Source: an uncultured delta proteobacterium (GTDB lineage Bacteria > Myxococcota_A > Polyangia > Fen-1088). From it: a DNA stretch of 64,000 nt. Shown here in pieces: positions 1 through 64,000 of the stretch. The position numbers and the translations under genes were made by a program. The number at the start of each line of letters is the position of its first letter. The first letter of the stretch is position 1. The notes under the pieces were generated by a model. The model saw only the letters and a list, made by a program, of their open reading frames with translations, had not been told where the DNA came from and made no database searches. The stretch lies in contig CAWCMR010000013.1 in assembly GCA_963796685.1 (NCBI GenBank), forward strand, positions 544,001 through 608,000, read 5' to 3'.

Positions 1-449
1 CCGTCGATGTCCGCCAGCAGCGGCACCTGGATGAGGGGCTCCGCGCCGATGGCGCGCGCATACGCCACGGCCTTGTCGAATTGGGCATCGTCGAAGGGAT
101 CGGCCATGTTCGCGTCGTTGTTGTACCCGCCGACGCGCATGATGGCCGGCCGAAGCGGGGCGATGGCGGCCTCGGTCCCGCTGACGTCGTCCTCGTAGCT
201 CGGCATCCAATTCCAGTAATTCACCGACAGGGTCGTCGTGCGTGGTTTGCGGGTGGCGGCCGACACGACGATGGTGCCGGTGGCAGGCTGGACAGCGCTG
301 TCGGGGATTCCACCATCGCTGCTCGCGAGTGGCTGGCTCGAGCAGGCCGCGACTTCGGCGAGAAGCAAGAGTCGGCAGGCGTAAGGCAGTCTCCGTTTGT
401 GAGTGTTCGGTGTTCCCGTTCCATTTACATCAAAGGCAAGCTTGGTCAT
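1..449 (-). CDS. Putative glycoside hydrolase (clan GH-A-like TIM barrel) lipoprotein, 5' part; runs off the window start
   Basis: Not in the ORF track; translated by hand from ATG 449 with an AAGGAG RBS upstream: MTKLAFDVNG...RLLLLAEVAAC-SSQP...TLSVNYWNWMPSYEDDVSGTEAAIAPLRPAIMRVGGYNNDANMADPFDDAQFDKAVAYARAIGAEPLIQVPLL. It has a lipobox-like VAAC and the 'RxGG...D.F...AR.IGAEP.IQV' pattern typical of GH44/GH51/GH79-type barrels. Confidence 0.7.
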   Translation of the reverse strand, partial: MTKLAFDVNGTGTPNTHKRRLPYACRLLLLAEVAACSSQPLASSDGGIPDSAVQPATGTIVVSAATRKPRTTTLSVNYWNWMPSYEDDVSGTEAAIAPLRPAIMRVGGYNNDANMADPFDDAQFDKAVAYARAIGAEPLIQVPLLADID

Positions 450-532
450 GATCACTATCTCTCCTTGTTCTTTCGTGCAGACGGAATCGCCTTAGCACCG
501 CCTCGGCCACCATGGATACGAGCAACGTCAAC

Positions 533-549
533 AGCAATAGCCATGCCAA
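533..549 (-). promoter_or_regulatory. sigma54 (-24/-12) promoter upstream of the GH-like gene
   Basis: Minus strand reads TTGGCATGGCTATTGCT, i.e. GG-N10-GC, nearly matching TGGCACRNNNNTTGCW. It is intergenic, about 85 bp upstream of ATG 449. Confidence 0.75.
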
Positions 550-593
550 TAGGAGGATTCTGCTGTCACCGGCGAGTGCCCCGCTCTGCCGAA

Positions 594-1514
594 TTACTTG
601 TTGACGAGGTACAGATCGTCGATCCAGAAGTCGAAGGTGAGCGATGGTGCTCCACCGGCACATTTGAAGTTTGGATTTGTCGCGCAGAACGGCAGATCGA
701 CCTCGAAAAGGATGCCGTAAACGTGCTTCGAATCGAGCACGCTAGGATCGGGTCGGTAACCCCAGGTCGGGTTCTGTTGAAGGCTTGGGAAATCTATCGT
801 GTACCGCGTAAGCGTGTCCGTCAAAGCGACTGCGATGCCGAACCCATTGTAGCAGGCGCCATCTGTGCTTGGATCCGCGGCGTTGCAGATGCCGCCTCGT
901 GGATCGGTATTGATGTCCCTGAGCTGAACAAGGATGGTCTTGGCACCGGCGCTATCGGCCATCCCCCAGAACGTTATGCCCGAGTACGCGCTGAGGTCTA
1001 CCGGAACACTCGGAAAATCGAGGCTACTGCTCTGTGTGCACGGTTGCCCACCGATCGAAACACCGGCGTCCAGCCTGCCAGAGAGATCTGCCTGGCCGCC
1101 GTCGCCACTCGGCAGCTGGGTAAAATCGATCCCCATCAACGCCCCCCAGATACCGACCAGCGGCGAAGTGGTGCGCAGGCGAGCGGCGTGGGAGCTGGTG
1201 ATGCCCGGAAAGGTTTCGTTGGGAGTGGAATAGGCTGCATAGAACCAACCATGTGGATCGACAGAATGCGGAACTGGGGAGATGCGCTCACCCTCGGTGC
1301 AATCGGTGTTGGTCCACCAGGTTCCGGGAGGCACGCCGGGGAGTGCCACCCACTGAATCGATCCACTCTCTCCCTCCATGTCATCGATCTTCGTGTAGCC
1401 GGCCTGCGCACTGTCGTTGCTCGCCTTTTCGCTCGAACAAGACCCGGCGCACACAAGCAGGGAGACCACCAGGATCGCCCGTTCGGTGAGCATCTGGACG
1501 ATCATCATCGCCAT
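594..1514 (-). CDS. Lipoprotein with CBM11/CIA30-like carbohydrate-binding beta-sandwich
   Basis: Lipobox-like LLVCAGSC; motifs KIDDMEG, VDLSAYSGITFW, YTIDF..LQQ...WG and FDFWIDDLYL. Confidence 0.7.
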   Translation of the reverse strand: MAMMIVQMLTERAILVVSLLVCAGSCSSEKASNDSAQAGYTKIDDMEGESGSIQWVALPGVPPGTWWTNTDCTEGERISPVPHSVDPHGWFYAAYSTPNETFPGITSSHAARLRTTSPLVGIWGALMGIDFTQLPSGDGGQADLSGRLDAGVSIGGQPCTQSSSLDFPSVPVDLSAYSGITFWGMADSAGAKTILVQLRDINTDPRGGICNAADPSTDGACYNGFGIAVALTDTLTRYTIDFPSLQQNPTWGYRPDPSVLDSKHVYGILFEVDLPFCATNPNFKCAGGAPSLTFDFWIDDLYLVNK

Positions 1515-1515
1515 C

Positions 1516-2202
1516 CTACTGCAGGCTGATGGTGTCGACGTGCAGGACGAACTTCCCCGATTGACCGTCGGGCAATTGTGCGTCGACCGTGAACCGAATG
1601 CTGTCGACTCGTCCCAGACACGCCACCGGTCCCCCCTTGATGTGCGTCGCTAGCCAAGGGGGCGAATTGAAGCCGTTCAGCTCCAGCGTGAACGACTGCC
1701 AATAGCTCTTGTAGTCCACGCCCTGATTGACATACAGGTCACCTGGCAAAGAGCCATCCTCGGTACGCGCAGTGGTGCAGCCGATTTCTACGTACATCAG
1801 TGCGTTGCTTGGGATAGGAGGGTTGCCCGATTCGAGCTTGGCGCTGAACTGGATCCTACTAAAGCGTGTGAAGTCCTCGGACGCGCCCGTGTAGGTCGAC
1901 GTAGCTATGCTGGCACCGCCGTGTTGCTGCGTTCCATCTGGCGGGTCCACAATGTTGGCCTGCAAGAACAGCGAAAAACTACTCTGATCACCGGCGTCGT
2001 GATCGCAGTTGCATTGGTTCGTGTTCGGGTTGTACGCGTCGCACCACCAGGCTTGAAAGTTCGGGTCGGCGGGTCGCAAGTCGCCGTCGTCGAAATCGTC
2101 GATGATGTAGGGTCCCGGGTCGACGGTATGAACGTCGAAACAGCCGCCAGCACCGAGCACGGCCAGCAGGAGCGGGAGGTTCAGGGCGGCCCGGCTCACC
2201 AT
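1516..2202 (-). CDS. Second CBM11/CIA30-like lipoprotein
   Basis: Signal peptide LLLAVLGAGGC; motifs IIDDFDDGD, DFTRFSRIQFSAK, WQSFTLEL and FVLHVDTISL. The start ATG 2202 overlaps the end of the upstream gene. Confidence 0.65.
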   Translation of the reverse strand: MVSRAALNLPLLLAVLGAGGCFDVHTVDPGPYIIDDFDDGDLRPADPNFQAWWCDAYNPNTNQCNCDHDAGDQSSFSLFLQANIVDPPDGTQQHGGASIATSTYTGASEDFTRFSRIQFSAKLESGNPPIPSNALMYVEIGCTTARTEDGSLPGDLYVNQGVDYKSYWQSFTLELNGFNSPPWLATHIKGGPVACLGRVDSIRFTVDAQLPDGQSGKFVLHVDTISLQ

Positions 2203-3332
2203 GTGCTGCTCCATGCGACGTTGGCCGATGCGCCTCCGCCCCACCCGAAGGAGATCTCGCTTGCTTGACGTCCGTGCGTGTGATGGAGGTAGAGCAACGC
2301 GGCGCCTGCGGCCACGAGCGTCCCGCTGGCGATGGACAAACCCAAGATGACATGGTTGGTGCGAGTGAGCGATGCCGCAAGCGAGTTATTGGCGTCGGCG
2401 CGCTCGCGGTACGCGGCGGTCCCGATGGTGTCGTTCTTGAGCGCGGCGTCTCCGGCCTGCCAGTCCTGGTACCGTCCGCGATTCCACAGGTAGACCCCAA
2501 GCGCCGCACCACCGAGCGCCACGCCCAAGCCAGCGGCGGAATAGCCCACGATGGCCATCGTGCGTCGTCGATCTTGGGTGTTGGGCTCGGGTCGTTGCTC
2601 AAGTATTGCAACCGACGGTGCCTTGGCATTTGCCGGGGGCACAGATTGTGCGGGCAGGGCAGCAGGAGGCACCTGGGCCGACGGAGGCTCAGCCTTCGCG
2701 ACTTTCGCTGCCGCTGCGGGCGCGGTGGGCATCTCCAGGCTCAACACCTGATAGTCGCCCGGCGCGAGGGTCACGGTTCGATTGATTGCGGCCATTCCTT
2801 CCATGGCCGCGGAGACCTTGTGCGTTCCGGCTGCAAGTCTAACCGGCTGGTAGAGCGGCGTACGCCCAACCTCGGTTCCATCGACCCCAATTAGAGCTCC
2901 GGGTTGGTCAGTGGTGATGGTCAGCTCGGCAAAAAGCGACTCGAGCAGCGCAATTTGAGCCTGCACCGCCTGGCGCCGATCCGGCGGAACCTGCTCCTGA
3001 CCATCGCGCAGGTACTTGGAGAGGCTTTGGACCGCTTCCGCGGGACGGCCCAGCGCGAACTCGGCCTGACCTATATTGTAGAGGACGGCAAAATTCGGGC
3101 TGACCTGGTAGGCCTCGGTGAACTCTTGCAACGCACCTTCGTAGTCGGCCTGGCCTGCCAGCTCGAGTCCCCGGGCGAAGTGTAGTCTTGCAGCCTCGCG
3201 CGCATCCCCAGATGACTGCCCGGCGGTTGACTCCTCGGTCGCTCTTGCTGAAGTCGACCAGCCCAACACGGTCAGCAGGATCACCGGAATCCGCGACATA
3301 AACACCTGTTGGAAGTAGTCAGCACGTCCCAT
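2196..3332 (-). CDS. Secreted TPR + PEGA domain protein
   Basis: Signal peptide (alternative start 3299, MSRIPV...ARA); TPR (AARLHFARG...ALQEFTEAY...VLYNIGQAE); PEGA (GALIGVDG.EVGRTPL...GTHKV); Pro/Ala linker; two hydrophobic segments; C-terminal beta-strand ending in W. Confidence 0.8.
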   Translation of the reverse strand: MGRADYFQQVFMSRIPVILLTVLGWSTSARATEESTAGQSSGDAREAARLHFARGLELAGQADYEGALQEFTEAYQVSPNFAVLYNIGQAEFALGRPAEAVQSLSKYLRDGQEQVPPDRRQAVQAQIALLESLFAELTITTDQPGALIGVDGTEVGRTPLYQPVRLAAGTHKVSAAMEGMAAINRTVTLAPGDYQVLSLEMPTAPAAAAKVAKAEPPSAQVPPAALPAQSVPPANAKAPSVAILEQRPEPNTQDRRRTMAIVGYSAAGLGVALGGAALGVYLWNRGRYQDWQAGDAALKNDTIGTAAYRERADANNSLAASLTRTNHVILGLSIASGTLVAAGAALLYLHHTHGRQASEISFGWGGGASANVAWSSTW

Positions 3333-3338
3333 GCCACC

Positions 3339-4802
3339 TCAGTTTCCATACGGATTCTGCGTGTCGAACGTGACTCGCGCCGCGCGCGCATCGGTGGCAC
3401 CCGGGGGCGGAACGGCAAGCGAGGGTGCGGGCGCCGGGTCCAGAGATCTTCTCGGACGTCCGGCTGGACGTCCAAACGGACGTCCGCCGTGGCTCCGTGC
3501 GAGCCTCGGACGAACATCCGCCTCTGATGCTCGATCAGCGACTGCCGTTGACGCCTGACCGCTCGCATTGCGTTCCTTGCCTTCTCTGTTTTCCCGCGGC
3601 ATCGATGGCGCTGGCAAATCCAAGGAACGAGCTGGTGGAGGAACTGCAAGTTGGGCTTCTTTGGGCTGGACGCGATGGCTCGCGGATTCGGCGGTAGCTG
3701 CCGTCACGTTAGAGTGTTGGGACCTTCGCGCTGCCATCGTCATCGCGATGGCGGCAACCGCGACCAGTCCGGCACTGACCGCGAGGATGATCCGCGGACG
3801 TCGGGGCTTTCGCGGTGGCTGTGCCGATGCGGGAATGGTGGCGGCGTCGAAATCGGTCGACCGCCAGCCTGGCGTTGGGGACGCCGCGCGCACAGCCGAT
3901 ACAGTGTCCATGCTCTTCGCCGAGGGCCACACCTCCCGCTTCGCGAACGGTGCCAGCTCGAGCTCCAACGCCTCCACGGAGGCGTGACGTTGATTACGAT
4001 CGCACGACAGCGCGCGCTCGACCGCATCCACGAGCACCCCGGGCAGATCCGGTTGCACAGCATGCAGGGACAGTGCCGGTTGCGTGGCGATATGGTGCAA
4101 GACCGCGTTGTGCGAATCGCCCGGATGGGGCGGCTTGCCCGAGAGCATCTCGAACAAGATCGCCGCCAGTCCGTAGACGTCGGTCCTGTGATCGATGCTC
4201 TTGTCGCCGCGCGCCTGCTCGGGTGACATGTACGCCGGGGTTCCGAGGATGGTTCCGGTGCGCGTGGCCGCGCTATTGAGCTCGACCTGTTCCAGCTTGG
4301 CAATGCCGAAGTCGAGCACCTTGACCAGATCGGTCCCGTCCTCGCGCCGACACAGAAACAGATTCTCTGGCTTGAGATCGCGGTGGACGATGCCAGCGGC
4401 ATGGGCCGCCATCATTCCGCGACAAGCCTGCAGGCAAATGTCGACGGCCCGCCAAACCGAAAGGCACCCTTCGCGCGCCAGCAAGGATCCCAGGCTTTCA
4501 CCCACCAGGTGCTCCATGACGAGGTACGGCGTGCCGTCGGCAAGAATGCCGAAGTCGATGGCTGCCGCGATGTTTTCGCTTTCGAGCGCTCCAGCGGCCT
4601 GGGCCTCGCGATGAAACCTGGTCAGGAGATCGCGGCGGTCGGCGAGATCGGGGCGAAGGAACTTGACGGCAAAACGTCGCTTGACCACGGCGTGCTGGGC
4701 CTCATAGACCACCCCCATTCCCCCTTCCGCGATCAGACGAAGGATGCGGTACTTGTCCCCGACGAGCTCGCCCACCCGGGTGGTCTGCGACTTGGTGCTC
4801 AC
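3339..4802 (-). CDS. Membrane-anchored Hanks-type Ser/Thr protein kinase
   Basis: Motifs EGGMGVVY, AVKFL, HRDLKPEN, DFG, GTPAYMSPEQ and DVY; TM segment IILAVSAGLVAVAAIAM; Pro/Ala tail ending DTQNPYGN. The GTG start at 4802 overlaps the upstream TGA (GTGA). Confidence 0.95.
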   Translation of the reverse strand: MSTKSQTTRVGELVGDKYRILRLIAEGGMGVVYEAQHAVVKRRFAVKFLRPDLADRRDLLTRFHREAQAAGALESENIAAAIDFGILADGTPYLVMEHLVGESLGSLLAREGCLSVWRAVDICLQACRGMMAAHAAGIVHRDLKPENLFLCRREDGTDLVKVLDFGIAKLEQVELNSAATRTGTILGTPAYMSPEQARGDKSIDHRTDVYGLAAILFEMLSGKPPHPGDSHNAVLHHIATQPALSLHAVQPDLPGVLVDAVERALSCDRNQRHASVEALELELAPFAKREVWPSAKSMDTVSAVRAASPTPGWRSTDFDAATIPASAQPPRKPRRPRIILAVSAGLVAVAAIAMTMAARRSQHSNVTAATAESASHRVQPKEAQLAVPPPARSLDLPAPSMPRENREGKERNASGQASTAVADRASEADVRPRLARSHGGRPFGRPAGRPRRSLDPAPAPSLAVPPPGATDARAARVTFDTQNPYGN

Positions 4803-6196
4803 CGCCCAGCCTCCTTGCGCGCTTGCTCTTGCTCGCGCAACCCCTCGAGATCGACAGCTTGGCCCTCCATCAAGCGGTAGGCACGCTGGCGCGAGATCCC
4901 CAGCATCGCCGCCGCGCGAGCGACGTTGCCACCCGAGGCGCGCAAGGCGGAGACCAGCGCCGGAAGCTCCACGGGTTCGAGCGGCTCCGCCTTGATGGCC
5001 GCCTTTGGCGGGCCTGGAAGGGGCCGAGCCGTTTCGGCCGTCACCGTTTGGGTTGGCGACGGGGTGCCGATTCGCCCCGGCAGGTGGGATGCCTTCCAGG
5101 TCGATTCGCCACCGTGCAAAACCATGAGCCGGCGAACGAGCAGCAGGAGCTCGCGGACATTGAACGGCCAGTCGTGGAGACACAGCCGCTCGACGAGATC
5201 GGCTTCGACCGACGGCACCGCCCCCTCTCCCAGCTCGGTCAAGAAATGGGAAAACAGCGGCGACACATCCTCGCGCCGGCTACGCAGCGGCGGCAAGTGG
5301 ACGGTCACCCCGTCGAGCCGCGCCAGCAGATCGGGTCGGAAGCGACCCTGGCGCGAAGCCTCCAGCAGCGACTGCTGCCCCGCGACCACGACGCGGACAT
5401 CGATCGGGATCGGACGGATCTCTCCCAGCGGTTGGACCTCGTGCTCTTCGAGCACGCGCAGCAGCTTGGCCTGCAACGGAAGGGGAAGATCCGTCACCTC
5501 GTCGAGCAACAAGGTTCCGCCCTCGGCGCTGCGGAAGAATCCCGGATTCGGCTTGTCCGCGCCGGTGAAGGCACCGCGCCGATACCCGAACAATTCACCC
5601 TCGGCCAGCGCCTCGGGCAACGCCGCGCAATTGACGGCCACGAGCGGGCCCGAGCGCCCGCTCCACTTGTGTAAACTGCGGGTAACAACCTCTTTTCCGG
5701 TTCCAGTCTCGCCTTCGAGGATGACGGGCAGATCGCTCGAAGCAGCTCGCTGCAACGGCGCCAACACCGACTGCAGCGTCGCGCCTCCGTACAGACCGGG
5801 GGCGATCTCCCTCCATGCACCACGCCCCGCGGTTACCACGCCCAACCAGCCGCCGAGACGAACCACGTCCCCTCGACGAAGAGGGGACGCGGATACTCGC
5901 TGCCCGTTGACCCAAACTCCGTTGCGGCTGCCTAGATCGACCACCTCGACGCCAAGACCAGCGGTGTCTTGGCGCAGAGAAGCGTGGCGGCGTGAAACGT
6001 CGTTCCCCAGCAGATGAATGGGACATCCTTCCTCGCGCCCGACAATCAGCTCTCCCGCATTCGCCCATCCCAAACCAACCGCTGGTTGGGACGGTTGTGG
6101 GAACATCCAGGTGAGCACCATGTCCAACGAGTTGACCTCGCTCCGCGAGCTTGCGCTGGTCGTCGCCACCGTCGTATTGCCCGCACCCGATCCCAT
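4799..6196 (-). CDS. FHA-domain sigma54-dependent enhancer-binding protein (FHA-AAA+-Fis HTH)
   Basis: FHA motifs (VGR...VSRRHA...DLGSRNG); Walker A GETGTGKE; GAFTGA; LLLDE; WPFNVREL; C-terminal HTH GNVARAAAMLGISR. Confidence 0.93.
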   Translation of the reverse strand: MGSGAGNTTVATTSASSRSEVNSLDMVLTWMFPQPSQPAVGLGWANAGELIVGREEGCPIHLLGNDVSRRHASLRQDTAGLGVEVVDLGSRNGVWVNGQRVSASPLRRGDVVRLGGWLGVVTAGRGAWREIAPGLYGGATLQSVLAPLQRAASSDLPVILEGETGTGKEVVTRSLHKWSGRSGPLVAVNCAALPEALAEGELFGYRRGAFTGADKPNPGFFRSAEGGTLLLDEVTDLPLPLQAKLLRVLEEHEVQPLGEIRPIPIDVRVVVAGQQSLLEASRQGRFRPDLLARLDGVTVHLPPLRSRREDVSPLFSHFLTELGEGAVPSVEADLVERLCLHDWPFNVRELLLLVRRLMVLHGGESTWKASHLPGRIGTPSPTQTVTAETARPLPGPPKAAIKAEPLEPVELPALVSALRASGGNVARAAAMLGISRQRAYRLMEGQAVDLEGLREQEQARKEAGR

Positions 6197-6391
6197 ACCG
6201 GTCCCTAATTGGGCTCAAGGGAATGAAGAAACACACCCATCCGCGCAATGCTGACATTCCGCACGCCACCGTGCCAGCCGGAACCAACACCCGTTGGCAG
6301 GTCACGTTGGCCGGAAGGGGCCGCGGGCGGGCATCCGGGCTACGCGACAGGCGTCCTACGCTTCGGTAAGCGCTTCGTCCTACGATTCCTC

Positions 6392-8434
6392 CTACGATTC
6401 GTCGAGCGCTTCGTCGAGCACCTCGCGCACCTTGCACCGCAGGTCGTTCAGAGTGAACGGCTTGGTGATGAGGTGTGTTCCGGGATCGAGGGCTCCGTGG
6501 TTGTCGATGGCCTCGCCGGTGTAGCCCGACATGTACAGGATCCTGACATCCGGCCGTGCCTTTGCCAGTTGCTCCGCGAACACCCTGCCGCCCATCTCGG
6601 GCATCACCACGTCGGTCAGGACAAGATGAATCTTTTCCGACCTCTGTTCGCACATGCGGAGCGCCTCGATGCCATTCGAGGCCGCCAGCACGGTGTAGCC
6701 GGCGCGGGCCAACACTTGTTTCGCCAGATCGCGGACCGCAGGTTCGTCCTCGACGATGAGGATGGTTTCGTCGCCGGTCGTACGCACGGCGATCTGCGAG
6801 ATGGCGGGCGACGCCTGCTGGATGGCCGACTCGATGCGGGGCAAGAAGATCTTGAACGTCGTCCCCTTGCCGAGCTCGCTGCGGACAAGGACTTCCCCGC
6901 CGCTTTGCCGGACGATGCCGTAGACGGTCGACAAGCCGAGCCCCGTTCCCTTGCCGCGCTCCTTCGTAGTGAAGAACGGCTCGAAAATGCGCTCGCAGGT
7001 CCTGGCATCCATGCCACAGCCCGTGTCCGAGACCGCCACCATGACGTAAGGGCCTGGCTTGACCGTCGAGCCACCGAGGATGAAAGCATCGTCGAGCTCG
7101 ACGTTGGCGGTCTCGATGGTCAACCTGCCGCCGGTGGGCATGGCGTCGCGGGCATTCACCACCAGGTTCATGAGTACCTGTTCGATTTGGCTTGGGTCCG
7201 CCATCACGAAACCGAGATCGGGCGCAAGCGAAGGCACGATGGCGATGTCTTCGCCAAGAATGCGGTGGAGCATCTTCTCCAATTCGGTGGCCACGCGATT
7301 CAAATCGAGCGCCACGGGCTGCAGGATCTGCTTGCGACTGAATGCCAGGAGCTGCCGAATCAAGGTCGCGGCGCGGTCGGAGGCCTTCTTTACCTCGGCC
7401 AGTTGATGCCAGCGCGGATCCCCTTCGTCGGTGGCATCGAGCACGAGATCGGTGAAGGTCCCGATCACGTACAGCATGTTGTTGAAGTCGTGGGCGATGC
7501 CTCCAGCCAGGCTACCGATGGCTTCCATCTTCTGCGATGTGCGCAATTGATCCTTCAGCCGTTCGCGCTCCGTTTCCGCTTGCCTGTCCTGCGTGACATC
7601 CCTGACGACTTGGGCCAGGGAGACGACCTCGCCGTGCTCGTCCATGGTGGGCCATGCGACCAGGCTGTAGTACCTGCCGTTCTCTTCGTACTCGCCCATG
7701 CACGGTCTGCGTTCGGCGATGGATTGCAGGCACGGACAGCCCGCAATGGGGAAGCTCCTGCCATGCATCAGCTCGAAGCACTTCTTCCCCAGGATCTCCT
7801 CCCTCGGCCGAGCGAGCGCCAGGCAGCCGGCATGGTTGACTTCGAGGATGTCGTGCTCGCGTGAAAGCACGAACACCATGTCCGTGATGGCATTGAAGGT
7901 ATTGCCCCAATTTTCATTCGAGCGACGCAGGGCCGCCTCGACGCGCGTGCGCCCGGCCAGCTCCTTCTCGAGCTCGCGGGTGCGGAGCGCGACCTGCTCT
8001 TCCAGGTGTTCCTTTACCAGGCGCTGCATGCGATTGGCGGCCTTGAGCTTGACCATGGCCCGCAGCTGCGCCACCAGCTCCTGGTCGTTCCACGGCTTGC
8101 TCAAGAAGCCCTCGGCGCCAAGCTCAAGGGCCATCACCCGGCTTTCTTGATTGGTCCCGAGCGCGGTCAGGAAGATCACCGGAATATCCTTCATTCTTTC
8201 GTCCGCCTTGAGCCTGCGGCACACCTCGAAGCCGTCGATGTCCGGCATCACGATTTCGAGCAAGATCGCGTCCGGATCCTCGGCCCTGGCAATCTCGACG
8301 CCCGTGGCGCCTTCGAATGCGATCAACAATCGATAGCTGGGCAGGGCCTGGCCAAGCACGGCCTCCAGGGCGATGAGGTTGTCGCGGCGGTCGTCGATGG
8401 CGAGAATCTTGGGTCCCTTGGCATCCATGCGCAT
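6392..8434 (-). CDS. Hybrid sensor histidine kinase REC-PAS-HisKA-HATPase-REC
   Basis: H-box AGGIAHDFNN, N-box NLVVNARDAM, DTGCGM, FFTTK, GTGLGL; C-terminal REC with TDVVMP; N-terminal REC with LLEIVMP. Confidence 0.93.
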   Translation of the reverse strand: MRMDAKGPKILAIDDRRDNLIALEAVLGQALPSYRLLIAFEGATGVEIARAEDPDAILLEIVMPDIDGFEVCRRLKADERMKDIPVIFLTALGTNQESRVMALELGAEGFLSKPWNDQELVAQLRAMVKLKAANRMQRLVKEHLEEQVALRTRELEKELAGRTRVEAALRRSNENWGNTFNAITDMVFVLSREHDILEVNHAGCLALARPREEILGKKCFELMHGRSFPIAGCPCLQSIAERRPCMGEYEENGRYYSLVAWPTMDEHGEVVSLAQVVRDVTQDRQAETERERLKDQLRTSQKMEAIGSLAGGIAHDFNNMLYVIGTFTDLVLDATDEGDPRWHQLAEVKKASDRAATLIRQLLAFSRKQILQPVALDLNRVATELEKMLHRILGEDIAIVPSLAPDLGFVMADPSQIEQVLMNLVVNARDAMPTGGRLTIETANVELDDAFILGGSTVKPGPYVMVAVSDTGCGMDARTCERIFEPFFTTKERGKGTGLGLSTVYGIVRQSGGEVLVRSELGKGTTFKIFLPRIESAIQQASPAISQIAVRTTGDETILIVEDEPAVRDLAKQVLARAGYTVLAASNGIEALRMCEQRSEKIHLVLTDVVMPEMGGRVFAEQLAKARPDVRILYMSGYTGEAIDNHGALDPGTHLITKPFTLNDLRCKVREVLDEALDES

Positions 8435-8531
8435 CTCCCTGCTCGGCGGCTCAGACTAGCCCATCGTCCTCACCCTATCGGACGATCCGCCACCGATCCG
8501 AAGCGCAATTCGTACGAGTTTCGACACGTGA

Positions 8532-9470
8532 CTACGTCAAGAGCCAGCCCCTAACAAGGCGCGCCATGGCCGAAGGCACGAGGGGCTGATAGGAGCGAAG
8601 GTTGATCTCCTCGCGGCGAAACCAGGTGCGCTGCCGGCGAGCATAGGCCGCGGTGGCCGATTTGATGTCGGCCACGGCCGCCTCCAAGGTCGAGGCGCCG
8701 TCGAGATACGAGCCGAGCTGCTTGTAGCCGAGCGCCTGCATCGAGCGCGCGGCGGCAAAACCGGCCGTGCGCAAGGCACGGACCTCGTCGAGAAACCCGG
8801 CGGACATCATGTGGTCCACACGTGCGGCGATGCGCACACGCAAGGTATCCATGTCGAATTCGAGGAGCACGGAAAAGAGCCGCACCGGCGCAGGCGGAAC
8901 CGCCTTCTTGCGCCGCTGTTCGCTGATGGTGACACCGGTTTGCTCGTACACCTCCAGCGCGCGGCTGATACGCACGAGATCGCCGGGGAGGATTTTCGCG
9001 GCGGCCTCCGGATCGATGACGCGCAGTCGCTCGTGCAAGGCCGGGACGCCTTGTCTTCCGGCTTCCTCCTGATGGCGAGCGCGAATCGCCGGGTCGGGTC
9101 GTGGCGCCTCGAAGAGACCCCGCACGAGCGCCCGATAGTAGAGCCCCGTGCCTCCCACGACGATGGGCAGGCGTTCGCGCGCCTCGGCGTCTTGGATGAG
9201 CGTGCTTGCGGCCTTGGCCCACGCCGCGGCGTGAAATTGTTCGTCGGGCGCAACCAGATCGAGAAGGTGATGGGGAACCGCCGCGCGCTCCGTGGGCGTG
9301 GCCTTGGCCGTGCCGATGTCCATCCCGCGATAGACCTGCATCGAATCGCAGCACAGGATTTCGCCGCCCAGCCGTTCGGCCAGATCGAGAGCCAGCGCGC
9401 TCTTGCCCGAGGCCGTCGGGCCGAGAATCGCGACCGCGGGGGGAAGGCGGTGCGACCTGCCGGCCGACAT
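8532..9470 (-). CDS. miaA: tRNA dimethylallyltransferase
   Basis: Motifs GPTASGKS, DSMQVYRGMDIGTAK, VGGTGLY and YARRQRTWF. ATG overlaps the mutL stop (TGATG), the classic mutL-miaA pair. Confidence 0.96.
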   Translation of the reverse strand: MSAGRSHRLPPAVAILGPTASGKSALALDLAERLGGEILCCDSMQVYRGMDIGTAKATPTERAAVPHHLLDLVAPDEQFHAAAWAKAASTLIQDAEARERLPIVVGGTGLYYRALVRGLFEAPRPDPAIRARHQEEAGRQGVPALHERLRVIDPEAAAKILPGDLVRISRALEVYEQTGVTISEQRRKKAVPPAPVRLFSVLLEFDMDTLRVRIAARVDHMMSAGFLDEVRALRTAGFAAARSMQALGYKQLGSYLDGASTLEAAVADIKSATAAYARRQRTWFRREEINLRSYQPLVPSAMARLVRGWLLT

Positions 9471-11341
9471 CAGGTTCGCCCCAGACGCTGCTCGATCTCG
9501 GCCACGGGCATGCGCAGAAGCACCGGACGCCCGTGCGGACAATGCGAGCGCAAATCCACGCCGTCGAGCTGGACGAGCAGCGCCAGCGCCTGTTCGCGGC
9601 TAATCACGTCGCCGGCGCGCAAGGCGCCGTGGCAGGCCATGGTCGCGAAGACCTTGTCGAAGCCGGCTTGAGCAAGCGTGTCCTGCGCGTCGCCGGTCAG
9701 CCCGGAAATCACGTCGAGCAGGAGAGGCTTGGGATCGACCTTCTTGAGCAGGTCTGGCACCGCGCGAAGGAGCAAGGTCTTGGGCCCGAAGTCCTCGACT
9801 TCGAAGCCAAGCTGACCGAGTGCCATCAGCGCACCGCCTTCGCGCACCGCCGCCATGGCCAGCTCGTCGATCTCGATGGGAATGGGAAAGAGCAGACGCT
9901 GGCGCGCGACCTGGCGCTGCCGATGAGACTGGCGCAGCCGCTCGAAGGTCACGCGTTCGTGGGCCGCGTGCTGGTCCACGATGACGAGCTCGTCCGCGGT
10001 TTCGCAGATGAGATAGGTGCGATGGATCTGCCCGATGTACTCCAGGCTACCGAAGAAGCCACCCGCGGCAGAGGGCGACTCGGGCGCCTCCCCGGATGCG
10101 CCACCTGCCGTCTCTCGCGGTGGCATTTCCCGCGGCAGATCCAGCCCCTCCACGGTGTGGGCGAGCCCCCGCGCTCGGGCTTGCGACAACGAACGCAAAG
10201 GCTCTTGCCAACCGCGGCTCTCCGTTTTGACTTGTGCCGGGACTGTCGCCTCGCCTGCGCCATCCACGCCAAGGTCCAGCCTTTCGGGCGGCAAGGTGTA
10301 CGCCCGCAGCGGGGCCGGTGGTAGCCACGGGGCGCGTGCCACCGCCGCGCCGACCACATGGCGAACGGCGCCGTACACTTCCTGCGGCCGGGCGAAACGC
10401 ACCTCCAGCTTCTGCGGGTGGACGTTCACGTCGAGCTCCTGCCCCGGCACATCGACGAAGAGCGCGGCCAGGGGGTAGCGCCCCTTCTCCAGAAGCTCGC
10501 CATATCCCATGCCGAGCGCATGGAGCAGCGAGCGGTCGCGCACGAAGCGCTTGGCGACGAACAAGAAGGTCGAGCGCGGCGTGGCTGACGCTTCTTCCGG
10601 GGCGGCCAGAAATGCTCGCACGACCACACCGGCTTCCTGGCCTTGGGCCTCGTGCAGCAGGCTTGCCCCGCGGCGGGCCAGGGCCGCGCGCACCCGTTCG
10701 CCCATGTCGCGATGGGGAGGCAGATCCAGCACCACCCGGCCGTTGCCGCGCAATCGGAAATGGATCTCGGGGTGGGCGATGGCCAGGCGAAGGACGGCCT
10801 CGGCCACATTGGCCGCCTCGGTGGCCTCGGACTTCATGAACTTGAGGCGAGCCGGGGTGTTCCAGAACAGATCGCGCACCTCGATCTGGGTACCGTCGGG
10901 CATGCCCACGTCGCCGCTGCTGGTCTCGATCCCCGCCTCATAGCCCAAGCTGAAGCCGGCCGTGCTGCCCGGGCGCTTGGTGCGCAAGGTGAGCCTCGAC
11001 ACCGCCGCGATGGATGGCAAGGCCTCGCCGCGAAAGCCGAACGTGGTCAGCCCCCACAAGTCGTCCGGGGATAGGATCTTCGAGGTGGCGTGCCGCAGCA
11101 GCGCCAAGCGTGTTTCCTCGGCGGTCATGCCGCCGCCGTCGTCCACCACGCGAATGAGGCGCCGGCCGCCGGCATCGATTTCGATGTCGATGCGGCGGGC
11201 CCCCGCATCGATGGAATTTTCGGCCAGCTCCTTCACCACCGAGGCTGGACGCTCGACCACCTCGCCCGCCGCGATCTGGTCCGCCAGCGTGCGCGGCAAG
11301 ACGTGAACGCGCGGCGCGGGCGACGACGATGAAGTCTCCAT
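9470..11341 (-). CDS. mutL: DNA mismatch repair protein MutL
   Basis: Motifs IAAGEVVERPASVVKEL.ENS.DA, GFRGEAL, DVNVHP.K, endonuclease DQHAAHER, ACH and CPHGRP. Confidence 0.97.
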   Translation of the reverse strand: METSSSSPAPRVHVLPRTLADQIAAGEVVERPASVVKELAENSIDAGARRIDIEIDAGGRRLIRVVDDGGGMTAEETRLALLRHATSKILSPDDLWGLTTFGFRGEALPSIAAVSRLTLRTKRPGSTAGFSLGYEAGIETSSGDVGMPDGTQIEVRDLFWNTPARLKFMKSEATEAANVAEAVLRLAIAHPEIHFRLRGNGRVVLDLPPHRDMGERVRAALARRGASLLHEAQGQEAGVVVRAFLAAPEEASATPRSTFLFVAKRFVRDRSLLHALGMGYGELLEKGRYPLAALFVDVPGQELDVNVHPQKLEVRFARPQEVYGAVRHVVGAAVARAPWLPPAPLRAYTLPPERLDLGVDGAGEATVPAQVKTESRGWQEPLRSLSQARARGLAHTVEGLDLPREMPPRETAGGASGEAPESPSAAGGFFGSLEYIGQIHRTYLICETADELVIVDQHAAHERVTFERLRQSHRQRQVARQRLLFPIPIEIDELAMAAVREGGALMALGQLGFEVEDFGPKTLLLRAVPDLLKKVDPKPLLLDVISGLTGDAQDTLAQAGFDKVFATMACHGALRAGDVISREQALALLVQLDGVDLRSHCPHGRPVLLRMPVAEIEQRLGRT

Positions 11342-11357
11342 GCCGGCCAAGGATATC

Positions 11358-11458
11358 ACCACAGAGGACACAGAGGACACAGAGGCCGGAGAAGAAGGGG
11401 TTTCCGGATCCGAATCCGAACTATCCCCACTTCGTCCGAGCTCTGTGTCCTCTGTGGT
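11358..11458. repeat. Palindromic CACAGAG element with 18-bp perfect inverted repeats and 9-bp tandem units
   Basis: ACCACAGAGGACACAGAG (11358-11375) is the reverse complement of CTCTGTGTCCTCTGTGGT (11441-11458). The element sits between rlmE and mutL. Confidence 0.85.
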
Positions 11459-11480
11459 TAAACTCCGGATCCCGCGAACG

Positions 11481-12089
11481 CTATCGCTTCGCTGGGCCGA
11501 AGTTCTTGCCCACGAGGTAGAGCTCGCTGCTCGTCTGGCGCGAGGCTTCGGGTTTGAGCAGGCGCACGTCGGAAAAGTGGTCAGCCATGCGCTTGCGCAG
11601 CCTATCGACCTCCGGGCTTTGGAAGACCTTGGCCACGAACGCCCCCAGCGGTGCGAGCAGTCGCTCGGCGCGCAGCAGCGCTTCCTCGACCAGACCGGCC
11701 GAGCGCGCCTGGTCAGTGGCGCGAATGCCGGTGGTGTCCGGCGCCATGTCCGACAGCACCACATCGTACGCCGCCAACCCGCAAAGCAATTCCTCGTCCG
11801 ACAGGGTGTAGATGTCGGCCTCGATCACGTGGGCGCCGGGCACAGGAGAGGGCAAGGGCAGACGGTCCACGCCCACGACCTTGCCGTATGGGCCCACGGC
11901 CTTGCACGCGTACTGCATCCACGAGCCCGGCCGGCAACCGAGGTCGAGCACGCGCGCGCCAGGGTGAAACAGGCGCACGCGGCGGTCGATGTCCTCGAGC
12001 TTGTACACGGCACGCGCCGCGAAGCCCTCGTTCCGCGCCTTGCGGAAAAAGGCGTCGTGGCGGTGCTTGCGGTCGCGGAGCTGGCCCAC
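11481..12089 (-). CDS. rlmE: 23S rRNA Um2552 methyltransferase RlmE/FtsJ
   Basis: Motifs ARAVYKL, VLDLGCRPGSW, VLSDMAP, FVAKVF and KPEASR..SSELYLVG. Confidence 0.93.
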   Translation of the reverse strand: MGQLRDRKHRHDAFFRKARNEGFAARAVYKLEDIDRRVRLFHPGARVLDLGCRPGSWMQYACKAVGPYGKVVGVDRLPLPSPVPGAHVIEADIYTLSDEELLCGLAAYDVVLSDMAPDTTGIRATDQARSAGLVEEALLRAERLLAPLGAFVAKVFQSPEVDRLRKRMADHFSDVRLLKPEASRQTSSELYLVGKNFGPAKR

Positions 12090-12101
12090 CCGAAGAGGCG
12101 G

Positions 12102-12851
12102 CTACTTCTTCTGAGCCGCGGTCTGGCCCTTCTTGGAGGCCTTCATCGGGTTCTTGGACTCGACCTCTTTGATAGCCTGAGGAACGATGTACTTCTTCAC
12201 GTTCTTCGTGCTGCCCTTGAGGACGACGACGCCGTTGATGGGGCCGGGAACCGAGCCCTTCACGATGACGACGTTCTTGTCTTCGAGAACCTTCACCACC
12301 ACGAGATCCGAGGAGGTGTAGTTGTTGGTGCCCATGCGCGCGGACATGCGCTTGCCCTTGTGCACGCGGCCCGGGGTCAAACGGCAGCCGATGGAGCCAC
12401 CGTGACGGAAGAACTCGTGCGTACCGTGGGTGTCGGTGTCGCCAGCCATCTTGTGCAGCTTCATGACGCCCTGGTAGCCCTTGCCCTTGGTCACGCCAAC
12501 CACATCGACCACATCGCCGGCCTTGAAAATCTGGCCCGCGGTCAAGACATCGCCGACGTTGCGGGCGGCGACATCCTTGGCCTGGTCGAGGCGAATCTCG
12601 CGCAAGATGGCGGGCATCTTCTCGAGACCCGCCTTCTTGAAGTAACCCGATTCGGGACGGGTGATCTTGCGCGTCAGCTGCTCTTCGAATCCGAGCTGCA
12701 GGGCCGCATAGCCGTGCTTTTCGACCGTTCGTTGCCCGGTGACCACGCAGGGGCCGATCGAAAGAACGGTGCAGCCCAGCGACGATCCGTCGTCGTGGAA
12801 ATAGCGGGTCATCCCCAACTTGCGGCCGATTAGGCCCATCTTTTGTGACAT
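12102..12851 (-). CDS. rplC: 50S ribosomal protein L3 (outside an S10 operon)
   Basis: Motifs GLIGRKLGMT, GYAALQLG, VDVVGVTKGKGYQG, RHGGSIG...TPGRV.KGKRM and VKGSVPG. Confidence 0.96.
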   Translation of the reverse strand: MSQKMGLIGRKLGMTRYFHDDGSSLGCTVLSIGPCVVTGQRTVEKHGYAALQLGFEEQLTRKITRPESGYFKKAGLEKMPAILREIRLDQAKDVAARNVGDVLTAGQIFKAGDVVDVVGVTKGKGYQGVMKLHKMAGDTDTHGTHEFFRHGGSIGCRLTPGRVHKGKRMSARMGTNNYTSSDLVVVKVLEDKNVVIVKGSVPGPINGVVVLKGSTKNVKKYIVPQAIKEVESKNPMKASKKGQTAAQKK

Positions 12852-12879
12852 GGTGTGCGAACCTCTTGAAAGACGTGGG

Positions 12880-12908
12880 TTTATAGTCGGCGGCCACCGG
12901 AAGGTCAA
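12880..12908 (-). promoter_or_regulatory. sigma70-type promoter for rplC-rlmE
   Basis: TTGACC (12908-12903), 17-bp spacer, TATAAA (12885-12880). Confidence 0.75.
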
Positions 12909-12918
12909 GTTGCACAAC

Positions 12919-15031
12919 TCATCGGGCCGGCGATTTATCGGGCGGCTTGCTCTCGATGAGATCCGTGAAGTCCTTCGTGAAGGTCAGCGGGCCCAAAATC
13001 AACTCGATCTCGCGGTCCATGGGCGAGGCGTCGAGCGGGGTTTCCTCGGGCGTGTGGGGCTTGAAAACCAGGTTCACGTTGGCCGTGGTCAGAGCATCGC
13101 GGTGCTCGGGCCTGGGGTAGTCGACTGCCCACGCGGCATCGCGCACGCAATCCTCGATGTCGCGATTGCCGAGCGTGGAGCTGAGCACAACCACGTTGTC
13201 CAGCTCTCCTCGCTCGAGGGTGAGCTCCAGTTTCATCCGACCGCGGAGATAGAGGTCACCGGCCTTGGCCACCCTGCGGGACAGGTAGCAGGCGCGCGCC
13301 CGGGGCATGAACCCCAGCGAAAGTGCGTTGCGCAGCACCGTGGGATCCATGCGACCGTGGACCACCGCCTCGCCGGTCGTGTTGGCCCGTACCGGCGGCG
13401 GCAGGATGTTGATGACCAAGTTGGCGTTTGCCCCGGACCAGGCCCGCCGCGCGCTCGCAGGTCCTGCCAGCAAGGGATCCAGCCATTCGCGCTTCGCCGG
13501 CGCCGGCGTCGTTTCCGCGTGCACCTCGGCATCGAGGCCCCGTGCGCTGAAGCGCACCCGTCGCTCCTTGGGCAGCCTCGCCGGATCGTCGAAGGCCAGG
13601 CTGGCGCCCTGGCCAGGGGACAATACCTCGGCCAGCTTGGCACCATCCAGGCGCACATCGAGCAGATCCCCACCCCTGGCCATCGTGGCGAGAATTCCAC
13701 CCGCCGTCTCCGCCGCGTTGCCGGTCGGGATCGCGCGAACCATCCCGCCGAATTTTCGAGCAAAGCGTACATACTCCGCGACGTCAGCCCCTGGCACCGG
13801 ATCGTCGCCCGCTTGCCGAACCAACAACACCAATACCTTGAGCTTGCCCGCCTGGGCGCCGGCCAGCGCCTTTTGCATCCCCTCGGCGTTCTGATTGGCC
13901 GGCAGCGCGCCGTCCGTGAGCAGCACCAACCACGTGTTTCCGGCCGTCTCGTCGCCGCTCGCATCGAGGATGGCCCGCGCACGGGCGAGAGCCTTGGCCA
14001 CGTCGGTTCCGTTCTCCAGCCGGTTGGGGTCGGCGGCGCCGTCGAACGCCTCCAGCGCCTCGCGCGTCGGCATGCGCGGCAGCGGAAAGACGGGCGTGGC
14101 CTCGATGCCGAAGGGGATGGCATCGAACGGCACCGAGGGTGGCAAGGCCTCGATGAGCGCTCGGCCGAGCGCACGCTCCGTCGAGATCCCACCCTGCCCC
14201 GCGCTGCGCGAACGGTCGACGAGCAGGAGCACGCGTGCCGGAGGCTGGGTCTTGACAGGGGTGTCGTCCCGGCACAAAAGCCCCAATAGCTCGTATTGCT
14301 GAACCGTCTTCGGCCTGCGGCCGGTGGTGTCGATGCGCGGGACCCGCGCAGCCGCGGCCAGGGATTGCCCCGCGAGACCTTCGAGCGCGTGCGTGTAACG
14401 CCAGGCAATTTCCCAGGCTGCGCGCGCCGGAGCCGTCCCGCGCATGACCAGCGGGCGCCGGCCCGGCCGGAGGTCCGCCGCGTGCCCGGCCAGGCTGGCC
14501 TCGGCGAGCAGCAGTCCATCCGGCGAGGGGGCAAGGGTAACCGTCACCTCGGCCGGAAGCGGGTTCTCTTCAAGACTCTCGGGCATGCGCAAGACCAGCT
14601 GGCCGGACTTGCACCCGACGGCGGCCGAATACCGGTAGTGCAAGACGGCCTTCTCCCCGTCGACGATGGGCGTGACGTGAACCCGGTAGGCCGTCCCCTC
14701 CTCCACCGGCGCAGCGGGCATGGCCAGTTGGCGCATCTTGAGCGCGACCGCCAGTCCCGCGCTGACACGCACCTCGGATTCCGGCGCAAGACGCGTTCGC
14801 CCGGCGCGGTCGATCAGCTCCCAATCGAGCAGCGCGGAGCCCTCGGGCAAGGCGGAGATCCAGGAAGGTGCCGTTGCGCCGATTTCCCACGACACGGGTA
14901 TTTGCCTCGACCGTGCGCCACACTTCGACCATGGCCAGCGGCCCCTCGATGCGCACCTCGACCTTGTGAACCGAAGGCTCACGCCCCTGAGGCGAAACAA
15001 AGAGAAGCACAAGCGGCAACCAGACGTGCAT
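12919..15031 (-). CDS. Secreted VIT-like/VWA protein with C-terminal AgmX/PglI-like domain; +1 frameshift near 14855
   Basis: The N-terminus MHVWLPLVLL...GTFLDL is in one frame and continues ALPEGSALLDW in another; length 2113 = 3n+1. MIDAS VDRSRS and LLTDG are present; the C-terminal part reads RARACY...SSTLGNRDIEDCV...YPRP. Confidence 0.75.
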
Positions 15032-15071
15032 CGGAATGGCTTCCGAGTGTAGATCAAATGGCCACCATCCA

Positions 15072-15755
15072 ATGCGAAACCGCATGCGAAAAACCGACGC
15101 CGATCCGCTGCGCTGTCCGCGCTGCCGCCTGCACACCGATCTGTGCGCCTGCGCGTTGTTGGCACCGATCGCTATCGCAACCCAAGTCGTCCTGGTCACG
15201 CACAAGCTCGAGCACCGCAAGGCCACCAACACGGGCCACTTGGCCGTTTCGTGCCTGAACGGGGCGCACCTGTGTTTGCGCGGCCGCGAGGATGTGCCCG
15301 ACGATCCCGTGGTGTGGGAGGCGGGCCGCACGCCGCTCTTCCTGTTTCCCAGCCGGGACTCGCTGCCCCTCGATGACTGGCTGTCGGCGCAGGCAAGGAA
15401 GCCGAGCGCGATTGCCTTGATCGTCCCCGACGGGACCTGGCGCCAGGCGAACCGGGTGCGCCGGCGTGTGCCCGGCTTGGCTGATATCCAGGCCGTCAGC
15501 CTGCCTGCCAGCGAAAAGTCCTACTACCGGTTGCGCCACACCCATCTCGGAAATCGCCTGGCCACCTTCGAGGCCATCGCCTTGGCCCTCGGCATCTTGG
15601 AAGGCCCGGTCATCCAGGAGCGCCTTTCCCTAGTCTTCCGTACCGTCGTCGACCGGGCGCTTTGGAGCAATGGACGGGTCAGCGGTCAGGAGGTTACAGG
15701 GGGGATCCCGGAAGGTGCGCGCCAGGACGGCCCGGCCAACGGCGGCTCACCATGA
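15072..15755 (+). CDS. DTW-domain tRNA-uridine aminocarboxypropyltransferase (TapT-like)
   Basis: Motifs CxxC...CxC, H..E..K.TNTG, PDGTWRQA and LATFEA. Confidence 0.88.
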   Translation: MRNRMRKTDADPLRCPRCRLHTDLCACALLAPIAIATQVVLVTHKLEHRKATNTGHLAVSCLNGAHLCLRGREDVPDDPVVWEAGRTPLFLFPSRDSLPLDDWLSAQARKPSAIALIVPDGTWRQANRVRRRVPGLADIQAVSLPASEKSYYRLRHTHLGNRLATFEAIALALGILEGPVIQERLSLVFRTVVDRALWSNGRVSGQEVTGGIPEGARQDGPANGGSP

Positions 15756-15800
15756 CTTGATTCTTGGGCCAGGCCGCGCTACGCGTATGTCGCATAACCT

Positions 15801-16493
15801 ATGACATCGACCACACGATCCAAACCATCTGCGTCATCTGCGCCACCCGCACCACCCGCGCCCGCACCATCGGCGCCTATCGTATCCGTCGCGCCTTCCC
15901 AGCCCGAGGAGGAAGTCCTGGCCAAGACCCTGGAGGTCCTCAAAGGCGGTGGGGTCATCGCGCTTCCAACCGACACGCTGTACGGCATCGCCTGCCTTTT
16001 CGGCGACAGCGCCGGCATCAAGCGTATTCAAACCATGCGTGGCTTCGATGTTGCCGCGCGTCCGCTGACCTTCCTCCTGCCCGATCTCGGGGAGTTGCCC
16101 CGCTATGCCGTGGTCAGTGAGTCGGCTTTAGGCGTGCTGAGGAAGATTTTTCCCGGACCCTACTGCGCGGAGCTGGTGGCCAGCGCCAACGTGCCAGTGC
16201 CCTTCGTCCACGAAGATCGCCGCACCATCGGCGTGCGCATCCCCGGCACCGCGCTGTGCGAGAAATTGCTGTGGTCCCTGGGCAAGCCCCTGCTCACCGC
16301 CACGGCGAAGTCGCGCTCGGGGGACATCCTGACCAGCGCCGTGGAGATCAAGCGCGAGTATGGCAAGAGCCTCGACCTCATCCTGGACGCGGGCACGCTC
16401 TCCGGTCCACCCTCCACGGTGGTGAGTCTGGCCGGCGACTGGGTTACTGTCCTGCGCGAAGGGCGTGGACCGTCCAACAAGCTCATCGGCTGA
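15801..16493 (+). CDS. Sua5/YciO/YrdC family threonylcarbamoyl-AMP synthase-like protein
   Basis: Motifs IALPTDTLYG, PGPY, RRTIGVRIP, PSTVV and LREGRG. Confidence 0.88.
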   Translation: MTSTTRSKPSASSAPPAPPAPAPSAPIVSVAPSQPEEEVLAKTLEVLKGGGVIALPTDTLYGIACLFGDSAGIKRIQTMRGFDVAARPLTFLLPDLGELPRYAVVSESALGVLRKIFPGPYCAELVASANVPVPFVHEDRRTIGVRIPGTALCEKLLWSLGKPLLTATAKSRSGDILTSAVEIKREYGKSLDLILDAGTLSGPPSTVVSLAGDWVTVLREGRGPSNKLIG

Positions 16494-16593
16494 TCTTCCG
16501 GAACCGGATCGAATTCCCGAATCGATCGGGAAAGAATCCCGAAACCGAACCAGGCCCGGCCGTGACCTGTCTGGCGACGCGGCTCTCGCGGGC

Positions 16594-16609
16594 TGGCACA
16601 CGGCATGCC
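16594..16609 (+). promoter_or_regulatory. Candidate sigma54 promoter for the SPFH pair
   Basis: TGGCACACGGCATGCC (GG-N10-GC), 40 bp upstream of ATG 16649. The palindrome TTCCCGA-N5-TCGGGAA at 16514-16532 lies at a UAS-like distance. Confidence 0.55.
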
Positions 16610-16648
16610 TTCTCGGAGGGCAACGGACCCTCGAGTCCGGAGATCACC

Positions 16649-17425
16649 ATGCGCCTGACGTTGACCACCGTGTCGATCGCCGCACTTTCCGCGTGCGCAA
16701 CGGTGCCCCCTGGCAGTACGGGGGTTCTGCTGAGAACCAGCGGGGTCGACGTCGAGGCGCTGACCGAAGGGGTGAGTCTCATCGGGCCGCTGTCGGTGGT
16801 CGGTGTCTACGATCTGCGCGGGCAAGAACGCAGCGAGGATCTGGAGGCGCTTTCCGCCGACGGCGCCGTTCTGAAAGCGAACGCCTCAGTCCTGACATTC
16901 CACCCCGTGCGCTCGGAGGTGGTGGCCTTGGCACGGGAGGTTGGGCCGAGCTACTACGAGACCATCCTCAGACCGATAGTTCGTTCCTCCTTGCGCAAGG
17001 TGCTGGCAGGCTTTCGCGCCGACCAGCTCGACACGCCCGGCATTGGCAAAGCCCAACGCGAGGTCACGGAAGATGTGGCGCGAAGGGTGCGCCCTTACCA
17101 CATCACATTTGACGGCATCGACCTGCGCACCCTGGGCATCGACCAATCCTCGGAAGCCTATCGGAGCATCGTCGACACCAGCGTCGAAGAACAAAATGCG
17201 CTTACCGCGAGGGAGTTGCCGGTCTTGGCGCGAAAACACGCCGAGGAAATGAGAGCCGAGGCGCGCGGGATCTCCGGGGCGCATGCGCTCATTGCCCCAA
17301 CTCTCACCCCAGAGCTCCTGAGCGATGCCGCATACCACGCGTGGTCCAAGTTGCTCACGGCGCCTTCGACCCAGGTCGAGGTCCGCCCGAACGCACAACC
17401 GTATGTTTTGGAGGTCAAACCATGA
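16649..17425 (+). CDS. SPFH/band-7 (prohibitin-like) lipoprotein
   Basis: Lipobox ALSAC; TVPPG..GVL; YDLR; EVGPSYYETILRP. Confidence 0.82.
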   Translation: MRLTLTTVSIAALSACATVPPGSTGVLLRTSGVDVEALTEGVSLIGPLSVVGVYDLRGQERSEDLEALSADGAVLKANASVLTFHPVRSEVVALAREVGPSYYETILRPIVRSSLRKVLAGFRADQLDTPGIGKAQREVTEDVARRVRPYHITFDGIDLRTLGIDQSSEAYRSIVDTSVEEQNALTARELPVLARKHAEEMRAEARGISGAHALIAPTLTPELLSDAAYHAWSKLLTAPSTQVEVRPNAQPYVLEVKP

Positions 17426-18243
17426 ATTCACACCGACTGTCGACGATGACGAGGGCTTTGCTCGCGCTTGGCATGGGCAGCGCCGTAGGGGGGTGCGCCA
17501 CGGCCGTGGGCCCGGGCCGTGTGGGCGTGCTATGGCGAGCATCGGACGGCACCCAACCCAACGCCTACGGCGAAGGCCTGCACTACATCGCGCCGTGGAA
17601 CGATATGTACGTCTATGACCTGCGGTCGATGAGTCACGACGAGGTGCTCGACGTCATCGCGGTAAACGGCCTCGGCATCAAGCTGGACGCGTCGGTCAGG
17701 TATCACCTCGTGCCCAATGAAGTCGTGGCCCTGCAGAAGGAGATCGGCCCGGACTACTACAAGACGATTCTCGAGCCCGTTCTGCGCTCGGAAGCCCGCC
17801 GTGTCTTCGGGCGCTACACACCCGAGGAGATATACTCGACCAAGCGCGATCTCATCGAACGCGAGATCCGGGAGGGGCTACGTTCGAAGATCGAAGGCAA
17901 GCACATCGCCCTCGAGGCCGTCCTGATTCGCAACGTGGAGCTTCCGGACGCCATTCGCCACGCCATCGACGAGAAGCTGGCCGCCGCGCAGGAAGTGCTG
18001 AAGATGAAATACGTGATCGCGGTGGCCAAGTCCGTGGCCGAGCAGCACCGGATCGAGGCGCAAGGGATCGCCGACTACAACCAGATCGTGGCCGCCAGCC
18101 TGACCTCCCCGATGCTGGAATTCGACCGCATCCAAGAGCTCAACCGCCTGGCAGCGTCGAGCAACGCCAAGACCGTCGTGATGGGGCCAGGCGCGGGCGG
18201 CACCCCCGTGCTACTTTCGACGCCCACCGCGGCGGCCCGCTAG
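17422..18243 (+). CDS. SPFH/prohibitin-family lipoprotein
   Basis: ATGA overlap with the upstream gene; lipobox-like AVGGC; motifs GEGLH..APWN, EEIYSTKR, LIRNVELP..I..AI..K and RIEAQG. Confidence 0.88.
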   Translation: MNSHRLSTMTRALLALGMGSAVGGCATAVGPGRVGVLWRASDGTQPNAYGEGLHYIAPWNDMYVYDLRSMSHDEVLDVIAVNGLGIKLDASVRYHLVPNEVVALQKEIGPDYYKTILEPVLRSEARRVFGRYTPEEIYSTKRDLIEREIREGLRSKIEGKHIALEAVLIRNVELPDAIRHAIDEKLAAAQEVLKMKYVIAVAKSVAEQHRIEAQGIADYNQIVAASLTSPMLEFDRIQELNRLAASSNAKTVVMGPGAGGTPVLLSTPTAAAR

Positions 18244-18252
18244 GAGCTAGGC

Positions 18253-19564
18253 TCACGTCCCTGCCCCGTTCAAGGACACCAGTGCAAAAAGCAGATCCGC
18301 GCGGTCCAGGACGCCGACCAAGCGCTTCTGGGCGTCGACCACCGCCACGATCTTGTGCTTGCCTCCCAGCATGGCGGCGATGGCCTCGCGCAACGGCGCG
18401 CTTTCGTCAACCACAGCCGTCTCGACCAGCAGGTCGGCCGCGGTCCTCGCCTTCGCGTGCTGCTCGGCCAACTGCATCTCGGGTTTGGGGTGCACGAACG
18501 GCAGACGATGGACGAGCGAGCGCAGGGCACTCGGCCGCAGGGCCGGGGTCACGCGCTCCAGGATTTCGGCATCGGTGATTTTGCCGAGCACGCGCCGTTC
18601 GCGATCCACGACCAGGCAACGATTGAGCCGGGTCGAGGTCACTGCCTGCAGGACTTCCGGCAGGTGGGTGTCGGGAAATACCGTCGGGACTTCCGTGCGC
18701 ATGGCGCGCGCGACAGGAGCAGCGACGGCCAGATCGAGGATGGGCGGCGTCCTCTCCGACGCCTCGCCGATGCGGACCGCGGTGCGCAGGACGTCGAGCC
18801 TGCTCACCATTCCGACCAAGGCGCCGCGCTCGTCCACGACGGGCAGACGCTTGAGGCGCCTGGCGGTCATGCAGCTCGGCAACTTGCGTGAGCGGTGTGG
18901 ACGCGCGCACCGTGACCGGTCCCGGCGTCATGACCTCGGCCGCGCTCTTCGCTCCGCGCACCAACCGTTCGAGCTCGGCGTGCAGCTCCGGGGTGTCGAG
19001 TGCCTGCAAGAGCTCCATGCGCATGGTAAGGCCGCCCCGCTTGAGGAGATCCGAATTGGTGATGATTCCGACCGGGATCCCGGACTCCACCACGGGGACC
19101 GCGCGGTAGGGCTTGCCCATCATCAGAGCGACAATCTCCCGAATGGCGGCACTGCGCGCAAAGGAGACGACATCGCGAGACATCACGTCCGAAGCGCACA
19201 AAGTAGACGAGACGTCACGCACCGGATAGGCGCTGCACAGCGCGACCTCGGTGTCCTCGACCGTGATGAGGCCGTGCCTGACCATCTCCTTGATGCGCGG
19301 GAGCAGTCGGTTCACCTGCTCCGTCCTCTCAATCCATTCGATCACGATGGGGAGGCGCTCGACGAGGTCGACCCAGCGCAAGGTGTGAATCTTTCCCGAC
19401 GAGCCGAATCCCTCGATCGCCCGCATCACCGTGGCCCCTGCGGCGCCCTCCTTGCGCAGAAAGGCCACCAAGGCCGCGTCGATGGGCTGATGACCGTGCA
19501 GCTCCCCCTCGTGGACATAGATGCGAACCCGTTTTGCCTTGCCCAAGAGTCCAGTGTTCGCCAT
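18253..19564 (-). CDS. DUF190 (PII-like) + tandem CBS-domain protein; +1 frameshift near 18871
   Basis: DUF190 motifs (RVRIYV.E...GAAGATV.RAIEGFG...LPIVIEWIE) followed by CBS repeats. QVAEL joins MTARRLKRLPVVD after removing one base; length 1312 = 3n+1. Confidence 0.82.
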
Positions 19565-19830
19565 GGGGTCCTCCTGAAGTGTGAGAGGGCGAGCCAGGGG
19601 CAGCCGAACGAGCCCCGGCTACCGCCTAGTCTATTCCTGAAATTTCAAACCGGCGATTGGCGTCCGAGCTCTGTCCATCCGTTACCGTTTCAGGATGGTC
19701 GCGTCGGACTTGTTACGGTTTGGAAGCATCCAACCGGGCGATGAAGGCAGCATTTGGGCACCGAAAGCCGCGAAGTTGCCACGTGACAGTTTGGTCACGA
19801 AATTGCAACGCGCACGGCCAGGAGTGAACC

Positions 19831-20562
19831 GTGAAGAAAGCGACGAACCAAGAAAAACGCCAGAGGATCGCACAGTCGGCCGTGCGTGAGTCGCCAAACC
19901 CGGCATTGACGAGCGAGCTTGGCGGAGAGTGGAACTTCACCGCGTTCGAGGCGTGGGTCGGCGGTTGCGAAGACAAGGCCTTTCGGCTCGCCATGCATTT
20001 CCTGCGCGACGAGCGGGCCGCGCAAAAAATCTTGCAAGAGACGTTCTTGGCGGCCTGGGAAAACATCCAAGCATTTCCTAACCGGAGACGATTCAACGCC
20101 TGGATTTATCGAACCACGGTCAAGTCTGCCCTGGAGCGCCTGCAATCGACCCGGAGCCGTGGACAGCTTTCCGAGGATCGTACCTTGCTGTTCCTGTTCA
20201 CCACCCGGGAGTTCTGGAGTCGACTGACCGTGGATGAAGATCCGGATTGGTCCATGCGTGCGCCCCACCAATTCGTGTCGGAGGAGTTGTTGCGACACAT
20301 TCGCAAGGCCGTCGACTCGCTGCCCCTGGAGCTGCGCGCGGCATTCGTCCTGGGCGCTTTGGAGGAAATGTCCGCCGAGGAGAGCGCCGATATCCTCGAC
20401 CTCCCGGCCATGACGGTAAAGTCGCAACTTGAAGCCGCCACCCTGGCCATCCGCCACGCCATCGGCAGCTACTTTGCCCGCCGCATCGGCAAAGGCGTCC
20501 TTTCGCACCCCACCGCGAACAATCTCGGTGTCGCGGATAGCACGCCGGTTGCGAGGAATTAG
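19831..20562 (+). CDS. ECF sigma factor-like protein with degenerate DNA-binding residues
   Basis: Region 2 (AFRLAMHFL...ILQETFLAAW...F..WIYR) and region 4 (LP..LRAAFVL...TVKSQL); collinear with the sigma factor at 44015-44665. Confidence 0.75.
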   Translation: MKKATNQEKRQRIAQSAVRESPNPALTSELGGEWNFTAFEAWVGGCEDKAFRLAMHFLRDERAAQKILQETFLAAWENIQAFPNRRRFNAWIYRTTVKSALERLQSTRSRGQLSEDRTLLFLFTTREFWSRLTVDEDPDWSMRAPHQFVSEELLRHIRKAVDSLPLELRAAFVLGALEEMSAEESADILDLPAMTVKSQLEAATLAIRHAIGSYFARRIGKGVLSHPTANNLGVADSTPVARN

Positions 20563-20617
20563 CGAGCAATCTTCGAGGCTAAGGCGGAGCCTCGCCCGCC
20601 ACGTCGGAGGCGGCAGA

Positions 20618-20971
20618 TCAGCGCGGCATGTCGGCCAGGCCGCCGGCGTTGATGACGTCGGCGTAGCCGGCTTGCTTCATGGCGCGGGCGGCGGACGAGC
20701 TGCGCGCACCGGAGGCGCAGTAGAGGACCACGGGCTTGTCCTTGGGGATCTCGCCGAGCCGACGGCCGAGTTCCGAGAGCGGGATGTTCTTGGCGCCGGG
20801 ATAGGCGCCGTCGCGGAATTCCTCGGGCGTGCGCACGTCGACGATGACGGCGCCCGAGTCCAGTTTTTGCTTCACGATGCTAGATGCCACTTTTCCACCT
20901 CCAAGAAAGCGTTTGAGGATGATGACGGTGATGACTGCGATGGCGATGTAGGTCAGGGTTTGCGTGCTCAA
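20618..20971 (-). CDS. Membrane-anchored rhodanese-domain protein
   Basis: N-terminal TM; motifs IVDVRTPEEF, GAKNIPL and LYCASGARS. Probable TTG start at 20971 overlapping the upstream stop. Confidence 0.88.
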   Translation of the reverse strand: MSTQTLTYIAIAVITVIILKRFLGGGKVASSIVKQKLDSGAVIVDVRTPEEFRDGAYPGAKNIPLSELGRRLGEIPKDKPVVLYCASGARSSSAARAMKQAGYADVINAGGLADMPR

Positions 20972-22627
20972 GGTGTCTCCCAATTGAAGCCGCCCTCGGC
21001 GAGCATGCTCAGGTGCCCGCCGGTGACGTTGGCCACGTCGGCGAAGCCCTGCTGCTTGAGCACGCGCACGGCCAGGTGCGCGCGAAAGCCCGAGCGGCAG
21101 TGCACGAGGATGCGCCGGTTCTTGGGCAGGCGTTCGCTCTCGAAGCGCAGGTCGTCCACCGGGATGTGCACGGCGCCGGCCAGGTGCGAGGTCTCGTATT
21201 CGCCCAACGTGCGCACGTCGAGCACGACGGGCGGTTCAGGCTTGGCCAGCTCGGCCTTGAGCTCGGCCGCGGACACGAGCGGGCTGAATCCGGAGAGGTC
21301 GTTGAGCCCGATGAAGGCCGCCAGGTTGATGGGATCGTTGGCCGTCGAGTACGGCGGCGCGTAGGCGGAGATCCAGCTCGGCCAGATCGTGCAGGGTCAG
21401 CTTGCCGGCCAGGGCGGTGGCGAGCACGTCGATGCGCTTGTCCACGCCGGCCGGGCCGAAGGCCTGGGCGCCAAGCAGACGCGCGGTCTTCTTGTCGTAG
21501 ACCAGCTTGAGCGACAGCTCTTCGGCGCCCGGGTAGTAGCCGGCGTGGTGGCCTTTGTAGATCACCGCAACCCCGACCGCGAAGCCGGCTTCGCGCGCCG
21601 CACGTTCGGTCAGTCCCGTGGAAGCGGCCGTGGATTCGAAGATCTTGACCGCGCTGGTGCCGAGCGCGCCGCGAAAGCTCATGTCCATGCCGAGCGCGTT
21701 CGAGGCCGCGATGCGCCCTTGGCGATTGGCCGGCCCCGCCAGCGGTACGCGCACGCGCCGACCCGAAACTTTATGGAGAATCTCCAGCATGTCCCCTGCC
21801 CCGTAGATGTCCGGGTCGGTGGTGCGCAAGCGATCGTCGACCAGAAGTCCGCCGGTGGGCCCGATCTCCAAGCCCGCCTTGCGCGCAAGCGTCAGCTCGG
21901 GGCGCACGCCGACCGAGAACAACACCAGATCCGCGGGCAGCTTTCGCCCGTCGCCAAGCACCACGGTTCGATCGGCAACCGACTCGACCTTTACGCCGGT
22001 CAGCACCTTTACCCCGTTTTGTTCCAGCGTCGAGGCGATCTGATGGCCGAACTCGGGATCCATGGTGGCCATCACGCTGGGCAAGAGCTCGACCACCGTG
22101 GTGTCGAGACCGCGTTTCGAGAGCGCCTCGGCCATTTCCAGGCCGATGAATCCTCCCCCGACCACCACGGCGGTGCGCGGCTTGTCCTTTTCGATGTAGC
22201 TGTGCATGCGGTCCATGTCCGGCACGGTCCACAATTTGAAGACGTGGGTCTGGTCGGCCCCCGGCATAGGCGGTGTGATGGGATTACCGCCCTGGGCGAG
22301 GATGAGCTTGTCGTAGGCGAGCCACGATTCGCCGTCCTTGCCGCGCACGAGAACCCTCTTGCCTGACCGGTCGAGGTCGATGGCCTCGGTTTCGAGCAGG
22401 ACGCGCACGGCGTAGCGGGCATCGAAGCCTTCGGGCGTTTGCAGCAGCAGCTCCGAGCGTTTCTGGATATCGCGCGAAATGAAGTAGGGCAGCCCGCAGT
22501 TGGCGTACGAGACGTAGGGACCGCGCTCGACCACGGTGATCTCGGCCTCCTCGCTGATTCGGCGTGCCCTAGCCGCGGCCGTGGCGCCGCCCGCGACACC
22601 TCCGACGATGACAATCTTGGTTTTCAT
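20968..22627 (-). CDS. CoA-disulfide reductase/NADH oxidase family with C-terminal rhodanese; +1 frameshift near 21365
   Basis: Motifs GGVAGG, SYANCGLPY, GGGFIGLE and PLAGPANRQGR. ELDL joins AYAPPYS after removing one C; rhodanese motif HCRSGFR; length 1660 = 3n+1. Confidence 0.9.
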
Positions 22628-22719
22628 GGTTCCCCGTTTGGAGCCAACCATGGCCAGAAGGATTCGTCAGCGCAAAGAAGATCGGCGTGGAAGCCCGCAC
22701 CGCCGGCCCGGCCGCAGGA

Positions 22720-25700
22720 TCAAGGGATGATGATCTTGCACGTGGCACTGCAGTTGCCACCGCTGTCGCACTCTTCGCCGTACTGCGACTGAATCCGGCC
22801 GTCGCCGCAGTAGGGCGCCCAGGTACAGAACGACGTGCATATACCCGGGCCGTAGGCGGTCGCCAGCGTCACGTTGGCGGCGCCAAAATCGCACTGCTCG
22901 GGGCCGTTCTTGATGCCGTCGCCGCAGTAGCCGGGCAGCGTGCAGTCGGGCGAGCAGGTCCCGTAGCTGCCGTTGTTCACGCCGTTGTCGCATTGCTCGC
23001 CGGGATCCTTGACGCCGTTGCCGCACTTGAACCTGCAGTTGACATCGCAGGCGCTGGCCGGGGTGCCGTTGCTGGCACCGTCGTCGCATTGTTCGGGTGG
23101 ATCCACGACGTTGTTCCCGCAAGATGGCAGCGGCACGAAGCCCTTGCAATCGGGCGAGCAGGAGCCGGGCAGGCCGCTGTTGACACCGTCGTCGCACACC
23201 TCGCCGAACTGCCCCTGCACCTCTTTGTCGCCGCAGTACGGGGCGGGTTCGCACTGGTTCGTACACAGGGACCGACCGTAGGCCGTGGCGCTGTTCATCG
23301 CGCCCAGGTCGCAAGCCTCGGTTCCGTTGACCACGCCATCGCCACAGTAGGGCGCCCAAACACAACCGGGAGCGCACGTACCGTAGGTGCCATCGTTCTT
23401 GCCGTCATCGCACTGCTCGGGACCATTCTTGACGCCGTCGCCGCAGTACGGACCGGAGGTGCACTGCGGGGTGCACATGCCGTAACCGCCGGTGTTCAGC
23501 GCCACGCCGTTGTCGCAGTCCTCCCCAGGATCGAGGAGGCCATTGCCGCACTTGAAGGTGCAGGTGCTCGTGCACTTGCTTCCGCTGGTGCCGTTCTTGG
23601 CGCCGTCGTCGCACTGCTCGGCGCCGTTGATGACCCCATCGCCGCAGCGCTCGCCCAGCGTACAGGCGGCCGTGCAGTGTCCGTAGCCGGCACCGTTCAG
23701 GGCGCCCTCGTCGCACTCCTCACCGTTCGACACGACCGCGTCGCCGCAGTACGGAGCCCACCGACAGCTCGGCCCGCATTGGGTCGAGGTCCCCCCATAA
23801 GTCGCGAGATTCACGCCGTCGTCGCATTGCTCGGGCGGGTTCTGAACGACCTTGTCACCGCAGCGGGGCGGCAGGGTGCAGTCCGGATTGCAGGTCCCGT
23901 AGGCGCCGGTGTTGTTGGCGGCGCCAAGGTCGCAAGCCTCTCCACGGGTGACGATACCGTCGCCGCACACGCTGTGGCACACGCTCTTCGGGGCATTGAA
24001 CCCGCTGAGCGTCAGCTTGTAGTTCGAGGCGATGACGTGCCGCTCGGCCTGGAAGACGACAATCTCGTAGATGTTGCCTGGCACCATACCGAAGCCGCCC
24101 ACGAAGGTCGTGCAATTCGCCGGTGCCGGGGTATCGCACACGGACTGCCCGGCACACGCCGGCGGAGTGTCGTCGGCGCAAGCCTGCGTGCTCGTCCCAT
24201 TGAGAGTGACGATGCCGCGCAACTCGTTGTGGATACCGCCGAGATCGACCGCGAGCTGGCCGTTGACGAAGACCCAGACGTCGTCGTCACCACGGAACTC
24301 AAGCTGTTCGCCACCGCCGTACTGAAACCAGTAGTGCGCCTCGCTGGTGAAGTTGTAATTGTGAACCAAGGTGGGGTTGGTCGCAGGGTAGTTGATGTTT
24401 CCGAACCCCAGACCGTCCAGAGGGAAAAACGCCGAGCTGTAGTACTGATAGGTTCCGGTGCCGATCTGATTCAAGGTCAGGGTGCTTTGGATCGTGACTC
24501 GGGTGACGGCGGGGTTGGCCGCATCTACCGATGGGTTGCCCGTGGCATTGGGATCGTCGGTGTACCACTGGGCATAGTTGGACGCGACTTGCGCGGCACT
24601 CAGGGATGCCGTGTTGCTGGAGGGCTTGGTGCGGAAGGTGGCACCGGTGGCGTCGCTCATGAGCGTGTCGCTGGTGCTCGTGCTCATGGCCGGCCCATCC
24701 ATGGTCCAAGGCCGCCCGAGCGATGTGCCGGCATTGTTTCCGATGTAGGCCGCGTTGAAGGCCGGCTTGCCATCCACGCCGATCGCGCTCTCGGCGATGC
24801 CCACCTGTCGCTGATCGTAGACAGGACTGACCTCGAACTGCGGGTGGTGCCAGTTGAAATCGCGATACAGGATGGGCACGGTCAGCGTGGTGCCCAGGGC
24901 AGGCGCCGAGGCGGTGCAGGTGTAGCCCGGCTCGATGGTGCACGTCGAGGAGCAGCCGTCACCGTTTTGCAGGTTGCCGTCGTCGCACTGTTCGCCGGGC
25001 ATCTTGATGCCGTCGCCGCAGACCGAGAAACACTGGTAGGGCTGAGCCGTGTCGTTGTTCGGGTAGCCGCACTTGGGCTCGTTGGTGCACGTGGGCGAGC
25101 AACCGTCGAACGGGCGGACATTGCCATCATCACACTGCTCGGTGCCTTCCTTGTGCCCATCGCCGCAAACCGTCTGGTAGCACGCCGTCGACAAGGCCGC
25201 GGGATGCCACGTGTCGGGCCCGCAAGCGTACCCGAGCTCAATCTGACACGTCGAGCTGCAGCCGTCGTTCGAGGCCGTGTTGCCATCGTCGCATTGTTCG
25301 GTCCCGGCGAGGATGCCGTCGCCGCAGGCCTTGGCCGTACACGCCGCCGCCACCACCGGGCAGGTCCAGCCAGGCTCGAGCTGGCAGGTTGCGCCGCAGC
25401 CATCGCCCGCGACCGAGTTGCCGTCGTCGCATTGCTCGGTCCCGCTGATCTTCCCGTCGCCGCATCGAACGGTGGAGACGCAGGGTTGGTTTGCGACGGG
25501 GCACGCGTAGTCGGGCTCGATGGTGCATTGTGGGCTGCACCCATCGCCACCTTTCGTGTTTCCGTCATCGCATTGCTCGCCGGTGGTCAGATTCACTACG
25601 CCGTCGCCACAGAATTCGACGAGCGTGCACGGCTTTCCTTGCGTGGGGCAATCCCAGCCCGGCTCGGTGAGACAGGTCGACGAGCATCCGTCGTTCGAGA

Positions 25701-26751
25701 GGGTATTGCCATCGTCGCAGCTTTCGCCAGGCCCCAAGATACCGTCGCCGCAGACGCCCGCCGACGGCTTGGTGCATGGACCGCCTGTGTTATTCGTGCC
25801 CCTGGGACATGTCCAGCCGGACTCGACCGTCGCACAGGTCGCCGAACAGCCATCCCCGCCCACGGTGTTGCCATCGTCGCACGCCTCGCCGGGATCGATG
25901 ATGCCATTGCCGCAAACCCAAAGGTGGATACATGCCGCGCCGGCCGTCGGACAGGCATAACCAGCCTCCAGCGTGCAGATGCCCGAGCAGCCATCGCCGG
26001 GAATGGCGTTTCCGTCGTCGCATTGCTCGCCATGGCCAGTCTGGACCACCCCGTCGCCACAGTACTCCACCGATGTGCACGGCTGACCGGGCTGCGGACA
26101 AGCCCAGTGCGGCTCGACCTTGCAGGTGGCGCTGCATCCGTCGCCGCTGGTGGTGTTTCCGTCGTCGCACTGCTCTCCGGCCTCGACCATACCGTTCCCG
26201 CAAACGCTGGGAGCCACGATGGGGGTGCAGGGCAGGCCCGGGGTGGTGCAGGCCCAACCCACCTCGACCGAGCAAATCGACGAGCAGCCATCGCCACCCA
26301 GGGAGTTGCCGTCGTCGCACGCCTCGCCGCCCTCGATCTTTCCATCGCCGCAGACCTGCGTCACGGTGTTGATGCACGGTCTGCCGGGGGTCGGGCACGC
26401 GTGACCAGGCTCCAGGGTACAAACGCCCGAGCAACCGTCACCCGGAACGAGATTGCCGTCATCGCACTGCTCGCCGGTCTGCAAAATGCCATCACCGCAA
26501 ATCGCCAGCTCGGGTGCGTCGGTGCAGTTGTCGCACCCATCCTGGCCGGGCGATGGCCCGCCGTCATGACTTCCACCTGGAAAGACGATGATGACGCCGT
26601 CCACTGCCGTCGGAGAACCGTCGTGGGCCGCTTGCCCGCCGCCTCCGACCGAACCCGTCCCGCCACAACCGGCTCCCAGGGAAAGCACCCCCCCATACAC
26701 GACCATAGCGGCCCTGGAGGCCAGTAAACGATACGATAAGTGATGTCTCAT
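22720..26751 (-). CDS. Large Cys-rich (DUF4215-type) repeat lipoprotein with central fibro-slime/PA14-like domain
   Basis: About 23 CGDG/CGNG...E.CD.G repeats. The central domain has YRDF...HP.FE, WY.D, FFPLD, HNYNFTSE, FRGDDDVWVFVNG.LA.DLGG.H and FQAER. Lipobox-like LGAGC. Start codon uncertain. Confidence 0.9.
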   Translation of the reverse strand: MRHHLSYRLLASRAAMVVYGGVLSLGAGCGGTGSVGGGGQAAHDGSPTAVDGVIIVFPGGSHDGGPSPGQDGCDNCTDAPELAICGDGILQTGEQCDDGNLVPGDGCSGVCTLEPGHACPTPGRPCINTVTQVCGDGKIEGGEACDDGNSLGGDGCSSICSVEVGWACTTPGLPCTPIVAPSVCGNGMVEAGEQCDDGNTTSGDGCSATCKVEPHWACPQPGQPCTSVEYCGDGVVQTGHGEQCDDGNAIPGDGCSGICTLEAGYACPTAGAACIHLWVCGNGIIDPGEACDDGNTVGGDGCSATCATVESGWTCPRGTNNTGGPCTKPSAGVCGDGILGPGESCDDGNTLSNDGCSSTCLTEPGWDCPTQGKPCTLVEFCGDGVVNLTTGEQCDDGNTKGGDGCSPQCTIEPDYACPVANQPCVSTVRCGDGKISGTEQCDDGNSVAGDGCGATCQLEPGWTCPVVAAACTAKACGDGILAGTEQCDDGNTASNDGCSSTCQIELGYACGPDTWHPAALSTACYQTVCGDGHKEGTEQCDDGNVRPFDGCSPTCTNEPKCGYPNNDTAQPYQCFSVCGDGIKMPGEQCDDGNLQNGDGCSSTCTIEPGYTCTASAPALGTTLTVPILYRDFNWHHPQFEVSPVYDQRQVGIAESAIGVDGKPAFNAAYIGNNAGTSLGRPWTMDGPAMSTSTSDTLMSDATGATFRTKPSSNTASLSAAQVASNYAQWYTDDPNATGNPSVDAANPAVTRVTIQSTLTLNQIGTGTYQYYSSAFFPLDGLGFGNINYPATNPTLVHNYNFTSEAHYWFQYGGGEQLEFRGDDDVWVFVNGQLAVDLGGIHNELRGIVTLNGTSTQACADDTPPACAGQSVCDTPAPANCTTFVGGFGMVPGNIYEIVVFQAERHVIASNYKLTLSGFNAPKSVCHSVCGDGIVTRGEACDLGAANNTGAYGTCNPDCTLPPRCGDKVVQNPPEQCDDGVNLATYGGTSTQCGPSCRWAPYCGDAVVSNGEECDEGALNGAGYGHCTAACTLGERCGDGVINGAEQCDDGAKNGTSGSKCTSTCTFKCGNGLLDPGEDCDNGVALNTGGYGMCTPQCTSGPYCGDGVKNGPEQCDDGKNDGTYGTCAPGCVWAPYCGDGVVNGTEACDLGAMNSATAYGRSLCTNQCEPAPYCGDKEVQGQFGEVCDDGVNSGLPGSCSPDCKGFVPLPSCGNNVVDPPEQCDDGASNGTPASACDVNCRFKCGNGVKDPGEQCDNGVNNGSYGTCSPDCTLPGYCGDGIKNGPEQCDFGAANVTLATAYGPGICTSFCTWAPYCGDGRIQSQYGEECDSGGNCSATCKIIIP

Positions 26752-26862
26752 GTTCTGAATATTAGTACCGCCGACCACTCAAAAGTTGAACACAAATGAG
26801 ATTTCTTGCCGACCATGGTTGAAGGTGCGGGTACCGCCTTGGCGTTGTAGGTTTGGGGCCCG

Positions 26863-27340
26863 ATGTCTTTCCAAGACCTCTGTGCGACCCGCGATCATCC
26901 GGACCCGATCTACGCCACCCAGGCGTGTCTCAATCGGGTCCACGCCAGGGAGCACCCGATGTGCGTCGTGTGCACCTCGCAAAACCCGAGGAGCCTACGG
27001 CTGAAGTTCAAGGTCCAGCCCGACGGCTCGGTGACCTCCGTGTTCGATTGCCTGCCCGTGCTGCAAAGCTATCCGCAAGTGCTGCACGGCGGGGTCATCT
27101 CGGCGATTCTGGACTCGGCGATGGTGAACGTGTTGTTTGCCGCCGACATCGTGGCCGTCACCGCCACGATGGAGCTGCGCTACCTGGCGCCCACCGCGAC
27201 CGGCCGCTTCGCCATGGCCCGAGCGTGGACCGAGAAGCTCCGCCGCGCATCCGCTGTACCTGCAGCGGGCAGAGCTGATCCAGGACGGAAGAACCATGGT
27301 CGAAGCCAGGGCCAAGTTCCTGGTTCGCGGCGCCTACTGA
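26863..27340 (+). CDS. PaaI family hotdog thioesterase; +1 frameshift near 27240
   Basis: Motifs CVVC..QNP..L.L.F, LHGGVISAILDSAM and VTATMELRY. EKL joins AAHPLYL...VEARAKF after removing one C; length 478 = 3n+1. Confidence 0.82.
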
Positions 27341-27960
27341 AGCTTGGCGGCGGCCCTGCGCGCGTTCTCGATGAACGCGACCAGCTTGCTCACGTTTTTG
27401 ATGCCGGGCTTGGATTCGACGCCGCTGGCCACGTCCACGCCGTCCGGGCGCACGGTCTCGATGGCCGTGGCCACCTCCATCGGTCCCAACCCACCCGCGA
27501 GCAGGAACGGTCGGCGCGCCCCCGCGGCCACGATCTGCCAGGGCGGGCGCTTGCCCGACCCGCCGTAGCCTTCCGCAAAGGCATCGTAAAGAAAATAGCG
27601 CGGGTTCCAGCCCGTCGCCGCCGACAGCGAGGATTCGTCGAACACGCGGATGGCGCGGATGATTTTGTTGCCCGCCAGGCTCGACCAGACTTGCGCCTTC
27701 TCGTCGCCGTGAAACTGCACCAGGTCCAGCCCGAGATCGCTCAGGCTCTCATCGACCAAGAGCGGGTGCGGGTTGACGAAGACGCCGATCTTGAGCACGC
27801 CAGGGCTCACGGCGGCCAGGATCTCGCGCGCTTGCCCGTCCTCGACGTAGCGCTTGGACCCGCGCCAAAGGTTGATGCCGATGGCGCCCGCGCCTTCGCG
27901 GCAGGCAATCTCGGCGTCCTCGGGCCGGGTGATGCCGCAGATCTTGATGAGGAAGCCCAT
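27334..27960 (-). CDS. trpF: Phosphoribosylanthranilate isomerase
   Basis: Motifs IKICGIT, QFHGDE, LYDA...GGSG, LAGGL and DVASGVE. Confidence 0.95.
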   Translation of the reverse strand: MGFLIKICGITRPEDAEIACREGAGAIGINLWRGSKRYVEDGQAREILAAVSPGVLKIGVFVNPHPLLVDESLSDLGLDLVQFHGDEKAQVWSSLAGNKIIRAIRVFDESSLSAATGWNPRYFLYDAFAEGYGGSGKRPPWQIVAAGARRPFLLAGGLGPMEVATAIETVRPDGVDVASGVESKPGIKNVSKLVAFIENARRAAAKLQ

Positions 27961-28736
27961 CAGGCGCCCACAAGCTCGCGCAAGGCCGCGCCGGCATCGG
28001 GTGCCGCCATCAGGGTCTCCCCGACCAGGACGGCGTCGATGCCGGCCGCGCGCAGTCTGCGCACGTCGGCCGCGTTGCGAATGCCCGATTCGGCGACCAC
28101 CAGGCGGTCGGCGGGAATGCGCGGGCGCATGTCCACCGCCAGATCCATATTCAGCTCGAAGGTGCGCAGGTCGCGGTGGTTGACCCCGACGATGCGCGCC
28201 CCCGCGGCCACCGCGCGCTCGACCTCGCCCTGGTCGTGGGTCTCGACCAAGGCTTCCATGCCGAAGTGGTGGACCTCGGCCAGCAGCTCGCGCAGGTCCT
28301 GGTCGCGCAGGGCCGCCACGATGAGCAACACCGCGTCCGCGCCCGCGGCACGCGCCTCGGCCACCTGGTACGGGTCGATGATGAAGTCCTTGCGCAGAAG
28401 GGGCAGCTGGCTGACCGCGCGCGCCTGCCGCAGGTCCGCGAGGCTGCCCCCGAAGAACGGGGTGTCGGTCAGCACGGACGCGGCCGCGGCACCGGCGGCT
28501 TCGTAGACCGGCAGCACCACGGAGACCTCGGCGTCGCGCTGGATGAAGCCCTTCGACGGCGAGCGGCGCTTGAATTCGGCGATGCAGGCCATGCCCTTGG
28601 CAGAGCGAAGCGCCTTCCCGAGGCTGCGCGGCGCGGGGCTGGCGACGGCCTGCTTTTCCAGATCGGCCAAAGGCAGGCGAAAACGGCAATAGCCGACCGT
28701 ACGCTTGGTTTCGTCCAGGATCTCGTCGAGAATCAT
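27960..28736 (-). CDS. trpC: Indole-3-glycerol phosphate synthase
   Basis: Motifs IAEFKRRSPSKG, SVLTD..FF.GS, LRKDFI, GVNHRDL and AESGI. Confidence 0.96.
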   Translation of the reverse strand: MILDEILDETKRTVGYCRFRLPLADLEKQAVASPAPRSLGKALRSAKGMACIAEFKRRSPSKGFIQRDAEVSVVLPVYEAAGAAAASVLTDTPFFGGSLADLRQARAVSQLPLLRKDFIIDPYQVAEARAAGADAVLLIVAALRDQDLRELLAEVHHFGMEALVETHDQGEVERAVAAGARIVGVNHRDLRTFELNMDLAVDMRPRIPADRLVVAESGIRNAADVRRLRAAGIDAVLVGETLMAAPDAGAALRELVGA

Positions 28737-29776
28737 GGCTTGCCCGGCAAGGGGGTGAGCACGCGCAGCCGTTCGAGCACTGCCATGGCCTTGCCGCCGT
28801 CGAGCGCCGCGGCGGCCTGGGCGGCTCCTTCGCGCAGGTTGGCAGCCCCGCCCGTCACCACCAAGCCGGCCGCCGCGGTCATCAATGCGGCAACTCGGCT
28901 GGCCCCACCCTTGCCCTGCAAGGCGGCCAGGAGCATGTCCGCGTTTTGGGCCGGCTCGCCGCCCTTGAGCCCCTCGACGCTCACCTCGACGAGACCGAAA
29001 TCCGCCGGCCTGACCTCGTAGGCGCGCACCTTGCCCTCGTCGAGCTCGGCCACCAAGGTCGGCCCTTTGGGCGAAAATTCGTCCAGGCCACCGCTGCCAT
29101 GAACCACCATGGCCCGTCGCGAGCCGAGTTGTCCGTGGGCGCGCGCCAAGAACTCGCAGCGCTCGGGCGCGAACACGCCGTTGACGTGGTAGCGCGTGGA
29201 GGCCGGATTGGTCATGGGGCCAAGCAGGTTGAAGATGGTGCGAAAGCCGACCTCGCGCCGCGGACCCGCCACGTTCTTGGTGGCCGCGTGGTACACGGGC
29301 GCGAACATGAACCCGACGCCGACCTCGACCAGGCAGCGCCGCACCAGATCCGGTCCGGGCGCGGGGTCGACGCCGAGAGCCTCGAGCACGTCGTGCGAGC
29401 CCGAACGCGAGGACAGCGCCCGGTTGCCGTGCTTGGCGACCTTCACCCCGCAGGCGGCGAGGATCAGGGCCGCCAGGGTCGAGACGTTCACCGAGCCCGA
29501 GCCGTCGCCGCCGGTGCCGCAGTTGTCGAGCAGCACCGGGATGTCGGTTTGCACGCGCACCATGCGCTGGCGCATGGCCTGGGCCGCGCCGACCACCTCG
29601 TCGACCGTCTCGCCCTTCATGCGCAGAGCCGCGAGCAAGGCGCCCACCTGCGCGGGCGTGGCCGCGCCGTCCATGATCTGCCCGACCACGCCCGTCACGT
29701 CGCTGGCCGAGAGGCCCTTGCCAGCGACCAACGTGGCCAAGGCATCGCGAACCGAGAGCCCCCCCTCGCCGCTCAT
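28733..29776 (-). CDS. trpD: Anthranilate phosphoribosyltransferase
   Basis: Motifs CGTGGDG, KHGNR..SS.SGS, RTIFNLLGP..NP and GLDE. Confidence 0.96.
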   Translation of the reverse strand: MSGEGGLSVRDALATLVAGKGLSASDVTGVVGQIMDGAATPAQVGALLAALRMKGETVDEVVGAAQAMRQRMVRVQTDIPVLLDNCGTGGDGSGSVNVSTLAALILAACGVKVAKHGNRALSSRSGSHDVLEALGVDPAPGPDLVRRCLVEVGVGFMFAPVYHAATKNVAGPRREVGFRTIFNLLGPMTNPASTRYHVNGVFAPERCEFLARAHGQLGSRRAMVVHGSGGLDEFSPKGPTLVAELDEGKVRAYEVRPADFGLVEVSVEGLKGGEPAQNADMLLAALQGKGGASRVAALMTAAAGLVVTGGAANLREGAAQAAAALDGGKAMAVLERLRVLTPLPGKP

Positions 29777-30348
29777 CACCGGACCTTCATGGCAATGAAG
29801 TTACGCAGGATGTCCTTGCCCACCGTGGTGAGAAAGGATTCGGGGTGGAACTGCACGCCTTCGACCGGCAGGGTCTTGTGGCGCACACCCATGATTTCCT
29901 CGTCCCAGGTCTTGGCCGTGATCTCGAGGCAGTCGGGCATGCTCTTCCGTTCGATCACCAGCGAGTGGTAGCGCGTGGCCTCGAACGGGTTGGGCAGCCC
30001 GGTGAAGAGGCCATGCTCGTCGTGGAACACGCGCGAGGTCTTGCCGTGTACGACCTGCGCTGCGCGAACGACCTTGCCGCCGAAGGCCTGACCGATGGCC
30101 TGGTGGCCCAGGCACACGCCCAGGATGGGCATCTTGCCCGCCAACTTGGCCAGCACCTCGAGCGAGATTCCGGCTTCGTTTGGCGTACACGGTCCAGGTG
30201 AAATGACGATACGTTCCGGTGACATGCGAGCAACTTCGTCAACCGTTACTTCATCGTTGCGAACGACCTTCACCTGCTGCCCGAGCTCGCCCAGATACTG
30301 GACCAGGTTGTAGGTGAAGGAATCGTAGTTGTCGATGACCAGCAGCAT
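29776..30348 (-). CDS. trpG: Anthranilate synthase component II (glutamine amidotransferase)
   Basis: Motifs [31 protein letters not shown] and QFHPES. Confidence 0.95.
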
Positions 30349-30350
30349 GG

Positions 30351-31871
30351 CTACTTCTCCCCGCGTGTGGCCGACTGACGGACCAGCTCGACGGCCCTGA
30401 CCACGGCGCGGGCCTTGTTCACGCATTCCTGGTGCTCGGTCTCGGGCTGACTGTCGGCCACGATGCCGGCGCCGGCCTGGACGTGGATGGTGTCGCCCGC
30501 CGTGACCAAGGTACGAATGGCGATGGCCAGATCCATGTTGCCGGTATACGACAGGTACCCGACCGCCCCGCCGTAGACCCCGCGCCGCGCGGGCTCCAGC
30601 TCTTCGATGATCTCCAGGGCGCGAATCTTGGGCGCGCCCGAGAGCGTGCCGGCCGGGAACGCGGCCTTGACCACGTCCTTGGCCGAAAGGCCCTCGGCCA
30701 GGGTGCCGCTGACGTTGGACACCAGGTGCATGACGTGCGAGTAGCGTTCGACCACCATGGTCTCGTCCAGGCGGACCGAGCCCGGCTCGGACACCCGGCC
30801 CACGTCGTTGCGGCCCAGGTCGATGAGCATCACGTGCTCGGCCCGCTCCTTGGGATCGGCCAGCAGCTCGTGGCCGAGCGCCGCATCTTCCGCAGGCGTG
30901 GCACCTCGCGGTCTGGTCCCCGCCAGGGGCCGGACCTCGACCTTGCGCCCATCCAGGCGAACCAGCACCTCGGGCGAGGCGCCGGTCACCACCGCCTCGG
31001 GGAATTCCAGGTGGAACATGTACGGCGAGGGGTTGGTCACGCGCAGCACGCGGTAGACGTCGAAGGGATCGACCTTGTCGCGGGGAACGTCGAAGCGCTG
31101 CGAATACACCACCTGAAAGGCATCCCCGGCCCGGATGTATTCCTTGATCTTGTCCACCCCGGCCAGGTAGTCGGCCTTGGAGGTGCGCGAGGTCGGCGAC
31201 AGGACGGTTTCGGTCCCGAGGTTGAGGTCGAGTGGCGCCAGGGCCTTGGCCGGCGCGGTCAGGCGGTCGCAGAGCTCGTCCACCTTGGCGCAGGCCTCGT
31301 CGTAGGCCTTGCCCGGATCCTTCCCCGCCACGTCGACCGAGGCCACGACCTTGAGCGTGCCGCGCAGGTTGTCGAACACCACGACGGTGTCGGTCAGGGC
31401 GAAGCACATGTCCGGCAGGCCAAGCTCGTCGGGCGCGCGCTCGGGCAGGCGCTCGAAGTGGCGAACCATGTCGTAGCCCAGGAAGCCCACTGCGCCGCCG
31501 AAGAAGCGCGGCAGGCCGGGCGGCACCGCGGCCGGCAGCGCGGCCAGCGCGCTGGCCACGTAGTCGAGCGGGTTGTCGGCGGTCAGGCATTCGTCCACGC
31601 GAAAGCCCGCGCCGTCGGGCTTCAGCACCTCGACCCGCTTGCCCTTGGCGCGAATCACCGCCCGCGGACGCACGCCGGCGAAGCTGTAGGCAGCCCATTT
31701 TTCGCCGCCGACCACGCTTTCGAGGAGAAACGAATACGGGCCACGGCCCAGCTTGGCGAACACGGACACGGGCGTATCGGCGTCGGCCAACCACTCGCGG
31801 TACACGAAGCAAAGGCGGCCTCGGCGGGCGAGGTCCAAGAACTTGGCTCGGTCGGGAATGAAATTGGCCAT
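30351..31871 (-). CDS. trpE: Anthranilate synthase component I
   Basis: Motifs [38 protein letters not shown] and [10 protein letters not shown]. Confidence 0.96.
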
Positions 31872-32029
31872 GATGACGTCGTGCAGACTAGCGCGCCTCG
31901 CCCTGGCTAGCCAGGGGGTCGATGTCGGTCATCGGGTCGATGGTAGAGTCGACGGCCGGCGGGTCCAAGGTCGCACATGCACCATTGCGTCGACGGCGCC
32001 CTGTTGCATACTCCAGACGGTTGCCGACC

Positions 32030-32935
32030 ATGCGTAAGAAGCACCTCTCCCTGCACGTCTTGCTCCCGCTCGCAGCGCTGGCCCTGGCCGGCTGTCTCGG
32101 GTACCGCACGCCCATGCTCGATCCCAACGCGGGCGAGTCGGCCAACCCCGGCCCGACTGGCGATGCAGGTCCGGACCTTGGAACCGATCTGCCACCTGCC
32201 GATGCCGTGCCGGCCTCCATCTGCCAGGTTGAGAAAAGGTACGTCTTGCTCTTGGACATCGATGGCCGCCTCTACCGCTTCGAGACAGACTCGCTCTCGC
32301 TGTCCCGCCTTGCCACCGTCGGTTGCGGCGACAACACCCTGAATTCGATGACCGCGTCGCCCATCGGGCCGGCCTACATTTCCAGTCAATCCGGCGACCT
32401 GTGCTCGGTCGACACGCGCACCTTTGCGGTGACTCGCACGCCGTTCAGCCCGCTCTTGGTCCTCTCGAGCTCCTACGGCATGGCGCTCTTGCCCGACACG
32501 AGCGCCGCCGGCCAGACCCTTTACATCGCCGTAGCCGGAGGCACCAACGTCAATCACCTGAAGCGCATCGACCTGTCCACGTTCGCGCTCACCGGCATCG
32601 GGGACATCTCGCCCGCAGTGCCCTGGGCCGAGCTCACCGCCGGGCCGAATGGCGAGCTCTATGGCTTTGCCGTGGGCCAGACCGAGTCCCTGCTGCTCAA
32701 CATCGACCCCAAGACGGCGTCCGCCATCGACGTTACGAGGGTTCCGGCCGGCTTTGCCGACGGCGCCGCGTTCGCGCTGGTCTCCTGGCAAGACGCCTTC
32801 TACCTGTTCCTGGGGGACGGTTTTTCGAGCAGCTCGACCGTCTACCGCTACCGCAAGGGCGACGCTCAAGTGACGACCCTCGGCACCGTGGGCGCCAGCA
32901 TCATCGGCGCCGGCGTCGCCTGCGCGTACAACTGA
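32030..32935 (+). CDS. Putative beta-propeller lipoprotein
   Basis: Lipobox LALAGC; repeated beta-blade-like segments (LYRF.., LYIA.., LYGF.., FYLF); C-terminal IIGAGV.C. Confidence 0.7.
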   Translation: MRKKHLSLHVLLPLAALALAGCLGYRTPMLDPNAGESANPGPTGDAGPDLGTDLPPADAVPASICQVEKRYVLLLDIDGRLYRFETDSLSLSRLATVGCGDNTLNSMTASPIGPAYISSQSGDLCSVDTRTFAVTRTPFSPLLVLSSSYGMALLPDTSAAGQTLYIAVAGGTNVNHLKRIDLSTFALTGIGDISPAVPWAELTAGPNGELYGFAVGQTESLLLNIDPKTASAIDVTRVPAGFADGAAFALVSWQDAFYLFLGDGFSSSSTVYRYRKGDAQVTTLGTVGASIIGAGVACAYN

Positions 32936-32956
32936 CCTGCTTGTCCCGTCCCATGC

Positions 32957-34794
32957 CTACGGCACGGCGGGTGCGCTGAGGATGAGGCGCACGAGCTCGT
33001 CGTGGAAGAGCGTGAACGGGACGCGCTTGGGCTCGACCTGCCCCGCGGTCTCCGGGCGGCTCGGGTCGCGTACCAGCATGGGCACGAAGCGATCGTAGCC
33101 ATAGGGGCTGCCGTGGCTGCTACCGGCGCCCTTGACGAGATCCGGATCCACGAAGCATCCCGGCTTGAGCACGATATAGAAATCGCCGCCGCGGTCGTGG
33201 TGCGGGCTCACGGAATGGCACACCAGCGCGGCCAGCAGATCCGTGCACTCGTCGGGGCAGGTGGCGGATTCCTGGAAGGGCGCGACGTCCAGGATGGCAT
33301 GCACGCCCTTGAACCTCTTGCGAAGCTCTGCGTCCAGCCTTCGCGCCAATTGCGCCCGAATGCGGGGATTGCCGAGGGCAAGCGAGCGCGCCGGCTCGGT
33401 GAGATAGATGTAGGGATAGACGACGCCGGCGATGACTTTCTCGATTTGGCTCCGCCCGCGTCTTTCATGGGAACCTTGGCTGCCGCGAGCTCGGCTTCTC
33501 TGCTCATCTCATCGAGGAACACGCGAGCCCCGCCGGCCCGCGAGCCGGTGCACGGCTTGCCGGAATCGAGCGCGCTGTGCACGCTGTCGCCACACCTCGG
33601 GCGCCTTCCGTCGTCCTCGACGGGAACGGCGCCATGGTCCGCCGACAACACGACGGACCAGGCCTGCGGCCCGAAAGCATCCAGCTCTTTGAAGAACCAA
33701 GCCAGGTTGGCATCGAGCCTGCGCAATTCGTCCCACGCCTCCCACGAGTCCGGGCCGAACAGGTGCCCGATGTAGTCGTTGGCCGAAAGCGAAAGCGCGA
33801 TGAACGCCGGCGCTTGCTTGGGATCGTGCTTGAGAAGGTGCAGCGCCATCTCGAGGAGCAACCGATCGCTGCCGGGCAAGGCACGAAACGCCGCGCCCGG
33901 CTTGGGGGCCAGGCTGGCCAGGTGCGCGGACAAGAACCCGGAATAGTCGCTGTCGCCGGGAACGAGGGCGTTTTCGCCCAACCACGCGTGATCGAGCCCC
34001 TGCCAGGCCTGGTCTTCGAGACGCTCGACGCCGTCGCGCTTGTCATCCGGCGCGGCCTCGAGGTAGGTACGCACGAAATCGCCGAGGCCGCTCGCGCGCA
34101 TCGCCGCCTCGTAGCGCCTCGTGGTGACGAAGCTACCGAGCTCGCGCTTGGGTTGGCCCGCGACGCCGGACTTGGCATCGAACCAGATGGCGTAGTCGGC
34201 CATGTCCCCGGCGGCGAATAGCGCCCCGCGATCCTTGAGCGAGAGCGCCGCAAGAAGGCCCTGTCCCTTGGGATAGCGACTGCGGAAGACCTCCGCGACC
34301 AGATCCGCCTTGGCCTCGAGCTTGTCGAGCGAGCTTCCCATGCCGATCCCGGGCGCGCCATCGAGGGTGACGAGACTGCTCGCGTCGCGCGGGTCCGAGA
34401 TGGTGGCCTGTTTCCTCCCGTCGGGGCCGAGCACGTCGTTGGCGATGATCCCGTGCTCGCGCGGCAGCTTGCCCGTGAAGAGCGACGCATGCCCGGGCGC
34501 GGTTTCGGTGATGGCATGGGAATAGGCCATTTCCTGGAAGAGCTTGCCTTCCCGGCGCAGGCGCGCAAAGCCGCCGTCGGCGGGAAGCTTGTCGATGCGC
34601 TCGCGCAACACCCAGGCGGCAAGCTGATCGACGACGATGGCCACCACGATGGGCGCGTGCCCGGCGCGCGGCGCGGCCAGCACCTCGTCGATCGCGTCGC
34701 CCGTGTCGCCCGAGGACGAAGCCGGGGCCGGTTGCGCGAACACCATCGGGGCCACGATCAAGAACCATGACAAGACGCCGTATCGAACCTTCAT
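32957..34794 (-). CDS. Alkaline phosphatase superfamily (PafA-like) enzyme; one base missing near 33446
   Basis: Motifs VVDQL, TETAPGHAS (Thr nucleophile), SLKDRGA, DYIGH.FGP, SADHG and HGSPY.YDR.VP. GGAK joins IEKVIAG after adding one base; length 1838 = 3n+2. Confidence 0.85.
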
Positions 34795-34860
34795 GCCTGC
34801 GCCCATGTAACCCACTTTGCTGACGAAATGGGCAACGAATCGGTATAACCTGTCGTTCCA

Positions 34861-36495
34861 ATGCCGACGATTGGCCCCTACACGCACGGTCCATACTCGC
34901 CACTTGTCGGAGCCCTGCTTCCGGTGGTGGTCGTGGCATTGCTGGTCGCTCGGCGGCTCGTGCACAGGCACGCGCCCCTCGCCTCGCCACTTTGGTACAA
35001 GATCTCGCTGGCCGGGTGCTTGGCGCTGGCGCTCGGCAACTACGCCTCATTCGGGGAATTTCGCTACGACAGCTACATGAACGAGTGGGACGTAACCCAC
35101 TACTACACCGGCGCGAAATATGCGGCGGAGCTCGGTTACGATCACCAATACGAGGCCATCTGGCTCGCGGACCACGACACCGGATTGCGGAGCACGGCAA
35201 CCATGGTGCGCAGCCTGCGCACCTACGAAATGATTCCCACTGCCGCGCTGATGGCGCACGCCGACGAGATACGGGGACGATTCTCGCCCGCGAGATGGCG
35301 AGAGTTTTGCGGCGACATCGCCTGGCTCAAGATGCAACTTCCGGCACCGCGCTGGACGTTGTTGACAGAAGACCACGGGTACAACGCCCCTCCCACGTGG
35401 ACCGCGGCCATCGAGCTCATCGCCAACGGGCTGTCGATCCGATCCCCCGTCGGGCGTTGGCTCATGCTCCTCATCGATCCCGTGCTGCTGCTGCTTGCCC
35501 TGGCGGCCCTGGCATGGGCCTACGGGTTCGAAGCCGCGGCCCTGACGGCCGTGCTGCTGGGCACGCACTACTTCTTCTCTTGGGGACACCTGAAGGGAAC
35601 CGTGGTCCGAACGGATTTCGTTGCGTTCGCCCTGTTCGCCATGTGCCTGTTGAAGAAGGATCGTCCCATTCTTGCCGGCATCTGTGCTGCTGTCGCCGCG
35701 TGCTCGAGGGCATTTCCGGTGTTCTTTCTCCTTGGACCGCTCGTGGTCCTGGTGTCCCGCCTTGCGCGAGATCGCAAGCTCGATCCCGCGCTTGCGCGGT
35801 TCTTTCTCGCGTGCGGCGCCACCGCGGCCGTGGCCGTGTCCTACGCGGCGATTCATTTCCACGGTGCCGGAATCTTCTCGGCTTGGGGCTCGAAGATGGC
35901 CCTGCACGTGACCTCGCACGAAAGCTGGACCGTCGGATTCCGTACCATCTTCAACACCCTCACCGAGCTGAAGCTCCCGAACCATCCCGGGATGGCGGTG
36001 GCCAGGTGGGTCGATACGCGCCTTGCCTCCGACGAAGTCATTCTGCTTTGGACGACGCGCCTTCTGGTTCTGTTCCCCGCGCTCTTCTTCATGCGATTCA
36101 TGACCCCGTCCTCCGCCTACGGCTTTTCCTATGTGGTCATGTTCTTCATGGTCGCACCGGTCCACTACTACGCCATGGTCCTGTGCCTGCCCCTGGTCTA
36201 TTTCGTAGCGGAACCGGTCGGGTGGTCGCGCACGCTCGGCATCGCCTGGCTCTTGCTCACCGGCTCCGCGGGCTATCTGCTTTACTATGGCTGGCGGCCC
36301 TTGGCACCGTTCTGGCTGTTCAAAGGCTACGGGCTGGGCTTCATGAACACCTTCTACATGACCTGCTTCATCACGGTGACAACGCTTCACCTGGTTGCAC
36401 ACGCGTCCCGTGCGGCGCTGATCCAGCAGCGACGCGAACCCAACGGGACACATCGAGCCCTGCCTGTCCCGGCCCCTTCAGCACCGGCCAGTTGA
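34861..36495 (+). CDS. Polytopic membrane protein, GT-C (GT87-like) glycosyltransferase candidate
   Basis: More than 10 hydrophobic segments; early loop WD..HYY.GAKY..ELGY and GYNAPP; R.FP motif. Confidence 0.55.
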   Translation: MPTIGPYTHGPYSPLVGALLPVVVVALLVARRLVHRHAPLASPLWYKISLAGCLALALGNYASFGEFRYDSYMNEWDVTHYYTGAKYAAELGYDHQYEAIWLADHDTGLRSTATMVRSLRTYEMIPTAALMAHADEIRGRFSPARWREFCGDIAWLKMQLPAPRWTLLTEDHGYNAPPTWTAAIELIANGLSIRSPVGRWLMLLIDPVLLLLALAALAWAYGFEAAALTAVLLGTHYFFSWGHLKGTVVRTDFVAFALFAMCLLKKDRPILAGICAAVAACSRAFPVFFLLGPLVVLVSRLARDRKLDPALARFFLACGATAAVAVSYAAIHFHGAGIFSAWGSKMALHVTSHESWTVGFRTIFNTLTELKLPNHPGMAVARWVDTRLASDEVILLWTTRLLVLFPALFFMRFMTPSSAYGFSYVVMFFMVAPVHYYAMVLCLPLVYFVAEPVGWSRTLGIAWLLLTGSAGYLLYYGWRPLAPFWLFKGYGLGFMNTFYMTCFITVTTLHLVAHASRAALIQQRREPNGTHRALPVPAPSAPAS

Positions 36496-36555
36496 GGTGA
36501 AAATCCACCGGTGGCTTGACCATCCATGCCTCCGTGTTCCCGCCAGACCGAAGGC

Positions 36556-39500
36556 CTACTTCGCCGGCACGGCGATCCGGATCTCTCCCTGCTCGACGGG
36601 ATCGACCGTGCGCAACTTGGCGGCCACGCCCTGATAATCGCCGGGTAGCACGCGCGCAATGGGGAGGCGTGTTTGGCGGTGCAAGGAGATGCTGCGCGAG
36701 CCGTCCCGCGCGTCGTTCACCTGCCGCTTCTCGAAGAAGCGCGCGCCGCCCGCGCTCACATCGGTGCCCTGCCCCAGATCGATCACCTTCGCGCCGGCGG
36801 GAAGCTCGATCTCGGCATCGAGGTCGAGAGGGATGTCGTAACCCAGCATGAGCGTGGTCTTGCGCCGAGGTTCCGTGCCGAAACGCCGGCCGGGCTGGGC
36901 CTCGAAGAACTCCGGACGCAAGCGCAACACCCCGTCCTGCCGCGATGCCATGCGCGCCGAGCGAAAGGTGTAGCTGACCCGCGTCCCGGAGCCGCCCTCG
37001 CCCGGCTGGATCGAGAGACTGTCGAGCTGGGCGCCGGGAAATTGGTGGCCGAGCCATTGCTGCTCGAAATCCTGGCGCAGCTTGCTTCGATCCTTGCCTG
37101 CACGATCGAGCAGCTCGTTCCATTCTACCGCCGGCCACCCCGAAAGTTGCTCGGTCACCGCGACCCTGGCGCCGCCGTCCGATTCGAGCCGCGCGCGCAG
37201 GGTCACGCTGCGACTGTCCTTGACCGCGGAGACGACCTTCACCAGGCGCCGTGTCCCGACCACCACGGCCGGCGCGCCGTCGATGCCAGGCAAGAGGTAG
37301 GCAAAGGGTGCCCGGCGAATCTGTGGATCGACGAAACGCTCTCCAGTCGGATCGGAAAAGCGCACGAGCAGCTCGCGAAAGTCGTCCTGCTCCATGGTGG
37401 TCATGGGCGCGCTCGCATCGGCCCTGAGCAGCGACCGGGCCAGGACCAGATCGGCGTGAAGACCAAGGCTGCGCGCCAGCGCCAGCATCAACCAGGCGCG
37501 GTTGCCGCGATGGCGGGCCAGGGTCGTGGTGGCAGACGCGCCGAAATCGTTTTCGGGCTCGATGTTCTCTCGCACCCAGGCCACGAGGGCCTCCGCCAGA
37601 TGACCGCGATCGTGGCCGACCCGCGCCGAGATGGCCGCCGCCACCAGGCGAATCTCGGGCGATCCGCGGGAAAGGTCGATGGCACGACTGGCGACGAAGC
37701 GCGACCAGCCGTCCTTGGGGACGGCGCTGGACACGCGCACCGAGGGAATCCATTCCGTCGCCGGAACCGCCGAGCGTTCGGGGAAGACCTGCGGCTTGCC
37801 GCGCACGAGAAACGAGAGCACGCGCGTTCCGTCGGCCGGCAGGGTCGTGGTGGGAACCGGTGCGTCGGCGCGGCAATCGACATCGAGCGGCATGGTCGCG
37901 GGCGCGACGAACAGGTACTCGCTGCGGTCGAGCGGCGCATCGAAGGACTGAAAGTAGAAGCGCTCGCCCACCAGACCGGGCGCGAAGGCCACGGAGGGCT
38001 CCTTGACCTCCAGGGTTTCCGATTCGACGAAGTCGCCCACTTCGAGCTCGGGCACGGAGACGCTGGACTTGCCGGAAATTTCCTCCGCCTCGCGCGAGCT
38101 GCCGTCGGCCTTGCGCGTGCGCAGGACGAGGACCTCCGCGCCTTCGGGAATGTTCACCTCGCCCACCGACTCGATGGCGTCCTTGCTGAGCACCTGGGTA
38201 ATGGAATGGGTCAGGACCAAGCGGGTGCCATCGGGGTAGACGCGCTCGACCGCGCGATCCAGGACGACGACGGCCGGTGCCTGGTACGTTCTCTTGGACG
38301 CCAGGTAATCGCGAATGACCTGTTCGCCGTCGAGCCGGTAGTCATCGAGTGGCAAGGGAAGCCCGGCCAAGCGAGCCGCTCGGCGCACGTCGCTTCGCCC
38401 GGGGAATCGCTGCAGGGCTTGCGCGAGGGTCGCGTGCGCGAGCTCGCGCTCGCCCGTCGCCGCTTGAACGTCGGCCAGGCGAATCGCGACGTGCGTATCG
38501 CGCGGCGCCCATTGTGCAAGGGCCGTCAATTCGTCGCGCGCCGCCCGAAGGTGCCCCTGGGCGATCAAGGTGTCGGCAATCTCCGAACGCAACCACAGCG
38601 GATCCGCGCTCGTGGGCAGGCTGCGGCGGAGCATGGACATCACCTTGTCCAGGTCGCCGCGCTGCTGGGCAAAGAGGCGTTGATTGCTGTCTTGGGCATC
38701 GCAACGACCCAGCCGCCCCACCAAACGCTCGGCCGCTCGGACATCGTCGCGCGCTTCGGCGCGCTGAGTGGCCTCTTCCAGCATCTCGCATGCGCCCACG
38801 CCACCCTCGACCAGCGCCAGCCCCTTTGCCAACGCGGCGTCGGCGGGCTGCTCGAAACCCTGCCCGCGCAAGGCCGTCGCTGCCGCGAGCTGCGCGGGCC
38901 ACCACATCGGCGCCACGTGCCGAGCGTGCTCGGCCTTGTCGGTGGCCTCGCGCGCCCTGTCGTTCTGCAGGTCCAACTTCGCGAGATCGATCCACACCCG
39001 GGCCATGCCCGGGTCGCTGGCCAGCGCCTGCTGCCACAGGGCACGAGCCCGGTCGCGCATGATGTCCGCGGGTCTGGTCGGATCCATTTCCCCGAGACGC
39101 CCGGCTGCCGCCAGCCCCAGCGCGAAATGCGCCTGGGCCGACAGCCGATCGACGAGGGTGAGCATCAAGTCGACCTGCCCCGTCAGGTTCGCCGCAAGCG
39201 CGGTGGCGAAATCCATCATGGCCGAATCGGTGGTCGAGGGCGGTTCTCGGCCAACGGAGAACGGGCTTTCCGATCCCGCGGGAATGGCCAAGAGCGAGAG
39301 GTCGGCGGTCGAGCCGTAGACACCGATGCGAATCTCGACGGTGTGCTTGCCCGCGGCCAGCTCCATGCGTTCGGCCGACCAGCGCGGCCCGTACACGTCC
39401 GGCGCTCCGCCGTGCTGCCACCAAGGCCCGTTGTCGACACGCAGGCGGGCCGGTCCGCCGTAGTCGAGCACGAGGTCGTACCGCCCGCCCGGAAGCGCAA

Positions 39501-40197
39501 GCTCCGAACGGAGCACCCGCACGCCGCTACGATTGTCGGCGGCATTGAGCTGGAGCTCGCAGCCGGCCGGCAAGAGCGTCCGCGGTTTGGCCTCGGGCGT
39601 GTAGGCTTCCCCGGCCAGATCGAGCAAGGGAAGACGACCCCACGAGCCCACCATCTGCATGGACGGTGCACAGCCCGCCCGGGCCGAGGCCTCGGCCAGC
39701 AGGGGTTCGTCCGCCCGCTTGCGCGCGATGTCGATCACGGTCAAGGCGAGCAGGTATTGGGCCTGCCAGGGCAGGTGCTCGGGCGCCAGCGCGATGAGCC
39801 GCTCCTCCGCGGGCTGGCGATCGGGAACTTCCGACAAGAGGCGCGAGATGCGCGACAGGGTCGCGGTCGAGAGCGCCGTGGCAAGCGGGTCTTGCCCCTT
39901 GCTTGCGGATTCCATCAACGTGAGCGCGTACCCCAGTGCCGCGTCGGGGTCGCCGTGCTCGAAGGCCAGGTTGGCCGCGCCAAAGAGAGCGCGCGCGTCG
40001 GACGGGTCGAGGGCGAGAGCGCGCGAAAAGCTCGCCGACGCCGCGTCCGCCTTGCCATCGAGCAGGGCCCGCCAGCCGAGGACGCTCTCGGAGTCCGGCC
40101 GGCCATCCCGCCGCGCCTGGCCCAGCGTCTGGGCACACCCCGTGGCCGCAACCAGCAGCACGGCAAGGAATGGACGGAATCGTTGCGGCGCGGTCAT
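36556..40197 (-). CDS. TPR + DUF3857 + transglutaminase-like lipoprotein lacking the catalytic Cys/His
   Basis: Lipobox-like AATGC; TPRs; DUF3857-like P.LEVGDFVE. RGNRAWLMLAL replaces GDC, and FRELL replaces FDHAI. Confidence 0.75.
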   Translation of the reverse strand: MTAPQRFRPFLAVLLVAATGCAQTLGQARRDGRPDSESVLGWRALLDGKADAASASFSRALALDPSDARALFGAANLAFEHGDPDAALGYALTLMESASKGQDPLATALSTATLSRISRLLSEVPDRQPAEERLIALAPEHLPWQAQYLLALTVIDIARKRADEPLLAEASARAGCAPSMQMVGSWGRLPLLDLAGEAYTPEAKPRTLLPAGCELQLNAADNRSGVRVLRSELALPGGRYDLVLDYGGPARLRVDNGPWWQHGGAPDVYGPRWSAERMELAAGKHTVEIRIGVYGSTADLSLLAIPAGSESPFSVGREPPSTTDSAMMDFATALAANLTGQVDLMLTLVDRLSAQAHFALGLAAAGRLGEMDPTRPADIMRDRARALWQQALASDPGMARVWIDLAKLDLQNDRAREATDKAEHARHVAPMWWPAQLAAATALRGQGFEQPADAALAKGLALVEGGVGACEMLEEATQRAEARDDVRAAERLVGRLGRCDAQDSNQRLFAQQRGDLDKVMSMLRRSLPTSADPLWLRSEIADTLIAQGHLRAARDELTALAQWAPRDTHVAIRLADVQAATGERELAHATLAQALQRFPGRSDVRRAARLAGLPLPLDDYRLDGEQVIRDYLASKRTYQAPAVVVLDRAVERVYPDGTRLVLTHSITQVLSKDAIESVGEVNIPEGAEVLVLRTRKADGSSREAEEISGKSSVSVPELEVGDFVESETLEVKEPSVAFAPGLVGERFYFQSFDAPLDRSEYLFVAPATMPLDVDCRADAPVPTTTLPADGTRVLSFLVRGKPQVFPERSAVPATEWIPSVRVSSAVPKDGWSRFVASRAIDLSRGSPEIRLVAAAISARVGHDRGHLAEALVAWVRENIEPENDFGASATTTLARHRGNRAWLMLALARSLGLHADLVLARSLLRADASAPMTTMEQDDFRELLVRFSDPTGERFVDPQIRRAPFAYLLPGIDGAPAVVVGTRRLVKVVSAVKDSRSVTLRARLESDGGARVAVTEQLSGWPAVEWNELLDRAGKDRSKLRQDFEQQWLGHQFPGAQLDSLSIQPGEGGSGTRVSYTFRSARMASRQDGVLRLRPEFFEAQPGRRFGTEPRRKTTLMLGYDIPLDLDAEIELPAGAKVIDLGQGTDVSAGGARFFEKRQVNDARDGSRSISLHRQTRLPIARVLPGDYQGVAAKLRTVDPVEQGEIRIAVPAK

Positions 40198-43100
40198 GAT
40201 GTCTTCTCCACCTCGACCACCACCCGTTCGGCCAGCGCAGCGTCGACGTCGCGCAAAAACGCACGGAAGGCGGGATAGCTCGCCGGCTCGATGCGACTCT
40301 TGGCCACCAAGAGCACCGAGGTGACGCCAACCGAGCGGCCATCCGGCGAGCTCGTGACCGCGATGGTGAGCTCGCCGAACGGCGACGCGATCCTGCGCGT
40401 GCTCGGAGCGTGAACGACGCGAGCCCCGGCCGGCAGGTTGTACGTGACCTGCTCTTCATGGCGCCAGGGATAGCCGAGCACGAGCGGCCAGCGGCGCGTG
40501 CCCAGGCGGGCATAGGTGCTGGTGAAATCGGCGTCGCGCGAGCTCAAGGGCAGGCGAAGCTCGCCGCCGCGCATTCGTTCGCCCATCTGCGGAACCGTTA
40601 CCGTGGAGAGCACGGACACGGGCCGATTGCGATCCGAGACCTCCATGTCGAGCTTCCCCAGCGTCGCCCCCGCGAAGCGCCCGCTCCACACCTTGGCATA
40701 GCGCTCGCGCCGCTCGCCGGGGGTCTGGTAGTGCGCGCGCCACTCGTGCGCGGCCTGCCCTGTGATAGTGAGCGTCTCCACGATGTCCGCGGAGCCGTCT
40801 GCGTTCAAATCGACCTGCCATTTGCGCAGGGCCTGGTTGCTTTCCGGGGCAAGCAGGGGCGTACGCACCAGCTTGGCACCATGGGCGGACACGCGCAGGG
40901 CCATGGTGTCCTGATCCTCGGCGGGCAACTCGGCCAGGCCGGAAAACTCGGCCGTGCCATCGAGGTAGAGATTGAGGGCCGGGACGTAGGCGATGGCGTG
41001 GTCGAACACGGCGAGCGACGCCGGTGCCTCGTCGATGCGACCACCGCGACGGGTGCGCAGCAGGACGAGCTCGCACTCCACGCCCACGCTGTGAAGCAGC
41101 GCCATCATCAGCGTGGCCTTGTCCTTGCAATCGCCGAAGCGGCGCTGGAACACCTGGGTCGACGGGTACGGCTTGTAACCGTGGATGCCGAACTCGAGAC
41201 CGACGTAACGGGTGTTCTCGACCACCAGGCGATGAATGGCCTTGACCTTGTCGAGCACGGTGGTCGCCCCCGCGGTGGCCTTTGCCGCGGCCTTGGCCAG
41301 GGTGCCGTCGTCCTGCATCTGATCCGCGACGAGATTCCAGTACCAGCGTCCCACGTCTTGCCACGTGCGATAGGTGCTGACGTGCAGGTAGGGCGCGACT
41401 TCGGCGAAACCCGGCATGGCCGGTTCGCTCTCGATGGCGGGCAGGCCGCGAACCTCGAAGTGGTAGCGGACCTCGGCGCCGAGGGTTTCGCGGGTAGAGC
41501 GCAGGCTGGCCAGGCGCGGTTGGTTGAAGTAGAAGACGCGCGTCGGGGGCGCAATCAACGTGTATTCCCAGCGACGGACCGGCAGGGTGTCGGCGATCAC
41601 CTGAAAATCGCCGAAGTAGTCGGCGAGATCGTTGCTGGTGCCCACGTCGGCCACGGTGTACTGGATCTCGACCACGTCGCCGGCGCGCAGGTTTTCGAAG
41701 GTCACGACCTCGGCGCGCGTGTCGTAGTAGAGCCCATACCAAGGCTCGGACAGGTCGCGTTCGTCCCGCCCGGTGGCCTCCGAAATCTCGATGCCTTGGT
41801 TCGCGCCTTTGCGCAACACGCGGGCCTTGCGAACCTCGACCTCCTGCCGGCCGGGCTCGAAGCGAATCCAGGTTTCCTGATTGTCACGTGCGGCGCGCTC
41901 GGTGCGCACGTGAATCAAGCGCTGAACGAAACGTTCGCCAAGCCCGTTGCCGTGCACGCGAACCGCCGTCCGGTCGAGCACGATCTCGGCCGAGGCGTCG
42001 TCGGCAGGACTCGGGCCGAAAAGAACCTCGCGCGCAAGCGACTCGCCGTCCGCCGCATTTTCGCTGACCAGGTCGTCGAGGGAACGGGTTTCGCCTTTCG
42101 CCTTCTGGGCGGCCAGGAGGGCATCCGCGTAGCGACGCAAGCCGGGATTCTGCGGCCGCAACTCCAGCGAGCGCCGCATGGCCGCGATGGCGGCCGCGAA
42201 GTGTCCGGCCCGGGCCTCCAGCCTGCCAAGCTCGTCGGGCAAGCCGGGGTCGTCGGGCAGGCGCGAGACGGCCTTGCTCAGCACCGACCGGGCGCCCGCG
42301 ATGTCGCCGCAGGCTTCGAGCGCGCTCGCTTGCGCGAAGACCGGAGACGTCAAATCCGGACGCCAGCGCAGTGCCTCGCCTTGCCAGCGTGCCGACTCGG
42401 CCAAATCGCCGCGTCGACGTTCGGCGGTGGCCAATTCGCGCAAGACGCCGACATCGGAACGGCGCACATCATGAATGGCTCGGAGCGCAGCTTCGGCATC
42501 CGCGGGCCGGCCGAGCGTCCTGAAGATGTCGGACAGGGCGTCCTGCACCGCCGGCAGCCGACGGATGCTATCGGGCAAAGCGGACACCCGTGCCAGCGCG
42601 GAGGCGGCCAACCCCGTGTCCTGTTCCTCGCCGGCCAGCGCGACCTGCGCCTGGACACAGCCCGGGTCGAGGGCGACAGCCTGCCGCCATCGCGACACGG
42701 CTGCATCGTCGCGGTGTTGGCTGTGCCAAAGCTGGCCGATCTCGGCCAGCGCCCGAGCCCGATCCTCGGCGCGCGCCAGCGTGGGCAGCACACGCTCCAG
42801 GGCCGCGCGACGGTCGTCATCCTCACGTGCCACGTTGCCAAGCAAGAACAAGGCCTCGGTCGCGACAGGCGTCATGTGGCCGCTCGGCGCCGGAAGCGCC
42901 TTGTTGGCGGCCTTTTCGGCGGCGCCGAGATCGCTGTCCTCGGGCATCACCAGCGAAAGATAGAGCGCCTCGTCCAGCCACGCTTCCGCCGAGGTCGCGG
43001 CCCCTGCCCGTTCGGCCCGCTCACGCAACAACATTCCGAGCGCGCGCACCTTGGGCTGCCGTCCCGGCAGTGCCGCGCGAACCGTCGCGTGTGGAGGCAC

Positions 43101-43973
43101 GTCCGCGCCGGTCGTCACGCCGGCCAGACGAGCACCCTCGAGATCGGTCACGCGCACGAACAGCCTCCACGCGCCGCGCGTGACAACGGTCTTGATCAAG
43201 AGCGGATTCGCGCCCCGTCGCAGATGCACGGGGGCCGCGTCCTGGTCGAGCCACGCGGGGCGGACCACGTCGTTCGCGTAGACCTCGTTTCCATCCACCC
43301 AAACCTTCACCGGGCCGGGGCTGCCCATGCGCAGGCCCACCCACCGATCCCGATCGCTGTTCACATAGGCCAGGAGGTAGGCGACGGCATCGCTGTCCGG
43401 CCGCAAGGCGGCGTCGACGAGGACCGCCCCTTGCACGAAAGCCTCGGCGGGCATCCGCCGCCATGCCACCTCGCGCTCTTTGCCCGCGTAGTGTCTACCT
43501 GCTGAGGGCTCGAGGGTCTTGATTTCCTCCTCGACGGGAAAGGCCCGTCCAAGCCCGCTGCGTCCTTGGGCATCGAAGGGACCCAGCACCCAGAAGTCGC
43601 GGAGCAGTCCAAGCGTCGCCCGCCGCCCGGTCGCCTGGGCGAAATCGCCTTGGCGGTCTTCTTCCAACGACAGCAAGTACGCGGCCTGGGACGCCACCAG
43701 TGGGTCGGCGGGTCCACCCAGCTTGCCGTCGAGGGTCTCGCGTAGCACCCGAGCCATCTGGCCGGGGGGCAGAGACTCCTCGGTTTGCACCAGGGCGGCC
43801 ACGGCGGCGATCGCCTCCGGCCGGCCGTGGTTGACCCGAAGCTGTTCCCGTGCGTGTTCCGCCGCGCGGCCGAGGATCTCGCCCGAGGCCCACGACGGGC
43901 GCGCAGCGAGCGCGAGCACAACTAGCAGCGCCGCCCGAAGGCGGCCCCGCGGGCAAAACCGCCAGACGAGCAT
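40194..43973 (-). CDS. TPR + DUF3857 + transglutaminase-like protein with intact Cys-His-Asp triad
   Basis: Motifs RYVGLEFG, RRFGDCKDKATL, FDHAIAY and YLDGT; signal peptide; ATGA overlap with the downstream gene. Confidence 0.85.
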   Translation of the reverse strand: MLVWRFCPRGRLRAALLVVLALAARPSWASGEILGRAAEHAREQLRVNHGRPEAIAAVAALVQTEESLPPGQMARVLRETLDGKLGGPADPLVASQAAYLLSLEEDRQGDFAQATGRRATLGLLRDFWVLGPFDAQGRSGLGRAFPVEEEIKTLEPSAGRHYAGKEREVAWRRMPAEAFVQGAVLVDAALRPDSDAVAYLLAYVNSDRDRWVGLRMGSPGPVKVWVDGNEVYANDVVRPAWLDQDAAPVHLRRGANPLLIKTVVTRGAWRLFVRVTDLEGARLAGVTTGADVPPHATVRAALPGRQPKVRALGMLLRERAERAGAATSAEAWLDEALYLSLVMPEDSDLGAAEKAANKALPAPSGHMTPVATEALFLLGNVAREDDDRRAALERVLPTLARAEDRARALAEIGQLWHSQHRDDAAVSRWRQAVALDPGCVQAQVALAGEEQDTGLAASALARVSALPDSIRRLPAVQDALSDIFRTLGRPADAEAALRAIHDVRRSDVGVLRELATAERRRGDLAESARWQGEALRWRPDLTSPVFAQASALEACGDIAGARSVLSKAVSRLPDDPGLPDELGRLEARAGHFAAAIAAMRRSLELRPQNPGLRRYADALLAAQKAKGETRSLDDLVSENAADGESLAREVLFGPSPADDASAEIVLDRTAVRVHGNGLGERFVQRLIHVRTERAARDNQETWIRFEPGRQEVEVRKARVLRKGANQGIEISEATGRDERDLSEPWYGLYYDTRAEVVTFENLRAGDVVEIQYTVADVGTSNDLADYFGDFQVIADTLPVRRWEYTLIAPPTRVFYFNQPRLASLRSTRETLGAEVRYHFEVRGLPAIESEPAMPGFAEVAPYLHVSTYRTWQDVGRWYWNLVADQMQDDGTLAKAAAKATAGATTVLDKVKAIHRLVVENTRYVGLEFGIHGYKPYPSTQVFQRRFGDCKDKATLMMALLHSVGVECELVLLRTRRGGRIDEAPASLAVFDHAIAYVPALNLYLDGTAEFSGLAELPAEDQDTMALRVSAHGAKLVRTPLLAPESNQALRKWQVDLNADGSADIVETLTITGQAAHEWRAHYQTPGERRERYAKVWSGRFAGATLGKLDMEVSDRNRPVSVLSTVTVPQMGERMRGGELRLPLSSRDADFTSTYARLGTRRWPLVLGYPWRHEEQVTYNLPAGARVVHAPSTRRIASPFGELTIAVTSSPDGRSVGVTSVLLVAKSRIEPASYPAFRAFLRDVDAALAERVVVEVEKTS

Positions 43974-44014
43974 GCGCCAAGTATAGCCGGCAATCCGGCG
44001 AATGCGGGCGGCCG

Positions 44015-44665
44015 TCAGCGCACGAAGTAGCGACCGATGGCTTCGCGAAGCGCCAGACGCGCCCGGTGCAAACGCGTCTTGACCGCGGGCACCGACAAGC
44101 CGAGCATCTCGGCGGTGTCTTCGGTCGAGAGCTCTTCGACGTCGCGCAGAAGGAAGACCGTGCGCAGGCCGTCCGGCAGGGCATCGACCGAGCTCTGGAT
44201 GTGTTTGCGCATCTCCGCCGACTGCAGTTGGTCGTCGGGTCGCTGCGACCAGTCGGCGTTGGCGCGCATGGTCTGGCCGCTCTCGGCCACGGCATCGTTC
44301 AGGACGGTAGGCTCGACATCGTCGACGGTGACTTCGGGGTGTCGGTTGCGGCTACGCAGCAACATGAGCGCGGCATTGACGGTGACCCGATACATCCAGC
44401 TTCCGAACTGCGCCCTGCCTTCGAAGCTTGGCAGATTGCGCCAGGCCGAGAGAAAGGCGTCTTGTAGGATTTCCTGGGCGTCCGTCTCGTTGCGCACGAA
44501 ACGCATGGCCAACCGATAGAGCTTGTTCTCGTAGCGGTTGACGAGCTCTTCGAAGGCGGTCTCGTCCTTGGCGCGCGCGCGTTCGACCAGGACCTCGTCG
44601 GCGATTTCACCGACGCTTCCTTCCGTCCGTTCGACCGGCGCATCCTTGCCGTCCTGCTCGTTCAT
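44015..44665 (-). CDS. ECF RNA polymerase sigma factor (RpoE-like)
   Basis: Motifs AFEELVNRY, DAQEILQDAF, F.SWMYRVTVN, R.VFLLRDVEELS and AVKTRLHRAR. Confidence 0.93.
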   Translation of the reverse strand: MNEQDGKDAPVERTEGSVGEIADEVLVERARAKDETAFEELVNRYENKLYRLAMRFVRNETDAQEILQDAFLSAWRNLPSFEGRAQFGSWMYRVTVNAALMLLRSRNRHPEVTVDDVEPTVLNDAVAESGQTMRANADWSQRPDDQLQSAEMRKHIQSSVDALPDGLRTVFLLRDVEELSTEDTAEMLGLSVPAVKTRLHRARLALREAIGRYFVR

Positions 44666-44721
44666 GGAACTACCTGCGAATACCATAAGATTGAAGCGGC
44701 GTCTCTATCTTGATGGGAACC

Positions 44722-46386
44722 CTGGGAGGGTTCCCAAACCCTCCCGCGCTCTGGCGAAGCCGGGCAAAGCCCGCCTTCGCCTACGCGTCTGATGGGAACG
44801 CTGGAAGGGAACCCTTTCAGGGTGTTGAGAAGCCAGCGACTGAAATCGGGATCGGCCTTCTGGTGGCCGCGTAGCGGCCATATCTCCTCGCCCCGCGCTC
44901 GCGCGGGGAGAGGACGCCGCGCGAAGCGCGGCAGGTGAGGGGCCGCCCCGCTTCCTCCTTCGCGCCCCACTCGCCCCGTCGGGCAGAGGCTGGCATCTTG
45001 GCCCGCGCGACTGAAACCAAGACTGGTGTCCTGGCGGCCGCGTAGCGGCCATATCTCCTCGCCCCGCGCTCGCGCGGGGAGAGGATGCACTGGCAGTGCC
45101 CGCCGGCAACTGGGTCGCCTCGCCCCGCGCTCGCGCGGGGAGAGGACGCCGCGCGAAGCGCGGCAGGTGAGGGGCCGCCCCGCTCCCTCTTTCGCCCCTC
45201 TCTCGCCCAGTCGGCCAGATGCTGGCATCTTGGCCCGCGCGACTGAAACCAAGACTGGTGTCCTGGCGGCCGCGTAGCGGCCATATCTCCTCGCCCCGCG
45301 CTCGCGCGGGGAGAGGACGCCGCGCGAAGCGCGGCAGGTGAGGGGCCGCCCCGCTTCCTCCTTCGCCCCTCTCTCGCCCAGTCGGCCAGATGCTGGGATC
45401 TTGAAACCAAGACTGGTGTCCTGGTGGCCGCGTAGCGGCCATATCTCCTCGCCCCGCGCTCGCGCGGGGAGAGGACGCCGCGCGAAGCGCGGCAGGTGAG
45501 GGGCCGCCCCGCTTCCTCCTTCGCGCCCCACTCGCCCCGTCGGGCAGAGGCTGGCATCTTGGCCCGCGCGACTGAAACCAAGACTGGTGTCCTGGCGGCC
45601 GCGTAGCGGCCATATCTCCTCGCCCCGCGCTCGCGCGGGGAGAGGATGCACTGGCAGTGCCCGCCGGCAACTGGGTCGCCTCGCCCCGCGCTCGCGCGGG
45701 GAGAGGACGCCGCGCGAAGCGCGGCAGGTGAGGGGCCGCCCCGCTCCCTCTTTCGCCCCTCTCTCGCCCAGTCGGCCAGATGCTGGCATCTTGAAACCAA
45801 GACTGGTGTCCTGGTGGCCGCGTAGCGGCCATATCTCCTCGCCCCGCGCTCGCGCGGGGAGAGGACGCCGCGCGAAGCGCGGCAGGTGAGGGGCCGCCCC
45901 GCTTCCTCCTTCGCCCCTCTCTCGCCCAGTCGGCCAGATGCTGGCATCTTGAAACCAAGACTGGTGTCCTGGTGGCCGCGTAGCGGCCATATCTCCTCGC
46001 CCCGCGCTCGCGCGGGGAGAGGACGCCGCGCGAAGCGCGGCAGGTGAGGGGCCGCCCCGCTCCCTCTTTCGCCCCCCACTCGCCCCGTCGGGCAGAGGCT
46101 GGCATCTTGGCCCGCGCGACTGAAACCAAGACTGGTGTCCTGGCGGCCGCGTAGCGGCCATATCTCCTCGCCCCGCGCTCACGCGGGGAGAGGACGCCGC
46201 GCGAAGCGCGGCAGGTGAGGGGCCGCCCCGCTCCCTCTTTCGCCCCTCTCTCGCCCAGTCGGCCAGATGCTGGGATCTTGGCCCTCACGAACACCTTGAA
46301 AGGGTGTACTGGGACGGTTCCCAAACCCTCCGCGCCATGGGCGGATGCGGGCCAAACCCGACTACGCCTACGCGGCTGATGGGAAC
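44722..46386. repeat. Nested REP/BIME-like mosaic: 8 tandem hairpin units bounded by 16-bp inverted and 78-bp direct repeats
   Basis: GGCCGCGTAGCGGCC starts at 44865, 45036, 45268, 45426, 45597, 45816, 45974 and 46145. There are 10 copies of CCCCGCGCTCGCGCGGGG (one with a mismatch). Inverted repeats at 44811-44826/46290-46305; direct repeats at 44722-44799/46309-46386. Confidence 0.95.
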
Positions 46387-46404
46387 CCGCACCCACAGGG
46401 AGAT

Positions 46405-47367
46405 CTAGCGGCAGTAGCCGTAGTTCTGCGATCCGTAGAGGGCGTTGCAGCCGCCCCCGTTCGGGCACGCCGAGCCCGAGGCTTTCAGGCTGCACACCGT
46501 ATGACAGGTGGCATTCACGCACGCGGAGCCTGGCGCGCAATTGTCGGGACTGGTGGTGCATGGCTGACCTACCGCCACGTAGTGCAACGAGTAGCAGTCG
46601 CACACCGTGCTGTCGGTATTGCCAACCCCTGTGAGCCCGGCCAGGAAAACGCAGTTGAAGTTGCTTTGTGCCTTCGCGCAAGTCGCACTTCCCGTGGGAT
46701 TGCACGCTTCGATGGGAGGCGAGCAGAAGAAGAGACCCTTCACCGCCTGGTTCGTAGCATCCACGATGGTGCTTGCCGTGCAGCTGCTGTTGCTGCCGCA
46801 ATCCGAGTCGGTGCGGCAGGTCTTGTAGCAGAGGTTCTGGCAAAGATCGTCGTAGATGCACACCGAGCCGGGTGCACAGAGTGTCGTATTGGGGCTGTTG
46901 CACGCACCCAGCGGTTGCACGAAGGTCGTGTTCGCTGGCACTGCGGTGGCCTCGCAGATGAATGAGGTGTTGGTCTGGTCGTCAAGAACGCAGCGGTGGT
47001 TGCACGGACAGCCGGCCTGACAAACTGGATCGCATGTGCTGTTCGGAATCGGTTGGTTCGCGCTGCAGTTGGTGAATGGTCCGAACCCCGAAGCGGGGGC
47101 GACCGCACAGACGGAGCCAGGCTCGGCGTCTGCCTTGGCAGCGGCGGTGTCGGGACTTTCGCTGGCTCCGGCGTCAGCCGGTGTTCCGTTCCTCCAGCAG
47201 TGTCCAGCCGACCCTACCTGACCGTCGATTCTGCACGTGAACCCGGATGGACAGGTGCCCCCCGTTCCACAGACCAGACCACCGTTCTTGATGTTGTCGG
47301 TCTTGTAGCAGCCGGCCATTGCAAGCAAGGCAGAGAGCCCGAGCACGCGAACGATAGTCTTGTTCAT
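46405..47367 (-). CDS. Cys-rich lipoprotein
   Basis: Lipobox LAMAGC; N-terminal C....CP.G..C....C module; CDPV.Q.GC and G..C....C.PG..C repeats. Confidence 0.8.
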   Translation of the reverse strand: MNKTIVRVLGLSALLAMAGCYKTDNIKNGGLVCGTGGTCPSGFTCRIDGQVGSAGHCWRNGTPADAGASESPDTAAAKADAEPGSVCAVAPASGFGPFTNCSANQPIPNSTCDPVCQAGCPCNHRCVLDDQTNTSFICEATAVPANTTFVQPLGACNSPNTTLCAPGSVCIYDDLCQNLCYKTCRTDSDCGSNSSCTASTIVDATNQAVKGLFFCSPPIEACNPTGSATCAKAQSNFNCVFLAGLTGVGNTDSTVCDCYSLHYVAVGQPCTTSPDNCAPGSACVNATCHTVCSLKASGSACPNGGGCNALYGSQNYGYCR

Positions 47368-47380
47368 GGGCCGCTCCATC

Positions 47381-48280
47381 CTAGAAGGTCAACAAGGCCG
47401 AGCCACCGGCGAAGGTCGGCGCGGCGACTGGCGCGAGCGAGACGGAGGGCGCAGACGTATCTCGCCATCTCCACAGCAGGTATCCGCCGGTACCGGCGCT
47501 GGCAATTCCAAGGACGGCCGTGACACCGGCGATGACATTGGCTTCCTTGCCGCTCGATTCCACCGAAGGATCGAAGGGCTGCCGATTCAGCGAAGCGTCT
47601 TGCAGCGTCTTCGCTTTGCTTGCCCCCACGGCCGCCGCGATGACCGCGGTCAAAAGGCACGCACCACCCACGCCGAGCAACGAGTAGGCGATCCATTTCG
47701 GCCTCGGCGGAGCGGGCTCGGACGGAGGTGGTTGCTGGAACGCCACGCCGCTCGGCGGCTGTTCGGGCACGGGAGCAGCGGCCGGTGGCAAGGACGCGGG
47801 TGCCATGGGCACGGGCGCCGGCCACTCGGCCGCAGGGGGCACAGCCGGGACCGGCGGAGGCGGCGCCGGTTGAGCTTGCGCGGGCGGCGGCTCGGCGGGC
47901 AGGCCACGCCGACGGTCCTCGACGGTCTTCTCCAAATCGGCGATCTTCTTCTCGACATCGGCGCGGTTGCTCGCGTCAGGACGGCGGCGCAGAAAGTTCT
48001 TGTAGGCGCGAATGGCATCTTCCGGCCAATCCCACAGCCGATACGCCTGCCCGATGTTGAACAGCAGGGCGGCGTCTTCGACGAGAAGATAGGCCTGCTC
48101 GTACTCGGCGATGGCCTCGCCATACTTGCCCACGTCGTAAAGGCGTGTCGCCCGCTCGTAGTGCTCCTTGGCCTGCTGCTTCTTCGCCGCCTCGTTCTCG
48201 GCGCGCGCGGCGCCGGGAAGGGCAAGGCAAAAGGCCAGGGTTGCGAGCACGAGAGCTATCTTGCCTGGATTCATCGGCAT
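47381..48280 (-). CDS. Secreted TPR protein with Pro-rich linker, hydrophobic hairpin and aromatic C-terminus
   Basis: Signal peptide ...AARA; TPR (AKEHYERA..LY..GKY.EAI.EY..AY...LLFNIGQAYR); ends GGSALLTF. Confidence 0.8.
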   Translation of the reverse strand: MPMNPGKIALVLATLAFCLALPGAARAENEAAKKQQAKEHYERATRLYDVGKYGEAIAEYEQAYLLVEDAALLFNIGQAYRLWDWPEDAIRAYKNFLRRRPDASNRADVEKKIADLEKTVEDRRRGLPAEPPPAQAQPAPPPPVPAVPPAAEWPAPVPMAPASLPPAAAPVPEQPPSGVAFQQPPPSEPAPPRPKWIAYSLLGVGGACLLTAVIAAAVGASKAKTLQDASLNRQPFDPSVESSGKEANVIAGVTAVLGIASAGTGGYLLWRWRDTSAPSVSLAPVAAPTFAGGSALLTF

Positions 48281-48399
48281 TCCATTCTTGGCTGGTCTTG
48301 GCTGGTCTTGGCTGGGAGGGATCCGCCGACCCGGCGGCACAGGGTAGACTACAGCACGGTTTCCGCCGCAATCAAAGGCCGCCGCGCCCCGTCCCGTGC

Positions 48400-49323
48400 T
48401 CAGCCGCGGACGCAGTTGCGACCGGCAGACTTCGCTTCGTAGAGCCGCTCGTCGGCGCGCCTGATGAGGGCAGCCGCGGTGGGCTCTTCCAGATCAAGGG
48501 TCGCCACGCCCATCGAAATGGTCACCGGAATCTTGGTTGCTTCGAAACGGAACTCGGTGCTTTCGACGATGCGGCGAACCTTTTCCGCGAACTGGTGCGC
48601 GTTGTGGCCGTCGATTTCGGGCAAGATGATGGCGAACTCCTCGCCCCCGTAACGCGCGAAGATGTCCTCGGTGCGAATCTTGGCCTTCACGGTGAGCGCG
48701 AGGGTCTTAAGCACGGCGTCACCGGCGAGATGGCCATGGGTGTCGTTGACGTCCTTGAAGTGATCGAGATCGAACATCACGAGGGACAGCTCGCGACGAT
48801 ACCGGCTTGCGCGCGCGATCTCGCGCGCAAGCGCCTCGGAGAAATAGCGTTTGTTGAAGACCTGCGTGAGGCCGTCGACAGTGGTCAGGCGGTAAATTTC
48901 TTCGTGGTAGGCGCGTTCGATGTTCCCGCCCGACAGGAACTTGAAGATGGTGCGGCCGATCTTGATGAAATCACCGTCGACCAGGGTGCGTTCCTCGACC
49001 AGCTCGTCGTTGACGTAGGTTCCATTGGTCGATCCCAGATCGCGAATGCGCACCGAGCGGCCGGCGTTGACGATTTTGGAATGGGCGCGCGAGACCGACT
49101 CTTGATCGATCTGGATATCGCACTTGTTCGAACGACCGAGAGTCATGGATGGACTCTCGAGGCCGTACTTGCGTCCCAGCTCCGGACCGTAGATGACGAC
49201 CAAGCACGCCTCCTTGGCGGGCGGGTGCTCGGTGATGCGATTGATGCTGGTGACCACCGTCTTGGACCGAATGCGATCCAGATCAGGCGTGGTGTCATCG
49301 CGTTTGGAAGGGGGTCGGGCCAA
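48400..49323 (-). CDS. FHA-GGDEF diguanylate cyclase
   Basis: FHA motifs ([16 protein letters not shown]); [16 protein letters not shown]; I-site RTED; RYGGEEF. Start uncertain (TTG 49323). Confidence 0.92.
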
Positions 49324-49412
49324 GGCTGCCAGTCCAGGGTAGGTCAGGAATGCTGCGCGGTAAAGAAGAAGGGTTATTTGACACACATACCTACATGTAT
49401 GACCTTGTAACC

Positions 49413-50750
49413 ATGGCACCCATTCGCAGCACTTCTGGGACCTCCTGCAAAGCTCTCGCGACGCTGCTGACCCTGGCAATGGGGGAAACGGGGACAAGCA
49501 AAGCGGCGGCCGAGGAGAGTCGCTCGGGTGGGGCCTGGGGTTCCCCTGTCAATGCTCCGGAGGAATACCCCAATCCTTCGCGACCCGTGGTGGTGCTGGA
49601 TACGAAAACCCTGCATGGCTCGCATTTTGTCGCCGATCTGGAAGGCGGCGGACTGGCGCAGCTGACACTGCATCCGGCGCTGCAGGAGTCCATCGAAGAA
49701 GCACTGGCCTCGCACCACCTTCCCTTTGCCGCGGCGGCCGTGATTTCCATCCCGGACGGCAGAGTGCTGGCCCTCGCCGGCTATTCCAAGGCCGATCCGT
49801 CCCTCGATGCCGCCGCCCTGGCCTTGCGGCCGTGGGCACCGGCCGCGTCGGTATTCAAGGTCGTGTCCGCCTCGGCGCTGCTGCAAGAGGGACACGTCGA
49901 TCCTGAATCGCGCGTTTGCTACCACGCCGGGGTCTCCTCCGTGCTGCGCGACAACCTCGTCGACATGCCGGCCATCGACCATAGCTGCGCCAGCCTGGGC
50001 TACGGCATCGGCAAGTCCCAGAACGCCATCATCGCCAAGCTGGCCGCGCGCAATCTGCGCCCGGAACAATTGGAGCGCATGGCGGCGGCATTCGGGTTCG
50101 GCCAAGACATCAGTTTCGATGTCCCCATGGAGCCGTCCGAGGTCGAGATCCCGCGCGAGCCCCTCGAATTCGCCCGCGCGGCTGCCGGCTTTTGGCACAG
50201 CTCGCTTTCGCCGCTCCACGGAGCACTGCTCGCCGCCACCATCGCCAACAACGGCGAGATGCCGGCGCCCCGCCTCATCGAGAAGGCCGTCGATGCACAG
50301 GGCGTCCCGGTGGCGCTGACCAAGGCAGCCTCCCACCGCGTGCTCGACCGAGCGGTTGCCGCGCAGGTTGGCCGGATGATGCGGCTCACGACCAGTATGG
50401 GAACCGCGCGACACAGCTTCCGCGACCGCAAAGGCCGCCCCACCCTGCCCATCGAGGTTGCGGGCAAGACCGGCACGCTCTTCTACCGCGGGCGCGCCCA
50501 CGATCCCATCCTGCCCGGCTCCGCCACCACACTCGAGGCCGGAGGGCTCGGCTACAGCTGGTTCATCGGCTTCGCGCCGGTCGACCATCCCAAGATCGCC
50601 TTTGCCGTGCTGCTGGGCAATCCGGTTGCCTCCCAGCTCAGGGCACATTCCGTGGCCCGCAATCTGGTCGCCGACTACCTGGCCGCGGAAGGTGCGAGCT
50701 CGAGTCCGGGGAGCGCGGGCAAGCACGGTCACCTTCTCGCCCACCGCTAG
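49413..50750 (+). CDS. Penicillin-binding transpeptidase-domain protein
   Basis: SVFK (SxxK), SQN (SxN), AGKTGT and WFIGFAP...PKIAFAV. Confidence 0.88.
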
Positions 50751-50812
50751 TTGTGTCGCTTTCGCATCCAGACTGATACAATGCTTCACCCGAGTCGTGG
50801 GTGAAGGATCCC

Positions 50813-52282
50813 ATGTCGCTGCTGTTCGAGTGGCTGGAACATACCGTACAAAGCCGAACCGCCGCTGGCGGCTCGGGGCACGCGATCATCTACCATGACA
50901 CCTACCTCTCCTGGCGCGGGCTCCTCCATCGCGTCGAGCGGCGGGCGCGCGAAATCTCGGCGATGGGCATCCAAGCGCGGGATTGGGTGGGCCTCATGCT
51001 CGGCAACGATCCCGAGCTCGTCGTGCTGGCGCTGGCCCTATCCAAGCTTGACGCCGTGGTCGTGCCCATCGACCCGACGACGGGCGGGCGCGACCTGGAC
51101 ATGATCCTCGATGCGACCCCGCTGCGGGCCATCGTCACCCGACCGAACGCCATCGATCCCTTGGCCGCTCCCTCGGGGACCCTGCGCCTGGGCAGCTTGC
51201 CCCATGCGCCTCGCTTGGCCGCGGAGAGCCGCCATCGCATTTCGGGCACCTTGCTGACCTGCGCGTTTTACCCCTGGACCCGGCCTCGGCTCGATGCCGC
51301 CGAAGCGCCGGAGGTGGTGCTCTTCACCCTGGACGCCGGCGGGGATCCCAAAGCCGTCGTGCGGGGCAAAACCCAGCTTCACGGCATCGCCAGCAGCCTC
51401 GGCGCTGCCTTCTCGCTGTCGCCCGAGACCAGAGTCCTCGGGGCGGCGCCGCTCTTCGACTGCCAAGGTTTCGATTTCGGACTGCTGGCCGCGCTTCCTC
51501 ACGGCGCGACCCTGTACCTAGACGACGGAGCCGCCGGACCGCGCTTGGCCAAGACCCTCAGCGACCAGGCCATCAATCTCTACGCGGCCACTCCGCGCGA
51601 CTTCGCCCTGCTCGCCCGGGTGGCCAACGCCAAGCCCCTGCACGAACGCGCCACCCGCCTGGTCTGCTCCGGTGTCCCCCTGCCCCTTTCCGTGGCACGG
51701 GCCTGCCACGAACGCTATGACGTGCCCGTTCTTTCTTGCTACCACGGCTGCGAAACCGGTCCCGCGGCCGTCGATGTGGACGGAAAGGCACCCGAGAGCG
51801 TGGGCACACCCCTACCCGGCGTCGAGATCCGCATCGCGAGCAGCGACGGCGCGGCGCTGGCGGCGGGAACGATTGGCCCCATCTGGGTGCGTGGCGCGGG
51901 CGTGGCCACGATCTTCCTGCCGACCCTGCCAGTGCGTGGCAACAGAATCGCGGTCGGACGCGGCCTGCTGGGGGGGTGGTTGCGCACCGGCGACGTGGGC
52001 CATTTCGACCGAGCGAATCGCCTGTGCCTCAGCCATCGCGAGGACGACATCGTCAAGGTCGACCGCAAGTCGGTGGCGCTGGGTGAGATCGAAAGCTGCC
52101 TGGAAAGCCTGGTACACGTGAAAGCGGCCCAAGCCCACGTCGAATACGACGACACCGGCTCGACGCACATTGTGGTGCGCATCACGCCGGGGGGGCGTTG
52201 CAAGACCGCGGCGATGCTCGACCACTGCGCGAAGCGGCTGGCACCGCACAAGGTTCCGCGACGAATCGTGATCGTCGACTAG
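50813..52282 (+). CDS. Class I adenylate-forming (AMP-binding) enzyme-like protein with degenerate motifs
   Basis: Fold motifs SVG.PLPGVEIRI, WLRTGD.G, EIE..L and L..HKVPR. The P-loop reads FTLDAGGDPKAV. Confidence 0.8.
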   Translation: MSLLFEWLEHTVQSRTAAGGSGHAIIYHDTYLSWRGLLHRVERRAREISAMGIQARDWVGLMLGNDPELVVLALALSKLDAVVVPIDPTTGGRDLDMILDATPLRAIVTRPNAIDPLAAPSGTLRLGSLPHAPRLAAESRHRISGTLLTCAFYPWTRPRLDAAEAPEVVLFTLDAGGDPKAVVRGKTQLHGIASSLGAAFSLSPETRVLGAAPLFDCQGFDFGLLAALPHGATLYLDDGAAGPRLAKTLSDQAINLYAATPRDFALLARVANAKPLHERATRLVCSGVPLPLSVARACHERYDVPVLSCYHGCETGPAAVDVDGKAPESVGTPLPGVEIRIASSDGAALAAGTIGPIWVRGAGVATIFLPTLPVRGNRIAVGRGLLGGWLRTGDVGHFDRANRLCLSHREDDIVKVDRKSVALGEIESCLESLVHVKAAQAHVEYDDTGSTHIVVRITPGGRCKTAAMLDHCAKRLAPHKVPRRIVIVD

Positions 52283-52331
52283 CACTAGCCCCTGGCGCAA
52301 GCGCCAATTCGGGCTAACGTGCAGGGCGATC

Positions 52332-53129
52332 ATGCCACCCATCGTGGATTCGCACTGCCACCTCGATTTCGAGGATTTTCGCGAGGATCTTCCCTCCGTG
52401 CTCGAGCACGCCCGTGGCGCCGGCATCGTGGCCATGGTGTGCGTGGGCTCGGGCGGCGACCTGGCCACTGCCGAACGCGCCGCCGACCTCGCGACCAAGG
52501 AGCGCGACGTCTTCGCCGCCATCGGCATTCACCCCCACGACGCGGCCAAGATCCTGCACGGATTCTGGCCGGTCCTGGAAGAGCTGGCAAAGGCGGCGCG
52601 CGTGGTGGGGATCGGCGAGACCGGCCTCGACTACTTCTACGACCACTCGCCCAGGCAGGTTCAGCGCGAGGTGTTCACGCGCTTTCTCGTCCTGGCGGCG
52701 TCCGTCGACAAGCCGGTCATCTGTCACGTGCGCGACGCCCACGACGATGCCGCCGAGATTCTGCGCGCGGGTCCCATCCCCGCCGCGGGTGGCGTCCTGC
52801 ACTGTTTCTCGGGCAACGTCGAGCAGGCACGTAACTACCTCGACCTGGGGCTCTACCTCTCGTTTTCGGGCGTGATTACCTTCAAGAAGGCCGAGGACGT
52901 GCGCGCCGCCGCGGCTTTTGCCCCGGCCGACCGAATTCTGGTCGAAACCGACGCCCCGTATCTGGCGCCCGTTCCCCATCGCGGTCGCCGCAACGAACCG
53001 GCCTTCGTGGTGCAGACCCTCGAGGCGCTGGCCCGCATCCGCGGCATCTCGCCATCCCTCGCCGCCGAAGCAACCACCGCCAACGCCTTTCGGCTGTTCA
53101 ATCTGAATCTTGGCCAGCCTGCGGGTTGA
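52332..53129 (+). CDS. tatD: TatD family hydrolase
   Basis: Motifs VDSHCHLD, GIHPH, IGETGLD, VLHCFSG and VETDAPYL.P.P.RG..NEP. Confidence 0.93.
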   Translation: MPPIVDSHCHLDFEDFREDLPSVLEHARGAGIVAMVCVGSGGDLATAERAADLATKERDVFAAIGIHPHDAAKILHGFWPVLEELAKAARVVGIGETGLDYFYDHSPRQVQREVFTRFLVLAASVDKPVICHVRDAHDDAAEILRAGPIPAAGGVLHCFSGNVEQARNYLDLGLYLSFSGVITFKKAEDVRAAAAFAPADRILVETDAPYLAPVPHRGRRNEPAFVVQTLEALARIRGISPSLAAEATTANAFRLFNLNLGQPAG

Positions 53130-53752
53130 CCCTCGCCCCCAGGCATTCGATACTTGCACTCGTGTCGACCCAAGAAGTTCCCATCGTTCGTATCCAACTT
53201 CGCTATCCCGACGAGGGCGTCTTCATCCAGAGGTTCGCGCCCAACGTGACCCGAGGAGGAATTTTTCTCGCCAGTCGCGCCCCCCATCCGGTGGGCACGG
53301 TCATCGCATTCGAAGTCGCCCTTACACAAGGGCCAGCGCTGCTGCACGGCACCGGCAGGGTGACGTGGGTTCGCGAGTACGATCCGCAAGAGCCCCAGCG
53401 CGCCCACGGAATGGGCGTGCAGTTCCTGCAAGTGGCCCCCGCGTGCAAGCCCCTGCTCGATCGACTCCTCGACTACAAGGCCCTTCCGCCGCACTTCACG
53501 CCCATCAGCGGCGTCCCCATCACGGCCACGAGCCCCGCGTCTGAACGCCCCACGCAGGCTTTTCCGTCGCTGGAGGGAGATCCGAGCACCTGGATCGACG
53601 ACGAGGGCGTGCGCATGGCCACGGACCGGGCCCGCTTGCTTGCCAGCCGAATCGAAGACGTGGAGGCCCTGCGCACGCGCGAGCGGGATGAATCCGGGAA
53701 CCTCGAAGAGGCCCTGGCCGGCCTGCCTCGCCTGCTCGGTCCCCGGCGTTGA
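53126..53752 (+). CDS. TIGR02266 family PilZ-like protein
   Basis: F...F..NVTRGGIF, G.GRVTWVR and GMGVQF. Alternative GTG start at 53162. Confidence 0.78.
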   Translation: MTLAPRHSILALVSTQEVPIVRIQLRYPDEGVFIQRFAPNVTRGGIFLASRAPHPVGTVIAFEVALTQGPALLHGTGRVTWVREYDPQEPQRAHGMGVQFLQVAPACKPLLDRLLDYKALPPHFTPISGVPITATSPASERPTQAFPSLEGDPSTWIDDEGVRMATDRARLLASRIEDVEALRTRERDESGNLEEALAGLPRLLGPRR

Positions 53753-53808
53753 ACGAGGTGGCCAATCGGCAACGGCAAATCGGTTGTGGACAGATGCGCC
53801 AGCCCATC

Positions 53809-53836
53809 TTGTTAAACCGGAGATTGTCGGTATGAT
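53809..53836 (+). promoter_or_regulatory. Candidate sigma70 promoter for rex
   Basis: TTGTTA-N16-TATGAT, 36 bp upstream of the ATG. Confidence 0.4.
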
Positions 53837-53872
53837 TTAGCCGCCGCGCCAAGGCCACCCGCGGACACGACC

Positions 53873-54517
53873 ATGAAGAAGCGAAAGATTTCCACCCGCA
53901 GCGTCGAGCGACTGAGCATCTATCGCCGCGCCCTCTTGCAGGGGCGGCACGAGTTCGGGCCCAGCGTGTACTCGCACCAGCTCGCCCACGCCTGCCAGCT
54001 CACGGCCGCGCAAGTCCGCCGCGACCTCATGGCCATCGGCTACAGCGGCAATCCCAACAGCGGGTACGACGTCAAGCGCTTGCTCACGTCCTTGGCGGCT
54101 TTCCTGGATTCGCAAGAGGTCCGTGCGGTCGCCATCGTGGGCATGGGCTACCTGGGACGGGCCATCGCGGCTTTTCTCACCAACCGGTCGCACAAGATCC
54201 GCCTCGCCGCCGCGTTCGACGTGGATCTGGACAAGATCGGTCTCACTTTCAGCGATGTCCACTGCTACTCGGTCCGCCAAATGGCCGAGGTCCTGGCAGA
54301 GAAGCACATCGACATCGGCATCATCACGGTGCCCGCGGAGCAGGCGCAACACGCGGCCGAACAGCTGGTGGCGGCGGGGGTCACCGGCATCCTGAACTTC
54401 GCTCCCACCGTCCTGCGTTTGCACGAGCGCATCTACGTGGAGAACATCGACATGACGGTTTCCCTCGAGAAGGTCGCCTTCTTCGCCCGCGCCGGCGGTC
54501 GACCGAAGCGCAAGTAA
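53873..54517 (+). CDS. rex: Redox-sensing transcriptional repressor Rex
   Basis: Motifs RLSIYRR, QVRRDL..IG..G...GY.V, VGMGYLGRA, FDVD..KIG and GILNFAP. Confidence 0.93.
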   Translation: MKKRKISTRSVERLSIYRRALLQGRHEFGPSVYSHQLAHACQLTAAQVRRDLMAIGYSGNPNSGYDVKRLLTSLAAFLDSQEVRAVAIVGMGYLGRAIAAFLTNRSHKIRLAAAFDVDLDKIGLTFSDVHCYSVRQMAEVLAEKHIDIGIITVPAEQAQHAAEQLVAAGVTGILNFAPTVLRLHERIYVENIDMTVSLEKVAFFARAGGRPKRK

Positions 54518-54954
54518 GATTTCACCACAGAGAGCACAGAGAGCACAGAGAGCACAGAGAGCACAGAGAGGGAACAGAGGGGAGAAGGGTTCGGATTCTG
54601 AAGAGGTGTCCAGAAATCGAAGCGGACCGAGGCGAGGAGGAGGGGTGCCGTCCATCCGCGAGCTCGCGACAGTCAATGCCACGGAGGAGAAGAATCGCCC
54701 TCTCCCTGTGGTCCCTCTCCCGAAGTGCCCAAAGGGAGAGGGTGGTCTACCAAGGCCGCTACCGCTTAACGCCTATGGGGGCCGGGGTGAGGAACAGTTT
54801 CTCCTCCGTGGCACTGGCCATCGTCTCGCGAGCCGCGGGCCGTCACCCGTTCAATCCTGAGCCATGGATCCAATTCATGGACACGTCTTGGGCTCCGGAA
54901 ACCCTATTCTTCTTCTCCGACTCCGCGCTCTCTGCGTCTCTGTGGTGAAATCTT
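54516..54954. repeat. 439-bp CACAGAG-family inverted-repeat element filling the convergent rex/murJ gap
   Basis: Perfect 18-bp inverted repeat AAGATTTCACCACAGAGA (54516-54533) / TCTCTGTGGTGAAATCTT (54937-54954); five tandem CACAGAGAG (54526-54570); internal CCCTCTCCC...GGGAGAGGG hairpin. Confidence 0.88.
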
Positions 54955-54955
54955 T

Positions 54956-56575
54956 CTATGGCGTCGGACGAGGTCGCAGGCGGCGAAGCACCTTGTGTGG
55001 GAGCTCCCACAGCTCTTCGGCGCCGCGCAAGCGGAACAGTCGAAGAACGCCGACGTAGGTCATGAAGCCGATGGCGATGGTGGCCAGCAGCGAGACGCCG
55101 TGGACAAGGCGAAAGAGCCCCCTCGGCCAGGCGATGGGCACCACATCGAGCGCGCGCGTGATCTCGAACCACAGGCCCAGGACCACGCCGGCCAGCACGG
55201 CGTTGGCCAAGATCAGAAGCAGGATGTCGCGCAACCAGCCGGGCCTGTGCGGCTTGCCCAGAACGAGGCCGAACCACAAGCGTAGGATCCCGAGATTCAC
55301 CAATGCCGCCACGGTCGTGCCCAGGGCCAATCCGGGCGCCCCCAGCCGGCGGTAGGTCAGGCTATTGAAGAGAAGATTCGCGCCCACCGAGACCATCGAG
55401 GCGAACATGGGCACGCGGGGGCGGTCCACCGTGAAGAAGGCAGGCGCGAAGACCTTGACCAGGCTGTAGGGCAAGACGCCGAGCATATAGGCCTGCACGA
55501 TGGGCACCGTCGCTGCCGTGTCGACGGGCAGGAATTTCCCCCCCTGAAAGAGCAGCTGCACCACCGGCTTGGCCAGCACCACCAGCCCGACCGCCGACGG
55601 CAGCGCCAACAACCACACCCCGCGGGCACCGTCGGCCACGCGTTCGATCAAGGCGGCCTTGTCCCCGCGGGCCGCTTCGTGCGAGGCCCGCGCGGTGGTG
55701 ACGGTGGCGAGCGCGACACCGAACAACCCCACCGGCAAGTAGAACAAACGAAAGGCGTTCTGCAGGTAGGTGAGCGGCCCGCTGCCGAGAGTCGCCGCGT
55801 ACTGCGTGTTGACGAAGACGTTGATTTGAATGGCCGCCAAACCGACGGTCGCCGGCCCCATCAGACGCAGGATGCGCCGAACGTCCATATCGCGCAGGAC
55901 CCCGGCCAGGGCCGGACGAACGCGATAGCCGAGCCGATAGAGACTGGGCAGTTGCACCACAGACTGAACCAGGCCCGCCGTGGCGGTTCCGATGCTCCAC
56001 ACCACCATGCCTGTGCGGTCCGAGAAGTGAACCACCATGAGCATCACCCCACACCCGATGCTGGTAACGTTGAACATGGCCGGCGCATAGGCCGGCGCGA
56101 GGTAGCGCTGCTGGGCGTTGAGCATCCCCATCCACACTGCGCTGACACTCACCAAGGTGAGAATCGGCATCATGATGCGGGCGAGCAGACCGCCGGTGGC
56201 GACCTGGGCCGCGTTGCCCCCGAAGCCACGCGTGATGAGGGAAATGAGCTGCTCCGACCACAGCACGCCCGCCAGAGTGAGCGTGCCGGTCACGAGCAGA
56301 AGGCCGCCCAGAACCAGATTTCCCAGGCGGTAGGCGCGCTCTCGGCCGCCCTTGACCATGGCATCGCTGAAGGTCGGGACGAAGGCGCTCGACAGCGCGC
56401 CTTCGGCGAAGAGATCGCGCAAGAGATTCGGAATGCGAAACGCCGCGACATAGGCGTCGGTAAGCGCGCTGACTCCGAAGATGCGCGCGAAGAGCGAATC
56501 GCGCGCTACGCCAAGAATGCGCGAGGTGAGGATCGCCAGGCTCACGTTGGCGGAGGAACGAATGGTGTTGGCCAC
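54956..56575 (-). CDS. murJ: Lipid II flippase MurJ (MviN)
   Basis: Motifs SRILG.ARD, DAY..AFRIPNLLR.LFAEGALS.AFVP and RL..LP.G.FG; about 14 TM segments. Confidence 0.95.
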   Translation of the reverse strand: MANTIRSSANVSLAILTSRILGVARDSLFARIFGVSALTDAYVAAFRIPNLLRDLFAEGALSSAFVPTFSDAMVKGGRERAYRLGNLVLGGLLLVTGTLTLAGVLWSEQLISLITRGFGGNAAQVATGGLLARIMMPILTLVSVSAVWMGMLNAQQRYLAPAYAPAMFNVTSIGCGVMLMVVHFSDRTGMVVWSIGTATAGLVQSVVQLPSLYRLGYRVRPALAGVLRDMDVRRILRLMGPATVGLAAIQINVFVNTQYAATLGSGPLTYLQNAFRLFYLPVGLFGVALATVTTARASHEAARGDKAALIERVADGARGVWLLALPSAVGLVVLAKPVVQLLFQGGKFLPVDTAATVPIVQAYMLGVLPYSLVKVFAPAFFTVDRPRVPMFASMVSVGANLLFNSLTYRRLGAPGLALGTTVAALVNLGILRLWFGLVLGKPHRPGWLRDILLLILANAVLAGVVLGLWFEITRALDVVPIAWPRGLFRLVHGVSLLATIAIGFMTYVGVLRLFRLRGAEELWELPHKVLRRLRPRPTP

Positions 56576-56666
56576 TTGTCCCCGACGTTAACGGCCGCTC
56601 CCCCCTACGTCTATTTTTATGAAGGCCCCTCCGTGCCCTCGGTGCGTTCTTGCGCCCTCTCCGCCC

Positions 56667-56832
56667 CTAGGAGACTGGTGTTAAACGGCGGACCGAGTCC
56701 TGGCGGAGCGAGGAGCCCCGGCCGCGAGGCGCGAGGAGGGCGAATACTGGACGTATTCAACCGACGAGCAACGAAGCGGGCGGGGCCCGCAGCCCGCCAA
56801 GAGACGGGAGCCGTTTGACACCAGCCTCCTAG
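56667..56832. mobile_element. Non-autonomous MITE (158 bp) with 19-bp TIRs and CTAG flanking duplication
   Basis: CTAG-GAGACTGGTGTTAAACGGC ... GCCGTTTGACACCAGCCTC-CTAG; TIR identity 17/19; no transposase ORF. Confidence 0.8.
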
Positions 56833-59819
56833 GTCGGGCGGTACGGTCGGCGCGGGAAGGGCTCGGGCTTCTTCACGGCGGGCGCCTGGGCGACCTCGGA
56901 CGCCAACCCGAGTTGCTCGCGCAGATCGAGGTAATCGCCGGTCACGCTCCAGCGAATCAGGTTCTTGACCGCGGTTTCCGCGTCTCCGCTTTGGGCATCG
57001 GCCGAGCGCAGGACCTCGCGAACCGCGGACACGGTGTCGCCGCACAAAAGCAAGCCCGCTCGATCCGCGCTCTGGTTGGCCCCGGCGGCCCAGGCGTCCA
57101 GATCGACGCGGCCCGGATCGGCCACGATCTGCTCGATGGCAGCCGTCGCCGAAGCCAGGGTCAAGGGCTGGACGGTTCGCTGCAGGAAGGTGGAGTACTG
57201 GCGCACCGAAGCCGCGTCCGTTCCCGCCAGCTCGAACTCGGGGTGGACCAGCTTCACCGCCGCAGCCACGATCACGCGCAGTTCCCCGAGGGAGGGAACC
57301 GCTTCCGGCGAAAGCAAGAATTGATCGGCGCGCAAGCGGGCAAGCTTGCGTGCGAAGAAGAAAGCCAGCTCCTTCTCCGAGCGGCCTGAAAGCAGGCTCT
57401 TGCCCAGCAGGAAAGACGGCACGACCTGCTGCCCCTCGAGCACGATGCGCAGCTCGAGCTCGCCCTCGCTTTCCGGAGACACGTACACCGGCGGCAACGC
57501 GACACCGAGCACGCGGCAGGCGTAGCCAATCATCTGCCCCACCGAGGAATGGTCGATCGACAAGTCGACCTTTTGCGCGGGATTGAGGCCCAGCGAGGTG
57601 ACGTCCTTCGCGCGCGCCATGGCCACACCGGCGCTGACCACGGCCAGCACGTGGGAAACGCACCATTCCTGGCGTGGGCTGCGCACATAACGCTGCCACA
57701 TGGATTCGGTCAGCGCGCCACGGGCGCGTGGAATCTCGGGCGACATGGTGCGCTCGTAGAAAGCCTGCTCCTGCGGAATGGCTTGCCCCATCGCCACCAG
57801 GGCGGCGCTGGTGCAGTGGAGCCGGTCATACATCTGGTGCTTGCCGAACAGCCGCGCCAGCGCGCGGATGTTCTTCGCCATGTCCTCGAAGTCCTGCGAA
57901 TCCTCGAGAACGGCCTCGCGCGCCTGGACCGCCTGGCCCAGCTTGCCCGCCCCCAGCACCTCGTAGGTTTCGGCCAAAACCTCACGGTGACGCCGATCCT
58001 CCGGTGCCAGTTGCACACACACCTCGTAGGCCGCGATGGCGGCCTCGCGTTCGTGCAGACGGCGACGGCAGACGTCACCCAATTTACGCCAAACCGACAG
58101 CAGCTGGGCACGCTTCTCGGGGGGTGGCGTGCTGCCCATGCGCTTGATCATGCGCCGGTAGTTGCGCGCCAGCTCTCGCCACCCGTTCTGTGCGGTCAAG
58201 ATGCGCTCGATACGGCCGAAGGTGCGTTCGTCGTCGGGGTCCTCGTCGAGCACGAGGTTGTACACCTCGACCGCGCGCTCGGTAATCTTCAACTGGTAGT
58301 TGAGAATGTTGCCCATGGCGACCAGCAGCCGCGCCCGGGTCTTGCCGCTTTCCACCTTCACCAGCCGTTCCAGGATTTCCACCGCCTGCGCCCAGTCATG
58401 GGCCTGGGTGTAGATCTCGAACACCTCGTGCAGGGTCACCGGATCGTCGGGCCGCAGCGCCAGCATCTCGAAGTAGGTCTTGAGCGCGGCGTGCAGATCG
58501 CCCAGTTGCTCGCGCTCGCTCTGGGCGATGCCGGCGAGGGTTTCGAACTTCTCGTCGGGCGAGGCCGAGCCCTGCAAGAGCATGCGCTGCTGCTCGATGA
58601 TGGCGCGCGCGGTCTCCGGGCCCTTGCCCGACAGCCGTCCGTGGGCCTGGGCCAGGGCCTCGCGGCACGCCTGGTTGTCGGGCGCGATCTCCAGGGCCTG
58701 CGTGAAGGCGGCGGCGGCGGCCTCTGCCTCGCCAAGTGCCAGCCTGGCGTGCCCGAGCCCTTCCAGAAGCTCGACCTGTTCATCCCGGGTGAGGCCGGCC
58801 TCGGCGCGGGCCAGGACTGCGGGGACGGCGATGATCACGTCTTGCCACCACTTCTCGGACAAGGCCAGCGATGACCAGCGCAGCAGGGCCGGCAAATACG
58901 TGGGATCGTCTCCGTGGGCGTTGCGGTAGTTGACCCGGGCGCGGTCGTTGTCGCCGAGCATCTGGGCGGCCCAACCCGCCTTCTGGAACAAGCGCGCGGC
59001 CTGCGCCCCGCCCTCTTCCGTCTTGGTTGCCAGCATCTCGAAGAGCGGCAGGACCGTGCCCCAGTCCTTGGCCTCCCAACCCAGATCGGCCAAGGCCTCG
59101 GCGGCCGTCCGGTTGGCCGGCTCCGCCTCGAGAACGCGACGGTAAAGCTCGCTGGCCGCGTCACGATCGCCGAGCCGCGAGCGATAGAGGTCCGCTGCAT
59201 CCAACCCGTATCCGACGCGCAGCTGGACATCGCGCACGGCAGCCGCCGCGCCCGACAGGTAGGCCGCCGCGCGCGTGAAGTCGCCGCGCAGCTTGTGAAT
59301 GTCGACCAGCGCGCGCAGGGCCGTGGGATTGGTGGGATCCGCCGCCAGCGCCGCCTCGAGCGCGTTTTCCGACGAGACCGCGTCCCCCGCCTGCTCCTGG
59401 AACCAGGTCGAGATGGCGACATACATGGCGGCTTGTTTGTCGGGCGGCGCGATCTGTGCGGCCACCGACATGCATTCCTCCAAGAGCTCGGGGAAGCGTC
59501 CCAGCGAGGTGGTCACCCGCGCCAGCTCCGAGACCGCCTCCTCGTTCGCCGGATCGTCCTGAAACGCCGCCAGCAAGGTGATGTACGCCCGATCGGCGTC
59601 GCCGAGGTTCTTCTCGAAGACCTCGGCCGCGTGCACCAAGTGGCGGGCGCGGTTGCTGGCGCTGGTCGCGGTCTCGGCCCGCTCGACGTAGAGCGCGGCC
59701 AAATCCTCCCAACGCCCTTCGCGCGTGAGCACCTTGGCGACTTGCCGATATTCCTCGGCCGTCATCTGCTCGTCGCCCGACTCTGCGGCTTGGTTCTCCG
59801 GATCTTCGCTGGTCATCAT
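56829..59819 (-). CDS. Large TPR-repeat protein with C-terminal degenerate M48-peptidase-like region
   Basis: Many TPRs (A...Y..VL..DP....A); C-terminal ELAFFFARKL...W....SADRAGLLLCGD; RBS AGGAGG before ATG 59819. Confidence 0.8.
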   Translation of the reverse strand: MMTSEDPENQAAESGDEQMTAEEYRQVAKVLTREGRWEDLAALYVERAETATSASNRARHLVHAAEVFEKNLGDADRAYITLLAAFQDDPANEEAVSELARVTTSLGRFPELLEECMSVAAQIAPPDKQAAMYVAISTWFQEQAGDAVSSENALEAALAADPTNPTALRALVDIHKLRGDFTRAAAYLSGAAAAVRDVQLRVGYGLDAADLYRSRLGDRDAASELYRRVLEAEPANRTAAEALADLGWEAKDWGTVLPLFEMLATKTEEGGAQAARLFQKAGWAAQMLGDNDRARVNYRNAHGDDPTYLPALLRWSSLALSEKWWQDVIIAVPAVLARAEAGLTRDEQVELLEGLGHARLALGEAEAAAAAFTQALEIAPDNQACREALAQAHGRLSGKGPETARAIIEQQRMLLQGSASPDEKFETLAGIAQSEREQLGDLHAALKTYFEMLALRPDDPVTLHEVFEIYTQAHDWAQAVEILERLVKVESGKTRARLLVAMGNILNYQLKITERAVEVYNLVLDEDPDDERTFGRIERILTAQNGWRELARNYRRMIKRMGSTPPPEKRAQLLSVWRKLGDVCRRRLHEREAAIAAYEVCVQLAPEDRRHREVLAETYEVLGAGKLGQAVQAREAVLEDSQDFEDMAKNIRALARLFGKHQMYDRLHCTSAALVAMGQAIPQEQAFYERTMSPEIPRARGALTESMWQRYVRSPRQEWCVSHVLAVVSAGVAMARAKDVTSLGLNPAQKVDLSIDHSSVGQMIGYACRVLGVALPPVYVSPESEGELELRIVLEGQQVVPSFLLGKSLLSGRSEKELAFFFARKLARLRADQFLLSPEAVPSLGELRVIVAAAVKLVHPEFELAGTDAASVRQYSTFLQRTVQPLTLASATAAIEQIVADPGRVDLDAWAAGANQSADRAGLLLCGDTVSAVREVLRSADAQSGDAETAVKNLIRWSVTGDYLDLREQLGLASEVAQAPAVKKPEPFPRRPYRPT

Positions 59820-60086
59820 CTCCTCCTGAGTAGGAACCCTCGGAGGGTTCTTACCATCTCCCGCGGTGGGCGACCTCGGGCATGGCCCGCAGTTCCTCAC
59901 GCGACTTCGTGCGGGAAGGTGCTAAGCAAACACGAAAGGCCACGGCGCCGCCACGGAATCCACTGTACGCGCCTGACAATAGGTGCGCCGATGACGCCCG
60001 TCAACCGCCACCGAAAGGCAGGCGTGTCGTTCCTCGGTAGTTTCACTTGTGCCCGGCCAAGGTTTTCCGCATGATCGCCTTCGCCC

Positions 60087-61205
60087 ATGGAGCCCCACAG
60101 CCAACCCCGGAAGACCCCCCTCACCGGTGCGCACCAGCGACTCGGTGCGAAGCTCATCGACTTTGGCGGCTGGCTGATGCCGGTCAACTATCCGGAAGGG
60201 ATCATCGAGGAGCACAAGGCCACGCGCGGCGCGGTGGGCGTCTTCGACGTCTGCCACATGGGGGAAATCCACTTCCGCGGGCCGCGGGCCGCCGAAGCGG
60301 TCCAGCGCCTGGTAACCAACAACGTGGGTGCCATGACCGACGGCCGGGCCATGTACGCGGTGGCGTGCCATCCGAACGGCGGCATCGTCGACGACCTCAT
60401 TGTGTACCGCGTCGCGCACGATCACTACCTCATCGTGGTCAACGCCTCGAACATCGACAAGGATCGCCAACACTTCGTCGCGAATGCTGGCGCCCTCTGT
60501 CAGATCGACGACGAATCCGACGCCACCGCGCTGATCGCATTCCAGGGGCCGAAGGCCGAGACCGCTTTGGCCGGGCTTACCGATGCGGATCTCGCCTCGC
60601 TGCGGTCGTTCAACTTTCTCCCGAACCGCCAGGTCGCCGGCCGGCCGGCGTGGATCGCGCGCACCGGCTACACCGGCGAGGATGGTTTCGAGATCTTCTG
60701 CTCGCCGGACCACGCGCCGACCGTGTGGGACGCCTTGATCGAGGCCGCGGCCAAGGTCGGCGGCAAGCCAGTCGGTCTGGGGGCGCGCGACACCTTGCGA
60801 CTGGAGGCGCGTCTCAGTCTCTATGGCAACGATCTCTCCGACACCACCACGCCGCTCGAAGCCGGGCTTGGCTGGGTGGTCAGGTTCGATGCCGGGGACT
60901 TCATCGGCAAGAAGGCGCTCTTGCTCCAGCGCGAGGCGGGCCTGGCGCGCAAGCTGGTGGGGTTCGAAATGCGCGAGCGGGGCATCGCCCGCCATGGCTA
61001 TCTCATCTCCGACGTGGCGAACGGCGCGCACCTCGGAGAAGTCACCTCGGGCACGGTCGGCCCATCGATCGGCAAGAACATCGGCATGGGCTACGTCCCC
61101 GTCAGCCACGCCCGGCCAGGGACTCGCATCGTCATCGACTGCCGGGGCAAGCCCGCGCAGGCAGAAGTCGTCAATGGGCCGTTCTATCGCCGGCAAGGCG
61201 CGTAG
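60087..61205 (+). CDS. gcvT: Glycine cleavage system T protein (aminomethyltransferase)
   Basis: Motifs FGGW.MPV.Y, FDV.HMG, RTGYTGEDGFE and GLGARDTLRLEA. Confidence 0.97.
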   Translation: MEPHSQPRKTPLTGAHQRLGAKLIDFGGWLMPVNYPEGIIEEHKATRGAVGVFDVCHMGEIHFRGPRAAEAVQRLVTNNVGAMTDGRAMYAVACHPNGGIVDDLIVYRVAHDHYLIVVNASNIDKDRQHFVANAGALCQIDDESDATALIAFQGPKAETALAGLTDADLASLRSFNFLPNRQVAGRPAWIARTGYTGEDGFEIFCSPDHAPTVWDALIEAAAKVGGKPVGLGARDTLRLEARLSLYGNDLSDTTTPLEAGLGWVVRFDAGDFIGKKALLLQREAGLARKLVGFEMRERGIARHGYLISDVANGAHLGEVTSGTVGPSIGKNIGMGYVPVSHARPGTRIVIDCRGKPAQAEVVNGPFYRRQGA

Positions 61206-61237
61206 GATGCCAACCCCTTCAAGGAGCCAGCAGAAAC

Positions 61238-61633
61238 ATGAGTGACACGTATCCCAACGATCTTCTCTACACCGAGGACCACGAGTGGGCGCGCCCCGAA
61301 AACAATCTGGTGACCGTGGGCATTTCCCAGTTCGCGGTGGAGCAACTCGGCGACGTGACCCAGGTCGATCTGCCACGCGAGGGCGAGATGCTCAAACAAA
61401 ACGAGCCCTTCGGCTCGGTCGAATCGGTGAAGGCCGTGTCCGACCTGCTCGCGCCCGTCTCGGGCAAGGTGGTCAAGGTGAACACCACCCTGCAGGACTC
61501 ACCCGAGTACGTGAATGAAGACCCCTACGACGGCGGTTGGATGATCCAAATCGAGGTGGCGAACCCCGAGGAGCTGAAGAAGCTGATGGACCCCGCCGCC
61601 TACGAGACCTTCTTGAAAGAGAACGAGGACTAG
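61238..61633 (+). CDS. gcvH: Glycine cleavage system H protein
   Basis: Motifs YTEDHEW, VESVKAVSD (lipoyl Lys) and VNEDPYDGGW. Confidence 0.97.
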   Translation: MSDTYPNDLLYTEDHEWARPENNLVTVGISQFAVEQLGDVTQVDLPREGEMLKQNEPFGSVESVKAVSDLLAPVSGKVVKVNTTLQDSPEYVNEDPYDGGWMIQIEVANPEELKKLMDPAAYETFLKENED

Positions 61634-61643
61634 TAGCCGCAAG

Positions 61644-64000
<2,357 letters not shown>

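Follow-up and report, generated by a model that had tools for sequence, protein, structure and literature searches.

Genes at the locus and in related genomes

The window, a stretch of 64,000 nucleotides (G000:C13:544001-608000), comes from a metagenome-assembled genome (88.6% complete, 6.5% contamination), and the locus itself lies on a 700-kb contig. All genes named in an earlier sequence-only reading were present, all on the minus strand, based on Pfam searches and gene junctions. The EBP (4799..6196, minus strand) is an enhancer-binding protein of 465 amino acids with FHA (E 5.5e-16), Sigma54_activat (E 2.1e-54), and HTH_8 (E 6.8e-8) domains and a GAFTGA motif, and rpoN was found in the genome. 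The GTG start of the adjoining gene overlaps the EBP stop codon (GTGA) and opens a Hanks-type Ser/Thr kinase of 487 amino acids (3339..4802, minus strand; Pkinase E 1.6e-39), for which hydropathy and alignment indicated a kinase domain, a single hydrophobic membrane helix (residues 338-356), and a low-complexity extracytoplasmic tail of approximately 130 residues. No sensor or ligand-binding domain of its own was found in the kinase by Pfam or alignment.

The TPR-PEGA protein (2196..3332, minus strand; likely ATG start at 3299) comprises a signal peptide, TPR (TPR_2 E 1.7e-8), PEGA (E 5.1e-11), two hydrophobic helices, and a conserved C-terminal W-S-x-x-W. It had been described as secreted, with which the signal peptide agrees, but the two predicted membrane helices (residues 260-278 and 328-346) indicate a membrane protein. 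The likely ATG of the lipoprotein LIPO2 (1516..2244, minus strand; ATG at 2202) overlaps the TPR-PEGA stop codon, and LIPO1 (594..1514, minus strand) follows; the three genes are translationally coupled by overlapping or abutting junctions.

The proposal that both lipoproteins are CBM-like was borne out by their structure models (pLDDT 86.7 for LIPO2 and 82.5 for LIPO1), which predict CBM11/CIA30-like beta-sandwiches. The best structural match of both was the CBM11 of Clostridium thermocellum Lic26A-Cel5E (1v0a, 6r3m), a module with a cellulolytic context. Against 1v0a, LIPO2 gave a Foldseek E of 1.9e-9 and a VIA-align Z of 17.0, and LIPO1 gave 3e-7 and 15.8, with 160 and 162 of 170 residues aligned, respectively, and an rmsd of 2.7 in both cases. 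This likeness is one of predicted fold, with 14-18% identity and no Pfam CBM_11 match, and CIA30/NDUFAF1, a protein that does not bind glycans, scores on a par with CBM11 in these fold comparisons (Z 16.1 for LIPO2 and 15.1 for LIPO1). Whereas CBM11 is an enzyme module, the lipoproteins stand alone, and LIPO1 has about 100 extra residues. The two are distantly homologous (hhalign probability 94.6%, E 6.7e-8). Neither sequence matched any Pfam CBM family; LIPO2 had no Pfam or NCBIfam match, and 163 homologues of LIPO1 were found, with no Pfam domain among the 120 listed.

Beyond LIPO1 lies the 5' part of a hydrolase-like lipoprotein gene, GHA (1..455, minus strand, continuing to G000:C13:542326), which had been noted as missed by the open reading frame track. 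The gene exists and carries a lipobox, although it runs off the window and matched no Pfam family at threshold. Its full-length product of 709 amino acids has a clan GH-A-like catalytic domain with NEP and TEMN motifs and a C-terminal beta-rich domain; a profile built from five homologues matched GH79 (7eyo; E 3.5e-7) and GH51/GH39 (E about 1e-3). Glycoside hydrolases do lie downstream of the cassette, as expected, and this clan GH-A-like enzyme shares its locus with a second GH6 and with an MFS transporter.

A survey of 26 fetched loci identified 15 further cassettes, all in uncultured Polyangia, with TPR-PEGA, LIPO2 (one to two copies), and LIPO1 (one to three copies) in the same order; the EBP and kinase genes lay directly upstream in 8 of the 15. 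GH6 cellulase genes are almost always neighbours of the cassette: a GH6 homologue was located within it or next to it at the window locus and in L004, L005, L007, L008, L009, L012, L013, L016, L018, and L021.

Sigma-54 boxes and palindromic repeats

Directly behind the kinase stop codon, and ahead of the TPR-PEGA start, lies a sigma-54-like box, P1 (TGGCATgggacGTGCT; 3321..3336, minus strand), which occupied the same position in all 15 loci holding the kinase/TPR-PEGA junction (GG and GC intact, at most two mismatches). A repeat search revealed three exact GGACGTCC palindromes with 12-bp spacing (3454..3485), a putative UAS at which the EBP would bind to act on P1, within the coding region of the kinase tail, where they encode GRPxGRPxGRP. 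In 14 of the 15 loci, the 250 bp ahead of P1 contained at least two copies, and the 10 loci without the cassette had no GGACGTCC cluster containing an exact copy. The 7.3-Mb genome has just three clusters of at least two exact copies, and two of these are followed by a sigma-54 box; one such box is P1, and the other precedes a GH6 gene on C8, which encodes a lipoprotein and has both a ribosome-binding site and an ATG. Across the genome, single copies showed no enrichment near sigma-54-like boxes (7 of 1855, versus about 12 expected); only multi-copy GGACGTCC sites carry weight.

The HTH helix of the EBP was invariant in nine of nine orthologues, as were GAFTGA, Walker A, the FHA residues GR/SRRH/NG, and an N-terminal G-x-T-T-V, and the invariance of this helix matches that of the GGACGTCC site. 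The tandem palindromes are likely the binding site of the activator. Because the TPR-PEGA and lipoprotein genes have their own P1 box and repeats, the same pair that precedes two GH6 genes of this genome, they appear to be outputs of this activator. The idea that the five genes form one operon does not hold, since the internal P1 box splits them. In L004 and L005, a ribosome-binding site lies upstream of the expected start site of P1, whose leader would be very short, implying either a near-leaderless transcript or another role for the box.

The -24/-12 box postulated ahead of the GH-like gene is real: P2 (TGGCATggctaTTGCT; 533..548, minus strand) has one mismatch to TGGCAC-N5-TTGCW. The window contains five boxes at no more than one mismatch versus 1.97 expected, a count reached by 3 of 100 shuffles, and P2 alone is not significant. 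Of the 17 cassette loci (the window counted), 13 have a sigma-54 box behind the last LIPO1 gene, and P2 is kept in L012 (TGGTACggctaTTGCT) and L013. In 7 of these 13 loci, at least one exact GGACGTCC copy precedes the post-LIPO1 box, but none lay within 260 bp upstream of P2 in the window, L012, or L013, which speaks against the claim that the EBP switches on the adjacent GH-like gene. By sequence, the clearest hydrolase targets are instead GH6 genes, i.e., the next gene downstream (GH6a) and the unlinked one on C8; P3, the box ahead of GH6a, has one GGACGTCC copy at this locus and three to four in L012 and L013.

The box and repeats shared with GH6 genes would also fit lipoproteins and TPR-PEGA that are effectors rather than sensors, i.e., an envelope apparatus for cellulose binding or substrate handling co-induced with GH6, in which tail binding to TPR-PEGA is merely a feedback brake or an anchor. 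The lipoprotein copy number of one to three accords with this, as does the lipobox that makes GHA, GH6a, and the C8 GH6 lipoproteins as well. Besides, as surface proteins often do, the lipoproteins diverge faster than their flanks: between the window and L012, identity was 41% for LIPO2 and 49% for LIPO1, compared with 87% for the EBP and 93% for the kinase domain. We regard this explanation as possible but the less probable one, because it leaves the window kinase without any input domain and does not explain a tail motif that co-occurs specifically with TPR-PEGA.

The kinase tail and its predicted partner

The disordered kinase tail ends in a conserved TFDxxNPY peptide (VTFDTQNPYGN in the window, residues 477-487; 3342..3374, minus strand), a predicted TPR-docking motif in which D480, N483, P484, and Y485 were invariant in nine of nine aligned sequences while the third codon positions of the DNA vary. 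The motif was present in 12 of 13 kinases adjoining TPR-PEGA and in none of three Pkinase-GH6 fusions away from TPR-PEGA; among Pkinase-GH6 fusions, 30 of the 37 long forms have it, compared with 1 of the 83 short ones. Co-folding of TPR-PEGA residues 42-215 with kinase residues 445-487, using self-built shallow alignments of 15 and 9 rows, gave an ipSAE of 0.61 versus 0.08 for the best of three controls. Of 157 solved complexes, 116 attain that mark, as do 2 of 215 mismatched pairs, although passing it may reflect likeness, because TPR-peptide complexes are common among solved structures. The interface joins TPR residues 45-93 to kinase residues 477-486, with at least 82% of contacts common to the runs and a partner pLDDT of about 50. 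The model thus predicts that the C-terminal peptide of the kinase docks in the TPR groove of TPR-PEGA.

This predicted docking and the absence of a sensor domain in the kinase suit a strict linear form of the relay originally envisaged, in which surface CBM lipoproteins signal through TPR-PEGA to the kinase, the FHA-EBP, and only the adjacent GH-like gene, all five genes forming one constitutive sensor operon. The CBM11-like folds, the translational coupling of TPR-PEGA, LIPO2, and LIPO1, and the conserved P2 box are likewise compatible with it. However, TPR-PEGA and the lipoproteins are made outputs, not inputs only, by P1 and its repeats, and P2 lacks such a repeat. L006 keeps the repeats, P1, and the TPR-PEGA/LIPO genes with no kinase or EBP adjoining. 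In sister kinases, a GH6 domain is located on the outer side of the membrane (the best 120 hits to P0122 all combine PF00069 and PF01341), and such kinase-GH6 modules exist without lipoproteins or TPR-PEGA in C16, where an EBP adjoins, and in L013 and L021, beside which no EBP match was found. The L016 kinase has its own GH6 domain, yet TPR-PEGA and lipoproteins are also there. We therefore consider the linear relay unlikely; of the sequence-only reading, the cassette, folds, and P2 box stand, but the cassette is not a single five-gene operon feeding one hydrolase.

A putative cellulose-utilization regulon and related systems

On balance, we think it probable that the locus is the control region of a cellulose-utilization regulon in one family of uncultured Polyangia, run by a Ser/Thr kinase, an FHA activator, and sigma-54, with a feedback-wired receptor complex. 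The computed results behind this are which genes are present, how their products are predicted to fold, how far boxes and repeats are conserved, the joint occurrence of the tail motif and TPR-PEGA, and the co-fold score. The membrane kinase and the activator would be produced from their translationally coupled genes, and from this coupling and the presence of the FHA domain we infer that the kinase controls the activator through phosphothreonine recognition, possibly with the invariant G-x-T-T-V motif serving FHA control. The active EBP would bind the tandem GGACGTCC palindromes and drive sigma-54 promoters of several classes, i.e., P1 for the TPR-PEGA/CBM11-fold-lipoprotein operon, and those of cellulase genes of the GH6 family (P3, which lies downstream of the window, and the promoter of the C8 gene); in relatives, such a box also stands ahead of ECF sigma factor genes. 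The window kinase, having no ligand-binding domain, would dock the peptide of its periplasmic tail in TPR-PEGA by way of the TPR groove. Once induced, TPR-PEGA, probably together with the co-translated lipoproteins, may therefore serve the kinase as a receptor or feedback complex. The inferred steps of this proposal are phosphorylation, the contact of this activator with DNA, the binding of a glycan, and whether the feedback is positive or negative. The cassette appears to tie a membrane kinase and sugar-binding-like lipoproteins to sigma-54 control of cellulose-degrading enzymes, and we found no description in the literature of a kinase, a tail-docking partner, and CBM-like lipoproteins acting on a sigma-54 activator in polysaccharide sensing.

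The FHA-domain EBPs of Myxococcus xanthus, reportedly treated by Jelsbak, Givskov, and Kaiser in 2005 in the context of fruiting-body development, carry an N-terminal FHA in place of the receiver domain of an NtrC-type AAA+ activator, with Ser/Thr kinase control presumed. The FHA-AAA+ architecture, that presumed control, and the phylum Myxococcota are shared here; in contrast, the kinase and EBP genes at this locus are joined by translational coupling, a candidate site (GGACGTCC repeats) and targets (GH6 and the TPR-PEGA/lipoprotein operon) are readable from the DNA, and the physiology that we predict is the use of polysaccharide rather than development. The developmental context and the fact that a fold does not reveal ligand identity leave room for a cue that has nothing to do with plant polysaccharide (for example starvation, development, or the remodelling of own or prey beta-glucan), with GH6 and CBM-like genes just part of the programme. 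We judge this quite improbable in view of the tight, repeated linkage of the cassette to GH6 genes, the GH6 domains fused to sister kinases outside the membrane, and the second GH6, MFS transporter, and clan GH-A-like enzyme of the locus.

In GarA/OdhI, an FHA switch of actinobacteria, the FHA domain is preceded at a distance of about 40 residues by a short threonine motif near the N-terminus. The EBP threonine motif has the same spacing and a Ser/Thr kinase adjoins, which suggests, by analogy at the motif level, an intramolecular pThr-FHA switch in the EBP; GarA itself is a small metabolic regulator without an AAA+ or DNA-binding domain. It is considered in the context of PknG in one report (PMC6069109).

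In the RsgI/SigI system of C. thermocellum, membrane proteins with extracytoplasmic CBM- or GH-like modules sense polysaccharide and activate cellulase genes via an alternative sigma factor (PMC10328401, PMC6852018, PMC6582324), a scheme resembling the one proposed here. RsgI, however, is an anti-sigma factor freed by proteolysis and SigI belongs to the sigma-70 family, whereas here a Hanks kinase, an FHA-EBP, and sigma-54 would be involved. The present system further differs in belonging to a Gram-negative organism and in its lipoproteins and TPR-PEGA adaptor, and it has no sequence relationship to RsgI/SigI. Its cassette includes no TonB-dependent transducer, anti-sigma factor, or hybrid two-component sensor, unlike TonB-dependent/ECF cell-surface signalling and the PUL regulators of Bacteroidota (HTCS and SusR). 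Those systems couple envelope glycan perception to induction of degradative genes, so the likeness is a functional analogy. In some relatives, an ECF sigma gene does lie behind a sigma-54 box.

Organization and conservation of the cassette

The five genes at the start of the window most likely belong to a Ser/Thr kinase/FHA-activator/sigma-54 regulon for cellulose use, in which the activator would induce cellulases together with the kinase's own partner complex of a TPR-PEGA protein and carbohydrate-binding-module (CBM)-like lipoproteins. The sequence-only reading had described these genes as co-directional and overlapping or abutting, and we confirmed this arrangement on the minus strand: an FHA/sigma-54 AAA+/HTH_8 activator (EBP; 6196-4799) and a Hanks-type kinase (4802-3339), both assigned by Pfam; a TPR-PEGA protein (ending at 2196, with its start at either 3332 or 3299); and two lipoproteins, LIPO2 (2244 or 2202 to 1516) and LIPO1 (1514-594), neither of which matched any Pfam or NCBIfam family at an E value of ≤0.1. 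The kinase start overlaps the EBP stop codon within a GTGA, the LIPO2 start overlaps the TPR-PEGA stop, and LIPO2 and LIPO1 are 1 nt apart. The GH-like lipoprotein that the same reading had placed beyond the next sigma-54 box also exists; its gene (GHA) encodes 709 amino acids in full once the contig is extended beyond the window edge. It is followed, in order, by a GH6 lipoprotein gene (GH6a), an MFS transporter, a Vgb-lyase-like propeller, and a second GH6 gene (E = 2.5e-103).

A synteny scan with one genome per species yielded 26 loci, every one of them in a metagenome-assembled genome (MAG) of Polyangia or Myxococcota. The same order of TPR-PEGA, LIPO2 (1 to 2 copies), and LIPO1 (1 to 3 copies) was found in 15 of them, and EBP and the kinase lie directly upstream of this cassette in 8. 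GH6 genes occur in or beside the cassette in loci L004, L005, L007, L008, L009, L012, L013, L016, L018, and L021, and the first gene past LIPO1 encodes an ECF-type sigma factor in L008, L015, L017, and L021.

On the other side of the activator gene, the window carries a hybrid histidine kinase of 680 amino acids with two receiver domains and a PAS domain (6392-8434, minus) and a MiaA-like IPP transferase (8532-9542, minus); a link of either gene to the cassette is not evident. A scan of positions 1-6700 for sigma-70 promoters and terminators stayed at chance level and found no promoter for the EBP-kinase pair. The source genome is a MAG of 7.3 Mb in 26 contigs, and the sequencing runs that match it are four soil DNA runs from one study (shares of 0.13 to 0.31), with no RNA run among them.

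The activator, the kinase, and the kinase tail

EBP has the domains of an NtrC-type enhancer-binding protein. Its AAA+ sigma-54 interaction domain (PF00158, E = 2.1e-54) carries a GAFTGA loop (G208-A213) and a Walker A motif (GETGTGKE) that are invariant in the orthologue alignment, its C-terminal DNA-binding HTH (HTH_8, E = 6.8e-8) has a helix invariant in 9/9 orthologues, an rpoN gene is present in the genome (contig C8, E = 4.4e-64), and conserved -24/-12 boxes accompany the cassette. The FHA domain (PF00498, E = 5.5e-16) is present with its conserved residues: the phosphothreonine (pThr) pocket of this fold consists of Gly-Arg, Ser-x-x-His, and Asn-Gly, and the residues G53-R54, S68-R-R-H71, and N92-G93 of EBP are invariant in all nine orthologues. 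N-terminal to the FHA core, at a distance of about 40 residues, lies a G-x-T-T-(V/I) motif, of which G6, T8, and T9 are likewise invariant (9/9). Since GarA has a comparable Thr motif N-terminal to its FHA domain, we infer, by analogy, a putative intramolecular pThr-FHA switch in EBP. FHA-domain sigma-54 activators of myxobacteria were reportedly the subject of a study in 2005; to our knowledge, their kinases, signals, and DNA sites are mostly unassigned. A paralogous EBP on contig C16 (G000:C16:50022-51441, in locus L030) aligns in two frames (query positions 1-351 and then 344-461), which points to a frameshift arising from an assembly error or from a pseudogene.

The kinase domain (PF00069, E = 1.6e-39) is of the Hanks type, with HRDLKP, DFG, and SPE invariant in the kinase alignment. 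A putative substrate is the adjoining FHA activator, as suggested by the GTGA overlap and by the adjacency kept in 8 cassettes. After the domain come a single membrane helix and a low-complexity tail, about 130 amino acids long, whose end (VTFDTQNPYGN) is conserved, with D480, N483, P484, and Y485 invariant. Among the fetched loci, this motif is present in 12 of 13 kinases adjoining a TPR-PEGA gene versus 0 of 3 kinase-GH6 fusions without TPR-PEGA. Its conservation might have reflected a DNA-level constraint from the adjacent promoter, and this was ruled out because the third positions of the TFDxxNPY codons vary between loci.

Cofolding supports a model in which the tail peptide docks in the TPR domain of TPR-PEGA. 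For TPR-PEGA residues 42-215 and kinase residues 445-487, we obtained an ipSAE of 0.61 versus 0.08 in the best of three controls; 116 of 157 solved complexes attain the ipSAE mark of this cofold, compared with 2 of 215 mismatched pairs. At least 82% of the contacts were common to the runs, with a partner pLDDT of about 50, and the interface places kinase residues 477-486 against TPR residues 45-93. Solved structures include many TPR-peptide complexes, so the high score may instead reflect mere likeness to them. A search for fused kinase-TPR-PEGA forms returned three longer proteins, all of which lack a kinase domain; this is weak evidence. In L017, an insertion (6799-8150) separates the kinase, which has lost the tail motif, from TPR-PEGA.

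Sigma-54 boxes and a palindromic candidate activator site

Three sigma-54 boxes were located in the cassette and its extension: P1, TGGCATgggacGTGCT, directly after the kinase stop and before TPR-PEGA (3336-3321, minus); P2, TGGCATggctaTTGCT, before GHA (548-533, minus); and P3, before GH6a (10117-10102 of L003, a locus from the same genome). The -24/-12 box downstream of LIPO1, proposed from the sequence alone, is kept in 13 of 17 loci with the window counted, and the P1 box, which was unexpected, follows the kinase stop in 15/15 loci. That these boxes are chance matches was rejected on the basis of their positional conservation, since the positions are kept across loci whose proteins are only 45 to 65% identical. 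Just downstream of the post-LIPO1 box, four relatives share an imperfect inverted repeat in the leader, TCGCAATCACGCGAGC (at about 12710 in L004, 8935 in L007, 8917 in L009, and 10825 in L010), which is absent from the window. Four more sigma-54-like boxes with one mismatch each occur in the window, at 22743, 23073, and 36302 on the plus strand and at 60318 on the minus strand.

Upstream of P1, the palindrome GGACGTCC occurs three times without mismatch at a spacing of 12 bp (3454-3485), and at least two copies lie within 250 bp upstream of the P1 box in 14 of 15 loci. In L017, the insertion described for the kinase leaves the cluster 1.5 kb from P1. The whole genome contains just three clusters of at least two exact copies: the P1 cluster, one on contig C8, and one without a box. 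On C8, two adjacent copies are followed by a box, TGGTACgcgccTTGCT, and then by the ribosome-binding site and start codon (ATG) of a lipoprotein GH6 gene (Pfam Glyco_hydro_6, E = 1.1e-104), all within G000:C8:753962-754068 on the minus strand (L031 3962-4068). A single copy lies 91 bp upstream of P3, versus three to four copies in L012 and L013; the 10 loci without the cassette contain no cluster holding an exact copy. Based on the copies before P1, the C8 GH6 gene, and P3, together with the invariant HTH helix and the presence of rpoN, we consider the GGACGTCC repeats to be a candidate binding site of EBP. The regulon would then comprise the TPR-PEGA/lipoprotein operon and GH6 genes, and the unlinked C8 gene is a predicted member of it.

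Three observations point against this reading of the repeats. P2 has no GGACGTCC copy in the 260 bp upstream of it, be it in the window, in L012, or in L013; across the genome, boxes show no enrichment for nearby single copies (7 of 1855 observed versus about 12 expected); and P1 would leave only a very short leader. Neither a GGACGTCC cluster nor a sigma-54 box was found at the GHA paralogue on contig C25 or at the EBP/kinase-GH6 module on C16.

The copies at 3454-3485 sit within the kinase gene, where they encode its invariant GRPxGRPxGRP, and the DNA of this repeat is fixed between loci, unlike the nearby TFDxxNPY codons. The candidate activator site inside the coding region would fix GRPxGRPxGRP in an otherwise unconserved kinase tail, so that a regulatory DNA element appears to constrain protein sequence.

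Lipoproteins, glycoside hydrolases, and kinase-GH6 fusions

The label "CBM11-like," given to both lipoproteins from the sequence alone, holds at the fold level in predicted models. The models built from alignments (pLDDT of 82.5 for LIPO1 and 86.7 for LIPO2) have the CBM11 β-sandwich fold, and CBM11 of C. thermocellum (1v0a) ranked first for both proteins in two independent structure searches: Foldseek E values were 3e-7 for LIPO1 and 1.9e-9 for LIPO2, and VIA-align gave Z = 15.8 with 162/170 residues aligned and Z = 17.0 with 160/170 aligned, respectively, each at an rmsd of 2.7. The runner-up, CIA30/NDUFAF1, is tied within one Z unit, followed by CBM30, CBM4, CBM22, and CBM29. By sequence, Pfam and NCBIfam place neither protein in the family. 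LIPO1 has 163 database homologues, with no Pfam domain in any of the 120 listed, and those with names among the matches listed are hypothetical proteins of Polyangia MAGs. LIPO1 and LIPO2 are distant homologues of each other, visible at the profile level only (hhalign probability, 94.6%; E = 6.7e-8); BLASTP found no match among LIPO1, LIPO2, and GHA.

The lipoprotein pair (594-2244) is phylogenetically discordant with its flanks. Compared with L012, the closest relative among L012, L013, L004, L007, and L021, identity is 87% for EBP, 93% for the kinase domain, 72% for TPR-PEGA, 87% for GHA, and 90% for GH6a, versus 41% for LIPO2 and 49% for LIPO1; LIPO2 is 46 to 48% identical to its counterparts in L004, L007, and L021, and LIPO1 is 54% identical to that in L004. 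This identity, far below that of the flanks, suggests cassette exchange, or else diversifying selection or divergence much faster than in the flanks. The lipoproteins may be glycan co-sensors, as the sequence-only reading proposed, substrate-handling effectors, or both. In a class-wide sample of 401 genomes, full-length matches to LIPO1 (E < 1e-60) were confined to the family to which the window belongs. More widespread is the C-terminal half-domain of LIPO1 alone (about residues 160-300, carrying CNxxDP...CYNGFG and FDFWIDDLY motifs), which was found in 95 of these genomes, inside many otherwise unlike Polyangia proteins, and has no Pfam model.

GHA is a predicted clan GH-A-like enzyme outside any assigned family: no Pfam GH family scored above its threshold, a profile of five homologues matched GH79 (7eyo, E = 3.5e-7), GH51/GH39 (about 1e-3), and heparanase (0.01), and N182-E183-P184 (NEP) and T307-E308 (TE) are invariant in 5/5 homologues; clan GH-A catalytic domains have a (β/α)8 fold with the acid/base Glu in an NEP motif and another Glu as nucleophile. 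A LIPO-like module in the C-terminal domain of GHA was not supported, the hhalign probabilities of 2.7% against LIPO2 and 0.2% against LIPO1 not being significant. In L013, a PIN-domain gene (11022-11519) is inserted with LIPO1 on one side and GHA on the other. GH6a belongs to GH6 (Pfam Glyco_hydro_6, E = 2.3e-63).

In close paralogues of the window kinase, the membrane helix is followed by a GH6 domain. One of them, P0122, lies on contig C16 (G000:C16:47653-50022, minus; L030:3653-6022) and has both Pfam Pkinase and Glyco_hydro_6 (E = 5e-52); the others are in L013 (3376-1037, minus), L016 (5160-8006), and L021 (3258-796, minus). In all four, a single membrane helix joins the kinase to an extracytoplasmic GH6. 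By eye, the RDC and EPDS motifs are retained in these fusions, which look like an unrecognized class of sensor kinase; no description of them was found in the literature at the level of titles and abstracts. We tentatively propose, at somewhat less than even odds, that in Polyangia Hanks kinases form the core of an undescribed class of transmembrane receptors for polysaccharides. The extracytoplasmic input would come from a kinase-fused GH6 domain, from a TPR-PEGA/CBM-lipoprotein complex that the kinase recruits by its C-terminal docking peptide, (F/L)DxxNPY, or from the two together. From there, the signal would pass to a GarA-like pThr-FHA switch in the sigma-54 activator and on to the GGACGTCC repeats, part of them inside the kinase coding sequence, inducing cellulases and the receptor's own complex.

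In the titles and abstracts of the literature, RsgI/SigI was met as an analogue alongside general work on M. xanthus enhancer-binding proteins, and no description of the present kinase/FHA-EBP/sigma-54 wiring was found at that level, which is not proof of its absence. RsgI/SigI and TonB/ECF systems are built on an anti-sigma factor with a sigma factor of the sigma-70 family or on a TonB-dependent transducer, whereas none of these was found by Pfam or NCBIfam in the five cassette proteins. The ECF sigma genes occur in some relatives only, downstream of the sigma-54 box, and are not part of the signaling core of the cassette. If true, the proposed wiring would give bacteria a third way of inducing cellulases, next to systems based on an anti-sigma factor (RsgI) and those based on a repressor or two components. 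It would offer a readable chain in one system, from a candidate input (cellulose or cellodextrin via GH6 or CBM-like modules) through a coupled kinase, a docking peptide, and a binding-site motif to a target set of GH6 cellulases, with every step open to in vitro study with purified parts.

The fusions point to a large, unannotated family in soil metagenomes, at present labeled just "endoglucanase." The best 120 database matches of P0122 all combine Pkinase and GH6 and are labeled only "endoglucanase" or "GH6 protein." Among these 120, the (F/L)DxxNPY end is present in 30 of 37 long forms (at least 850 amino acids) versus 1 of 83 short forms.
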